From: Ginglymostoma cirratum
Lineage: Eukaryota
Length of the DNA stretch: 64,000 nucleotides
Assembly (NCBI GenBank): GCA_024137785.1
Contig: JAHRHZ010000268.1
Location: 18,285,679 to 18,349,678 of the forward strand
Direction of reading: 5' to 3'
Shown here: positions 1 through 64,000 of the stretch, piece after piece
Numbering within the stretch: the stretch's first letter is position 1
How the letters are laid out: each line of letters begins with the position of its first letter
Made by a program: the position numbers and the translations under genes
The notes under the pieces: model-generated
Database searches by the model: none
Told to the model about the DNA's origin: nothing
Seen by the model: the letters and a program-made list of their open reading frames with translations, nothing else

Positions 1-739
1 GTGCAGACAGTAGTAGTCCTCAAGGAGAGGAAATCCTTTTGGCAAGAATTTACCATTCACCATCTGCTGCACTCCCATACTGCTGACTTAGATCTAGCAT
101 TGACCAATTCCCCTGATTACCTGTAAGAAAACAACAGCTGGCACATCTGACCACAACCTCATTTCTATCTAAGTAGCCTTTTATAGTATCTTGAGAGAAA
201 TAACAAATGCGGGGTTCAGCTATGTAACAGAGATAATTGGAATTGTCTCAACTACTTAGACTGGCATCCTCTCTATCAGGAGGTCAGATTTTGTTTGATT
301 TTAGATCAAAAAATATATTTTTAGACCATTGGAATGTCTCTCTAATCTAAAGATTCATGCCTTGGCTTTGCATCACAAGTTAGTTTGTTTATGAGTTGCT
401 TGTTTTTCTCCTTACTATCTCTTCTCTCCAGATGTCACTGAGGTATAGCCTCATAACAGGCCAGCAATTATCAGCAAGCTACTTAGCCATTGAAACTACC
501 ACACTTGAGCCTAATTCTATTCAAATGACAGCCATATATGCACTATTGTCAGTTGGGAGCAATTCATGCTAAAAGATGGGGAAGTCAAAATGCTTTTAAT
601 ATCAATATGTGACACAAAAACTAACTCTAGTGCTCCCATTGCTGCCACAGCTAGATTTATGAAGACACACTGCAACTTAGCACTGTTCAAAAGCTACTTT
701 GGTTTGTTGGGTGATCAGGCAAACAGAAGGACTGGGAGC

Positions 740-975
740 TGAAATAACTCCACAGAGGCTAGTATCACATCACCAAGTCATCTTTAATTTACATGTGGAG
801 AGTCCTTGACACTGATCCAGCTCCCTCTGAGCCAGCTCTCAGACTGAACCAGACGTCTGACACTCCTGTTCTTATTTGTCAGCCTGGGCTCCCAAATTGA
901 GGCTGTTAATCTGGTCCAATCAGTAACCTCATATTCTATGATGTCGACCTAGCTGACCTTGTTACAATCATTACA
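740..975 (-). mobile_element. Solo LTR (Gypsy type) with 5-bp TSD GGAGC
   Basis: TG...CA termini; GGAGC at 735-739 and 976-980. The reverse complement ends gcctctgtggagttatttca, like the LTRs at 34952 and 36107. Confidence 0.85.
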
Positions 976-2519
976 GGAGCATATTTTCTTTTAAAGTCCC
1001 AATATTGCTGTCATTGGATTGTCAGAATCTCAAATTCAGGATTATCTCCAAGCTGCTTGATGTCAGATAGGCTGTAGAGCCTTGTGGAAGATGGCCAAAT
1101 GTGATCCCATTGTCTTTTGTTTTAATAAAGGCTGAATTTAATTTAGCAATTCCAGTGAAAAAGTAGTGTTGTCAAACATTATGCCTTTCAAAAAGCCTTC
1201 TGATATTCAAGATTACAAGTTCAAAACATAATGTGAGATAAAGAAACTTAAACACTCACTCAATCACTGGCTGTTTAACAATAATGTAAAATGGCTAACC
1301 AATTTGCTATGGCACATTTGTTCTAAAGCTGAAGATCTTGTTTCTTAAAGAAATGTGGTTAAAGAACACTGAAACCATTCAGCTCATTCTGTGTCACAAA
1401 ACCTTTCCAAAACAGATTAAGAAGGTATAATGAGAGTGTATGGTAGCCCAAAATTGCAGCAGTTGGGTGTTGACTTTCGTTCCAAACACAATATTGCAGT
1501 GAATTATTTTGTACCCCAAGGGATCAACTATTATTCTTTTTAAAACAGAAGACATACTAACACCATGACTCTGTTGAGGTGTTCCCACACTGGCCTTGAC
1601 AGCTGTTGCCTCATGTGACGAGATCATTGAGATCCTTGTAAACAGCAAATTCAGTGAGTATGAGCTCAGGAGGGACAACGATGTATTGCAGCATTGCAGC
1701 TGTAGCTGAGGTAGTCTTGTCGAGACCAATTAGCTTTCTATTTGTCCACATTAGTCAAGGTGGGGTAGGGGTGTTGGTGAAGGAGTAGAGATACTGATAT
1801 CCTGAGAAGGAAAATGTGTAGAGCTCCTGCTGTGCTACTGTTATTGGTGCTGAATTCAGCGTTTCTAGTCATCCATGAGAGAGCAGACTGCTGAAGATGA
1901 GTGGTGTCTTCAAAATGTTTGCCCATTTGCCCCATCACCTTCTCCAGGGCAGATACCTGCCTCAATCTTTAACCCAAAGCAAAGTCACAGCAGTTATTTA
2001 AGCTTCCATCAGAACTACAGCTGCTACAACTAGTGACTACTATTGTAGCCTGGCTTTAACCAATGTAGACTGCAGAGTGTCAGCACAATGCAATACTGAG
2101 AGACAGATTGAAAACTGACAGCTGACGGTTTTACAGAGGCTCAAATAAGAAGAGAGGTTGTAAAGAAAAGCAAGAAACCCTTTCACAGAAGTGTCTAGCT
2201 TCCTACACTCCTAGCCAGTGACAAAACCACAAACTTGTATTTAAACTGTGCCTCAACATACCAAACGTCCCAAAGAATTTCAGAGAGGTATTACCAAACA
2301 CAATTTGACACAGAGACACATGGGGAAATGTTATGGCAGATCACCTAAGAATATCAGTGAATTGGGTTTTAAGGTGCGTTGTAAAGGAAGAGAGAGCAGT
2401 ATATAGCTACGCAGAAAGCTTTCAGAGCTTTGTCTCTTGGCAATTGAAGGCACAACCACCAAAGACTGAGAAGTTAAAATCAAGACTGTGCAAGAGGCCA
2501 AGAGTGGAGATATCATGAA

Positions 2520-2900
2520 GGGCACTTGTATTCTCATACAGAATGTGGGCATCTCTGGAAAAGCCATGATTTGTTGCCTATCCATAACTGAATGGCTTGT
2601 AGGCCATTTCAGAGATCAGCTAAGAGTCAGCTACAATGCATGAGTCTGAAGTCAAATATAGGCCAGACTGGGTAGGAATGGCAGATTTCCCTCTCAAGTG
2701 TGAAGCAGATGGATTTTTACGATAATTGACAATAGTTTACGGTATCATTGATGAGACTACATTAAAAGTATAGATTTATTTATTGCATTGAAATAGCAAC
2801 AGCTGCTAAGATATGATTTGAAACTATGTAGCCAGAGTAGTAGCCTGAGCTGGATTACTAGCCAAATGAGATTAAGTTTACCACAACACCACCAACTGCC
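2520..2900 (-). mobile_element. Decayed tRNA-derived SINE (SacSINE/DeuSINE-like)
   Basis: Reverse-complement similarity to the SINE at 47325-47665 (ggcagatttccct, gatttgaa B-box remnant). Confidence 0.5.
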
Positions 2901-4463
2901 CCTGTAGGGCTGGAGGATTCACTGAACTCAGGAGGCACAAGGTCATTGAGATAAACTATTTCAAAAAACTGAAGGAAAATTTTAAAGTTGAGATACAACC
3001 GATTCAGGAGTCAATGTCAGGCACACAGCACAGGAATGATTCATGAATGGAACATGATGTAAACTAGGACACAGGCAGCATTTTGGGATGGTCTGATCAC
3101 TGGAATACAGGAGGCCAGCCAGGTTCATTAGAATGATCATTTAGAAGTGACAACGGTATGGATGAGAGTTTCAGCAGCAGATGAGCTTAGGCAAGGCAGA
3201 GTTGAGTGGTGTTATGATTGTGGAATTGATGGTTTTAGTGATGGCACAGACACGGGGTTAGAATCTCATCTGGTGATGAAATGTGACATTATGATTGTGA
3301 ATTGTTTACAAAACCAAAATATGCAGATGTTAGAAATCTGAAACTTTCTATTAACTCTGTTTCGCTCCACAAATGCTGCCCAACATGCTGAATATATCCA
3401 GCATTTTCTGTTTATTCATAAACAGCCCATTTCAGCTTTAGTCAATGCTAAGAAGACGTCACTTGAAAATGAATTTGTGGTGGAATATGATGACAATAGT
3501 TTCAGTTTCTTCACATTTAGTTGGAGAATATGTCTACATTTCCAGTACTGGATGTCTGCTACAAATAGTTCACGATTCATGGATTTTTTAATGCAACTTT
3601 TAGTTAAAGGCATTTAAGTTTTAACCATAGAAAATGGGGTTCTGATCAAAAATCTAGTACAAATGGCCAGCACTGGAATAAATGTAATGATAACAACCTT
3701 GGAGTCTATTTGACTTAAAGGCTTGGGACCATGTTGCCTTAAGAGATTAAGAGCTAGAGAGGTGGGTACATAATAGAACAAGTGGAAAATCTTAAACAAT
3801 GCATATTATATTTGCGGACCTCGCTTTCCTACTGCATTTTGATTTAGCCCCCTTTTCCTCTCCCTACCGTTTCTTCGCTTTTGATGGTTTGCATTGCCCC
3901 TCAGTGGGCTATGTATGAAAATAAATCAATTGGAATACATTGGTGATTTTCTGGTTGTGGTTAAAAGATGGGAAAAACAAAACACAGGTGATTTGGTGAC
4001 AGGAAAAAATCCATTCAGTTGTGTTTAGGAACGCTTCTGGATATAAATACAATTTTTAAAATTTGTGGACCTTTTACTGGAAGCAAGAAATCTCCCAGAA
4101 AGAGCAGTCCAAAGACGGTTTTTGGGAGTTAAAGCTAAATTAATTTAAAAGCATTTGTTAAACCCCAAAAGACTGTAAAAACCATTCATTTCATCAGATC
4201 AAAAAAAATTAGATGATGGATGCTTAACCTCAAAGTCTGTTCAAGAACATTCCAGAACATCTTCCATCAGCATGCAAATGGATTGAGCCTAAGGAGGTTC
4301 TCTGGTTTCACTTTATCCAGGCTTTTGCGGAAAAGATTAGTTTGAACTTGAAGTGTGCAGTTGCAACTCACTAAGAGAAGACAGTCAATATAAATGACAG
4401 TCATCTACACTGCAGCATAAACATGAATAAAGCTACCTTCATAATTAGCCATGTGGAATGCAG

Positions 4464-5184
4464 GTGATGCTTAATCTCAGTTTGAATTTTGGAAAAGCAA
4501 ATCAGGGCAGGACTTGTACACTTAATCGTGAAGTCCTGGGGAGTATTGCTGAACAAAGAGACCTTAGAGTGCAAGCTCATTGCCTTTATTGGTCAGTGCA
4601 TTTAGGAGGTCATGTTGCAGCTCTACAGGACATTGATTAGGCCACTTTTGGAGTACTGTGTGCAATTCTGGTCTCCCTGCTATAGGAACGATGTGGTGAA
4701 ACTTGAAAGGGTTCAGAAAATATTTACAAGGACGTTGCCAGCGTTGGAGGGTTTGAGCTATAGGAAGAGGCTGGATATGCTGGGGCTATTTTCCCTACAG
4801 CGTCAGAGGCTGAGGGATGAACTTATCGAGGTTTATAAAATCATGAGGGGTATGGATAGGGTAAATAAACAAGGTCTTTTCCCCGGGGTGAGTGAGTCCA
4901 AAACTAGCAGGCATAGGTTTAAGGTGAGAGGGGAAAGATTTAAAAAGGACCTAAGGGGCAATTTTTTCACAGAGGGTGGTTTGTGTATGGAATGAACTGC
5001 CAGAGGTGATGGTGGAGGCTGATACAATTACAACATTTAAAAGGCATTTCAATGGGTACATGAATAGGAGGGATATGGGCCAAATGCTGGCAAATGGGCC
5101 TAGATTAATTTGGGATATCTAGTCAGCATGGATGAGTTAGACCAAAGGGTCTGTTTCCATCCTGTATATCACTATGACTTTATG
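4464..5184 (+). mobile_element. CR1/HER1-type LINE 3' fragment
   Basis: ORF LYRTLIRPLLEYCVQFWSP...LERVQK...GLFSL...HRFKVRGERFK is a typical CR1 ORF2 C-terminus; ctatgact tail. Confidence 0.9.
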
Positions 5185-6064
5185 AATACAGTGGGGGAAC
5201 TGAAGATAAACATGGCCTAACTTCAATGTAGCACAAGAAATATAGCGATCCTCATAGAATCCTGTGGCAAAAGAAAACGATCAGCAGAATTAGGTGCACA
5301 GTTTTGAGAAGGCAAGCAGAACAAAGGATTAAGACATCCACAGTCCAGAGGTACCAAATTAAATTTTGCCTTCTCAAATAGCTGGAACACTGGGGAGACC
5401 TAAAGTGGAATTTTAGAGGACTGTGGCATACTTTTTAAGGTCCTTTCAGAAGCTAATAACTCATAGCCTTTACCATAAAATATTTGAAAATTCTTGGGGG
5501 AAGTAAGAAGCAAAACTAAGTGAATAACACATCTAGTTATAAACCAAATTGTTAAGTGAATTGTGCTTGCTTTGTTTAAGTACTATAGACACTAAAACAT
5601 TTGTTTACGCTTAAAAATGTAAAAACTTGTGACTTGGTTCTATCGGTTAAAATAAGGTGCTCAGATTTCTCTTTAAATATTAATGATCTCTGGCCAGAGT
5701 GTAAATATTAGATACTAGTAGGACAAGTTAGAGCATTGGAGTGGTTGAGTGAGTTGCTAGTGTGGGAGAGATGAGTTTTCAATGCTTGCTACTCCAGGTC
5801 TAACAATCAATGAGGTTGTTTGGTCTGTCCTTGCTATACGCTATTTTGACCTTCAAACAGAGAGGGCAAATGTCGATGAAGGTCTTCTTCAGAAGAAAGT
5901 ATAGTCATGTGGTATTCTATTTGTTGTGCGGAAGCCGAAAGCAAGACAAAGAAATAAGCAATCCTGGTTCACTTTTATCGAATAGAAAACAAAGATTGTT
6001 ATGGGGCAGTGAGTACACACACATTCAGCTGAAAAGTCTGTGGGGAGCTCACACACAGGATGGT

Positions 6065-6706
6065 GGCAGGATTTTCATCCCTCAAGGACAGAAAGCCTGC
6101 CTCAGAGAGATGCCACCAATTAGATGGCCAACAACTCTGTAGTCCCAACAGTGCCAGGAGGGACGGGTGGCCACTATTTACACTCCAGACAGTCCTCAAT
6201 CGAGACAAATACTGGAGGCTAGGCACCAAAATAAGCGGCAGAGACAGAGGTGGGGGGGTGGATTTTCCTAGGTCGGGCTGGCAGACACCAGTAAGGAGTT
6301 TGAAAGACAGGCTTGAAAAGCCTAAGAGGGATGATTGAGGGAGAAGTGTGATTTTGATGAGAAGGAGGGTTATTGTCGGCATTGACAGACACGTGGATCC
6401 ACAGAGGAAGTCACCTGGCTTAGCCTGACTCCAACCTGCATAGCTAAAGCTGCCAGGCTACTAGATGGTGTAATCCTACCATTACTATGGGTAAAATAGT
6501 AGCAGGGAACAGAATACGGCCATTAAACTGACCACTTACAAACTTCAACAAGCACTGGAGTGTGCAAGCTATCCCACATCTTCACCAATCCCATATAATT
6601 TTAAACAGATCAAAAGCAGGCGAGTAGGTGATGGGGAAACCTTGCACTGGATTTTATGAGGGCTCACCTTTGAATATGCCAGCACGGGGGAATAAAAACC
6701 AGCCCA
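6065..6706. mobile_element. Possible non-autonomous DNA transposon (PIF/Harbinger-like MITE)
   Basis: Imperfect inverted ends tggcaggatttt ... aaaaccagccca. Similar gggc(t/a)gattttc starts near 9247 and 41843. Confidence 0.35.
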
Positions 6707-7899
6707 GGCCTGTGGAACAAGAAATAAGGAAGGAGCCATGAGAGATTTTGCACATTGCATAAAAACTACTAAGTGTGAAGAGAATTTAAGAAATTATTCT
6801 ATGTTAGTACAAAGATTGAGAACGTGGTTTGATGTAGCCTTATGCTGAATGGTAAATGATAGAGCAGAGGGAAGGAATACAATGACAGTGGTCGGGAGGG
6901 GAGCAGCAATGAAGAGCTGTTTCCAAGAATTCTTGATAGATGGAGTTAAAAGGAATTTTGATTATTTTTGCTACTCTTGAGAGGTTATTCAAGAACTTCC
7001 CATGATGGTCCTGGGATTCGTGCTTCCGGAGCTGATAATTCTACCCCTACTCTTTGTGAATGTGAAGGATAAAAATCTATTCAACTAAAAAAAGACTTGT
7101 TCCAAGAAATGTGTAGACTGATATAAAGATTATATTCATAAGTCTTCCTTTTGGTCTAGTAGATAACGTAGTTTTGAACTTATCATCTATAATTGTTATC
7201 TTTATTATTCCAATAACCCTTCTTCCAAGAAATAGCAATGATCATTCCCCTGTGCACAAGGCTGTGCATAACATATTAACGGCAAAATTAAAAGCACACA
7301 AAACTGATACAATCCTTGTGATGTTGTTGAGAGTTGGATAAATGGTTTTGGCTCTGGTAGACAATGACATAGTCTGGTAGCACTGGCTCCAGGATCAGGC
7401 TGGTATGGAATCAGCATCACAAGAGCATATCAGATCAATTGCTACTAAGATCCAGTTAGAATGTGCCAAGCCAAATAATGAACCCAACACAAATAGTGAT
7501 ATTTGAAAAATGGTTAAAGAAAGGCCAAGTTTAGGCATCCATTGATGCAACTAGAAAGTATTTTCCAAAAATACCAATGCTATCAGTATTTGTTTAATAA
7601 TCATTGTTTATAAACCATTAAACTGATTTATGCAATTACTTGCTGTAGTTTGGGAACAAGTTAAATTAATACAAAACTGAATATAGTTAACATGAACACG
7701 CTCTCATACAGGTGATTATTAGTTTTGAACTATTTTGATGGAATGGATTGCAATTTCAGGAAGTTCCATTTTGGAGGGCAGACTCATAGCGGTGTTATCT
7801 TTTAGTGATGACGAATACCTCAGGGTTTCTATTCATGGTGGAACATTAATGATAGAATTTATCAATGCCTCCACAAATGAGTTTAACTTTTTAGTACTA

Positions 7900-8092
7900 T
7901 GTGTTGCAGAGTGACGCCAACAGCATGGAAGCAATTCCCACACCAGCTAGCATTACCGTGAAAGATTCACCTTCTCAACCTCTCGCCTCACCTGAGATGT
8001 GATGACCCTCAGTTAAACCACCACCAGTTCTCTCGCTCTCTAATGAGAAAACAGCCTTATGGTCCACAAGGATTACGGCTACTTTACTTACC
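7900..8092 (+). mobile_element. SINE-like dispersed repeat (second copy at 51205-51415)
   Basis: Both copies share ttctc..cctctc.cct.(a/g)cctgag.tgtg.tgacc...gttaaacc...taatgaga...actttac; B-box-like ggttca.ttccc. Confidence 0.7.
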
Positions 8093-10779
8093 GTGGCGGC
8101 TCCAAACTACAGTAGCAACATTTCTAAATAAGTTTTTAAGTCTAACACTTGCCTAAAATGTGATCCCAGTACACAGAGAATTTGTATAATCTCCATGCAC
8201 AAAAAAATTGCAAACATGTCAATGTATGAGATAAAAATAAATTGGAAGTAATTCTGACGAAAACTCATCAACTTGAAATATTAATTGTGATTCTCTCTCC
8301 ACATATTCCATCGGACTTGCCTAGTATTTCCAATATTATTCAAAAAGTGACCTCCTTGGCAAATTAGGAAAGGTTATTCCATAGACTTCAGTAATTAAGA
8401 CTATCTTCCTTGCACTAATGTTTAAAGTAGCATTTACATTTGTAGAAAATTGTACATTGTTCCCTATCTCATAAACATTTTAAGAGAAAAGCGCTGAAGG
8501 CAATGATAGTGCAGTGCTGGTATAGACTGAATCTCAAAGTATGTGGACAGCGTATTATAGTACAGAATTTGCAAAGGAAATTATTCAAGTAAACAAATAT
8601 ATTGATATTAGTCAAGAAAATAACTGAAAGCAAATTATTTTATGAGTAACGTTTGCCTATATAGAACAGTAGTCTTAGAATGATAGGAGAAAATATGTTT
8701 ATTTTCACCAACACATGATGCAGCAACTCCAACAGCAATGACTTGTAATTATGTAGCACCTTGAAAATAATAAGGCATGGTAAGGCACTTCAGAGGAATT
8801 TCATCAAAAAACTCTGGCCCTGAGCCACATAAGGAACATCTTTCCTATACCCGTACTCATACTTTTATCCATCATGAGAAAACAGTTGTCAATGAGGGGA
8901 GAGCAGCAATGATAAGAAAGCAGGAAAGAGGTAAAAGCAGCAATGAAACAAAACCAACACAGCTGCTGTTGTTTCATAGTGATGGTGATCTGTAGTATTG
9001 AGTCAAGGAATCATCACAGCATTGTGCAATAATGCCACACTTAATTTGTTGTAATGTAAAGTTGATACTGATATATATTTCTCAGAAACCAGAATGGACC
9101 CAATGACTTGGAGGATAATCAATTCTCACATCACATTTACATCATCACAAAATCTTAAAAGTAAAATATAGGTTTATATGTGATCTACTAATGAATATAA
9201 ATATCAGAACATGAATCAGTTGGTAATAAGAGACAGAGGAACACTGGGCTAGATTTTCAGTCCAGCGTTGAGTGGCTTCTAGGTCCTGCATCAACAATAC
9301 TGACACCAAGAGAATCCAGGAATGGGAGAATGGAACCTTATGATGGGATGCAATTTGGAATTGTAATTAATAGCGATTATTGGGCTTGCCATTTTTTCGG
9401 TCAAATGGAGCAGCCAAGATATTGAACAGATACTCAGCAGTTTCTTAGTCCAAGCAAGTGCCTAAATGTTCCTGTTCAGGCGACACTGATCAAGTGGCAG
9501 CAATTTGTGCCACTGCATGAGTACCTCAGTTTGACTATTCCTTCTTATACATACTTTTACATCAGTGGCTACAATGAATAATGGATCCATGCCATGCTCT
9601 GAACAGCTGTGCACTAGTATGCCCCAGATTGTTTGCTCTTTCCATTTTTAAATTTGAAAGTTTGATTCTGTCCCTTTCCAGATTGTTAATAAGCTCTTCA
9701 AGGAGCCTAACAGAAAATTATAGATGGTGCAGGTGGCAGGTTCCCCACTGTTGCCATCCCTGTAAAAAAATCCAACATTTCCCAGACATGTCAGAGACTG
9801 AAAAAAATTGAAGTGTTAAATTTTCTATTCATGGACCTCACCCCATTGCCAAACAATATCAACCTCATTATGCCTGACAAAAAAGATATCGCAATTGGGT
9901 TAAAATTTATAAAATTTTTCCTCAAACAACTTATGGTAAAATGCAAATTGTAATTTTGTTCAAATATTTTATGTCTGTAAATACTGAATATAATAACACA
10001 AATAAAAAGCAAACAACACCACGATACTCAATGGATCACATTTTCCATGTAAACATCAGCTTTGTCTATTCACAAAATACTCCTTCGTATTTGTAAAAGA
10101 ACCATGGTGAAAATACACTGTAGTATTCTACGAGACACTGTAGGCCATAGGGAAGGCGAACGGAACTTTAACCAAATACACCCAACTGATGTAACTGACT
10201 GGATTGAGTAGCCACAGCTTTGGTACCCTATCCAAATTAAGTATCAGGTAGGATAGAAAATGGACAGTAGATCCCACCATGTCAGTTTCCTATGAGATGC
10301 ACTAGGTTAAAATTCATCTCTTCATCATCTCCATAAAGTATTGTGTAGTATGAAATTTATGACTGATCAACTGTCATCTGTTTTGCAGTCCTGTTAAGGT
10401 TCAATTTTAACACTCCCTCAACCCCAGAATTAGCTAAATTCCTTTTGGAGTTCAGTAGATCTTAAAATAGTCTGTCATCAAGTTATTTGCTATTCAACCG
10501 GTCATCCATTCTGATCCCCGCCAATATGTTTGCAGCCAAACTGTAATTTCACAAACAAAACTATGCAAAACCACATAACAAACTTTGCAAATAAAAACTT
10601 GTTGCAATCTTGTGCAATCAATTTATCAATCTGCAGCCAGAAATAACAAATAGATGACCTTTTCCAACTTCCTCGTGAGCCACTCAATATCAGAGAATCC
10701 AGCTTTCAGCGGTTTTGAGCTTTTCCATCTTACATCAAGAAATAGCTGACTGTACTAAGTACAACAAATTCTATGCATT

Positions 10780-13140
10780 CAGCATTATTTCGGTTGTAGT
10801 GCTAAAACTAGAGCTAACTGTGTCCTTATCCAAGCTGTTTCAGTACGGTTACAACTCTGGCAACTCACCAGTAATGTGGAATATTGCCTAGCTATGTCTA
10901 CAAAATGCAGGACAAATCCCTGCCAATTATAGTCCTATCAGTGTCCTGCCAGTCATTAGCAAAGTGAAGGTAGGAATCAACAACAATTGACTGAATAACA
11001 TGCCTCAATAACCTGCTCACCAATGCTCAGTTGTGTTCACCTGGTGCACCTTGCCTCCAGACTTCATCAGAACCTTATCAACATAAACAAAGACTACCTT
11101 TGAGAAGTGATATTAAAGTGACTGCGTTTATCATTGGGCAGCATTTGACTGCCCATAACTCCATGGAACTCAAGTAAAACTGAAGTCACTAGGTGGTCAC
11201 TTAAAAAACTCTCTATTGGCTGGAGTTAAACCTGACGTAGAGGACAATGGTCATACATGTTGGAAGGTAGTCACGTTATCACGAACACCCAACCTCCCTA
11301 TCAACCTCCCCCATCCCACCCTCCCAGGACTGTCAGAATCCCTCAGGGCAATAATCTTGAGCCGTTTAATTTTTCCTTCACAAAAATCAGAAGTTGGCCA
11401 GTTCACTGATAACTATCACTATTCATATCTGAGTGCAGTTTCTCAGACAATGAATCAGTTCATACCTATTTGTACCATGGCCTAAACAACATTTGACTTG
11501 GGTTAATTAATTGCCAGTAAGATTTCTATGATCAGTTGTCAGGCAAAAATCACTTTCAATAAGATTATTTCTTTAACCACTTCTGTTGGCTATTCAATGC
11601 TATTACCATAGCAGAGTTCCTTCTATCAACATCCGAGGAATCACTACTGACCAGAATCTCCACTAAATCAGTCTTATAATTACTTAGCTAGGAAAGGAGC
11701 AAAGAGAGTACTCTGCAACAAGCAGCTTACCCCTGACTTGCCAAAGCCTCTCCACAGTAATAAAGTCATAGAGAATGGCTGTGATGGAATCTGCATGACT
11801 TGATAGATATGCATGTAGAAAAACAATTAATAACAATGAAGAATCCACAATAACACTCGATACTGGAGCCCCCAAGGGTGCATCCTCAGCCCCCCCTACT
11901 GTACTCCCTGTACACCCATGACTGTGTTGCCGACTACCAGTTTACTGATGACACCACCGTAGTGGGACGGATATCTAACAACAATGAGTCAAAATACAGA
12001 GGGGAGATAGAGGGCTTGGTGACGTGGTGCAATGAAAACAATCCATCTCTCAATGTCGGCAAAACTAAAGAACTGATCATTGACTTCAGAAAGAAAGGAG
12101 GAGAACACGCCTCCATCTACATCAACGGAACTGCGGTTGAGAGGGTGAAGAGCATCAAGTTCCTTGGGGTGACAATAATCGACAAACTATCCTGGACTTC
12201 CCACGTAAATGCGACAGTCAGGAAGGCACAACAATGCCTCTTGTTCTTCAAGCAGGTCAGGAAATTTGGAATGTCCCTCACCAACCTCTACAGATGCACC
12301 ATTAAACGCATACTGTCTGGGTGAATAACGGCCTGGGATGGCAACTACTCTGCCCAGCAATGTAAGAAACTACAGAAGGTGGTGTGCATAGCCCAGACCA
12401 TTACGGAAACCAACCTTCCATCCAAGGACTCTATTTACATAGCCCGCGACCATGGAAAGGTGGCCAACATCATCAAAGACCCATCGCACCCTGAAAATGA
12501 CCTCCAACAACCTATTCCATCAGGCAGAAAATACAGAAGCCTGAACACATGCACAAGCAAGTTCGGGAACAGCTCCTTTTTGGTTGTTATCAGACCGTTG
12601 AATGGACTCTAGCCTCAAATAATGTAACCTGTATGCCTCTAAGTCTTTATGATCTACACATCCTTTGCTGGCTGTGATCTGCCTGTACCGCTCATAAACA
12701 AAGCTTTTCACTGTATTTCAGTACTCATGACAATAAACTCAAACTCAAATTAAATCAAATCAAGAAACTTGAACTGTCCAGGTTAATGTAGTTTTCATGA
12801 TGTATCCCATTCATTGGTCCAAATACATCATGCATTTCAGTCAAAGCATCTTCAGCAGCATGGGCCAAACCAACAACTTTTACCACTTTGAAGAATAAAT
12901 AAGGGCAAGACTTGCAACAGCAACACTATCACAACAAGTTCCTCTTCAAGTCACACGCCATCCTGACTTGGATATATACCATTCCTTCATCAAAATGTGG
13001 CACTCACCACCATGCACTGCATGTGGACATCCTCATCAAACAGATGGCATTGCTTCAAGACTACCAGCTGGTCAGGACATTGGCAAAGGGCAAGAAATTA
13101 AAACCATTGTCAAGGAATCATATTCCCAGAATGATGTGTC
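10780..13140 (+). mobile_element. Decayed L2-like LINE interrupted by the Rex1 insertion
   Basis: RT remnants (aagctgtttcagtac.gttacaac, gcagcatttgac, cctcagggc, gttcactgat). The 3' part at 12780-13140 resembles the L2 tails at 17860-18210 and 37715-37838. Confidence 0.55.
11835..12765 (+). mobile_element. Rex1/Babar-type non-LTR retrotransposon 3' fragment
   Basis: GAPQG..LSPLLYSLYTHDC..FTDDTTVVGRISNNNESKYRGEIEGLVTWCNENN..LNVGKTKELIIDFRK RT signature; AATAAA followed by (aactca/aatca)n tail. Confidence 0.85.
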
Positions 13141-14019
13141 TAAAGAGAAACGGTCCAAGTTCCCAACAGTGAAGGGGGTGAATTGCATATTAAAAGAAAT
13201 CAATCGCCTGAAACAAAGAGGGTTTTGGTAGATCATCCCAGCGACTGAAATCGATGTTAACCGGGTGAAAAATCCACCAAACCCACGTGGGGGGAGGTGT
13301 AATCGCCCTTTTAACGCCGATTTTAGCAAGTTTGAAATAGACGCACTGCCTTCCAGCCAAATCGGCACCATGGCAACTTCAAAACAAAATGTCATAACAA
13401 ACTTGAATGGAACTGGCTGCGGAGTTGAGCTTCAGTAAACAAAGCAGGGTGCCGCTGGAAAGAGGCTGCAGAGCAAGTAAAAAGTCAGGACAGAATCCCT
13501 TACCAGTTTCCCCTGCTCCTGGCAGCTCGGTGGCCCAGCGGTCGCTGTGCGTCTCCAGATGCTGCAGTCTCCTCTCCCCGAGGCCTCTGGAACCCAAAGC
13601 TTGCAGTGGTTCAGCGAGTATTCTGCTTTCCGAAGTGTTTCTTGTCTTCATGTTAAACAGCAGTTCCTGTCTCCCCGACGCTCACACAGCGGGTGAAGTG
13701 AGTTTTGCAAACGGAACACTTTATGATATAAAGTCTTACTAGTACGTGGCTGGAGATTAATTTTGAATGTTATGTGCTCTTAGTGAGGTGCATCACCTGA
13801 ACACCTGTTCCCTCCCACAATGAGCTGAGTAGCTGACGAATTCCAGTAACTGTCAAGTGAACAGACAGCTCTTTTCACCTTACAGGTACGGTCAGTGTGC
13901 ACATCCGCGCTAAAATCAATGGGCCTCATGTACACCTTGTTTGTTGAATAGAGTGGAATTTTCTACTTTCCGGGGTGTTTGGCACCGAAAGAGTTGAGGT
14001 TGGAACATCTGGAATTGAG

Positions 14020-16033
14020 CAGTTTATTACTTAATAGTTAATTACTTAATAATTACTAATTTTCAAGATGAAGTATTAAGACCTCACTCCAAAAATGCCA
14101 GATATAGTCTGTGTGAAAGTCTCGTTCACGGCATTTTTTAAACGAAACTTTCCTGTGGCAAATTTAACTGATTTAGTTCTATTCTTCATTCGTAATAATT
14201 ACCCTGAGGTAAGAATTACTTCACCCGAGTTTTTTAATACCAGTATAAAAGTTTATAACTGCAATTTCTTATTAAAATGCGCTAAAATAAATCCAACCAA
14301 TAGGCTGTGTATGAGTGGTAGATTTTCTATTTTCTCTTTGTCTGTCCTTCCCAGATCATTTGCTGTTGTGCATCGATGTGACAATTTAATGATCAGTTTT
14401 TGTTGTTCCATGTACTTATCCTTCAGCATTTTGAACTGCATATTACTTTCGAGAAGTACAACCAACGAGGAATGAAAGTAACGTTCACATTAGTTTAACA
14501 TAAGATTGTAGTACTCTCACTATAGGCTAAGAGAACAGTCTTACAGACTAATCAGTACAAAACCACGGCAACTTTTGATACATATCTGTGTACATGAGTC
14601 ACTGACGAATTTTGCAGCTTGTGACGTTTCCCTGCCTTTTGTACCTAAAAATAGCAATAAAACGAAAATGCCATAACAAAAGTGTAAAGGAGAACAACGT
14701 CAGTTAAAAGGATAAGCCTTCTTATTTAGGCTGCTACAGTGAATTCAAAAATATCTTCGTGTTCTTGAACACAAACAAGCCATGTACAAAATTTAACCAC
14801 GCAACCTCAAATTTGAAAGTCGTGTTCAGGAAGGTATAACAGAAAAACGATGATGGATTCAACATATTTTAATTAAATATATATAAAACCATTTCACTCT
14901 TCCTTGGCACTTGTTGCAATAAATGCAACATCAGATCGATATCAGTTGCTTTTCGTTAATTAATTTCATTCAAATTAATTGCATTGACATTAAACCATAG
15001 AACTGTACAACAGCGAAGGTTTTGTTTCATTTTAGAGTCATTGTTGAACACTTGTACAAATAGTCTGTTCATTTTATTATAAATAATTCTAGAAGGGCGC
15101 AGCATCTACGAACTGCAAAAACATTTTTGTTTTCAAGGTCTACCATGACGGTGGGGAAAGGCGGTATTACTCTGAGCAATATCCCTTCACAATGGGCTCT
15201 TCAAATTCTGATCTTCATTGATTGAATCAAGGTTTCAATGAAACCAACACCTCATAGAAATACATCCCATAAACATCTATGTGAAATAAATTCCCACAAC
15301 AGCACAAGAGAAATATTTATGAATAAACACACTTCTATGAAATAAAAATTAAATACTGACAGTCTATCAGCCGTACACAATTTTAAACAAAATAAACTTT
15401 GTTCGTGTATCAACATTTTTTTTTTACAGAGGGCCGTACCTTATCTTATGGTTTAAAACTACAAGAGTGCAGTACGGTAAGAATGTAGAATACATAATTT
15501 ATATCTTTTTGATCTAAAACAAATGGACATCTAGGTAGAATAGTTATAATTATCCATTACTTATGTTACTGGAAGAAGAAAATAGTACACATGAAAATCT
15601 AAAATGAGAACCGTTGAAACTATTTTTCCTCTCCACACTTGTGAAAGCAATGGTTTGTTCCATCTAACATAAACCAAGTGCAATTCTGACTCAAAGGACA
15701 TAAGCATCATTGAAAATAGTATAAATATACATGCAAGTGTAATTCTTCGTATTTCATTTGATTGTTCACTCTTGACTCTCATAAACGGTTCATAGCAGAT
15801 TAGCGATCCATTTTCCATCTCTGAATAATTATTCCAGTGGTTTATGGGAAGCAAAAGCATACGTAAGGAATTTCCATTATGCTATAGGAGACCAGCCCCC
15901 GGGTGTATCAAGTAAAGTTGTGCTAAAATGGATTTGCAGAAAGCTCACTTCTGAACTTTTCCCAGCTGCGAGTCCTTCCTCCTTCGGAGGCTTTTGTTTC
16001 GAAAGATCTGTGTATTCGGAATCACTGTTCAGA
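14020..16033 (-). other. SHOX2: Probable SHOX2 3' UTR; candidate AATAAA signals at 15073-15078 and 14023-14028 (minus strand)
   Basis: AT-rich, repeat-free sequence downstream of the stop, with TTTATT on the plus strand at those positions. The true 3' end cannot be determined. Confidence 0.45.
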
Positions 16034-16312
16034 TCACAGGCCTAGTGCTGCAGCGTGTTTTTTCGCTTTAAGTCTCAAGTCTGCAATGCTGGAGTTTTTA
16101 CTGGTGGTTTTGGCTGCTGCTGCCGCTGCCACCACCGTGGCGGATTCTGCCAAGGTGGCAAGGGGCAAACCAAAGGGCGGTGGAGGGAACATCATATAGG
16201 GCGCATGTGCAGCCAGGTGCGGGTGGAGGTGGTGGTGCGCATGCGCCACGCTGTCCAACTGCAGCTGCGCCTGGACCTGAAAGGACAAGGGAGTCATGTT
16301 GCAGTGATTCTC
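16034..16312 (-). CDS. SHOX2: SHOX2 terminal coding exon with OAR motif; alternative acceptor at 16276
   Basis: tgttttag|GAG encodes [43 protein letters not shown]...[25 protein letters not shown] at 16036-16034. Spliced CDS is 882 nt (293 aa), or 846 nt (281 aa) with the inner acceptor. Confidence 0.97.
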
Positions 16313-17859
16313 CTAAAACAGAATAAGGAGAGAACATTATTACAAAGATACCCTGTCGTCAAAAAAAAAAGACAGTGGTAGCAAATATTTAACTGATTAA
16401 AAAGCGAGAACGTTTTTGAATGGTGTTGGTGCATTGCTCAATAGAGGAGAAGGAAATGAAAGGGTTTAGCAGAGTTTGTCCAGTGCCTGCTCGCCAATGC
16501 TGCATCCAGCAAGCTGGGGGCACCACTACAAATATTGTACATATATCCAAGACTGTCTGGTTACTGGACTCTTATTTCTTCCAACGCGTGAAACCACAAA
16601 GAATAATACAAGAGTTTTAAACCATTGCTTCTGAGGGACTGAAAAGGACAGTGAAAGTGGTTCATCGAATACGGCATTTCCCCCACAATCGGCGGTTCTA
16701 CCACTTGAACACAGTCATCGAACGGACAATATAGTGGGGTCGCAGACTGTGGAAAACAGATTGCCTTACCAATGTACAGCAGTTAGTCTCCATTGTTTCC
16801 TAGAATGGTGAACACTTTAGCTCCGAAGTGATAAAGATACCAGTCAGCCAAAGCACATTCCTTGCAAAGTAACAAATTGTGTACTCCAGGGCGCGTCACC
16901 ATGCAGACAGCTCTAACCAAAAACGGAGCAGAGTCCACAAAGTATGAAAGTGCCACTTGAAACAACACTTTGCCCTCCCACACCATGACGAAAAAAAAAC
17001 ACGTGGAAGATCGCTGAAGTCAATAAAGTATTTGAAAAGCATTTAGAAATCTCGATTTTAAAAAGGGGTTGGAGAGGAAAGAGAGACAACACCGGAATTT
17101 AGATTTTTGTTGGAGTGTTCCTTACTTTGTTGAGAAAAAAAATGCCTGGCATTTCGACCACTTTAGGGGCATCTCCCCACCCGCATCCCCACGTCCCCTC
17201 CCCTCCCTGCGCGGCCGGTCCATTTCACTTTCTCCCCAACTTGTGCAATGGACAGCTGAGGGAATTAAAATTTGTTGAGTAATCACTTCACAAGACCTTA
17301 AGGGATGAGAGAATAACATTCTTAATTCAACCAGCAAAATATCGAGGGAAGATAACACATTGAACAAAAAAAAAGTTGACAAAGTTTCAAGACATAGTCT
17401 GTCATAATCTGTGACTGTTGAGGAAGATCATTCAAATTGAGATGTAAATCAAATATATTCAGAATCAGCGTTGAACTAATGAACATGAAATCAACATTAG
17501 CCAGGGGAAGTGGATAAGTGGACTATGAGATCTTGAGCCATATGAAGTAGAAATCTCCCAAATCATATAAATGTCGGGCAGGCGTGTTACATCTGGATTT
17601 ACTTCCGATTTGCATCAAGTAAAATGCATGCTGCTTGAAAGCGCACGTGTGTTGACTTACGGCTACACTGCAAAGTCAAGGTAACCTGCAAAAACAGGTG
17701 CAGGTTCAAACGTGTAGAAATCACCTGGTCGAAATCTCCCAGGGTTGCCAGCGTAGGTGAAAACCTGTTAACATTTCTGCCACCTTATTTAATAGAAGGC
17801 TAAAAGTTGTGCATGAAAATAAATAGGTTGATGCCTTTTGGGAGATTAACTATGTTAAT

Positions 17860-18210
17860 ATGGTGATATTGATGCACTGCAGAAATTCGCTAAAGCTCTT
17901 TGGACAGCACATTCCCAACACGTCACCACGTCCATCTCGAAGGACAAGGACAACAAATACGTGGGAACAACCTCTGCAAGTCCCCCTCCAAGCCACTCAC
18001 TACTCTGACTTGGAAACACACATTTCCTTAAGTGTTGCTGGGTGAAAATCCTGGAATTTCCTCACTGAGAGCGTTGTGGGTCTACCTACACCAAATGGAT
18101 TACAGCAGTTCAAGACGACAGCTCACCACCACCGTCTCAACGGCAAACAAGGATTGGGCAATACGTTCTGGCATAGCCAGCGATGTGAACATCCTATGAA
18201 TGAATTTAAA
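17860..18210 (+). mobile_element. L2-like LINE 3' end in SHOX2 intron 4
   Basis: gcagttcaagacgacagctcaccaccacc..tctcaa...agccagcgatg..catcctatgaatgaattt, a tail also present at 37715-37838 and 47590-47665. Confidence 0.7.
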
Positions 18211-18927
18211 ACTCAAATTGTCTATGAAGGATAAAAAGTAACACTGAAGTCGAATGTAAAATATACAGTTAGATGTGTGCAAATGATTAAAATTCCGTTT
18301 CAATTGGTCAAGCATTTGAAAGTCTACACAAAGTGCAATTCTAAAATGTAATGTTGTTCAATTCTAAATCATGGACGAAAATGCATACGCAAAAACAGGT
18401 TGTTCTGCGGTAATGGGAGTCCCTTGAGCAGGATGGTAATCTCATAAATAAGGAATACAGCAGTTGCACGACGATTAGTGGAGTTCAGACATTTAAAAAC
18501 ACCTCGTACTACACTAAGCATGTATCAGTATTAGCAGATTTTACTGATAAAATGGCAGAACACGCCACATAACACGGACATTTAGGCGATAATCAAATAC
18601 AACTCATGGAAAATGGCGACTGAACCGAAAAAAAATCCCCGATCAGATCGGAAAACCTCTTTGGTTTAGCTCCCTCTCAATGGTCACTTAAGACATGTTA
18701 ATTTTGGGGGCGACGTGCAAGGACAGGTATTGATACGATGTATACATTATCAATATCGTGTTAGCGATAATATGAACAGAACTGCTCATAGAATAAGGAA
18801 GATGATACCTTTAAATAATTAGTCAAATTTTATTTCCAAAACAAGTTTCGTTAAAGCAGCTTTAAAAGATCGTGCATCTTCCCCAACGGAGATTGTACGC
18901 AAAAAACTTTGATGGATTTATACTTGC

Positions 18928-19016
18928 CTGTTGAAATGGCATTCTCAAGGCTCCCACATTAACGTATGGTGCCACTCGACAAGCTTCTAACTGACTGGTG
19001 GTACCAATGAGTACAC
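18928..19016 (-). CDS. SHOX2: SHOX2 coding exon 4 (89 nt)
   Basis: ctgcag|GT GTA CTC... encodes (G)[29 protein letters not shown]. The in-frame donor is the non-canonical CAG|GCAAGT. Confidence 0.93.
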
Positions 19017-19431
19017 CTGCAGTAGAAAAAGCAAGTTCAAATGTAAGGAAAAGTTCTCGCGTCACGGTCTGGAGCCACTAATCTTAATTAATTTTTGTGA
19101 CTTCGGATACAACGACATTATACTGATGAGAAACATCATAATTCTGCTCAAAGTCCTGCTACACAGTGTATGCATAATCAACGAATGAGTGAACAAATGA
19201 CTAATGTTTACTATTTTTGTTCCACTATCCAATTCCACTCCCCCACCCCAATCCCTTTCCATATCCCGTCCCTTCGCCCCCAAATCCAGATTAAAGTTTG
19301 ACTCTTCTTTTGTTGGCTTATAACCTTGGTCGAAGACATAGCACGTTTAAATTTTACATCAATGCATTAAACTGCATGTGGATTGCTATTAATAACGTTA
19401 CCTCGCCGGATCTGTAATTTAACAAACATAC

Positions 19432-19489
19432 CTTTATGAAGTTGATTCTCTTGTTTTCGACATTTTGCTCTTCTGTTCTGAAACCATAC
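19432..19489 (-). CDS. SHOX2: SHOX2 coding exon 3 (58 nt), homeodomain recognition helix
   Basis: ccctatag|GTATGGTTTCAGAAC... encodes [19 protein letters not shown](G); donor AAG|GTATGT. Absent from the ORF track, read manually. Confidence 0.97.
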
Positions 19490-21726
19490 CTATAGGGCAA
19501 AAACGAAGAAATTTAGTGGCAATGATTGGCAGTTGCATCTCAGATGTACGAGTTGGACTGTTCAAACTGACAACTATGCGATGCAATATCCCGTCGGACT
19601 TATTAATTATTAATATGATTGACCTCGTTTATTTTAATTATCCGACCCTTGTATGCACGATGCATGGCAGCCTCTTCGGAAAGAAACAACGGTGCAAACG
19701 ACCGAAAACATGCAGAATCGTGTTTTTTGTTGCTTTTTCCTGGTTCATGAGAAATTTGTTTCATGTCCTGTTTCATTTCTAACGTAGGTTGCCATCCCAG
19801 AAGAACTAGATATACTTTGATACCCAATACTACAGCGATAATGGCCCTGACATTTGAGAATGAGCTCCGTCCAATAAGATTCAGCTCATTAGCAGACGAA
19901 AATAAAAGTACTATGTCTGTAAGCAAAATAAAAATGTTGTCCTGATACTAAAGGATATCGATACCTGGTAATTAGCATTATTCAAGGTTAATATATCTAT
20001 CTATATATAATCGAATGTTTATTCCTTGGTTGATTTTTGCAAGGCAATATTATGCTCACAAGGACACAGATTAAACCCCATACAATAAATACCACATTAA
20101 TATGTTAAGCTGCTTTGCAATTCTCAAATGAAAGTCTGGTGTTAAATTATGCATGTACGATTTCGAATCCTTTCTATCTGCAAGTACCATCACATGAAGA
20201 AGTTTTCCAGAATCATACTCTAGCAGAAAAAAATACTTTGATGCGTTTTGGAACTGGGATACCAAATTTACTTTCGATCAAATTGAACTTCATCGTTTTC
20301 CATCTTCAAATCACAATGCACTGTTTTGTTACCAAACAGATTATTTGTTTACTCTACCGTTCAATTAAAAAAAAGTATAATTTAACGTCTATAAAAATAC
20401 TCAATCTTATGAAAACCTTTGATCTATTATATTCCAGTGATTCTTAATACCATATTTTATTGACCCCGACAAAATGGCAAATAAATCATACTGTGGGTAC
20501 TAAAATGACCTTACAAAGCAGTTAAATGTAGCTCTGATTGTCTCTCCAATGATTACTGTATCAACATCCTACCTCCATAAGATGTTTTCAGATTTTCAAC
20601 ACGTACATTTGGGAATAGGTTTTGTTAACATCAGAGAACCAATCAGGATTGCATTTAAAAGCGCACAGACTGTCAGCAAGATATAGTTCACCTTGGCAAT
20701 GTATAAACCATTACTTTACACCAATATGTAGAATTGTTTTCGACAATTGGAATAGGTAACAGAGAAAGTTGTTGAAGACGAATTATTGCAATGCTACAAA
20801 ATATGTAGTTTTCAATGCTGAATGTATAACAAATATTGAAGACAGGAAGACTGTATAGAAACTAATACACATTAATCAATATAGCATTCCATATAACAAA
20901 AAAAAACTCAGTTCAAATATTCGTCACAAATACTGCTTAGGATTTGTATTACTACACGGTGAAGTTTGTCCTCGCCTTTCCGATGCGATAATGCAAAGTC
21001 ATCTATGCTGAGCACAAGTCAAACAGGAATTTGAAGAAAAAAAAATGTAATCTTATTGTGTACAGAGAAACCATAAGGAATACGCAAAGCGATGACAAAA
21101 ATAAGTATCCGACATCCCTCTCTCTCCACCTCCTCTACCCCCTCCCCCCCACCCCCATGGTTCTTGACGCAACAACCTTTTTCTTTTGCAGGTCTGTTTG
21201 ATGGTTTTGAACGCTGGTCGATTTGTTCAGGTCAAGTTGCTGCTAAGTTTACCTCGTTATCGTATTACAAGCTGGAAACCCCCCTAAGAATACTATACAG
21301 CTTGATGCAGATGGTACTGTAACAGAGGGCGCATGCTAGCAATTTCCCAATAGCAGCTGCAGCTGCCGCTGGCCTATCAACCACAACTTCTCCGAAACTT
21401 CCAGTAAATTAATTGTCACTTCTTACGGCACAAACCTATTTAATTCAGCACAGCGGTATACAGTTTCAACATCTGAAGGATTATTTACGTAAACATAAAT
21501 CATTTTATTCGTAGGCTGAACCTGTTGTGTAGATGTTTTAATTTGTTTCCTTTGCACTTATATCTGATTATATACCGAACTGAATTACTTCTAACAGAAG
21601 TGCAACCCACAACGTTAGCTTAAAAATAAATAATAAGATCACCCAGTAAATCAAAACGTTATGCTATTTATTTTTGCTATATTCTAGTGTACCAGATGCT
21701 TGGATCATAGTGTATATTTGCCTTAC

Positions 21727-21935
21727 TTGCACTCTGGCTTCTGAGAGCCCCAGCCTCTGACTCAGCTCTTCTCTCATAAATGCATCCGGATAATGGGTTT
21801 CATCGAACAACCTTTCCAGCTCGTTTAGCTGCTCCAGTGTGAAGTTAGTCCGACTTCGCCGTTGTTTAATTTTTGTCTGCGCTTCTTCTTCCACTGGTTT
21901 GGCGTCTTCTTTTCTGTCTTTAATATCAACGCTTC
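21727..21935 (-). CDS. SHOX2: SHOX2 coding exon 2 (209 nt), most of the paired-like homeodomain
   Basis: Acceptor tatag|GA, then [69 protein letters not shown], then donor CAA|GTAAGG. Confidence 0.97.
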
Positions 21936-22380
21936 CTATAAATGACCATCAAACGCTCTAATTACACAAATGTTTAAGGTCCAGATATCGGCAAGAATGT
22001 CTTGGACCGAGCATATAAAAAGTTACCAGGTAAATGAAATTAAAAACAAGTTGCCTCCATTGTAATTACATTACGACAACGTTAATTTTAAACGTAGACT
22101 AATTTCTGCCTTTTCCAGTGCACTTTTTGCTGAATTATATATAGCTTTTACTATCTCCACATGTCAATGTTTAATCCTCAAAAGAAAGCCCATCATTCAG
22201 TTGTTTTTAAAGTGTTTTGTCCCAGGCGACTTATCATTGTTCAAGTTAATCTTTTGCTTTCATAATTTCCTTCTAGTAGTACACACTAAGCTAATAATAA
22301 ACTTCGATGCTCATGGTGTCGGCCACATTATCCTTAATATAATAGACAGCACTTTTGAGTATTACAGATTTATCGCTGAT

Positions 22381-22472
22381 TGCATTTAGAATATCTAAAT
22401 TTGTTTAAATCAAATAACAAATGTACTGAATCAAGTTATTTCATTTAAACAAATTTAGATATTCTAAATGCA
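22381..22472. repeat. Near-perfect inverted repeat (38-bp arms, 1 mismatch, 16-nt spacer) in SHOX2 intron 1
   Basis: tgcatttagaatatctaaatttgtttaaatcaaataac (22381-22418) versus gttatttcatttaaacaaatttagatattctaaatgca (22435-22472). Confidence 0.95.
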
Positions 22473-24238
22473 TTGTTAGAAATTTACTTTACAGCTACTT
22501 TAGCTTGCTCACTCCCGTAATTTGTCAACAAGAGTCAAAAGCTGCAAATTGCAGTAGTTTGTGAAAAGGACCAATTTTGAACAGCTGAACTGCTATGTTT
22601 ACAAATTATATGTTGCAGAATTTGTTAAGTTAAAGCTAAACAAACATTGCGAGGTTTAGGTTTGATCATGCGTTTTTGTTTTACGAAGTGCATAAACAGT
22701 GCCCCAATCCGCAGCGAGTTCAGGTTCGAATACTTTGGTACAACGCATAGATTAACCAGGTTACATAGTATTCAGAGCCTATTTTGGACGTCGCATTTTC
22801 AACCAGGACACTTTGTATTAGAGCGATCTTTGTTCGGGTTTCTGAGGTGTTCGCATTTTTCAGAGAACTAAAAATACAACGTTCACGTTAAGTCTCCACA
22901 TAAGGTACTGTACAGTGACATAAGCATTAATGCGCTTTGTTGCCTGAAGCTCCAGAAACTTGCTTACCGGTGCCATTATCATGATTATTGTTTGAATGAA
23001 TAGTACCCTTTTTTAAGTGGGCCAGCATCTGTCAACTACAAGTGCACATTAAACAGTGATGAGAAATAAACTGTGCCATACATTACAGATAACGTTAAAG
23101 TGCAAAAACATTACACCTCGCACGGGAAAGCAATCACCATTTTTTGTTGTTGCTTCAAAGTATTCAGAAGTCAGATAAAAGGAGCAAAAAAAAAAGAGCA
23201 AAATTGTTTGAAAACATTGTCTGTAGCTAAAATGTAATGACATTGATTGTATTAAGGAGAGCTTATTCGTTTTATTTAACCACGAGAATCTCATTTATTA
23301 TCGTAAATTAATTTACTGAAGAAAATAACGCAAAATGATTAATGAAGTGGATGTATTTAGGGAGCTTAGTGAGCACTGTATTCACATCGCTGTAGTAGTG
23401 TTCGGCAGTAAGTTTAGCATCCATAAATTGGCAATATTCTGTGATGTGCAATATAGTCTATATAAATACTTTGATGGTAACGATTGTTTAATAAGTCCCC
23501 TTCGAAATGGCGGCCTGTATAAAGTGACAGGATTTGTTTATTATATCATTTCTGGACGATGATTTGGAATTGTATTCCTATTTCAGCAACGGGGTAGGGG
23601 TGGGGGAAACTTAGTTGTACAGCATGGACTCGAAACATAAGAACAAGATCAGTGCCGTCATTGTCATCTACCTATCGGTAAACGTCTATAAAAAAAAACA
23701 ATGCATTGCAACTGGCGTTAAAATGTTTCTTTGCTAAACCACAACCGTGATGTTATTCTCGGTATAACCAAATCAAATCTGTTTAAAACCGATGTTAAGC
23801 AGAATTACACATTCTTTAAAAACAGAAACCAGAAGCCATTAAGTTTTTCGCAATAATTGATATTTGATTGACCTGCATGCGTCACCGAACCTTTCTGTAA
23901 ACACGCTATTCTCTGGGTATTACCGCGGACACATTGCTTATGAAATACAACTTCCACTCTGTTTTATTTAAATCATTGATTGTATCGTAACTAAACACCA
24001 ATCGTATGTAGTTACTATGATTTACTGTACTTGAGTTGCAAAAAGAACCACTGACTTTTAAATGAGTACGTTAACAACGCTCTGTAATTTGCTCTAGATT
24101 TGCTCATATTCTTTGAATTTAAGAACAAGGTCCATATCGTGGAAAATAATAAGTAAGTCCACATATTGACAACGCACCACGCGGGTCATCTAAAGACACT
24201 CTTAACTACCGCGTGTACGAGTATGAGACTTGTTTTAC

Positions 24239-24485
24239 CCGGATCGGTCAGTTTCGGTGTACCGCTGTCCCGCGGTCTTTCTGGCCCGATCTCTGGCTCA
24301 CTGCTCGGGGATCGAGACGCCCCACGCTGTGCGCTGATCATTTCATCCCGGCTGCCTTCACTCAGACTCGGCTCTCGAGCTCGCACAGGCCCGCTCTCCA
24401 GAACTTCCCGATACGTGATCCCATCCTTCTTTTCTTTCACCTTTTGATCAAAAGACTTCGAAACAAAAGCTGTAAGTTCTTCCAT
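24239..24485 (-). CDS. SHOX2: SHOX2 coding exon 1 (247 nt, ends in phase 1)
   Basis: ATG at 24485 gives [33 protein letters not shown]...TPKLTDP, the SHOX2-type N-terminus. Donor G|GTAAAA at 24238 is in the phase needed to join exon 2. Confidence 0.93.
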
Positions 24486-24629
24486 AGCTGTTCAGAGGAA
24501 TATGTCCTTGTCTGTTCTTATTCTCTGCAATACATCAACCGTGCAATGTTTATCTGTTGTACGTCGTCTTGGAGTTGAAATGCAAACCTGATCTTCCAGA
24601 ATTCGGTTGCTCGGAGATGCAGATCTAGT

Positions 24630-24910
24630 ACTGATGTGCTATTGAAGTCAGACTATTTATACTTTGCAATGCTTGCCCAGCTGCGCCCCTTGTACTCAGC
24701 AATTACCTCCCCTTGTAGTCTTGATGTGTCCCCACTCCTGGAACACAGTTATCATCAGCCCCTGGGCTGCAACTCATACCTAGCGGCTGCTATTGGCCAT
24801 TAATCCACCACTGACAAGCATTCGTAATTAATTTAATTAGCGAGTATTACTGCTATTGTTATTACTTAGCTAAACACGGGGGAGCTGGGATGGCACCGGG
24901 GTGGGGCCAA
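24630..24910 (-). promoter_or_regulatory. SHOX2 proximal promoter (TATA, CCAAT, homeodomain sites)
   Basis: Minus-strand TATAAATA at 24661-24654 and CCAAT at 24796-24792. Plus-strand TAATCC at 24801-24806 and TGACA at 24812-24816. Palindromic TAAT-TTA-ATTA at 24829-24839. All lie 170-350 nt upstream of the ATG. Confidence 0.65.
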
Positions 24911-26339
24911 GAGGAATGACACATCGGAGAGCGCGGTGACTGGATCGTCCCTAAAGCCGGCGACATTACAACACCAAAGCACGCTAAAATCAGGTAAACT
25001 TTTGATTTGCTTATGGAAAATCAACATGTTATTTACAGCTTACACAATGGTTAACAACAGATGTTTACACAATACACGCACACTAATAGAACACTTTCAA
25101 AAATGCATATATAAGATTTGATAATCTGTTCATCGTTTTCTCCTGAATCGTGTCAGGTTTACGTTAAATGCTTCGTAGTCATTTTCATCGCTAATTTAAA
25201 TTAAATGAATACTTACATGCTAAATAATACAAATGTGGTCACGTTTCTTTATTGTTGCTGGAAACGGAATTGTACAAAAAAGTAAATGCATCACTTCAGT
25301 CGCTGTTTTCTTGAAGGTATTTTAAATCATCAGTTGGCAGGTATCGCACCTGATAACGTGTGGAAGAAGCGTGTGGAAACGTTTTTTGATGTAGAATTTT
25401 TGCGAAAAGGGTACACATTATACAGACATCCACTGGTCTGTGCAACGTGTGAGGAGATGTTTGGTGTGTTGTATGTAGTGTCTATACTTTCCGCGTACTT
25501 CACTGAAAGTACAAAATTGACCATGCAAAAAGGAAGGTTAAGAGCCAAGCGTTATCTTTGTCCAATACCTTCTCTTTGTGCACAATTTGAAACATTAGAC
25601 ACTTTAGAAGTATTGAAGAATAAGTCGCTGGCTCTAACATTTGTAAAGATAGTTTATGCAGCTTTTATTCCGCATAAATACCGACAATCCCATGCGTAGT
25701 TGATTGAACCTTAAGTAATTTAGCTTTCAGTACCATTGTTTTCAATTACTTCATGACGGTTTGGAGATGAACAATTCGCACTGTTGATCCAACAAGTTAC
25801 CTATTTATGTTGTATCTCAGTTGGATCGATTACCTGCAATTCTGTCACATTCTTCATCAACTTAATATTTGTAAATAACAAACCTCGACCCTTCGTAGAA
25901 AATGCATCGAATTATTGCAAAGATGACACTAGATCCTAGTTGTAAACATAACTGCGCTATATCTCTTCAAATGTATTTTCTGATTGTTTGGGACTGATAT
26001 TTTGTTGAACGTTGCAATAAGGTAGCATTTATTTAAACATATTCCGTGTTACTCATTCTGAAAAGGCCGATAAGTTAATTTTTGCCTGTAATTTTAATTA
26101 ATAAGAAACAAGACCAGAGGGAGCGGGCGATCATCGTCTTAACACTGATGTGGAGATCAAATGTTTTAATGCCCTATGCCTAAAAAAAGTTCACAAATTT
26201 GTTTGACTAAAAAAGAAACGATGCAATTTCTATTCAGTAATGTTTACATAAATCCTGCAATTCTGGATAGTTTGAAAGAAATCAAAGTTTACATCTGGTT
26301 GAACTGTCAACTGACGAACACAATCTTATGGATGAATAG

Positions 26340-26468
26340 AGCAAATAACTGAAGATGATGAAAATCTGAAACAAAAACAGAAATTTCTGGGGAATTCAGC
26401 AAGTCTGACAGCATCTGAAGAGGGAGAAATGGGGTCACGTTTCGGGTCCAGTGACCCTTCTTTAGAAC
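26340..26468 (-). mobile_element. Penelope-derived short repeat with degenerate hammerhead core
   Basis: Minus strand CTAAAGA-A-GGGTC-actg-GACCC-GAAACGTG followed by the family body cagatgctgtcagacttgctga. Confidence 0.7.
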
Positions 26469-27779
26469 GTACTTCATAATTTTATGGATGTTCTGCACTT
26501 CACAGAATAACAGTATTCAGACTGTAACAAACACGTAGCACAATTTATCAGATTTTTTTACGCACTCCGCGGATAACATACAGATACATTACGTTTTAAT
26601 TCGCATCTGTTCTCCTCGGTACGTCACAATTAAATACAAATAGTTGTTAAATTTGTTGAATACGAAAAAGAATGTTAATGGGCACGAAATGAAAGATTGT
26701 GAAAATGCAGAGGTATCACAATAAAAACAACTGTCGTATGCGAGAGCACAACTTCGTTTCGATTGCGATTTTGGTTTAAAATTATGCAAAATAATTGCTT
26801 TTATTGTATGACAAACACTAAAATATACTTTTCATAAATTCCTACGCGTTTTACTGAGGTTATTTACGGCATAAATCGGTTCGTTCTATAACGCTAACTA
26901 ATCTGTTAGTATTTGATAATTTGATAAATAAATTTTATTTTCATACGTCAGTAACTTCTATTTGAACATTATTTTAATCCACGAGTCACAGTTTTATGTG
27001 CGAACTGAAATTGTTTCTTTATTTAGTAGGTGTAAATTGCACTATAAGATTTTTTTATTGTTTCCTTTTATTGTTTTAAGTGCACATAAACACTTGAGGT
27101 TTTATGATGAGTAGTTATTTTAATTAGTTTGGAAGTTGCTGCATAAATACATTAATTTACAATACAAATGATGGACACCATCCGATGAGAAAATTCTCTG
27201 TAACAGTTATAGCTTTCCACTTTTCCAGGACGTTAAATATGTTTCTGATGACGTACCGGAGTGTTAAAAAAAGGTTCAACTTTCCCATCGCCACCTATAT
27301 CACTGAGTATGACCATTTCTGGGTTTTATATTTACAAAATAGTCATTATTAAGTTTTAAAAATGCTAACGCGCATATATCGCACTATTCCACGACTCGTA
27401 AAAGTAAAATTTTGACACCAAGAAATATATTTAACGAAGAAATATCATTGCCCAATTCTACGCGCTAGGGCAAACCCTTGGCCAAGAAAAAAAAATTAAT
27501 TCATGATGTTTGAAACAGCTATTGCACTGCTTCCAGTCACGCGGCTCAGTGAGTGCAAGTACCAGAGTTATGAGTGTAGATTTTCCAAAGCGATTTATTC
27601 CCTTTTGTGTGCTGAATATCTTTTTCAGTTCCACCACAACTTAAAACAAAAACAACGCTGTATGAGTTAATCCTTCTTTCTTTTCAATTTTAATAACTGT
27701 ATAAACATCCCTCATTGCTCTGTAAGCTTAGTAATTTTGCCCATTGAGGGAAACAGAGATGGTTGTAAACTTTACCAAC

Positions 27780-28110
27780 AGCAGCCCACGCTGAACAGAC
27801 TGGAGGTCAGCAATCGATGGCTCGGAGATCAAACTTCCTTCCTTATTCGGGCTGGAGTCGATCGACAGTTGGTTGAACGAGTCTGTTAACAGATGGCGCC
27901 GTCCTCGAGCCGGAGATCGCAGTCTATTCGGTTCCGTTAAAGCCCATCGATCGCGCAGGTATTGACCTTGATTCAATTGATAAGTGACAGAAAGGACAGA
28001 TAGATGTTGGGAACGGTCGGCAGCCGTTTGTCCCGCTGCCCGCACTTTGTATCTATGTCCTTGTGGAATGTGTAGAAACTGAGGCCTAGAGACTACATTT
28101 TCGCCGTGAC
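27780..28110 (+). promoter_or_regulatory. RSRC1: CpG-rich promoter and candidate non-coding exon 1 of RSRC1 (donor after 27958)
   Basis: Local CpG cluster; AGATGGCGCC (YY1/CTCF-like) at 27891-27900; donor CAG|GTATTG at 27958/27959; GACTACA (ZNF143-associated-like) at 28091. The divergent SHOX2-RSRC1 arrangement is known from human. Confidence 0.55.
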
Positions 28111-28145
28111 TGTTTTGCCTTTTTTCCTACCAATATGTTCAGCTC

Positions 28146-28570
28146 GGGGAGGGGGAGAGAGGTTGGGGCAGGAGGAGGAAGGAGGGGGTAGGGGTCGGGG
28201 GGAGGAAGGAGGGGGTAGGGGTCGGGGGGAGGAAGGAGGGGGTAAGGGAGAGGGAGGAGGGGGTAAGGGAGAGGGAGGAAGGGGAGGGAGTGGGGGTGGG
28301 GGGAGGGGGAGATGGAGTGGGGAGGAGAAAGTCGGGTGGGGTATAGAGGATAAGAGGGTGAAGAGAGGGGATGGTGGGAGAGGAAGGGTTGGGGGGAAGG
28401 AGGATGTGCTTGGGTGGGATCAAGGAGTGGGGCTGGGGAATGTGTTTGGGTTGAAGGAGGGCACGGGGAAGAAGGTGGGGAAGTTTGGAGAGGAGGATTG
28501 AATGTTGGGAGGGAGACTGAGAAGGAGGGGGAGGTGTGAAGAGGGGGTGGGCAAATGCATCGGGCAGTGG
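28146..28570 (+). repeat. G-rich polypurine low-complexity tract with 27-nt tandem units
   Basis: ggaggaaggagggggtaggggtcgggg occurs twice plus degenerate copies; many G3+ runs. Confidence 0.9.
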
Positions 28571-28949
28571 GGAGTTCAGTGAGAAGATGACAAATTGTTC
28601 GAACAGAATAAGGCCAATCGTAACCTTAATTAAATTATAGCTTCTTTTCATTAAATTAAAATAATTTGTTTAGGTGTTCTTTACATTTCTTATCCACCTC
28701 TCTTAATCCCATCTTGCTCTTCCTGCCTATTTTGCTTTCTAAACCTGATTAGGTTCAAATAGATAGGCACAAAAAGCACTGATCAATGAACAACAGCAGT
28801 GTGAATTTTTTGACAGCCCACTTCTGGGTCCAAAATTCTCACGCTAACTCAGAAATGACAAATTGGTGATTTAAGTTTTAAAACTTTCCAGTGTGAGATT
28901 TGAATTTAAGACGTCAAGATTACTAGCCATCTATTATATCACTAGTTTT

Positions 28950-29165
28950 GTGGTTAGTTGGCTCGCCGAGCTGGTTTGTATTTTTTCCGCAAACGTTTCA
29001 TTACCCTGCTGGGTAACATCATCAGTGCAGCCTCCGATGAAGCTCCACAACCCGAGCTACAAATTTGTTGTAAAACCTTAGAGACCTATGGGCGAAGCAC
29101 GCTCAAATTGGCACAAAAATGGGAGAATTACTCCATTTGACAGAGCGCGACCCGCTAACAACTCC
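28950..29165 (-). mobile_element. Penelope-like pLTR fragment flanked by a 14-bp direct repeat
   Basis: atatcactagtttt at 28936-28949 and 29166-29179. Shares gctcgccgag and acaacc.gagc with the Penelope element at 49995-50430. Confidence 0.8.
28987..29030 (-). ncRNA. Minimal type I hammerhead ribozyme motif
   Basis: Minus strand ctgca-CUGAUGA-U-GUUACCC-agca-GGGUAAU-GAAAC-GUU-ugcgg has the complete core, stem I, stem II and palindromic stem III. Confidence 0.7.
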
Positions 29166-29654
29166 ATATCACTAGTTTTCTGCAACTGTTAAATAGTGTA
29201 ACTATTTTCTAGTGACTTCAGAGGCTGATGACCGTTTATCAATCCTATCTTCTCTCAGAACTAAAGCTCCTCATTCATGCCACCTTTAGATCAGTAAATC
29301 TTTGCATACACTTAAGTTTTGATATAATCACACAGAAGAGATGATTGCTGTGGGTAAGGAAGTGGCAGATGGGAGATTAACAGCAGTGTAATAAAGGATT
29401 GGGCTGGTGGCAGAGACACATACGTTCACGAGCTCCATCCTTAAGATAAATGGTGATGAATGAGTGGTTCATGGAAGAGGTATAACTAGCCATATCCTTC
29501 CTCTACATCAATTAGGATTTTAGAGGCAGGAAATATTTGGCCAAGAGGAGGAAGGAATGATTGTGCTTGTCCTGATTAAGCCAACTCTTACAGTGAATGA
29601 ATTGGCTAGTCATTTTCTAGGTGCTCTTTGACAAGAAGGCACTAGTTGAGCGAA

Positions 29655-30085
29655 GTGGGGTGGGAAGGGAAGGAGAGAGTGAGAGAAAGTGAAAAGAGTG
29701 GGAATTTGGGGGTAGAGAGGAAGTGGGAATGGGGTGGGGAGGAAGTGAGAGAGGAGAGGGGCCAGTGGGTTGATGGGAGTGGGAAGAAGGGTGGGATTGT
29801 ATTAGAGGGACAGTGGTGGGAAAGGGAGAGAGAGGGGTTAGATGAGAGGAGAGGAATGAGGAGAGAACGGGAGGGGGTGTGTGGGGTGAGAAGGTGAGGA
29901 GAAAGGAGGATTGGGGGATGGTGGGAGTTGGAAGGGGTGATTGGGAGGAGGATGGGTAGAGAGGAGAGGAGGAAGGGGAGAGGGAATGGGAAGGACAGTT
30001 AAGTGGGGTGGAGAGAGGTCTGGATTGTGGGACAGGAGAGGATATGAGAATTGAGTGAGGAGGGGAATCAGAGGTGCAGGTAGGT
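29655..30085 (+). repeat. Second G/A-rich polypurine tract
   Basis: About 430 nt with almost no C on the plus strand. Confidence 0.9.
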
Positions 30086-30869
30086 GATGGAGAGATGGTA
30101 GCCAGGAAACACCTAAGTCCTGTGGTTGAAAAGTGCTCACGGAACGTGATGCTTCTGTCTGCGATCTGCAATTTGGTTTTGTTTTAATATGTGGTTTCTG
30201 GCTTTGCCTGTACAGTACAATGACTCTGGCATGATTAATATTTCCGCTACGCAAATCAGAAAATGCTGTTGACAAAAATAGGCCCTGCAGTTCAAAGCGC
30301 AGGTTTGAGCTTTATTGTCAAAGTTTATGGAACAACTTGAATCTGCTGCATTTCTGATTTTTTTTTATTGTGTTTCAGCTTCAAAAAAAAATCTCCTTTA
30401 CCTGTCAAAGATGTGCTGTCTTTTTGCTGACAAGATAATAGACTGGAGTATCTTATTGTTTAATTTGACCCCTGTTCGGCAGGGGTTTATACTGAGTAAA
30501 AAGTAATATTTTCAATATCAGCGGCATCTTTTTGCTGAAACCTGAGCAAATGATCCTTTGATCCACCCACATAAATTTTATTTTCCCAAACTTACAATTC
30601 TGTATCAAAAGCAACACATTATTGATGCTGGAAATCTTTAAGGAAAACACAGAAAATACTGGCAGTACTCTTTTTTTTACCCTTTCATGTTAAGGCTAGC
30701 ATTTGTTGCCCATCTGTAATCACCATTGAACAAAATGGCTTTCGAGGCCAGTTCAGAGCCAATGATACCATCTCAAGTCATGTGAGTCAGAATAACAGAT
30801 TTCTTTCGCTAAAAAGCATTAGTGAATCTGGGTTTTTACGACAATTAGGGATATAACCATATGAATCAG

Positions 30870-31560
30870 GATCACCTACTCTCCGGCTCCAGAATATACA
30901 GTCCTAAGAAGATATCCCAAAAACATTCTATGAACTCCTCATATAGGCTACATTCACCCATCTTATTTACCCAGTATATATGCAGATTAAAATCCCTCAT
31001 GGCTATTGCTGTGCCTTTCTCACCAGCTCCCATATGGTGACGCATAAACTTTTCATTATACTCATTGAGTATATGTGACAATAAAGACTATTCTGTTCTG
31101 TTTTCCTTTGCACTCCATCAAGCCATGTGGTTTCTGTAAGGAGGCTTGTACACCAGTCTCACAACTGACTTTTTGCTTCTTTAATTTCTTGTCTGTACCC
31201 AAACCGCTTCTATGTCCTGGTTTTTTTGAACTTGGGTCATTTCTCTGCACTGAGCTACCCTTCTCCTTTTCCTATCTCCCTGTCTGTACTCCCTCTAATA
31301 CTTTTAGTGTGTGGACCTCTGAGGTCTGTGTGTGGCACTGACTTCTGAAACCAGAAATCAGTGCATTGACTTGCATATGTGTACCATCTAACAAATGTTG
31401 GAGCAGCTGCACCACTTGAAAGAGAGCATTGCATCCTGTCTTTCCCAAATATCATGTACCCTTCAACATTTAAGTCCCAGTCATCCTGCAGCCATGTCTC
31501 TACAGTGGCTACGTGATTGTATTTATTTATTTCTATTTGCACTATAAGTTCATCTGTTTT
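30870..31560 (-). mobile_element. CR1-type LINE endonuclease-domain fragment
   Basis: VATVETWLQDDWDLNVEGYMIFGKDR and (G)DFNL motifs in minus-strand ORFs. Confidence 0.75.
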
Positions 31561-32479
31561 GTTTCAGTAGTTTGATAGTCATCATACTGAGACTAGCTTT
31601 CAATTCTAGATTTATTTGTGAATTGAATTCCGTTAGCTGCCATGGCAAGATTTGAAGCCAACTGTGGAAAGTGAAACAGAGTTAATATTTCAGATTCTTC
31701 ATCGGATATCTTTGCTCAATGTCCCTAAATTATTGTAGTGGGAATTAGCGGGTGCCGGTGTTGTAATGCATATTTGCCTGCTGCCCACATTCTTGTAGGT
31801 GGTAGGGATCATGGATTTGCATGCTACAGTCAAAGGAGCAAGTTACAGTGCATCTTCTACATGGTAGAAGGGATTCATGTAAGTGATTGTGGGCAGGTGC
31901 TTTGTTTTGGATGATGTTGAATTTCATGGGTTTTGGAGCTGCACTTATTCCAGCGGCAGAAAAGGACTGTATTACCCTCTGGACATGTGCCTTGTGAATG
32001 GTGGACAAGTTTTGGCGAGTTACTCTTATCTGTGACCTCTTTTTGAAGTAACAACAGTTATGTTTGATAGTAAAACATGATTTTAAAATGCTAAACTTTT
32101 TTTTGAGGTCACTCACAAGCACAATTTTTCTCACTGCCTCAGTCATTCACCCTAGTATGGTATAACTCTGCACACAAGCCAAAGCTTTGGAAGGATCAAA
32201 TCTATAATTTTATTATCAGTTTGTTTTTGCAGTTCAGTTGGATATTATTTGAGAGGTTCATGCAGACGTGTTATGTTACACCAAAATCTGAGGAGAAAAA
32301 CCAGAGTACATCTACATGAAAATTCCATCTACATTGATATTGCAAGGGAAACGTATCAGCATTTGTTGTGAACTAATTTTGTATCTATTTAAAACTTGCA
32401 GATAGTCCTTGTCAGTCTATTACATTAGATTGTTTAGAAAATTTTCTGGACGAGATTTTAAGTTTATTCTTCATTATGA

Positions 32480-33570
32480 GTATATGAGTTAGGAACAGGA
32501 ATAGGCCACTCTGCCCTTTGAGCCGGCAATGCCATTCAATAAGGTTGTGGCTGTTTTGATTGTAACCTCGCAAATATATTCCCACCGACACTGATAACCT
32601 TTCATCTTCATGCTATCAATAATCTATCAACCTCTGTTTTAAAAATATCCATAGACTTTGCTTCTGCCACCTTTTCAGGAAGTTCCAAAGCTCCTCATAG
32701 GAAATGTTTTGCCTAATCTCTTTTTTAAATGATGATCCCTTCTGTTTAAACATTGAACTCTAGTTGTAGGTTCTTTCACGAGAGGACATATCATTTCCAG
32801 TTGCTCCCTCTTAATACCCCTTAGACTGTATGATGTTTTGATTAAAATTCTTCTAAATTTCAGTAGATATAAGTTTAGCCTGTCCAACGTTTCCTCATAG
32901 GACAGCCTGCCCAATCCCGGTATTAGTCTGTTAAGCCCCCTCAGAACTGCTTCCAATGCTTTCTTTATACATCCTTCCTATATAAGGTGACTAATACTGT
33001 ACACAGTGCTCCAGATGTAGTCTCACCAATGTCCTGTATAAGTGAAACATAATCTCATTACTTCTGTGTTCGAATCCCTTTGTAATAAACAATACATTCT
33101 ATTAGCTTCCCTGATTGCTTGCTATATCTGCGTAGTAGCCTTTTGTTTGTTCTTGTGGGAATGTATCTGTTTTGTATATTCTGAAATATCTCCTTAAATG
33201 TCTGTCATTGGATCTCTATTGACCTATCCCTTAACTTTATTTTCCGGTTCACTTCAGCCAAGTCAGCTTTCATGCCTTCATAATTGCCCTTTATAAGTTA
33301 AAAAAAGTTTGTCTTGGGTCCAGTCTTCTGCCCCTTAAACGAAATGTAAAATTCAATCTTTCAATGAAAACTGCTCCCTTGGGGTACCTTCACCATGACA
33401 TCATTAATTCTATTTGTTGCATAATACCAGGTCTCTCATTGTCTGCTATCAGCTTGGTTCTAGAACATGCTGTTCTAAAAATTATCCTGAAAACATTCTG
33501 TGAACACATCATCGAGGCTACCTTGCCTATTTGATTCATCCATTCTATATGTTGATTAAAATTCCATTAT
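32480..33570 (-). mobile_element. Decayed CR1-type LINE
   Basis: EAVLRGLNRLIPGLGRLSYEETLDRLNLYLL, with the 3' tail near 32490. Confidence 0.75.
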
Positions 33571-34379
33571 TATTTCGTGCTTTAAATTTTTGAATTTTAA
33601 ACATCCTGATATTTGTATGGAGTGTTTTAAAGTATTTTTTTCAACCGCCATCTGATAAATATCTAAATACGTGCCTTTCTGAAGCTGGATTAAATGTCTC
33701 AAGAAAAGATTTTAAAGTATATGTTGTTTTCTAGGATACTCCAGAGCACATTATTTTCACAGTAGGATTCCATTTACAGGTTAGTAAAATAATGAAGGTG
33801 TATTCATGTAGAATAATGTTTTATGTTCATACAGAATATTAGCAATGTTACTATATGTTATCAGTTACTTCTCCATGTATTTTCTTTTAATGACACAGCA
33901 ATGTTTTTTTTTATATGTCCTCATATTGTCATAGATTTTATTTGGCATTGTTTTCTGGCGATGCATTTGGGCAGGAAATTCCCTAACAAAAATGTGATGT
34001 ATAATTCCATTTCAGATGAGGGAATACCTGTGTAAATGGGGCTTTGTTATAAGCACACTATTTTCTTCGCACTGGTGTTATGTTCCTTACATTGATGTTT
34101 CTTAGCTGGAAAAGACAAATTGTCAAAAATATGATAATAGTCCATCAGTTGAGTTTTTCACTTCCTACTTTTGTATCATTTTTAAGTTTTAAGTCTGATG
34201 GCAGGAGGAAAATAGCCTGCATCCTAATACTCCTAGTGAGTGATTCTGAGGTTACTGGTGGAAAATTTAAAATACATTTCTAGGATGTTGAAGTCTCTGG
34301 CAAGGACTGCATTTGTTGTCAATCACTAGTCGTCTTGAGAGCTTGTCAGTACAAGTCGGTGGCTTACTCAATGGCAAGC

Positions 34380-37000
34380 CGAATCTGTGCACCTTCCCTC
34401 ATGAGACTATTCCATACACCCATTCCAAGTATTAGTCTTGTAAATCTTCTCAGACTGCCACCAACTCATTTTCATTCTTCTTTAAATAAGGAGACCAACA
34501 CCATACACAGTACATCATATGTGAACTCTCAAATACCGAGTGTGACTGAAGCGTAACCTTCACATTTCTATTCAATTGCTCCAGCAAATACTTCTGACAT
34601 TCTATTGCATTCATGATCACTTGATGCACCTGTATACCTACCAGATGTGATTCATGCTTGAGGACACCCAGATCATTTGCATCTCAGAGCTCTGCAATCT
34701 TACTTATAAATGATATGCTTCTTTTTCATTCTTCTTGACAAATTGGATAATTTCATATTTTCCCTGCTTCATACTCCACCTGCCAAATCTTGGTCCACTC
34801 ACTAACCTATGTGTACTTTTATTTTGCAGCCTCTTTACAACTTACTTTCCTAACTACATTTGGGCTATCAGCAAATTTAACAACAATTTAACAATCTTTG
34901 GTCTCTAAGTCCAAGTCATTGATATAAATTGTAAAAGGTTGAGAATCCAGCCATCATGATTGGAACCAGGTGGATCACATTGACTATGAGATCATTGATT
35001 GGGGTTGTTAACCTTGGCCAATCAAGGAGCCCTGGCTAACCGATATAAACAGGGTGTTCAGAATCTCCTCACTTTAGGGACTGACCCCGAGCTGACTGAC
35101 CGCAGCCAGTGTACTGTGTACATGTAAATAAAGGATGACTTGGTGACCAGGTATCAGCCTCTGTGCAGCTACTTCAGTGGCAATGAGGGTGGGAATGACA
35201 GCTGAAAAGCCGTGAACATCTTTTGCGATACGCAAACCCCTGCAAATTGTGGTCATGGACAATGGCACGTCATTTATCAGCAGGGAATTTGAGTATTTGC
35301 TAAAGTCGAATGGCATTGGTATGTAGGATTGGCTCCATACCATCCATTGTCCAATGGTATGGCAGAAACAGTGGTCCAAACGTTAAAGGCAGGCTTAATG
35401 AAACAGCTGACACTGTCACTCAATACCAAACAGTCCTGGTTCCTGTTCAATTATAAGACCACCCCTCATGCAGCTACAGGTTTGGTTCCAGCAGACTTGG
35501 TGATGTGGAAAAGACTTCACACTATTACCGTCCACTCCACTGATATTCCTGGACTTTGGCGGGGGCGCGGGTGAAACCACAGCAGGAATGCCAATTCTGG
35601 CCACCTGCTTCCTCTAAGCGAACGAGGAAGTTTACTTCAGTGGATGAAGTTTGGTGCCAGAACCATGTAAATGGCCTTTCATGGGTATGAAGTGAAGTTG
35701 ACGTGAGGCCAGGTCCTGTGACATACAAAGTTCAGAGAGGTGAAGGAATCCTGAACAAACATGTGGATCACCTGAAAGCAGCTACCTCGCAAAAGGGGCA
35801 GGAGCAAAACGTACCCACCCCTCAGAATGACCAGAAGACCTGTTAGAAACCGTGGGTTCTCCCTCTCCACCTAGTGTCGAGGCAACCTTAGAATCTGAGA
35901 TGGTTACAGACTCAATACCTTGGGTGCTAGAAGAAGAGACGGAAACTCTCCTGAGACGCTCCGAATGCAAGAGACGATCTACTGTCCGGTACTGTCCGCC
36001 CGTGTCCCAGTCCAACTTAGAGGAACCAGACCTGGGTCAAAAACATCCCTGGAGAAGCTACCAGAGAAAAACCAGGCCCATATCCCTGGACTTAGTCAGG
36101 GACTGATGCAGTCAGTGGAACCAGGTGGATCTTCTGACTGAGATTCTTGATTGGTGTTGTTAACTTGCGCCAATCAGAGAGCCCTGGCTGACCAATGTAA
36201 ACAGGGGATTCAGAATCTCCTCACTTCAGGGACTAACTGCGAGTTGGCTGGCCACAGCTAGTGTATTGTGCACGCGTGGATAAAGGGTGACTTGCTGACC
36301 AGATGCTGGCCTCTGTGCAGTTATTTCACCAGCACTGATCACTGTGGTACATTCATAACAACCAGAAAATGACCCACTAAAGCTTACTACTTCGTGTTGG
36401 CTAGCCAGTCTATTATCCCTGTCAATATGTTATCCTCTATGATCCGGCTCTTAATTTCCACAATAACCTAAGGCATCTTACTGCCTTCTGGAAATACTGA
36501 CTAATTCCCCTTTATCCACAGCACATATTATTTCCTTAAAGAATTTCAATAAATTTGTTAAACATGATTTCCTGTTTGCAAAGCCATTTTGACTCTGCCT
36601 GATTGCTTTGGACCTTTTTAAATAACCTATCATAATGTTTATATTAATAGCTATCAATATCTTCCCCGTGACAGATGAACCTTCCCCGAATATCGGGAAT
36701 TTTGGACATGAGAAGCAACTGACCAACTATCTCACTAGCTATTTCTTTTAAGATTCTAGCATAAAGCTCATCAGGACTTGGTAATGTCTCAGTTCAAATC
36801 TCCAACGCTTTGCTCAGGACCACTTTCATGCTAATTCTAATTCTCTTGAATTCCTACCTCCCACCTATGACCCTGACGTACAGCTATTTTTGGGATGTTC
36901 TGTATATCTTCTATAGTGCGGATGTAAAATACCTGTTCAATTAATCTGCCGTCTCCATATTGTCTGGTATTCATTCCCCATCCCAGGTTCACTTCCTGTC
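34380..37000 (-). mobile_element. Decayed CR1-type LINE RT region, split by an LTR element at 34952-36328
   Basis: SQNGFANRKSCLTNLLKFFKEI (36478-36726) and FAD(D) (tcagcaaa) at ~34870. The PQGSVLG-coding segment is interrupted by the LTR element. Confidence 0.75.
34952..36328 (+). mobile_element. Internally deleted Gypsy LTR retrotransposon (two LTRs, PBS, integrase remnant)
   Basis: LTRs at 34952-35176 and 36107-36328; TSD CCAGC at 34947-34951 and 36329-36333; PBS tggcaatgagggtggga at 35178; integrase motifs DNGTSFISREF and APYHPLSNGMAETVVQTLK. Confidence 0.9.
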
Positions 37001-37021
37001 GGACAACTCACTTCAAGTTTT

Positions 37022-37218
37022 AAAAACCATAAGAATTGCGGATGCTGTAAATCAGGAACAAAAACAGAAGTTGTTGGAAATGCTCAACAGGTCTGGCTGC
37101 ATCTGTGAAGAAAAAATCAGAGTTAACGTTTCGGGTCCGGTGACCCTTCAGTTCTGAGGAAGGGTCACCAGACCCAAAATGTTAACTCTGATTTTCCAGC
37201 AACTTCTGTTTTTGTTCA
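37022..37218. mobile_element. Fold-back Penelope-derived repeat with hammerhead remnants and 14-bp TSD
   Basis: agagttaacgtttcgggtccggtgacccttc / gaagggtcaccagacccaaaatgttaactct inverted arms; tcacttcaagtttt at 37008-37021 and 37219-37232. Confidence 0.85.
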
Positions 37219-37839
37219 TCACTTCAAGTTTTCTTTTTTGTATATTCGTAGAAACTTTATTTGTTTTTATGTTTATAGCTAGCTTTGTTTTGTTATTTTT
37301 TCTCCTGATTAATTTTAGAATAATACTTTGCTTTTTTTTAATATTCTGTCCAACTTTTTTGGCCTACCATCAATTTTTGTGTAATTATTACATAATTATA
37401 CAGCGCAGAAGAGGCCTGTTGCCTCATTATGCCTGTACCACCAAATCTATGCTAAATCTACAGGAGTCCCTCTTTTCCGCACTTAGTCCCATAGCCTTGA
37501 ATGTTATGACTTCTTATAAGTTGTGAGGTTACCTGCCTCAACTACCTTCCCAGGCAGTACATTCCACACTTGCCCCGTATCATATGCATCTTTAAAGTTG
37601 ATACAGTCTTGAACTTTTTTAGAGTTCATTGTGGACATTGGGTTCCCCTTCCTGTTTGAATGGTAAAGCTCCCCACTTACCCTTGTACTGGTGCTAGTAT
37701 TGTGGGTTTATCGATAGCACATGGGACTGCAGTGGTTCAAGAATGCAGCTCACCAACCCCTTCTCAAGAACAACTAGAGACAGTTAATAAATGCTAACCA
37801 GCCAGTGATGCCCAGGTCCCATGAGTGAATAAAAAATAT

Positions 37840-38610
37840 AAGTACCCCACAAACCAGTCTTTGGACCACGCATTAATTTCCCTAAGCTCTTTACCCAGTG
37901 TTAATTTGTTCAGGTTATTATCCTTGAAGTTCTGCTCATTAATTTCTGCCTAGCTCCTCATACTGAATATGCAGGCACTCTTTTCTTGTCCTGCCTAGTT
38001 TGTGGTACCTACATGGACCATGATGATGAATCCTTCACCTCCTGCTGTCAGTTCCTCTGCAGCTCTAATCAAATGTCGTAAACTGCAGGCAATCCTGCCT
38101 TTTGTCTCTCACTCTTTGCTACACAAAACAGTATCATTCCTCTGTATTTTACTGTCCACTCTTGACTGGGGTGTTTGTTTTTGCTGTCTCAGCTTGAACG
38201 TTATCATAAACCATGATGCCTCGGTCAGTTAACTCATCCACTGTGAAGCCCTCATTCTCATCCAGACAAGCTGAAAGAATCTAAACCTGTTGGACAATTG
38301 CAATAGATGAGCCTCCTGTGCTCCTGCCTTCGGGGTCCCTTACCTGCCTCACTTATAGTCACACCTTCCTTTCCCTGACCAGTGACCAGATCAGAAGACG
38401 GCATCCTAGAGAATGTGACCACCCTATGGAATAAAGTGTCCAGGTATCTGTTGCCATCCTGATGTCTGGTAGTGTCTGGAAGTTTTGAGCCAAAACTGCT
38501 TGAGCTGCAAATACTTGCAGCAGCCATGTTTGCCTTGGATCACACTGGCCTGTAAATGCTACCCCATTTTGCAATCACAATAAACTACCTGTCTTGCCAT
38601 CTTTGTTATC
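37840..38610 (-). mobile_element. Probable decayed CR1 ORF1 region
   Basis: gtacctacatggacca (VVHVGT, esterase-like, on the minus strand) and an upstream Cys-containing segment; contiguous with the CR1 fragments. Confidence 0.45.
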
Positions 38611-39349
38611 TTAATTATGTAATTAATCAATCAATCATAAAATGATATTTTTAATCAATGTTTTTGGACATATTATAACTAAGGATAGGTAGGCCTCTAA
38701 AATGGACCTTTTGGCCCAGAGTTAGGGATGCTACCACTGGGCCATGAGACCCCACATTAATTATGAACTAATTATCATTAATTAGTAATTAACTTGAAAT
38801 CTCTTCTTCCTCGCACTAGCAGTGCTAGCTGTGAAACCTTAGCATCCAATCGTCTTTACCACTTAAGAATAAGATAAATATTGAACTGGCTAACTCCTTT
38901 CTTCCCTTCTCCTAGAATTTCAGGGTATTCCGGATGCTGCTGACACCCTGTCTCGGGTCCTCCCTTACCTGTTCATCTGAGAGCTGCTGACTGCTTGTTT
39001 CAGGTTCCTGCATTCACCTAGTTCTCTTGGTACTGCTGATTATCTGTCTCAGAGTCCTCCAGTGGTCACCTCCCTTCAGTGCTGCCAACTGTCTTATAGT
39101 CATGTTTATTGACTTTGGGTATGGCTAAGTTCTTGCGAACTTGCTTTACCTCCTAAATGTGATGAGTGTTACATTTTTATGAAACTTGGCAAAAAATTAT
39201 GGTAAGCTGGAGCTGGAAGCAAACATGGAGGAAGTCGACGTAAAAGTGGATGAGCTGAGTAAAGAAGAAAAGAAAGCTTGACTTTGTTACTGCTCTCCTG
39301 TGATGACCAGTTTTCAATATCCATTGCGTGGCAATTTAAAAAGATATAT

Positions 39350-39690
39350 TTGTAACATTGATCCTCTGATGAGGCACGAGAAAAAGAGATTTAAGTAGGG
39401 TTAAATCATGAGCGACTATGATAGAGTATATACAGAAGCACAGTTACTGCTGACTGAAGGAGCAATAATTAGAGGACACCAATATGATTAATAATAATCC
39501 GGATTCATGGCTCGAAAGTGCTGTGGAAGCCACTTTGATCATAACTATCAAAAGGGAGATAGATAAATACTTCAAGGGAAGAAAATTATAGGTCTATCGG
39601 TAATTGGTACAAATTGAGAGCTAACAATGAGTTGACACAGGTGTGATGGACATATGACCTCACTTTACGCTGTAAGATTCAATGATCAGT
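39350..39690 (+). mobile_element. CR1-type LINE 3' end, highly decayed
   Basis: agaggacac, aaaagggagatagataaatactt, acaggtgtgatgg...ctgtaagattcaatga tail. Confidence 0.55.
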
Positions 39691-41842
39691 ATTAATATAG
39701 ATGTTCCCTTATGAATTTAAAACAAAATTCACAAGAAACTAATTTATTCCAAGACTTTTACTTATAAGTAAAATAATTCCTATGATGCACTTATTCAAGT
39801 GTTTCTTGGATGAATGTTAAAATCCGTGGAAAAACAATGAATATATGTTCATCACAATTTCTGAATATTTTCTCAAATATGATATCTTTTGAACTTGCTC
39901 AGGAATCACTCAAAATCCAACATTACATACCTGGGAGTGTTACTTGTGAGTATAAGTCCTCCAATGAATTAGTTTATTGTGAATTGTGCTTTTTAACTGG
40001 GGGGGGGGAATATATCGCTTTGGATGGGGTGAACTTAGTACTTAGAATAATAGGTTCGTACTACACAAGGGTGCCATTTTCCCAACATGTCTGTGTAAGC
40101 TCAATGATATCAATTTAAGTAATCCCACTTTCCAGCTCTACACTATGTTCTGTAATTTTCACTCGACATTTATATCCAACTCCCTTTGAAAGTTATGATC
40201 AAATCAATGCCTTGGCAGTGCAGTTCTGATCACAATAACTCAGATCTTGCAATCATTAGGACAAATGGCAAATTTCAAATAATGGCAACAATTTTTATGA
40301 TAGGAGGCAAAAAAGTACTGATTGATTAACAAATCAACTATGATTAGCTAAGGCCAGTAAACCTAGAAGCTTGGGGAGGTTTTTGATCCCTGTTGCAATC
40401 CCCAATCAGAGTTGACTCACCAACTAAACAGCATCTTTGTTGTGGTCATTTGAAATTTGGCATTCTTGCATTTGTTCAGATTACTGCAAGATGAAAAGTT
40501 TTAACGGCATGTTTCTCTTTGTTAAAATATTCAAGAATTATATTAGTAAGCTACTCAAATTTGTGAACTCTAATTATTAATCCTTTAGTGAGTGAAATCA
40601 TTTTGTCTTCATTTGTTCTATAATAGTTCTTCATGATTTAATTTCTGTCTAGCCTTATCTGCTATCTGGCAAACAAACCCTGCTTCTCTTGTCACTCTTT
40701 CTCTCATTTCTGAAATCCATCATATAATTCTGTGCACATTCTCCAAGGCCTAGAAGTACTTACTAAAGTGTGAAGCATAAAGCCTATATAGTGGTGCGTA
40801 AATGTTTAGCATAATTCCTGTCAACCTTACATTCCTCTGGAAGCCTGGAAGTGCTGTCTTTCAAAATATCTCAGGCACTGTGCATTGGTATTCTTCATAT
40901 AGCTAGCCATTTTCCATGTGAATTGAGGTGAAGACTTTAAATTAATGGAAAAATAAACAGACAGACACGATGTTAATGCTTTTTATTTAGAAGTGTTTGA
41001 AATTACTTGTTGTGAATGCAAAAACTTCACAGGTAAATTCCATGTGGAAAACAATAATTACTTTTACTTTGCAGTCTTATTCTATCCCAGAATTTAATTT
41101 TGATATATCTTGATAAATTTCCAGTGAACTGGCTGCCCTGCAGAGTCTTATGTATGAGCAGATCCATTGTGACATTTTGGCCAGTGCACATATCTTTCAT
41201 GTAGTTATGTTATGTTACAGTGTGGTATCAAAAGAAATTTGGCTGAACCGCTGCATTTACTGGCAGATATAGTAATAATCCCTCTGAAAAGTGAAAATTA
41301 GGTGAGTTTATTTCAATTTGGTTGTGGGACTTGGTGACCGATGACCAATAAGAAAGCAGCTAATGATGCTCTCAACTGGAAAAAAATTCCCCTTAATGGG
41401 ATCCTGGCTGGATTTCATTGAGGTATCTACTAAATAGCTCACCTCCTGCCTAATTCAGCTGTTGTTATGAGCTTTTACAAGAGGACAAAAGGACCATCAT
41501 GGCAGCTGTAAAATAATATGCGATGTGGGAGAAATAAAGGAAAAATACATTAAGCAGTCTAACAAATTGTTGAAGGTTGAGTATAGTGGGACTGCGTCTG
41601 CTCTCAAAACTAAGCTTTGCATAACTTTCTGCACTGGAGTTTTAACTAGTAGAGTTATATGTTGATGATTCAAAATGGTTTATCTGGAGTTGGAATCTAC
41701 TTATTTGTAATAAATAGTAGCTCTTGTGAAGTGCAGAATCCTCGTCCATGCTTTCGATCAACCGGGGTTTATAAGACAGGTAAACTGGGAATTCAGAGTA
41801 TTTTTAAAAGGTTTTAACTTCTGTGATGACCCCAGGAATAGA

Positions 41843-44830
41843 AGGGCTTGATTTTCAGTGTGCTACCCCTTTGAGGCATAACACATCCTTGCTCGAAACC
41901 TCCATCTCCCAGGGTTTCAAGGATGCGGTCCCCATCTTAATTATGTGTGCTTCAACTGCTAATGATCCCATTACTGAGGAGCTGATTTGTTTCTGATGTT
42001 GGTCACATATGCTTATTAAATCCACCCTCAATGGATCCAAGAATAGAACGTATGGTTGTCACTGTGGCAGCTGCATTAAGAACTGCACAAAATGGGAACC
42101 CAAGATCATCATCACCCTTCAGTTGATGTGGAGCCATCTTCAAATACAGAATTTCAAGCCATAGATCACCTCATTATGCGACCAAGATGCTCATCTTCCA
42201 TATAATGGTGTACAGATGAACAATGGATAGTGGTGCATTTAGAAGTGACAGTCAGAATGCCATGGTATTGGACCAACATATTTGCAGTGCAGAATTTTCT
42301 TCCACTGGGGTTAGTACAGGCCGTAAAATTACTCCTCCACATCAGGTTTCCTTGCAGGTTATTACTTAGTGATTTGTTCTGGTGCTGTGTGGTAGAGTTT
42401 GCTACTTAATCCTTGTAATCTCTGCATTGGATAACTGGAGTATACATGGAGGCTATGTGCTGGGCCATGAGGATCCTTGAGAGTAGCAGCGTTCTGCCAA
42501 CTGGTTTTGGGATGCGGTTGGGGGAGGGGAGATTTTGAAGATGCTGCTTGGCCTGCTGTGTTCATCCAGCCCCACACCTTGTTATCTAAGAAAAAGAGGT
42601 CATTTTTCAGACAGAACAGTACCTTCAGCATCCAAAAGCGCAGAAACATTGGACAAAGCGATTCAGGAAGGCTTCCTTTGTGAATCTTATTCAGTGGAAC
42701 GAGAGTTGTGTGAAGTCATCTTCACTGACTGAGTGTTTTCATGCTGAGTCCAGCATGTGCTGTGTAATCCCAATTGTAAGTGCACTTTAACAGTGTGATT
42801 TTTCTATTGGTTTATTGCTATTCCATTACAAACTGATGGAAGCCTTCACCACATCCAGTGCACCTTCATTTAATCCTGACAAAGTTCCATGCCAGTATGG
42901 ACCTATGGAAAGGATAGTTATCGTTCAGACAGGGCCAGAACATCTTGTGGTGATAAGGATGGCTATGTTCTTTGCGTTTACTTTTGCAATTTTAGCTAAA
43001 ATGACATTTGCAGTCACAGCTGATGATGAAAAGTGAATTTGTATATACAAATGTGATAAAGTATTTAAAATGAAGTTTCACCCGTGCCGACTATGTGTCC
43101 TCACAGGGTTTTCTTTCTCATCCCACTACGTCTTGGTACAATCCCAGGGTCTGCAACTGTGGTGCAATGAATCAACCCTAAAGGGGAACCTATTGGCATT
43201 GGCATTTTGGACAGATGACTCCAGTGACTTTTCTGCCTAGAGTTTATAGGCATGTTAAGAGTGTTGTACCTGGATATAGGCTTCCCTTCTTCAGCTCGAA
43301 CTTCTCCAAGGTTGGGGGTTTGCAGGCACAGTGGAGGTGGGCAACACTTGGCACCTGCGAGCAGATTCCTGGCTGGGTACCTACTGTTCCCACCTTGATT
43401 TTTTGAGGGGAAGGGGCACCTGAACTGAGGTCAAGGTACCTGTTGCCTTGACTAAGCACTAATGGCTGGAGCAATGGAGATCAAGTCTGTGTGTATGCCC
43501 AGCAGACAGTTGTTCTGCTGGACCTGCAACTCTGTGGCATCCATTAACCTGTCCACTCAAGTGACCAGATGCCAAAGGCTGCATAGTACAAAAAGCACTG
43601 GTGGCATACTTTAACCTTGAGCCAGTTTTCCAAGCCTCCATTAAGCTTGCTTGCTGCTCCCGTGTCTGCTAGTGTGTTTGGATGAATTTTTAATGCCCAA
43701 CATCATGCTGTTCTCTCATGCCCAGGACTGAACAGGTGCCTAGTTGCTGGCTAGTCTGAATGCCGGTGACCTGGGATGTTTTCCTCAGACAGCTACAGTG
43801 ATGAAGCAGTGATGCAGAACATGATCTTAACTGTAATTTTGCCCAAGTACTCACTGAAGCCTCAGTGTCTGAATTGGTGGGCAATGCAGGAAATAGCCTT
43901 GCCAGTGCTTCCTCTGAGGAATCTTTTTCAGGAGTGAAGGATGAGATGACATCTTGAAGGGCTGGCCTCTTAATGGTGGTGATTGTACGGATGCCAGTGG
44001 TACTTGCGGGAGGTAGAAATGAGAATGAGCTGTGAAATAGCAGTAGAAGTTTGACCATGTTAAGGGGACATTTACAGTGCTGGTAATAGGAGAACAGTGG
44101 AGCCCTTGACATAAATCTTTCCTGGTTGCATGGTCTTGGAGGTCTCAGCATCACTACTTGAACAATCACAGTCCTCTTCCCACTAAGGCAAGTAGTTTCT
44201 CCTCCTAAGAGGTAAGGAGACCGAATGCCAAGCAACTCAGAATCTGTCTTGGCTCTCTTTGCCATAACATGGCATAGTTTCTCCTAGAGTCAGAAAAGGG
44301 AAGATTTAGTGAGATGAAAGAGGCTGGCACAACTTTTAGTGTTGGTGCAGGTGGAGGAAAGGTGGTGTGGTGTCCCGAGTAAGTGAGTAATTCAACGGTG
44401 CAGTGGACATACAAATTACTTTCTCAGTCAGAGCAAGTGAGAGAAGATGCTGCATACAATAGTGAAAGTAGACCATAAGCCTCTGTGGATGGTGGGTGCA
44501 GTAGCACAATTAGAATGAGTGTGAGATAGCAGAAAGAAATGGTGGCACTTCGCCTGTGGAAAGCAGAAGGTCACCTCCTTGCACTCCTGTGCGCTCCTTC
44601 AGACTGTGGACATCTCACTGTGCCAGGTGGCAACGTCAGACTATGCTGGCAGGGTCTGAATACTTGGTCTCGTCTTGGTAACCCTGAGTAAGGAGGTTCC
44701 CACTCCCATCATAGGACCTCCAGGTTCCTGTCAGCAAATCGGGATGCAAACTTGCCAGTGGCAGTTTTCTAAAATAAAGGTGTTACTAGGTTTTGTCCAT
44801 ATTTGTACCTCCTGCCAATGAAGGTGGGCA
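41843..44830. mobile_element. Possible decayed PIF/Harbinger-type DNA transposon region
   Basis: TIR-like gggcttgattttcag at 41843; minus-strand remnant at ~44750-44570 (..SRFADRNLEVL..) resembles the start of a Myb/SANT-like domain; no right TIR identified. Confidence 0.3.
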
Positions 44831-45228
44831 AAGAAAACGGTTTTGCTCCTTTGCTGGTTTGTTAGATCATCTGTAAACAATAAATCTCAAAAACTAAAAG
44901 CTGGCTTCAGTAAAACTTTAGTACGCAGATGGGGAATAGCCCATGGTAATACTGGTCGGTTCTTGGCAAAGCCGTGGATCAGATCATTGAATCCATTAAT
45001 ATTAGGATACAAGGCAAATTTACATTTTTCAGCAGTGTTGTCGGTTGTTTGATTTAGAATATTGTGGATGATCTCAGCTGCTGTGGTGCAATTTGGCACA
45101 TTTCAAAATGTGAGCTGTGTTTTTGGAGCAAGTTGTAGGATTTAGATTGGCATGAAGCCTCCTCAGTGATATGGTCTTAGATATTAGTGAAAAGAATGAA
45201 CTTTTCAGAACTGTCTAATTGCAATAGT

Positions 45229-45422
45229 TCTGGCAGCATCTGTGAAGGAGAAAATAGAGTTAAAGTTTCGGGTCCAGTGACCCTTCCTCAGAACTCAGTT
45301 CCGGACCCGAAACGTTAACTCTGTTTTCTCCTTCACAGATGCTGCCAGACCTGCTGAGCTTTTCCAGCAACTTTGTTTTTGTTCCTGATTTACTGCATCC
45401 ACAGTTCTTTTGGTTTTTATTT
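45229..45422. mobile_element. Fold-back Penelope-derived repeat with near-intact hammerhead core (minus strand, 45257-45296)
   Basis: Minus strand gagtt-CTGAGGA-A-GGGTC-actg-GACCC-GAAAC-TTT-aactc; long inverted arms; tctaattgca at 45214-45223 and 45423-45432. Confidence 0.85.
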
Positions 45423-47324
45423 TCTAATTGCAGCAGTGTTGAGTTCCCACAGCATGGTGGAACTTTGTGCTCTCCTGAGTGCCCTTTCCTTGTTTGCTTT
45501 TGTCACTGTGTGTTTCACTCAACTTTCCTTTGTTGCTTTTTGTTTAGATATTTGTGCTGGCTCAATACCAAACTGGCGCACCCTTTCAATTATTGAGTTT
45601 GTATCATATGAGTAGAATGTTTCCAGAAAAAGGCAATTCCATCGGTTTGTTTTGGACTTGTTCCTCTTCACTGCCTGCCCCGTCTCTATTCTCATTTTGC
45701 ACTTGGACACTGGGAGTTAAATGCATGCATTTCTTATGATAAATCTAGTCATTATCTCAGCGAAAATGACACTGTTGTGATATTCTTGAAGTTTGCTTCA
45801 AATTGCTGATATAGCGTCATGTTTCTGGGGATTCATTTGTGGTATGATTTGGGATAATCAAGATGTGTTGAATCTCTGTGTGTTATGAGAAGAAGTGTTT
45901 ACAAACCGATTCCAGTTAGTGGTTTTCAATGCATAAGACATAATAAGTTTGCCCATTTTGTAACAATATTATGTATGTAGAATATATTTTGTTTATTTGG
46001 GATGCACCGAGATATTCATTATGTTGAAACATATAAGAACTGTTCCTACCCTAAAAATTACATTGTGAGGCAGGGCAAATATTTTGAGTGAAAGATCGCA
46101 TATACAGGGGGTCCCTGATTTACGAACATCTGACTTAGAAATGCTTGAACGTAGGCACGCAATCCCATTCAGTTGTGTACTTTTGAAGATCTGATATACA
46201 AAAATTTCCTGTATTTATGGGCAGCTCCTTTATATTGTCCTGCATTGTGTCCTGACTTGGGTACAAATCAACTTGCAATACCCAGAAATATCACCTGTTT
46301 GCATCCTGGGGACTGCAAATAATGTACTTAACAGAACTCCATAATATATGCAGCAAGCAAAGAGCTGGACAAATGTTGCAGCAGCATTCAAATTTTATTT
46401 GTCCTTTCTAATTTTTGCTTTGCTACTTTTATTATGGCTCCCAGATCGATGGATATTGCAGTTTATACAGTACTGTGCATTTGACATGACATTAGTACAG
46501 TTTTGGAATGGCACTAACCTAATATCCGAGGTGTGCTGTTAATAACAGTAATTTGTGGAATCATTTGCATGAGCATTTGAGGAGTAAATGCAGACATCTT
46601 TTGTTCTGTAGACTTTACCTATACACTGCCATATCTGTATGTTTTTCGCAACTTATATAAATAACACAATTGAGATTTTAAGGTTGCAGCTTTTGCATTT
46701 AAATGTCACTGTAAATGTTTATCTGTTCTGTTTTAAAAGTATCCTAAGTGCTTGGCATGAATATTTCCCTGACTTATGTTACACTCTACATTTTATTATG
46801 GACAGTTTTCTCGTAACAAGTCAGCATTACTGTCTCCTTCAGGTGGTCTCGGCCCTATAAAGACAAGGTATTGCTTTAAGCTGAGCATTGGGGAAATACA
46901 AACAAATGAATTACGAGCAGGATGAGGCCATTCAGCCCTTCAAGCTTTCTCTGTGATTTAAAAGATCATGACTGGACCAGTTGTGGCTTCTGCTTTGTTG
47001 TTTACCTGCTATGCCCTTTTACTTTCTTGTCAGGCAAGTATCTATCTATTAGTATCTTAACCATATTCAATGTTTCAGCCTGTACTGCTCTGTGGGGAGA
47101 AAACTCTGCAGACTAATAACTTAGTCTTCTCTGTCTAAGGTTATTTTTAAACTGTGTCCCCTTATTTTTTATCTCCCAGAAGTAGGTTATTGCATTGATA
47201 TTGGGATGAAAATTGATTTGTATTGATCGAGAAGTACGTTAACTAAAATAAAATTAAGTTGCACTTGTATAGCAGCCTTCACAACTTCCGAAGTAGTCCC
47301 TGCAGACAAACATGGCAGCAGCTG

Positions 47325-47665
47325 TATGCTAGGTGTGATAATCTAATGGTATTATTACTAGATTATTAATCCAGAGACCCAGATCATGATCTGGGACCTG
47401 AGTTCAAATCCTGCCATGGTAGCTGTTGGAATTTTGTAAAGAATAAATCTGAAATTGAGAGTCTAATGATGACCATGAATTGTTGGAAAAGCCATGTGGT
47501 TCACTTACGTCCTTTAGGGAAGGAAATCTCCCGTCTGACTTATAGGTGACTCCGGATTCTCAGTAATGTGGTTGGCTCTCAATGCCCTCTGTTAATTAAG
47601 GATAGATGTTAAATGTTGGCTTAGCCAGTAATGCCCGCATTTCATGAATGAAGTAAAAAAAAATG
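47325..47665 (+). mobile_element. tRNA-derived SINE (SacSINE/DeuSINE-like) with L2-like tail
   Basis: A-box-like aatggtattattactag; B-box gagttcaaatcc; tggttcactta.gtcctttagggaaggaaatct core; tail agccagtaatgccc.cat..catgaatgaa-polyA. Confidence 0.75.
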
Positions 47666-48483
47666 CATGGCAGAATTTCTTAGATACCTGATTGGTTCAT
47701 CTGTTTTGGTGGTGTTATTTGAGAGGTTATTGTTGAACAAGATATTATGAAATGCTTTCTTGTTTAAATGGCCTTGTTTTATTCACTCATAGCACCCCTT
47801 AGTACAGCAGTCAGTGCACTGAAGTGTCAGCATAGATTATGACCTTAATTCTTACAGAAAGAACCCATGATTTCCTGACTGAGAAGTGAGACAGATTAAA
47901 TGGGAATTTTACATCTGTTTTGGTGTTAGGAATGACGGAACATCAGCATTGCTATATTATTGGACCGAAGATTTGTAAACTGTGTAAAACTTACCTTTTC
48001 TTTAAATAGTTCGTAGGTTTTATGAAATCTCTTCCTTGTCAATGTTTTGCATTGTTCCGTAAATGAAAGTAACAGAAAGTCTACATAACAGAATAATGAA
48101 AAATTAATTTGGTAATTAATTTATTGGTATGTTTATCTTTTTAATTTTTAAGAACGCAAGGATAATTTTTTCACAAAGCTTTCCCCCTTTGAATGCATGA
48201 TTAATGACGTCAGATAATGATTCTTCATTGCAAAATGTGGTAAATAGGTCATTAAACACAAAGCAATACTGAAGAAGGAGGGATGTTTGACGTAAGGGCA
48301 GACTCATGACATGGTCTTCATAGTATTTGTTGAGCACTCCCCATTTTGCCACATCCCTGCTGTATTACTACATGGACAAGTTACATTTCTGCAAAACCTT
48401 GCAAGGTGCTTCATAAAACTGAAAACTGTGGCCAACCAGCATTCTGGAGGCGCATGTAGAAATGAGAGAAGAAATTATTGCAG

Positions 48484-48675
48484 TTAGAGCTCAAAAGGCC
48501 TGGCAGCATCTGTGAAGGGAAATCAGAGGTACCTTTTCTGGCCTGGTGACTTTTTCTCCGGACCCAAAACATTAACTCTGATTTCTGTTCACAGATGTTG
48601 CCAGATCTGTTGAGCTTTTCTAGCAACTTTTGTTTTTGTTTCTGATTTACAGCGTTTGCTGTTCTTTTGACTTTT
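48484..48675. mobile_element. Fold-back Penelope-derived repeat with 12-bp TSD
   Basis: ctggcagcatctgtgaa / ttcacagatgttgccag inverted arms; aaattattgcag at 48472-48483 and 48676-48687. Confidence 0.8.
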
Positions 48676-49994
48676 AAATTATTGCAGGTCTCTGCTATGT
48701 GTGGACGGAATTGAAATGGAAAATTTAAACATTGCCTTTAAAATAGAAAACATCCCAAGGCACGCTACAGAAAATAAGGGTGAGACAGAGGGAAGGCATT
48801 ATTGAATACATTCGAGGCCAGGAGAGGATGGATGGATAGATTTTTGATCCCTTGGGAAATTGAGAGATATGGGAAGCAGGTAGGAAAATGGAGTTGAGGC
48901 AGAGGATCAGCTGAGATGATAATGATGCAGCAGGTTGAAGGGCTTTATGGTCCAGTCTTGCTTTGGTTTACCTTCTTTGAAGGAGGATGGAATTGAACTT
49001 CATGAACACTATGAAGGGAGGCGAGACAGCATCTAATAGACATTTCAATTGCTGAGTAGATTCTTATAAAATATATGAAAACAACCTTCAGGTTCCTCAA
49101 CTCAATATTTTAATAGAACAGTCACAATTTTAATGTACCTGGAATTGTAATTATCTAATGTCATCTCAATCCTTTGAAATGCCTGTTAGACTTCAAATGA
49201 ACAAAACATCTTGATTGTTGCATAATATTCTTTCCCACAAGTTCAAATGCAAGTCTTGGTGATAATGAGAAAGGCAACGTGCTGTATGTTTTTTTCCTCT
49301 TGTCCATACCAGACCAAAGTTAGTTGATGGCATTGATATTGTCTTAGTTAAATTCAAATGTACATAGGTGTGGCTTCTATTTGGTATTGAATTCCCACAG
49401 AAAGGAATTTTGAAGTGCAGTAAGTTAAAAGTACTTGTGTATGAATAACAGGAGTTAGAGCTGGGGAAAAAATGACTTTGCATATTTGGAACCTAGAAAA
49501 TGACAAAAAGAGCTTGTGTTTTATTTACCATCTTGGTAATTGCATGACTGAATGAAATGGAGCTGTTGACGAATGATATTCAATCTCTTACCAGTTTGCT
49601 GACAATAGAACCAGACACGAGGGCAGGGTAAATCCCAGTGGTGGAAAGCTTTGGAACTAAGGTCCATAGTTACCTGTTTCCTCCAGGCAGGCTATACTGA
49701 CCACATATGTCATAAGTTACTCATGTACAGTAATCTATTATTTTCTGTAAAACAATCTACCCAACTTATTTTTGAAGGAATCAATATTATTTGTTTCACA
49801 GTCATCCTTGGGAGCCTGTTCCAAAAATTGAGCACTTGGCCTTTGAAATAATGTTACCTCAGATTGGTTTAGAACTTACTTTACTTTAATCACTTCCTCT
49901 GGCTCACCTGTTCAGGGTAAGGTAAAATTAAACATTTTGCCATAGTCTACATTATCTAGACCCTTTAGAATCCTGAAAACAGGAAGCAATTCAC

Positions 49995-50430
49995 CTGAAG
50001 TTATGGATTTGCTCGCCGAGTCGGTGTGTTTGATTGCAGATGTTTTGTCACCCCGCTAGGCAATATCGTTAGTGTGCTGCTGGTGAAGTGTTGGTGTTCT
50101 GTCCCGTTTGTTATTTACATGCCTTGGTTTGCTGGCGTGGTTGACAGCACTTCCGGTTCTGTTTTACAGTGGTTTGTATATTGAGTCCAGTTCAATGTGT
50201 TTGTTGATAGTGTTCTGGTTGGAAGGCCAGGCCTCCAAGAATTGCCTAGCATGTTTCTGTTTGGCTGATGCTCTTATGGATGTGTTGCCCCAGTCGAATT
50301 TGTGTCCTTCTTTTTCTGTGTGTATTGAGACCAGTGAGAATTGATCATGTCTCTTGGTGGCTGGTTGGTGTTTGTCTGCAATCAAACACACTGGCTTAGC
50401 AAGCAAGTCTACTACCTTATCCACAACCTG
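49995..50430 (-). mobile_element. Penelope-like element 3' fragment (GIY-YIG endonuclease end plus pLTR, with inverted partial pLTR)
   Basis: HQPATKRHDQFSLVSIHTEKEGHKFDWGNTSIRASAKQKHARQFLEAW..NTINKHIELDSIYKPL; inverted repeat ~50007-50040 versus ~50375-50409; agca(a/t)ttcac at 49985-49994 and 50431-50440. Confidence 0.85.
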
Positions 50431-51204
50431 AGCATTTCACGTATTGACTTCTCTCTAGTTTACATAACATGCTTCCCAGTGTGATCTTTGTGTTCCTACA
50501 ATTGCCTGGTTGGTGTTTTTTGTGTCATCTTTAATAACTATGTTGTGTTTTTGAACGGTGGTAACCAGAACTTTACTCAGTGCGGAAGAAATGAAAATGA
50601 TGGAATTTCTTTGCTTTTTTGACTTACCAATGGCCTTATAACACCTCTCAACATCTGATTTACTTTGCTAACTGTTATGAATATTGTTGCAATGGTTTTT
50701 TTTTGTCAGGACCTTGTGAATACTTTAGTCTCCTGACAGGTTATTTTCTTAGTTTAGTTTATCGCAGTACATTAATTTGTAATGACAGACTTGTGCATTA
50801 AATTAAAATACATGCTTTACTTTTTTGCTATGTATATTACCTCAAGATGGGAACCATAATATGTAGTTGAAAGATAGCTGTGCAAATGAATAAAATAATA
50901 GTAATAGCATGCAGTACTCACATTTTAGTGAAATGGATCACATTTTGGTATGACTTTGTTTTCATTAGTTGTACAAAAGTTGCTGAAAATTACTCCTGTG
51001 AAATGTCCAAAACAGATCAGTAGTTGGCATGTGGCCGTACACTTAATATTATGATTTGGGCTTTTTCACAATGTGTCTAAAGTATTCCCAACATAAAATT
51101 AATTTGTATAAACAAACTCTTAGATGAACTGAAACCTTATAACTTTCAACCTGATGTGAATTCATAATAGTTTACTGCAACGCCAACAAGTTATTTGTTT
51201 ACCT

Positions 51205-51415
51205 TGGTTGACTGGACAGCTGGTTTGCAGAATAGTGACTCGAACAGTAGGGGTTCAGTTCCCACATTGGCTGAGATTACTGTGAAGGATTTTCTTTCTC
51301 TACCTCTCTCCTTGCCTGAGGTGTGGTGACCCGCAGGTTAAACCTTCTTCAGTTGTCTCTTTATAATGAGAGAGCAGTCCTATAGTCTGGTAAGACTATG
51401 GTGACTTTAGCTTTA
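51205..51415 (+). mobile_element. SINE-like dispersed repeat (same family as 7900-8092)
   Basis: Colinear similarity to the 7900-8092 copy. Confidence 0.7.
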
Positions 51416-52828
51416 TGTTATAGAGACCACAGTATACCACCATACTCTCCAAAGATCAGAAAATGACTGTTAAACTACAATTATTTAGAAAAAAATAAGA
51501 ATTGAATCATACCACAAGGATTTCAAATATCTTTTGCAGTGTATATTTCTTATCTTGCCAGATCATTTGCAAAACCTGGGGAGAAAAGTAAACTTTTGTG
51601 GAGTTGCCTTCATGGTTTGACTAGGTGAGATTTTATTGCTGCCTACCACGTGCCAATCCTGAAACTTAACCACAGAACTAAAGGCATGGATGAGGTGTTC
51701 TATTGTCATACACCCAAATTGCACTACCGTAATTGAATAGGGGATAAATTGAATGAGCAAGTTTGTGAAATATAAAACTCTCAAAGGAGTGATCTGAACT
51801 ACTGTACCATAACAAACATGAAAAACAGACCAAAACTTTTAATCCTGTAAATTATAGCTGCAAAAGTGTTGGTAAACAGAGAGTAATTTATGATTTAATT
51901 AAAAATGTAGTATTTGGTGGGGGAAAGAAATTAATTTGGAAAGAAAAGTGTAGTGGGACAAAATCTGATAGGTTCAAATGTTTATGGTTGCTATATTTCT
52001 TCCTTTTTCCTTTCTTTCATTCGTGGGACGTGAGTTTCACAGCATTAATTGGCCAGAGTGACTTTTCCAAACAACAAAATGGCATCTGCACAGGGACTGA
52101 TCATGACCGAACACAGTCTGCATGTGCACTCCTGACAGAACCATGTTCTTTCATGGTGACATCACTGTCATGCCTCAGGATAGCTAGCGCATCTGCTTTC
52201 TGTAGCCATGCAGCTGGACCCTATTGAGCCACTGCTCCCTTGCCACCTGGACCTATATAGCCATGACCCTCAGCTTCCCACCCACCTACCTTGAGTTGCA
52301 AAGCATAAGCTGGAGCCAGGGCTGTTGCTTCTCCTGTTCATCCCTAACTCTTTCGGAACTCCAACACTCATCCTCAATGTAGGATCAGAGTGATTAAGGC
52401 CTCCCAATTCTAAACTCTACTGTTTACATTATTCACAGTGCTGGCAGCATTGTTTGCTTTTTTTGTTTTTGGACATTTGCACTGGATACAGCTTTTATTG
52501 GCCATACCTGACTGCATTTTAGAAGTGGTAGTGGAGCGGCCTTCTGAACTACTGTAGACCATGTGGTACAGGGGCTACCCACAGTACAGATAGGTTGGGA
52601 ATTTCTGAATTTTGGTCTAGTGATGGTGAATGAGAGGCATTATAGCTCCAAGTCAAGATGGTGCGTAACTTAGAGGGGAGCTTGCATGCAGTGACTTTCC
52701 AATGCATATGGTGCCTGCGTAATCAAGGTAGTGGTGTGGCAAGGTGCCATCAAAGAATCCTTGACACATTACCACAGTGCATCTTGTAAATGTGCCAGTG
52801 CTGGAGGGAGTCAATATTTAAGTTGGTA

Positions 52829-53243
52829 GTCATAGAGATGTATAGTGCGGAAACATCCCCTTCGGTTCAACTTGTCCATGCCAACCAGATATTCTAAATT
52901 AATCTAGTCCCATTTACCAGCATTTGGTCCACATACCACTAAACCCTTCCTATTCATGTACCTATTGAAATGTCTTTTAAATGTTGTAATTGTATCAGCC
53001 TCCACCATCACCTCTGGCAGGTCATTCCATACACGCACCACCCTCAGCATGAAAAGGTTGCCTCTTAGTTCCCTTTTAAATCTTTCCCCTGTCATCTTAA
53101 ACCTATGCTCTCTAGTTTTGGTCTCCCCTACCCTAGGGAAAAGACCTTGGCTATGTACTCTATCCGTGACCTTCATGATTTTATGCATCTTTATAAGATC
53201 AGCCCTCAGCCTCTGACGGGCCAGGAAAAATAGCCCGATCATT
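52829..53243 (-). mobile_element. CR1/HER1-type LINE 3' fragment
   Basis: GLFFLARQRLRADLIKMHKIMK...HRFKMTGERFKRELRGNLF; close reverse-complement copy of 4780-5184. Confidence 0.9.
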
Positions 53244-53937
53244 AATATTTCATAATTTCTTACCATTTTAAATCCATATGTTCTGTCTTCTATTCTTCTT
53301 ACAGACATGACTCACATTACAGCTATTTATAGTTCCTCCACCAATGTTTTAAATATACCTCACATGATACGGATAGCAAAGTAGATTGTATGATGGACTG
53401 TAGTGAACTCTGTTACACTCAGTACCTTCACGTTGCAATGTTATTATATCCTGGCTTCCCTCTGGACAAATCCTCATTGGGTCTGGAAGTGTGGGGCTGA
53501 GCAGGGAATGGAATTTTAAAGTGCCACTGAAATAATTTGTCAATCCTTGGTATACAAGGACATTTCTCCAGATTATATTCCATCTGCCAATTACTTGCCC
53601 GCTCAATGAACTTGTCCATATCTGTTTACAGCCTATTTGGTTGTCCCCATAGCTTTCTCTCCCACCTGACATGGTCTTGGAACCTAGAGACATTACACTT
53701 GTTTCCTTTATCCAAATAATTTATATCGATTGTAAATGATTGTGTCTTAGCAGTGACCTTCTGGCACCCACACTACTACTAGCTCACCATGCTGGAAGTG
53801 AGGAAGAGTCATCTAGACTGGAAACATTGGCTGGTTTTTTTCTCCATGGATGCTGCCTGACCAGCTTTGATCTCCAGCATTTTTTGTTTTCAGTCAAGCT
53901 GGAAATGACCCTGTTTACTGCTCACCGGCCAATCCTC

Positions 53938-54256
53938 TATCACAGAATCCTTACAAAATCCCTTCAATGTGGAAACAGGCCATTCGGCCCAACAAGTCCA
54001 CACTGACTCTTCGAAGAGCATCCAGCCCAGACCATTCCCTGACCCTATCCCGGTAACCCTGCATTTCTCATGGGCAATCCGCCTAACCTGCACATCTTTG
54101 GACTGTGGGAGGAAACTGGAGCGTCCAGAGGAAGCCTATGCAGACACCAGGAGAATATGCAACCTCCACACAGACAGTTGCCTGAGGGTGGAATTGAACC
54201 TGGTTCCCTGGTGCTGTGAGGCAGCAGTGCTAACCAATGAGCCACTGTGCTGCCCA
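53938..54256 (-). mobile_element. HE1-type (V-SINE) tRNA-derived shark SINE
   Basis: Minus strand cacagtggctcattggttagcactgctgcctcacagc (A box), ggttcaattcc (B box), V-domain-like tccagtttcctcccacagtccaaagatgtgcaggttagg, and a CR1-like tail. Confidence 0.85.
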
Positions 54257-54376
54257 GGACACAGCAAACACTGTTGCACTGAGTATGCAGTTTGTTTTAC
54301 CATTATTATAATGTACAGTCAAAGAACCGTCGGAGATGGGGATGTTGGGGGAGACAGAGAGGACCACAGAGGTAAG

Positions 54377-54403
54377 CAGAGAGAGAGAGAGGCAGGGGGG
54401 TAC

Positions 54404-54446
<43 letters not shown>

Positions 54447-54450
54447 AAAC
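54377..54450. repeat. (GA)n/(GACA)n microsatellite
   Basis: gagagagagagagagacagacagacagacagacagacag is directly visible. Confidence 0.95.
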
Positions 54451-54667
54451 AACAGACAGGGAGAACTGGAACTGTAACTCTCCACTGCATCTGTCACTCT
54501 GTACATAAACCACCCCAAACCTCCCAATTAGATTTCAACCTGTGACTCACTTTCACACACCTGTTATACTAGATATAAACCACACTGAACACCTCACTTA
54601 GATTCTTGTCTGTACCTTACTCCCCAGTATCAGTTATTCAAGATGTAAACCACATCAAACCCCTCAA

Positions 54668-54761
54668 GAACTTCTGAGGATGGGTCACCGGACGTTAACT
54701 CTGTTTTTTCCTTCAGAGGTGCTGCCAGACCAGCTGAGCTTTTCCAGCAACTTTGTTTTTG
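54668..54761 (+). mobile_element. Penelope-derived short repeat with partly deleted hammerhead and 8-bp TSD
   Basis: ttctgaggatgggtcaccggac[deleted]gttaactctg...; cccctcaa at 54660-54667 and 54762-54769. Confidence 0.75.
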
Positions 54762-54849
54762 CCCCTCAACTATACTGTTTGTAACTCACTCCCTGGTACC
54801 TGTCAAAGTACCAAATTAAGGTTGCTTTGTTCTGACTGATGTTGAGCTT

Positions 54850-56510
54850 CTTGATTGTCAACAGAGTTGTACTCATCCTACAGCTGGAGAGAATTCCATC
54901 ACGTTCCTGACTTGTGCCTTACAGATTCTGGATAGGAATGAGGAAATGAGTTGCTTGTTCCTGGCCTCTATTCTACTCTTGTAATAGAATTTATATGGCT
55001 GATCCAGTTAAGTTTTTGGTTGGTGGAAGCTTCTAGAATGTTGATGGGAGGCGAGTCAGCGATAGTAATGCAGTTGACTGTCAAGGAAGATGGTTAGTTT
55101 CCCTCCGATGGAAGATCTAATTGCCTGGCATTTATGTGGCAGAAATGACACTTGCTTGTTAGCAATCAAGCCGTTGTATTGTTTAGGTCTTGCTGTATGC
55201 TGTATCCTGTTTCAGGCATGCATCCCCACTTCTGACTTAAGTTGGAGTGAAGATCATTGGCGAAGTGGCTGGAGATGTTTGGACCTAGGAGATAATCCTG
55301 AGGAACTCCTGCAATGATGGTCCGGAACTGATGACCCTTGGCAACCAAAACTCTCTTTCTCTATGTGGGTTACTCTGCCAGCCCAAGAGAGATTTGCCTT
55401 TGATTCCCATTTACTTAATTTTATTGAAACATATTTTGAGAGTTTAAAATATATAGTTTTTTTTGGGAACTTGGATCCTAAAGTTGAGATAAATGGGATT
55501 TTCGTTTTCATTGTTGTGAAGGTCTGATTTTTTTTTAAAGAAAGGATCAGAAAGTTATTTAGAACAGTAAGTTAAAGTCAGTCTTTCCAATAAATCATCT
55601 GACTGAGCAAGCTACTTGATGAGATAGCTGCTGCCAATTGTTGACTTGATTTTACAATGGCAGGCCCACGGCCATAAACAGATTCAGTTAGGAAGGAGCA
55701 GCCTGTAGGCCAACAGAGTTGGAAAGAACCTTCAGAGTAGTTGAAGTCATGGAAAAGTCATTGAATTCGCCTGGCCATGGGTCTTAGGAGAGCCAGAGGG
55801 AATTGTGTGGTGAATCTGCAGAAAGTTTCCAAAAGGAAATGCTTACAACCTGGCCAGTTGAGCAAATAATTTGGAAATGAAGATAACAGTGACTTCACCA
55901 GGCTTCAGTGACTTCAAAGGATGTTGATGGGAATCTATCTTTTTACTGTTAGTGATAAGACCAAAATTTTTTATCTGTGCTTTTTTTCTTCTTTTATGTA
56001 ATAAATCTATGAAAGCATTTACGGCCTTGTGTGAATATGTGCAGAGACTGACCACCGTGGGAACCAAATTGCAAAAATAAAGCTTAATGTCTAAGAAGTC
56101 AGGTTTCACCAGTATTACCATCACATAGGATCATCATAACTCTTTGTTGCCACAACTTGACAAAAACAGCCTTGATATCATGGACAGTCACTATGATCTC
56201 TCCACTTGATTTTAGCTCTCTTGTCTTTGTATGGACAAAGGTTGTAATGACGTCTGGAACTGATTGGTCCCGGCAGAAGCCAAACTCGATATCGGTAAGC
56301 GGATGATTTCACTTGACCAATGGCATCTTCCGTCACTTTGCCTATGGTTGAGTTGAGACTTATGGACCAACAATTGGCCTGATTGGATTTGTCCATCTTT
56401 TTGTAGACAGAACCTATTTGGACAATTTTCTGTGTTGTTCGTGGACCCTTTTCCTCCAGGTTATTGCTTGATTGGCCATCACTATTGATAACTGGATGTG
56501 GTAGCATTGC
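54850..56510 (-). mobile_element. Decayed L2-like LINE fragments (54850-55400 and 56180-56510)
   Basis: IIAGVPQDYLLGP and KMDKSNQANCWSISLNSTIGKV RT-type motifs on the minus strand. Confidence 0.65.
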
Positions 56511-56632
56511 AGAACTTAGATCTAATCTATTGGAATTCATGCAGTAGAATTAACTTGAAAATTCAATGTGTTCTTTTTCATATGATGATTATTTATCTTT
56601 ATTTCTTAAGCAGTTTTGAAAGACATTGAAAA

Positions 56633-56814
56633 ATGGGCCGCCACTCCTCAGATAGTGAAGATAATACCAGAAGTCGTCGTAAAAAGAAACACCGGAGGAA
56701 ATCAACTTCCAGTAGTTCTTCTGATAGCAGAACATTCACCCGGAAAAAATCTAGTAGAAGGACAAGATCACACTCTCGTGGTCATCGCTCCCATTCCCGA
56801 TCCAAGGACAGAAG
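56633..56814 (+). CDS. RSRC1: RSRC1 (arginine/serine-rich coiled-coil 1) first coding exon
   Basis: [39 protein letters not shown]... resembles human RSRC1 [23 protein letters not shown]. Upstream acceptor tttcttaag/cag at 56610/56613; donor AAG|GTGGGC, phase 2; synteny with SHOX2. Confidence 0.92.
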
Positions 56815-58010
56815 GTGGGCATTATCAGTTACGTCTTGTAACGTTAAGAAAGAAGAGTCATGAAGTTATGAAGAAGAGTCATACTTGATTTGAAATGTTA
56901 ACTTTGATTTTGTTTCCACAGATGCTGCCAGACCTGCTGAGTTTCTCCAGCATTCTGTGTTTGGACCTGTTGTAAGATGCTATTTACAAAATCAGCCAAT
57001 ATACCAGAGAAACAGCCATGTCAAAGATTAACTGATAGGGAATTAACAGGTTGCGCTATAAGATCCGGATTGAATAAGGGATTTCTCAAAAGCATTGTTT
57101 CTGTCTTGTTTTCTTTATGTTCTGGATTTACACTTTTGAGTGAAAGATTTTATCTGTTGTCGTCCCTGTTTTTTCCAAGCAATTTTCGGTTTCCCCTCCT
57201 AACACATCTTGTTTTGACAAATTTCATTCTTTTCATATGTCACTACCAAATATTGTTCTGTTTTTCTTGTTTTGTCTTTTAAGGCAAAAGACAGATCAAA
57301 TATTTGGAAACAGTTGTTATTGTCAGATACAGAGCGAGCAGCCAGAATTCTTATGACCAGTTGGGCAGCTAGTTATTGTGAAGTTTGGATCTGAAGTGAT
57401 TTTATTCCAATTTAGATAGAATAGAAATCACTGATTGTAGGATGAATCTAGTTTAATTCACATAGGAGCACTGAAAATTCAGGCAAGTTAGAAACTTTGG
57501 AATTTGTTTTGTTACTTTGCTTTCCTTAGAGCACTGTTGTAAGAAATTGAGAATGGTATATCTGCCACACTGTTGAAACTTATTTTACATTTCCATCTCC
57601 CAGAGATAACTTTGTTTCTTTGGTTGACTTTGGAAAACTGTTTGTAAAGGTGAATTCCAGTTTTTGGTGAGTGTGAATTTGAGAAAGTCAGGCAGATACA
57701 ATAACTGAGAAGATGTTTTGTCAAGTGAGGTGAACAAAGTGGTATTTCTACGTATTCATTTGTTTATCTATTGAAATTAGTGCTAGTTCACTATAACCAA
57801 TATATTTTAGTTCAAACAGTAAAAAAAAAGGGTTAGAAACCACAATTTCTTCTGAAATTGAAAACGATAGTTGTGAGATCCCTAGTAGTTCAGCAAGTTC
57901 AGAGTATCATTTTGAAATCAAATTCAGTAAAGTGTGTATTCTTGGACAAAAGAATGTATCTGCTGATATGAGAAAGTTTATGAAGTCATTGGATGATTGT
58001 TATGTCCGAG

Positions 58011-58286
58011 AGTCATGGAGATATACAGCATGGAAACACACCCTTCGTCCAACTCGTTCAAACCGACCAGCTATCCTGTGTAAATCTAGTCCCATTTGGC
58101 CCATATCCTTCTAAACCCTTCCTACTCATATACCCATCCAGATGTCTTTTAAATGTTGTAATCATACCAGCTTCCACTACTTCCTCTGGCAGCTTTTCCC
58201 ATACACGCGCCATCCTCTGTGTGAAAAAGTTGCCCCTTAGGTGCCTTTCATATCTTTTCCCTTCACCTTAAACCTGTGCCCTCTCT
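58011..58286 (-). mobile_element. CR1/HER1-type LINE 3' end
   Basis: Colinear with 52829-53110. Confidence 0.85.
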
Positions 58287-59514
58287 GTTACGGTTTTAAA
58301 GTTGCAGAAGATGAGTTGAACGGAAACGTCTGGTATGTTTCAAGTTATTTACTTCAGACTAATTCTGTAAATTGTTGATGTTGAAGTGGTAGTTAAGAAT
58401 TACAGTATTTAAAACGTGCTATTGCGCTCGTGTTTTGCTTGTTGCCAAAGCTGCACTTAAATGATTTTTTTTAATTTAGCAAAGGAGATTCGATGGGTAA
58501 GAGAAAGGATTTGGTTGAGGAGTAGCACAGTAGATAACTCCTAGAATCACAATTTATCAAATACTTAAATGTCAGTGCCAATATCAGAGACTTTGTCCAT
58601 TATGGTAGTGTTTTCTTTAGAGAAACATTCAAGAATTTGCAATAAAGCTACAAAGTGAAGTCATTTTTTTGGAGTGACTACTGTTGTAATTTTGAGAAGA
58701 TTGTGATAATGTTGCTCATTTAGTGGTAGCTACAAATGTGACTGAATTGAGAAGAAAGTGATAAAATGTAGATGAACACGAACACCTAATGTTCAAAAAT
58801 GATAATAGCTGGAAATTGACAATAAAATGATACTATCAGATTAAAGATGTGAATGGGGATCTGTTGGAAAGAATTGGGAACTTGTAGAAAATGCAGATGG
58901 TGAGTAGGAAAACTGTAAAATAATATTGAGTATGTAGAATTTTTAGATTTGTAGTAGCACAGTTGAAAAGCACCCCTTAAAATTTGGAAGCTCATGATAA
59001 AAATATCACTAAGTCAAAGATTGTAAATCATATAGTGTAAGCTTAAAAATACTGAACATGGTTGGAAGAAAAATGCAATCTTGAAAATATTATGCTGATT
59101 TGATATGCTGGGTAATTGACTACAAATGATACAATATATACAACACTTGCACCATCAATGATTAAAATTCAAATATATTTAATTTCTGACATTTTGAATT
59201 GTCACTGCTTTGGTTGAAGTTGGACCTGATGTTGATATACGTACCAAGAAAAGAACAAAGCTATTAATATTTTCCTTTGAACTGTTGGCTAGTACCTGTA
59301 GTACTTTCTTCTTTGGTTAGAATATTCTATTCATTTGTTCTTATCAGAATAGAATCCCATCAGTTGTCACAGGCGTTTACACATGATTAACTGTGAAACT
59401 GCTTCTTCCAATGATTTCTAGCTGAAGTTCTTTTTAAAATCTAAATTAAGATAAGCTTTTAAAAGATACATCATTACAGATTGTAATATACATTAGTATA
59501 TTCTATATCTTCAG

Positions 59515-59643
59515 ACGTAGACGTCGGTCTAGCAGCAGCTCATCATATGAGGTCCGAAAGAAGCGAAGCAGTCGTACCAGATCACGGGATCGAGGGAAAT
59601 CCTACAGATCACGGCGGTCTAGATCAAGAAGCAAGAACAGAAG
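59515..59643 (+). CDS. RSRC1: RSRC1 second coding exon (129 nt, phase 2-2); gene continues beyond the window
   Basis: tcttcag|A CGT AGA... encodes RRRRSSSSSSYEVRKKRSSRTRSRDRGKSYRSRRSRSRSKNR(R); donor AAG|GTATGG; frame compatible with the previous exon. Confidence 0.92.
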
Positions 59644-60759
59644 GTATGGATAAGTTATAATTTCTATATTGCAGGGAATGGCAATCTTTGTTTTGAAGAC
59701 TCATGGTTGTGCGGCATCAAGAAAGCAAACTATGCAGTCCGAGTACAAGTCAACCTTTTCAAGTTATTGCATGGGTGCAGCTATAGTGCACTTCAACAAA
59801 TTGTTTGTTTATTACAAAAAACAAAATGAAAGATCTTTTTACTAGGGGAGAAGGCTGAAAGCATGGTAATTTTTTAAAAAAAAAGTACAAGCGTGATAAA
59901 CATAGGCAAAGGAACAGCTGAGCATCCCAAAAAGGGCAGAACAGTCTTGATTGATGGCTACTAGAAAGGTTAGAGAGAGAAATTTGAGAATAAATTTATG
60001 AAGGAATTAAGTGTGAGCTTTTTTCCATGTGAGCAAGAATGATGGAAGTATAAACATATGAATTAGGAGCAAGAGGCCACTTGGCCCCTCGAGCCTGTTT
60101 CATCATTCAAGAAGATTATAGCTGATCTGATCACCGGACATACCTGCTTACTGTTGATAACATGTATGGTTGGCAGAAGGATGTGAGTTATAAAGAATGG
60201 AGAGATGTCAATAGAGATATCACTGTTGATGACCAGCATCTTGAGGCACAGAAACTTTGAGGTGGTGTGGTCAGAGATTGGGGGTGAGATTTCCTTCGAA
60301 GGGTGCAAATGAATGAACACACAAATCCAGCAAAGTTGGAGGACATCGGAGTAGGGAGCTTAGATTAGGATGAAATCACAAAGGTCGAAGGGCATATTGA
60401 TAATTAAGTAACCATGGGAATGTGCCACATGATATGTTTAACCAAGAGACATGAAGAATGAAGGAGAATGAGCTGAGCAGAGGATGAAAAGATGCCAGAT
60501 TGTGGAAGTCAGGGTGAAACTTAGCAATTATACCTGTATTGGTGCTACAGCAGTTGTGTAGGACAAATGTTGGATGACCATGAGTGATAGGGATGGTTGA
60601 TGTGATCCTTAATGGTTAATTTGGGAATTGTTCACTGGCGAGAAATGTTCAGGGGGATAATTGTGGAAGGCCAGTGACAGGGTCAGGAAGGATGGTAAAA
60701 GAGAGTTGAGAAGGTACGTGAACAAAATTATTCACCAAAGAATGAGGTGAGCAACCATG

Positions 60760-61390
60760 AGACCGTGAAACATAGAAGCAGAAGTAGGCAATTCAACAAG
60801 ATCATGGCCGAACTGATAATCCCCATTTCCACTTTCTTGCTTTTTCCCCACATTCCTTGACTGCCTTCCTGGGTAAGAATCTGACTATCTTATGCTTGAA
60901 TATACTTAATAACCCAGTCTTGACATCTCTCTGCAGTAAAGAACTCCACAGATTCACTACCCTATGTGAGAAGAAGGTCCTCCTTACTTGTGTTAGAAAT
61001 AGGTAACCTCTTACTCTGAGCTTATGTCTTTTGGGCCAAATGGCCTGCTTCCACACTGTAGGGATTCTATGGTCCTGGGCTTTCCAAACTAGGGGAAACA
61101 ATCAATCACCATCTATCCTGTCAAGTCCTCTAAGAATCTTGCATGTTTCAACAAGGTTCTCTCTCATTTGTCTAAACTCCAATGAGTACATGCCCAACCT
61201 TCTCAACCTCTCTTTATGAGAAAATCCCTCCAAACCTGGGATCAAACCTTCTCTGGATTGCCTTCAATGCCATTGTATGTTTTCTTCGATAAAGAGGCCA
61301 AAACTGTTCACAACATTCTAGGTGCGGTCTGACTAGTGCCTTGCTTAGTTTTAGTAAAATATTCCTGTTTTTATATCCATTCCCTTTGAA
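60760..61390 (-). mobile_element. CR1-type LINE 3' fragment
   Basis: LLKLSKALVRPHLECCEQFWP and HKLRVRG...RRTFFSHRVVNLWSSL motifs. Confidence 0.85.
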
Positions 61391-62741
61391 TGGACACCAT
61401 GCAATGCACTGTGTGAATTGAGGATTGAACATTTGCATTGTTACTCTGTAACCCGCTATGAGATGATGCCATTAGGTTGTAGCAAAAGGAAGAACTACAA
61501 GGAAGGCGTTTAACTGGGCTTGAGTCTATGGCAGGTTGGTAGATAAGCACTTATAAGTGAAGAAATGTCCATTGGGGCAGAGTATTGGAACAGACGATGT
61601 TGGAAGGAATTCACAATTGGATATGGTGAACAGAGGAAAAGGAATGGAGCCTGAGGGTATAAGTTCAGAAGAAGCTTTCAACAAACATCCTGATCTTAAA
61701 ATAAAAGTCCTCTCTTTAGCATTAAGAAAAATCTTGGTTCCTGATTGATGTGGTAACACTGATTCTACTCCTCAAGTGAAATTGGAAAGTCAAATATGAA
61801 GAGCTAAGAAACAAACCACAAGCAGGATGCGTGTCCCTATCTCTTCACCAAGGCATTTGAGTAATTGTTGTTAAGGTTTAGTACTCTTTCCACCTTTAGT
61901 AATGGAGTCTGATTAACCAAATTTAATTTTACAGGAGCTAGGTTATCCCCACATCCCCACAGTCCTACTTCCAGGAGTAGTTCCTGGCAAAGATTTATTG
62001 TGGCAACAGTCTTTTTTTTTTACCCATTTCCCTTTCTCAGAGAATAGTGAAATCACTCACGGCTACACTAGTTGCTGTTCTGTGCAGAATTGTCAATTTA
62101 GGCACCAACCAGCAATCAAACTGTAGATCTTACTGGTCTTTCTGGCTAATGTAAAGAAAGATGCATTCACATTCGCTTTCCTTCTTCAAAGTTTTTAACT
62201 TGAAGAATATCGTCAAATTGATACTCTTTGAATCAGTGTTAATGTGACGAAAATTAATGCTTTTCCCACTGAGTCTATACTCCTATGAAACTGAACTGAG
62301 ATTGTCCAAATTTCTTTCTTATAGGCTTTTGAAAAAATCTTAAAACTTAATAGCTGGAAATCTGAAATAAAAACTCAAAAATTGTGAAGAATCTTAATCA
62401 AAACTAGAAATGTTGTGTAAGCAGTCCCCATTATGGGCCAGAATTAGGTGAAGGGAGCAACAGTTGAAGGTTAGAATTTTTCAACATTAGTGACTTGTGG
62501 ACAAGTTCATGGGAAAAGCTACAAACAGTTAAAAACTGGTGATTTAATAGATTGTCTGAAAGAGGCAGTGGAAACATCCTCAAAAACTGTAGAGTAAGAA
62601 AATTGTCAAGTAAACTATGAAAAGCATGAGAAAAAGCATGAAACTACCTCAAGTTGAAGTGAAAGGAGGTGGCAAGCATAGATAAGGAAATGTTGAAAAG
62701 TTTCCAATACTATTGTTCAGAACAGAGTCCCCAGAAGATGC

Positions 62742-64000
62742 TATAATGATGTGTGCTTTTTTAGAGGGTTTTTTTTCCTGACCTGCTTCTCTTGAAGAGG
62801 TTATAAACTTGGTGCAGAGATGTCTGCTCTGTGGAATGCAGAGTAACTAGCTTTGGATTTTTTTTAGAAATTATACAAAGGAAGCATGAGTGGGGTGGAG
62901 TCAGGCTTACACCGACCCAGGGTTTTTGTTTTGCTTTCAGTTGTTGAGATTGAGGTTTTGGAGTTGAAGCTGCTTAATACTGCTGCAAAAGCTTGAGTTC
63001 TCTCTCTGCTGCGAGATACATTCTTTCAGTATGCTGTTCTCCTGGACTAGATGAGATAACACATGAGGGAAATCTGTTTTGCTGAATTTGCCTTTGCTAA
63101 AGGTGTGTTTATGGGATGCTGCTATATTAGAACAGCTGATGAGTAGTAGTTAAATAATATACTATTTTGTTAAGTATTTCAATAGAGTTAAAGTTATGTC
63201 AATTCTTTTTGTTTGTATTCTAATTGTGGTGCAAAAATAAGGTGTGTTTTGCTTAGAACCTGGTAGTTTGATCAATCAAAACACATCTGGGATGCAGTGC
63301 CTTACACTTGCCTCCAAGTAAGATAAAAGTTAGGGTGTAGGCGATCTCCTTGATACGTTTGGAGGGGGTTTGGTCATGTCCCTAACAAATTAGGGGGTTT
63401 GGTCAGGATCAAAATCTCCAATTTCTGGTTGGGTTCGAGGTAATTGGACTCAGACACTGACTCGTGAGTGTTGGTATTCACATTTCAGATGTTGCATTTG
63501 GTTGGTTTAAATAGGCTGTGCCTTGTATGATAATGGCTCTATCTGTGGCTAAGAGTTTCCTGGGTGTGGAAGAAGTCACTTGGGATGGTTTACAGAGGTT
63601 CGGAATTGGCGGATGTGCTGGAGTTAAGATTGCCTGTGCCCATGAGGAAAAGGGAGATGCTTGCAGCAATAGATCACCATTTACAATCAACAGAAATGCA
63701 ATCAGAATAATGGGAAATGGCTAAAATTCAATTACAAATAAAACAGCTTGAATATGAAAAGGAAATGAAACAGTTTGAGTAACAATTGAAAACAGAGTAA
63801 AACGAACAAGAAAGAATAGCCCCAGCAAAAGAATGGGATAAAGAGTGAACTTTTGAACTTCGGAAGTTGGGACTGAAAAGCGAAAGTTGTCATTTCATTT
63901 GAGAAAATAGCTAATCAAATAAAATAGCCAGTGGCCATGTGTGTATTGCTGATTCAAGCAAAGTTGGTAAATAGAGCTAGTGAGAAGTTTGTATCACTAT
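62742..64000 (+). mobile_element. 5' part of a Gypsy-type LTR element (LTR ~62742-63387, tRNA-Pro-like PBS, decayed gag)
   Basis: LTR-like segment ending cctaaca at 63387; tagggggtttggtcaggat resembles PBS-Pro TGGGGGCTCGTCCGGGAT; then MALSVAKSFLGVEEVTWDGLQR and coiled-coil EMAKIQLQIKQLEYEKEMKQFE remnants. Confidence 0.65.

Follow-up and report, generated by a model that had tools for sequence, protein, structure and literature searches.

The hammerhead motif found in the window, as we call the whole 64-kb stretch of DNA analysed here, is very probably an inactive and neutrally decaying leftover of a Penelope-like element (PLE), carried by a 216-bp, two-armed insert that lies antisense in the likely intron 1 of RSRC1. 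A minimal type I hammerhead can be read directly from the minus strand, from 29030 to 28987, with all the parts given for it in a preliminary description of this DNA; the same description reported a 216-bp insertion with a flanking 14-bp direct repeat, and the sequence confirms both, with the insertion at 28950-29165 between the two repeat copies. The features referred to below are as follows:

24238..24802, minus strand: SHOX2 first exon, to the extent seen in a likely-RNA contig from one organism B run; ATG at 24485
27875..27958, plus strand: first non-coding exon of a plus-strand gene, probably RSRC1, from likely-RNA contigs
28936..28949, no strand: left copy of the 14-bp target-site duplication, from the sequence
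28950..29043, minus strand: arm 1, the 3' part of a PLE pLTR, -52 to +42 relative to the cut
28987..29030, minus strand: minimal hammerhead of type I, with the cut predicted between 28992 and 28991
29044..29165, plus strand: arm 2, from the same element but inverted, about +42 to +164
29166..29179, no strand: right copy of the 14-bp target-site duplication, from the sequence
50012..50440, minus strand: second two-armed PLE fragment, in the same intron, older and more decayed, with a broken core
56633..56815, plus strand: first coding exon of the plus-strand gene, with an RS-rich reading frame

On the minus strand, the core CUGAUGA (29025-29019) is followed by an extra U (29018) and by a stem II of 7 bp (29017-29011 with 29006-29000), with an AGCA loop and a G10.1-U11.1 closing pair; then come GAAA (28999-28996), the loop-less palindrome ACGU and the triplet GUU, which places the predicted cleavage position between 28992 and 28991. 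Stem I has 5 bp, one of them a G-U pair. The motif has the traits of the minimal hammerheads (min-HHRs) of PLEs: a core of CUGANGA and GAAA with an NUH triplet, which GUU fits, a helix II of 7-8 bp with an extra 5' nucleotide, a helix I of 4-5 bp, and palindromic positions 15.2-16.2 (here ACGU) without loop III. It departs from them at the G10.1-C11.1 pair, highly conserved though not invariant, which is G-U here and across its subfamily. A descriptor built on the motif had a single match in the 64-kb window and none on either strand of 300 Markov-resampled windows; the motif is not there by chance. It stands alone, and the tandem array of hammerhead units expected of a non-LTR retrozyme is absent from the site.

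The hammerhead model search proposed in the preliminary description, carried out as an Rfam scan of the motif region, returned nothing at E≤5, which is no evidence against the motif because it is a minimal one. When folded as an isolated 44-mer (z = -2.56), stems I and II formed and the core was mispaired. Within 216 or 451 nt of context, stem II had a probability of at least 0.90 and stem I of at most 0.01, so that stem I is predicted to remain unformed because of a competing upstream hairpin.

The motif belongs to an endonuclease-bearing PLE, because the family includes a pLTR-ORF-pLTR unit, shows RVT_1 and GIY-YIG matches, and places its AUG as does PAc, the Poseidon PLE of Anolis carolinensis (PMC11167929). 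A complete unit is present at locus L122, with a pLTR containing the hammerhead, a broken ORF of 2.5 kb and a second pLTR, so that the motif occurs at both ends; its reading frame begins inside stem II, and the start AUG of the element frame is made of A9, the extra U and G10.1 (window position 29019). Six family pieces, from broken copies, were compared with Pfam: one of them (L126) matched RVT_1 with E=1.4e-5, below the curated cut-off, and the other five had no match at a meaningful level. None of the six matched GIY-YIG directly in Pfam; the C-terminal piece resembles GIY-YIG clusters (Atlas 0.96, with PF01541 on 12-27% of members) and contains a visible IYKIP..C..C..YIG motif. The copies also have the structure of EN+ PLEs, with direct or inverted pLTRs, a tail at one end and a short target duplication. 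The layout of L122, together with the reverse transcriptase and GIY-YIG matches, bears out the earlier reading of the motif as the minimal hammerhead of a PLE pLTR. Elsewhere, at L125:4980-6131, a stop-free frame of 384 aa lies beside a PLE fragment.

In the 4.36 Gb of genome searched, the insert retrieved 812 first-look candidates, 40 of which were scored for similarity. The 34-nt hammerhead core has 632 exact matches genome-wide and the 41-nt version of the window occurs at 16 loci, including the window copy, while neighbouring family words had 2735, 1102 and 1220 matches. The motif is of a known kind, and it is an ordinary example, being among more than 600 copies that are nearly identical. 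Type I min-HHRs were described in the pLTRs of metazoan PLEs by Cervera and De la Peña 2014 (PMC4209133); sharks are not named among the hosts in the main-text portion of that article, whose supplements may list shark or G-U variants, and the literature passages retrieved held no shark data on Penelope hammerhead ribozymes.

The anatomy of the insert gives an indication of how it arose. Arm 1 lacks the pLTR TATA-like box, its start being immediately downstream of the place of this box, and includes the ORF-start AUG at 29019; arm 2 comprises the tail and the start of the RT-EN frame, now with stop codons. The 30 sampled copies all extend upstream of -52, and in most of them an A/T-rich TATA-like box, probably with a promoter role, precedes that position by about 30 nt; a fixed family 5' end at -52, as in the window copy, was rejected (0/30). 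Likewise, none of 128 pieces, a small and partly core-selected sample, started at the cut site (position 0), the nearest starting at -4 and +4.

A survey of 90 loci (L031-L120), not chosen for likeness to the window copy, yielded 39 independent two-armed insertions. An arm end at +36..55 is paired with one at +72..95 in 32 of them, none has two short or two long arm ends, and seven are outside these classes, so that all 32 classifiable insertions combine one short and one long arm end. A target duplication of 8-17 bp accompanies 28 of the 39, and the two-armed form with a short target duplication is the usual form of the family. The one-short-one-long rule suggests that the internal priming site is not the same for the two target strands. 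Additionally, the longer-reaching arm ends where the short arm begins in the window copy, in L043, and in L002, L006 and L019, the last three having been chosen for likeness to the window copy.

We infer that these consecutive arms arose when both strands of the target primed synthesis on the same uncut RNA. The element nuclease would nick the two strands of the target 14 bp apart; the first end would prime reverse transcription at an internal start (about +42), copying through the uncut ribozyme to -52, and the second would prime further 3' (about +164) and stop where the first copy began, after which the two cDNAs would be joined head to head. This agrees with PAc, which extends both strands of its target, has its tail set by two internal RT initiation sites within an AC-rich stretch, and uses uncut, unprocessed RNA as the insertion template (PMC11167929). 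The ORF of PAc and that of the window family both open at the beginning of stem II, and AUG and cut are 26 nt apart in the former and 28 nt in the latter; however, the likeness is one of layout, and PAc is an active element tested in vitro and the window copy a promoterless stub of 216 bp (PMC11167929). PLE insertions with inverted pLTRs and a tail at one end only have been described (PMC8557442, PMC3846280), and the passages concerned show the same inverted 5'-truncated arm, one-sided tail of 30-40 bp and short target duplication; unlike them, arm 2 of the window insert reaches about +164 in the ORF and the arms are consecutive instead of overlapping.

Alternatively, the two arms might adjoin because of a later deletion and not because they were originally joined there. 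An organism A contig speaks for this, since it has 1640 other letters before 29057; the contig contains arm 2 and the right flank, and these letters might be a later insertion or a longer ancestral arm.

The insert lies between two genes. The minus-strand gene encodes a homeodomain and an OAR motif, in exons further left of 24238, and its N-terminus at 24485 is, we assume, of the SHOX type. On the plus strand, contigs covering 27875-27959 occur in three of four organism B runs, from three studies, with no differences from the window, and they all exit at a CAG/GT donor (27959); two of the three runs are guessed to be RNA and one is of unrecorded kind, and the contigs carry no strand. The RS-rich exon at 56633-56815, which had no match in Pfam, presumably belongs to RSRC1, judging by its N-terminus and by synteny, and the exon at 27875-27958 would belong to the same gene. 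In mouse, Rsrc1 is the immediate upstream neighbour of Shox2 (PMC11467299). The match of the first-exon contigs runs on for one base beyond the donor site (G, 27959), and the exon at 56633 has likely acceptors with C or T as the exon start; there may be a further non-coding exon between 27959 and 56633. The insert is about 1 kb into the first intron, antisense to the plus-strand pre-mRNA, and 4.2 kb from the furthest 5' point of SHOX2 RNA (24802). The preliminary description was right in placing the hammerhead on the SHOX2-sense strand and at roughly 1 kb from the RSRC1 promoter, although the site is downstream, within intron 1, with the motif about 1.1 kb from the likely start of RSRC1. Long purine-rich, G-skewed plus-strand tracts flank the insertion just downstream of the first exon (28146-28560 and 29640-30000), and are possibly G-quadruplex or R-loop sequences.

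Whether the motif is as intact as the preliminary description had it depends on the comparison with other copies. We picked 60 loci by words outside the core and, after removal of five duplicates and six interrupted motifs, scored 49. The core and an NUH triplet are kept in 34 of these copies and the palindrome too in 16, and 13 additionally keep most of both stems (a looser test); full pairing as in the window copy occurs in three, all with GUC. The triplet GUU occurs in 4 of the 41 closest copies, and in four among the first 100 of the matches listed, and in the window copy it departs from the GUC of the family by a derived cleavage nucleotide. In the passages available of PMC9217987, GUC and AUC are the best triplets, GUU can work, and the most active construct was cut after GUU. 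The word intact is therefore correct in that all parts are present, but the triplet is a minority state and the G-U pair an inherited subfamily trait.

With regard to this pair, the stem II closing position reads TG in 90, CG in six, CA in one and other combinations in three among the first 100 of 610 matches listed. Decay in place of a G-C pair at a CpG was rejected as its origin, because it would be expected to produce similar numbers of TG and CA; in a sister subfamily, most copies retain G10.1-C11.1. Judging from the copies compared, G10.1-U11.1 is an inherited subfamily trait, which sets the subfamily apart from the min-HHRs with highly conserved G10.1-C11.1 in PMC4209133; our literature search found none on hammerheads with G10.1 and U11.1. 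The change (29017/29000) adds a further in-frame AUG, six codons downstream of the first one, and the subfamily that carries it has spread to at least 600 exact-core copies genome-wide.

Several observations go against considering the window copy as dead. It is among the better-kept copies, given that only 3/49 are as fully paired and 13/49 pass the looser test; its GUU satisfies the NUH rule; its hammerhead arm has kept five out of five CpGs; and it has persisted across at least three organisms. The preliminary description had offered youth, protection by low methylation and co-option as reasons for its preservation. A recent insertion would explain a total divergence from the sample majority of only 5/94, among the lowest seven of 55 copies plus itself. 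However, this low total is all due to CpG retention: non-CpG differences in arm 1 are 4/79, exactly the median of 31 subfamily copies, and arm 2, with 9/99 against a median of 6 in 14 copies, has diverged more than usual. Moreover, the insertion is shared at the same site with two related organisms, whose flanks differ by about 5-8% from the window. In organism A, contigs from two studies span the left junction (28562-28985 and 28718-28985) and a contig from one study spans the right, while in an organism C contig arm 2 is joined to the right flank across a diverged gap of 123 bases; these contigs, although strandless, place the insert in other samples. Organism D had no contig at this locus, which carries no weight either way. 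The orthologous-site comparison suggested earlier thereby covered the junctions of the insertion, with the relatives' contigs across the left one stopping at 28985, before the core. Shared junctions and a median non-CpG divergence imply an age that is ordinary for the subfamily and, at most, mild protection of CpGs, and we consider youth very improbable. As for such protection, a neutral copy might look intact for being at the edge of an unmethylated SHOX2-RSRC1 CpG domain, which is compatible with a decaying leftover and may explain only its intact appearance. CpG o/e stays high between about 13.5 and 28.5 kb, up to a point just left of the insert, and the five CpGs kept in arm 1 exceed the median of 3, with all kept in just one of the 31 subfamily copies; yet CpG o/e is already 0.44-0.49 at the insert and 0.15 by 29.5 kb, arm 2 keeps 5/10 CpGs, which is the median for 14 copies, there is CA at a sixth, variable site (28978), and the window copy was picked for its intact look. 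We find this protection conceivable, although somewhat doubtful. The domain itself, at 13500-28500, is a 15-kb A/T-rich stretch, undepleted in CpG (o/e 0.5-1.9), which runs across SHOX2 and ends at the plus-strand first exon.

Co-option by the host would require an antisense RNA from RSRC1 intron 1, running toward SHOX2, to be cut between 28992 and 28991, with the other half of the dimer supplied in trans by transcripts from other copies. The intact core, palindrome and stems, the SHOX2-sense orientation, the retention of the insert in related organisms and the abundance of family sequence in likely-RNA runs would all fit such a role. Nevertheless, divergent transcripts from 27875 run leftward and cannot include the hammerhead site, the insert brought no promoter because it is without the pLTR TATA-like box, and no dimer partner exists at the site. 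Only one transcript has been shown to start nearby, and the motif is antisense to it; an apparent antisense spliced RNA at 28091 proved to be a coincidence of 18 nt with a locus on a different contig, and was rejected. The changed cleavage nucleotide, a non-CpG divergence typical of dead copies and the predicted lack of stem I point in the same direction, as does a core common to 632 loci. Assuming 20,000 promoters, chance alone would place about 29 of the 632 exact-core copies at no more than 5 kb from a promoter. Domesticated hammerheads such as those of Clec2 and RECK are conserved motifs at single loci; they lie on the transcribed strand and have tertiary contacts and a full helix III. They reside in the Clec2 3' UTR and in a RECK intron, as told in passages of PMC6155905, and the window motif is like them in being inside a host gene, but is a minimal motif of a repeat family and is on the strand opposite to that of the host exon and donor. 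The proposal of co-option, consequently, went unsupported, and we deem it extremely improbable.

A leftover of this kind is expected to do little even as RNA. Its ribozyme strand would today have no promoter in the insert and be opposite to the host pre-mRNA strand and, if transcribed, the lone window copy would likely cleave poorly, because its stem III needs a second molecule, cleavage depended on the element protein in the only PLE tested with it, stem I is not predicted to form in context, and the copy has both G10.1-U11.1 and GUU. Dimer cleavage of minimal hammerheads has reportedly been studied by Lünse et al. In the part of the literature considered, a single min-HHR did not cleave and dimers did so little (PMC4209133), and PAc was cleaved only with its protein (PMC11167929).

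The second PLE fragment, near 50 kb, is likewise antisense to the plus-strand gene. The related copy mentioned in the preliminary description, at about 50035-50075, does exist, but its decay is only partly of the CpG type, because the 50012-50235 portion differs from the subfamily of the window copy at 27 of 78 non-CpG positions; its use as a matched control was rejected, as it is from a different and older subfamily. The inverted arm of this older copy (50373-50440) begins about 3 nt before the predicted cut and includes GUC, which is near, and not at, the cut. The window also contains a short repeat family with internal inverted arms of 37-50 nt, hairpin-like, at 37019-37224, 45219-45419, 48478-48678 and 26343-26475, and the copy near 26400 has many contigs in likely-RNA runs.

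If co-opted, the window motif would be a minimal hammerhead of a PLE put to use by the host on a developmental gene, a case of which no example is known to us. As found, it matters little by itself, as one stub among hundreds in the genome. The arm-end rule, which held for 32/32 classifiable insertions, is modestly useful in that it quantifies an already known qualitative feature of these elements. Likewise modestly useful, the wide spread of the G10.1-U11.1 subfamily agrees with the in vitro result that insertion does not need cleavage.
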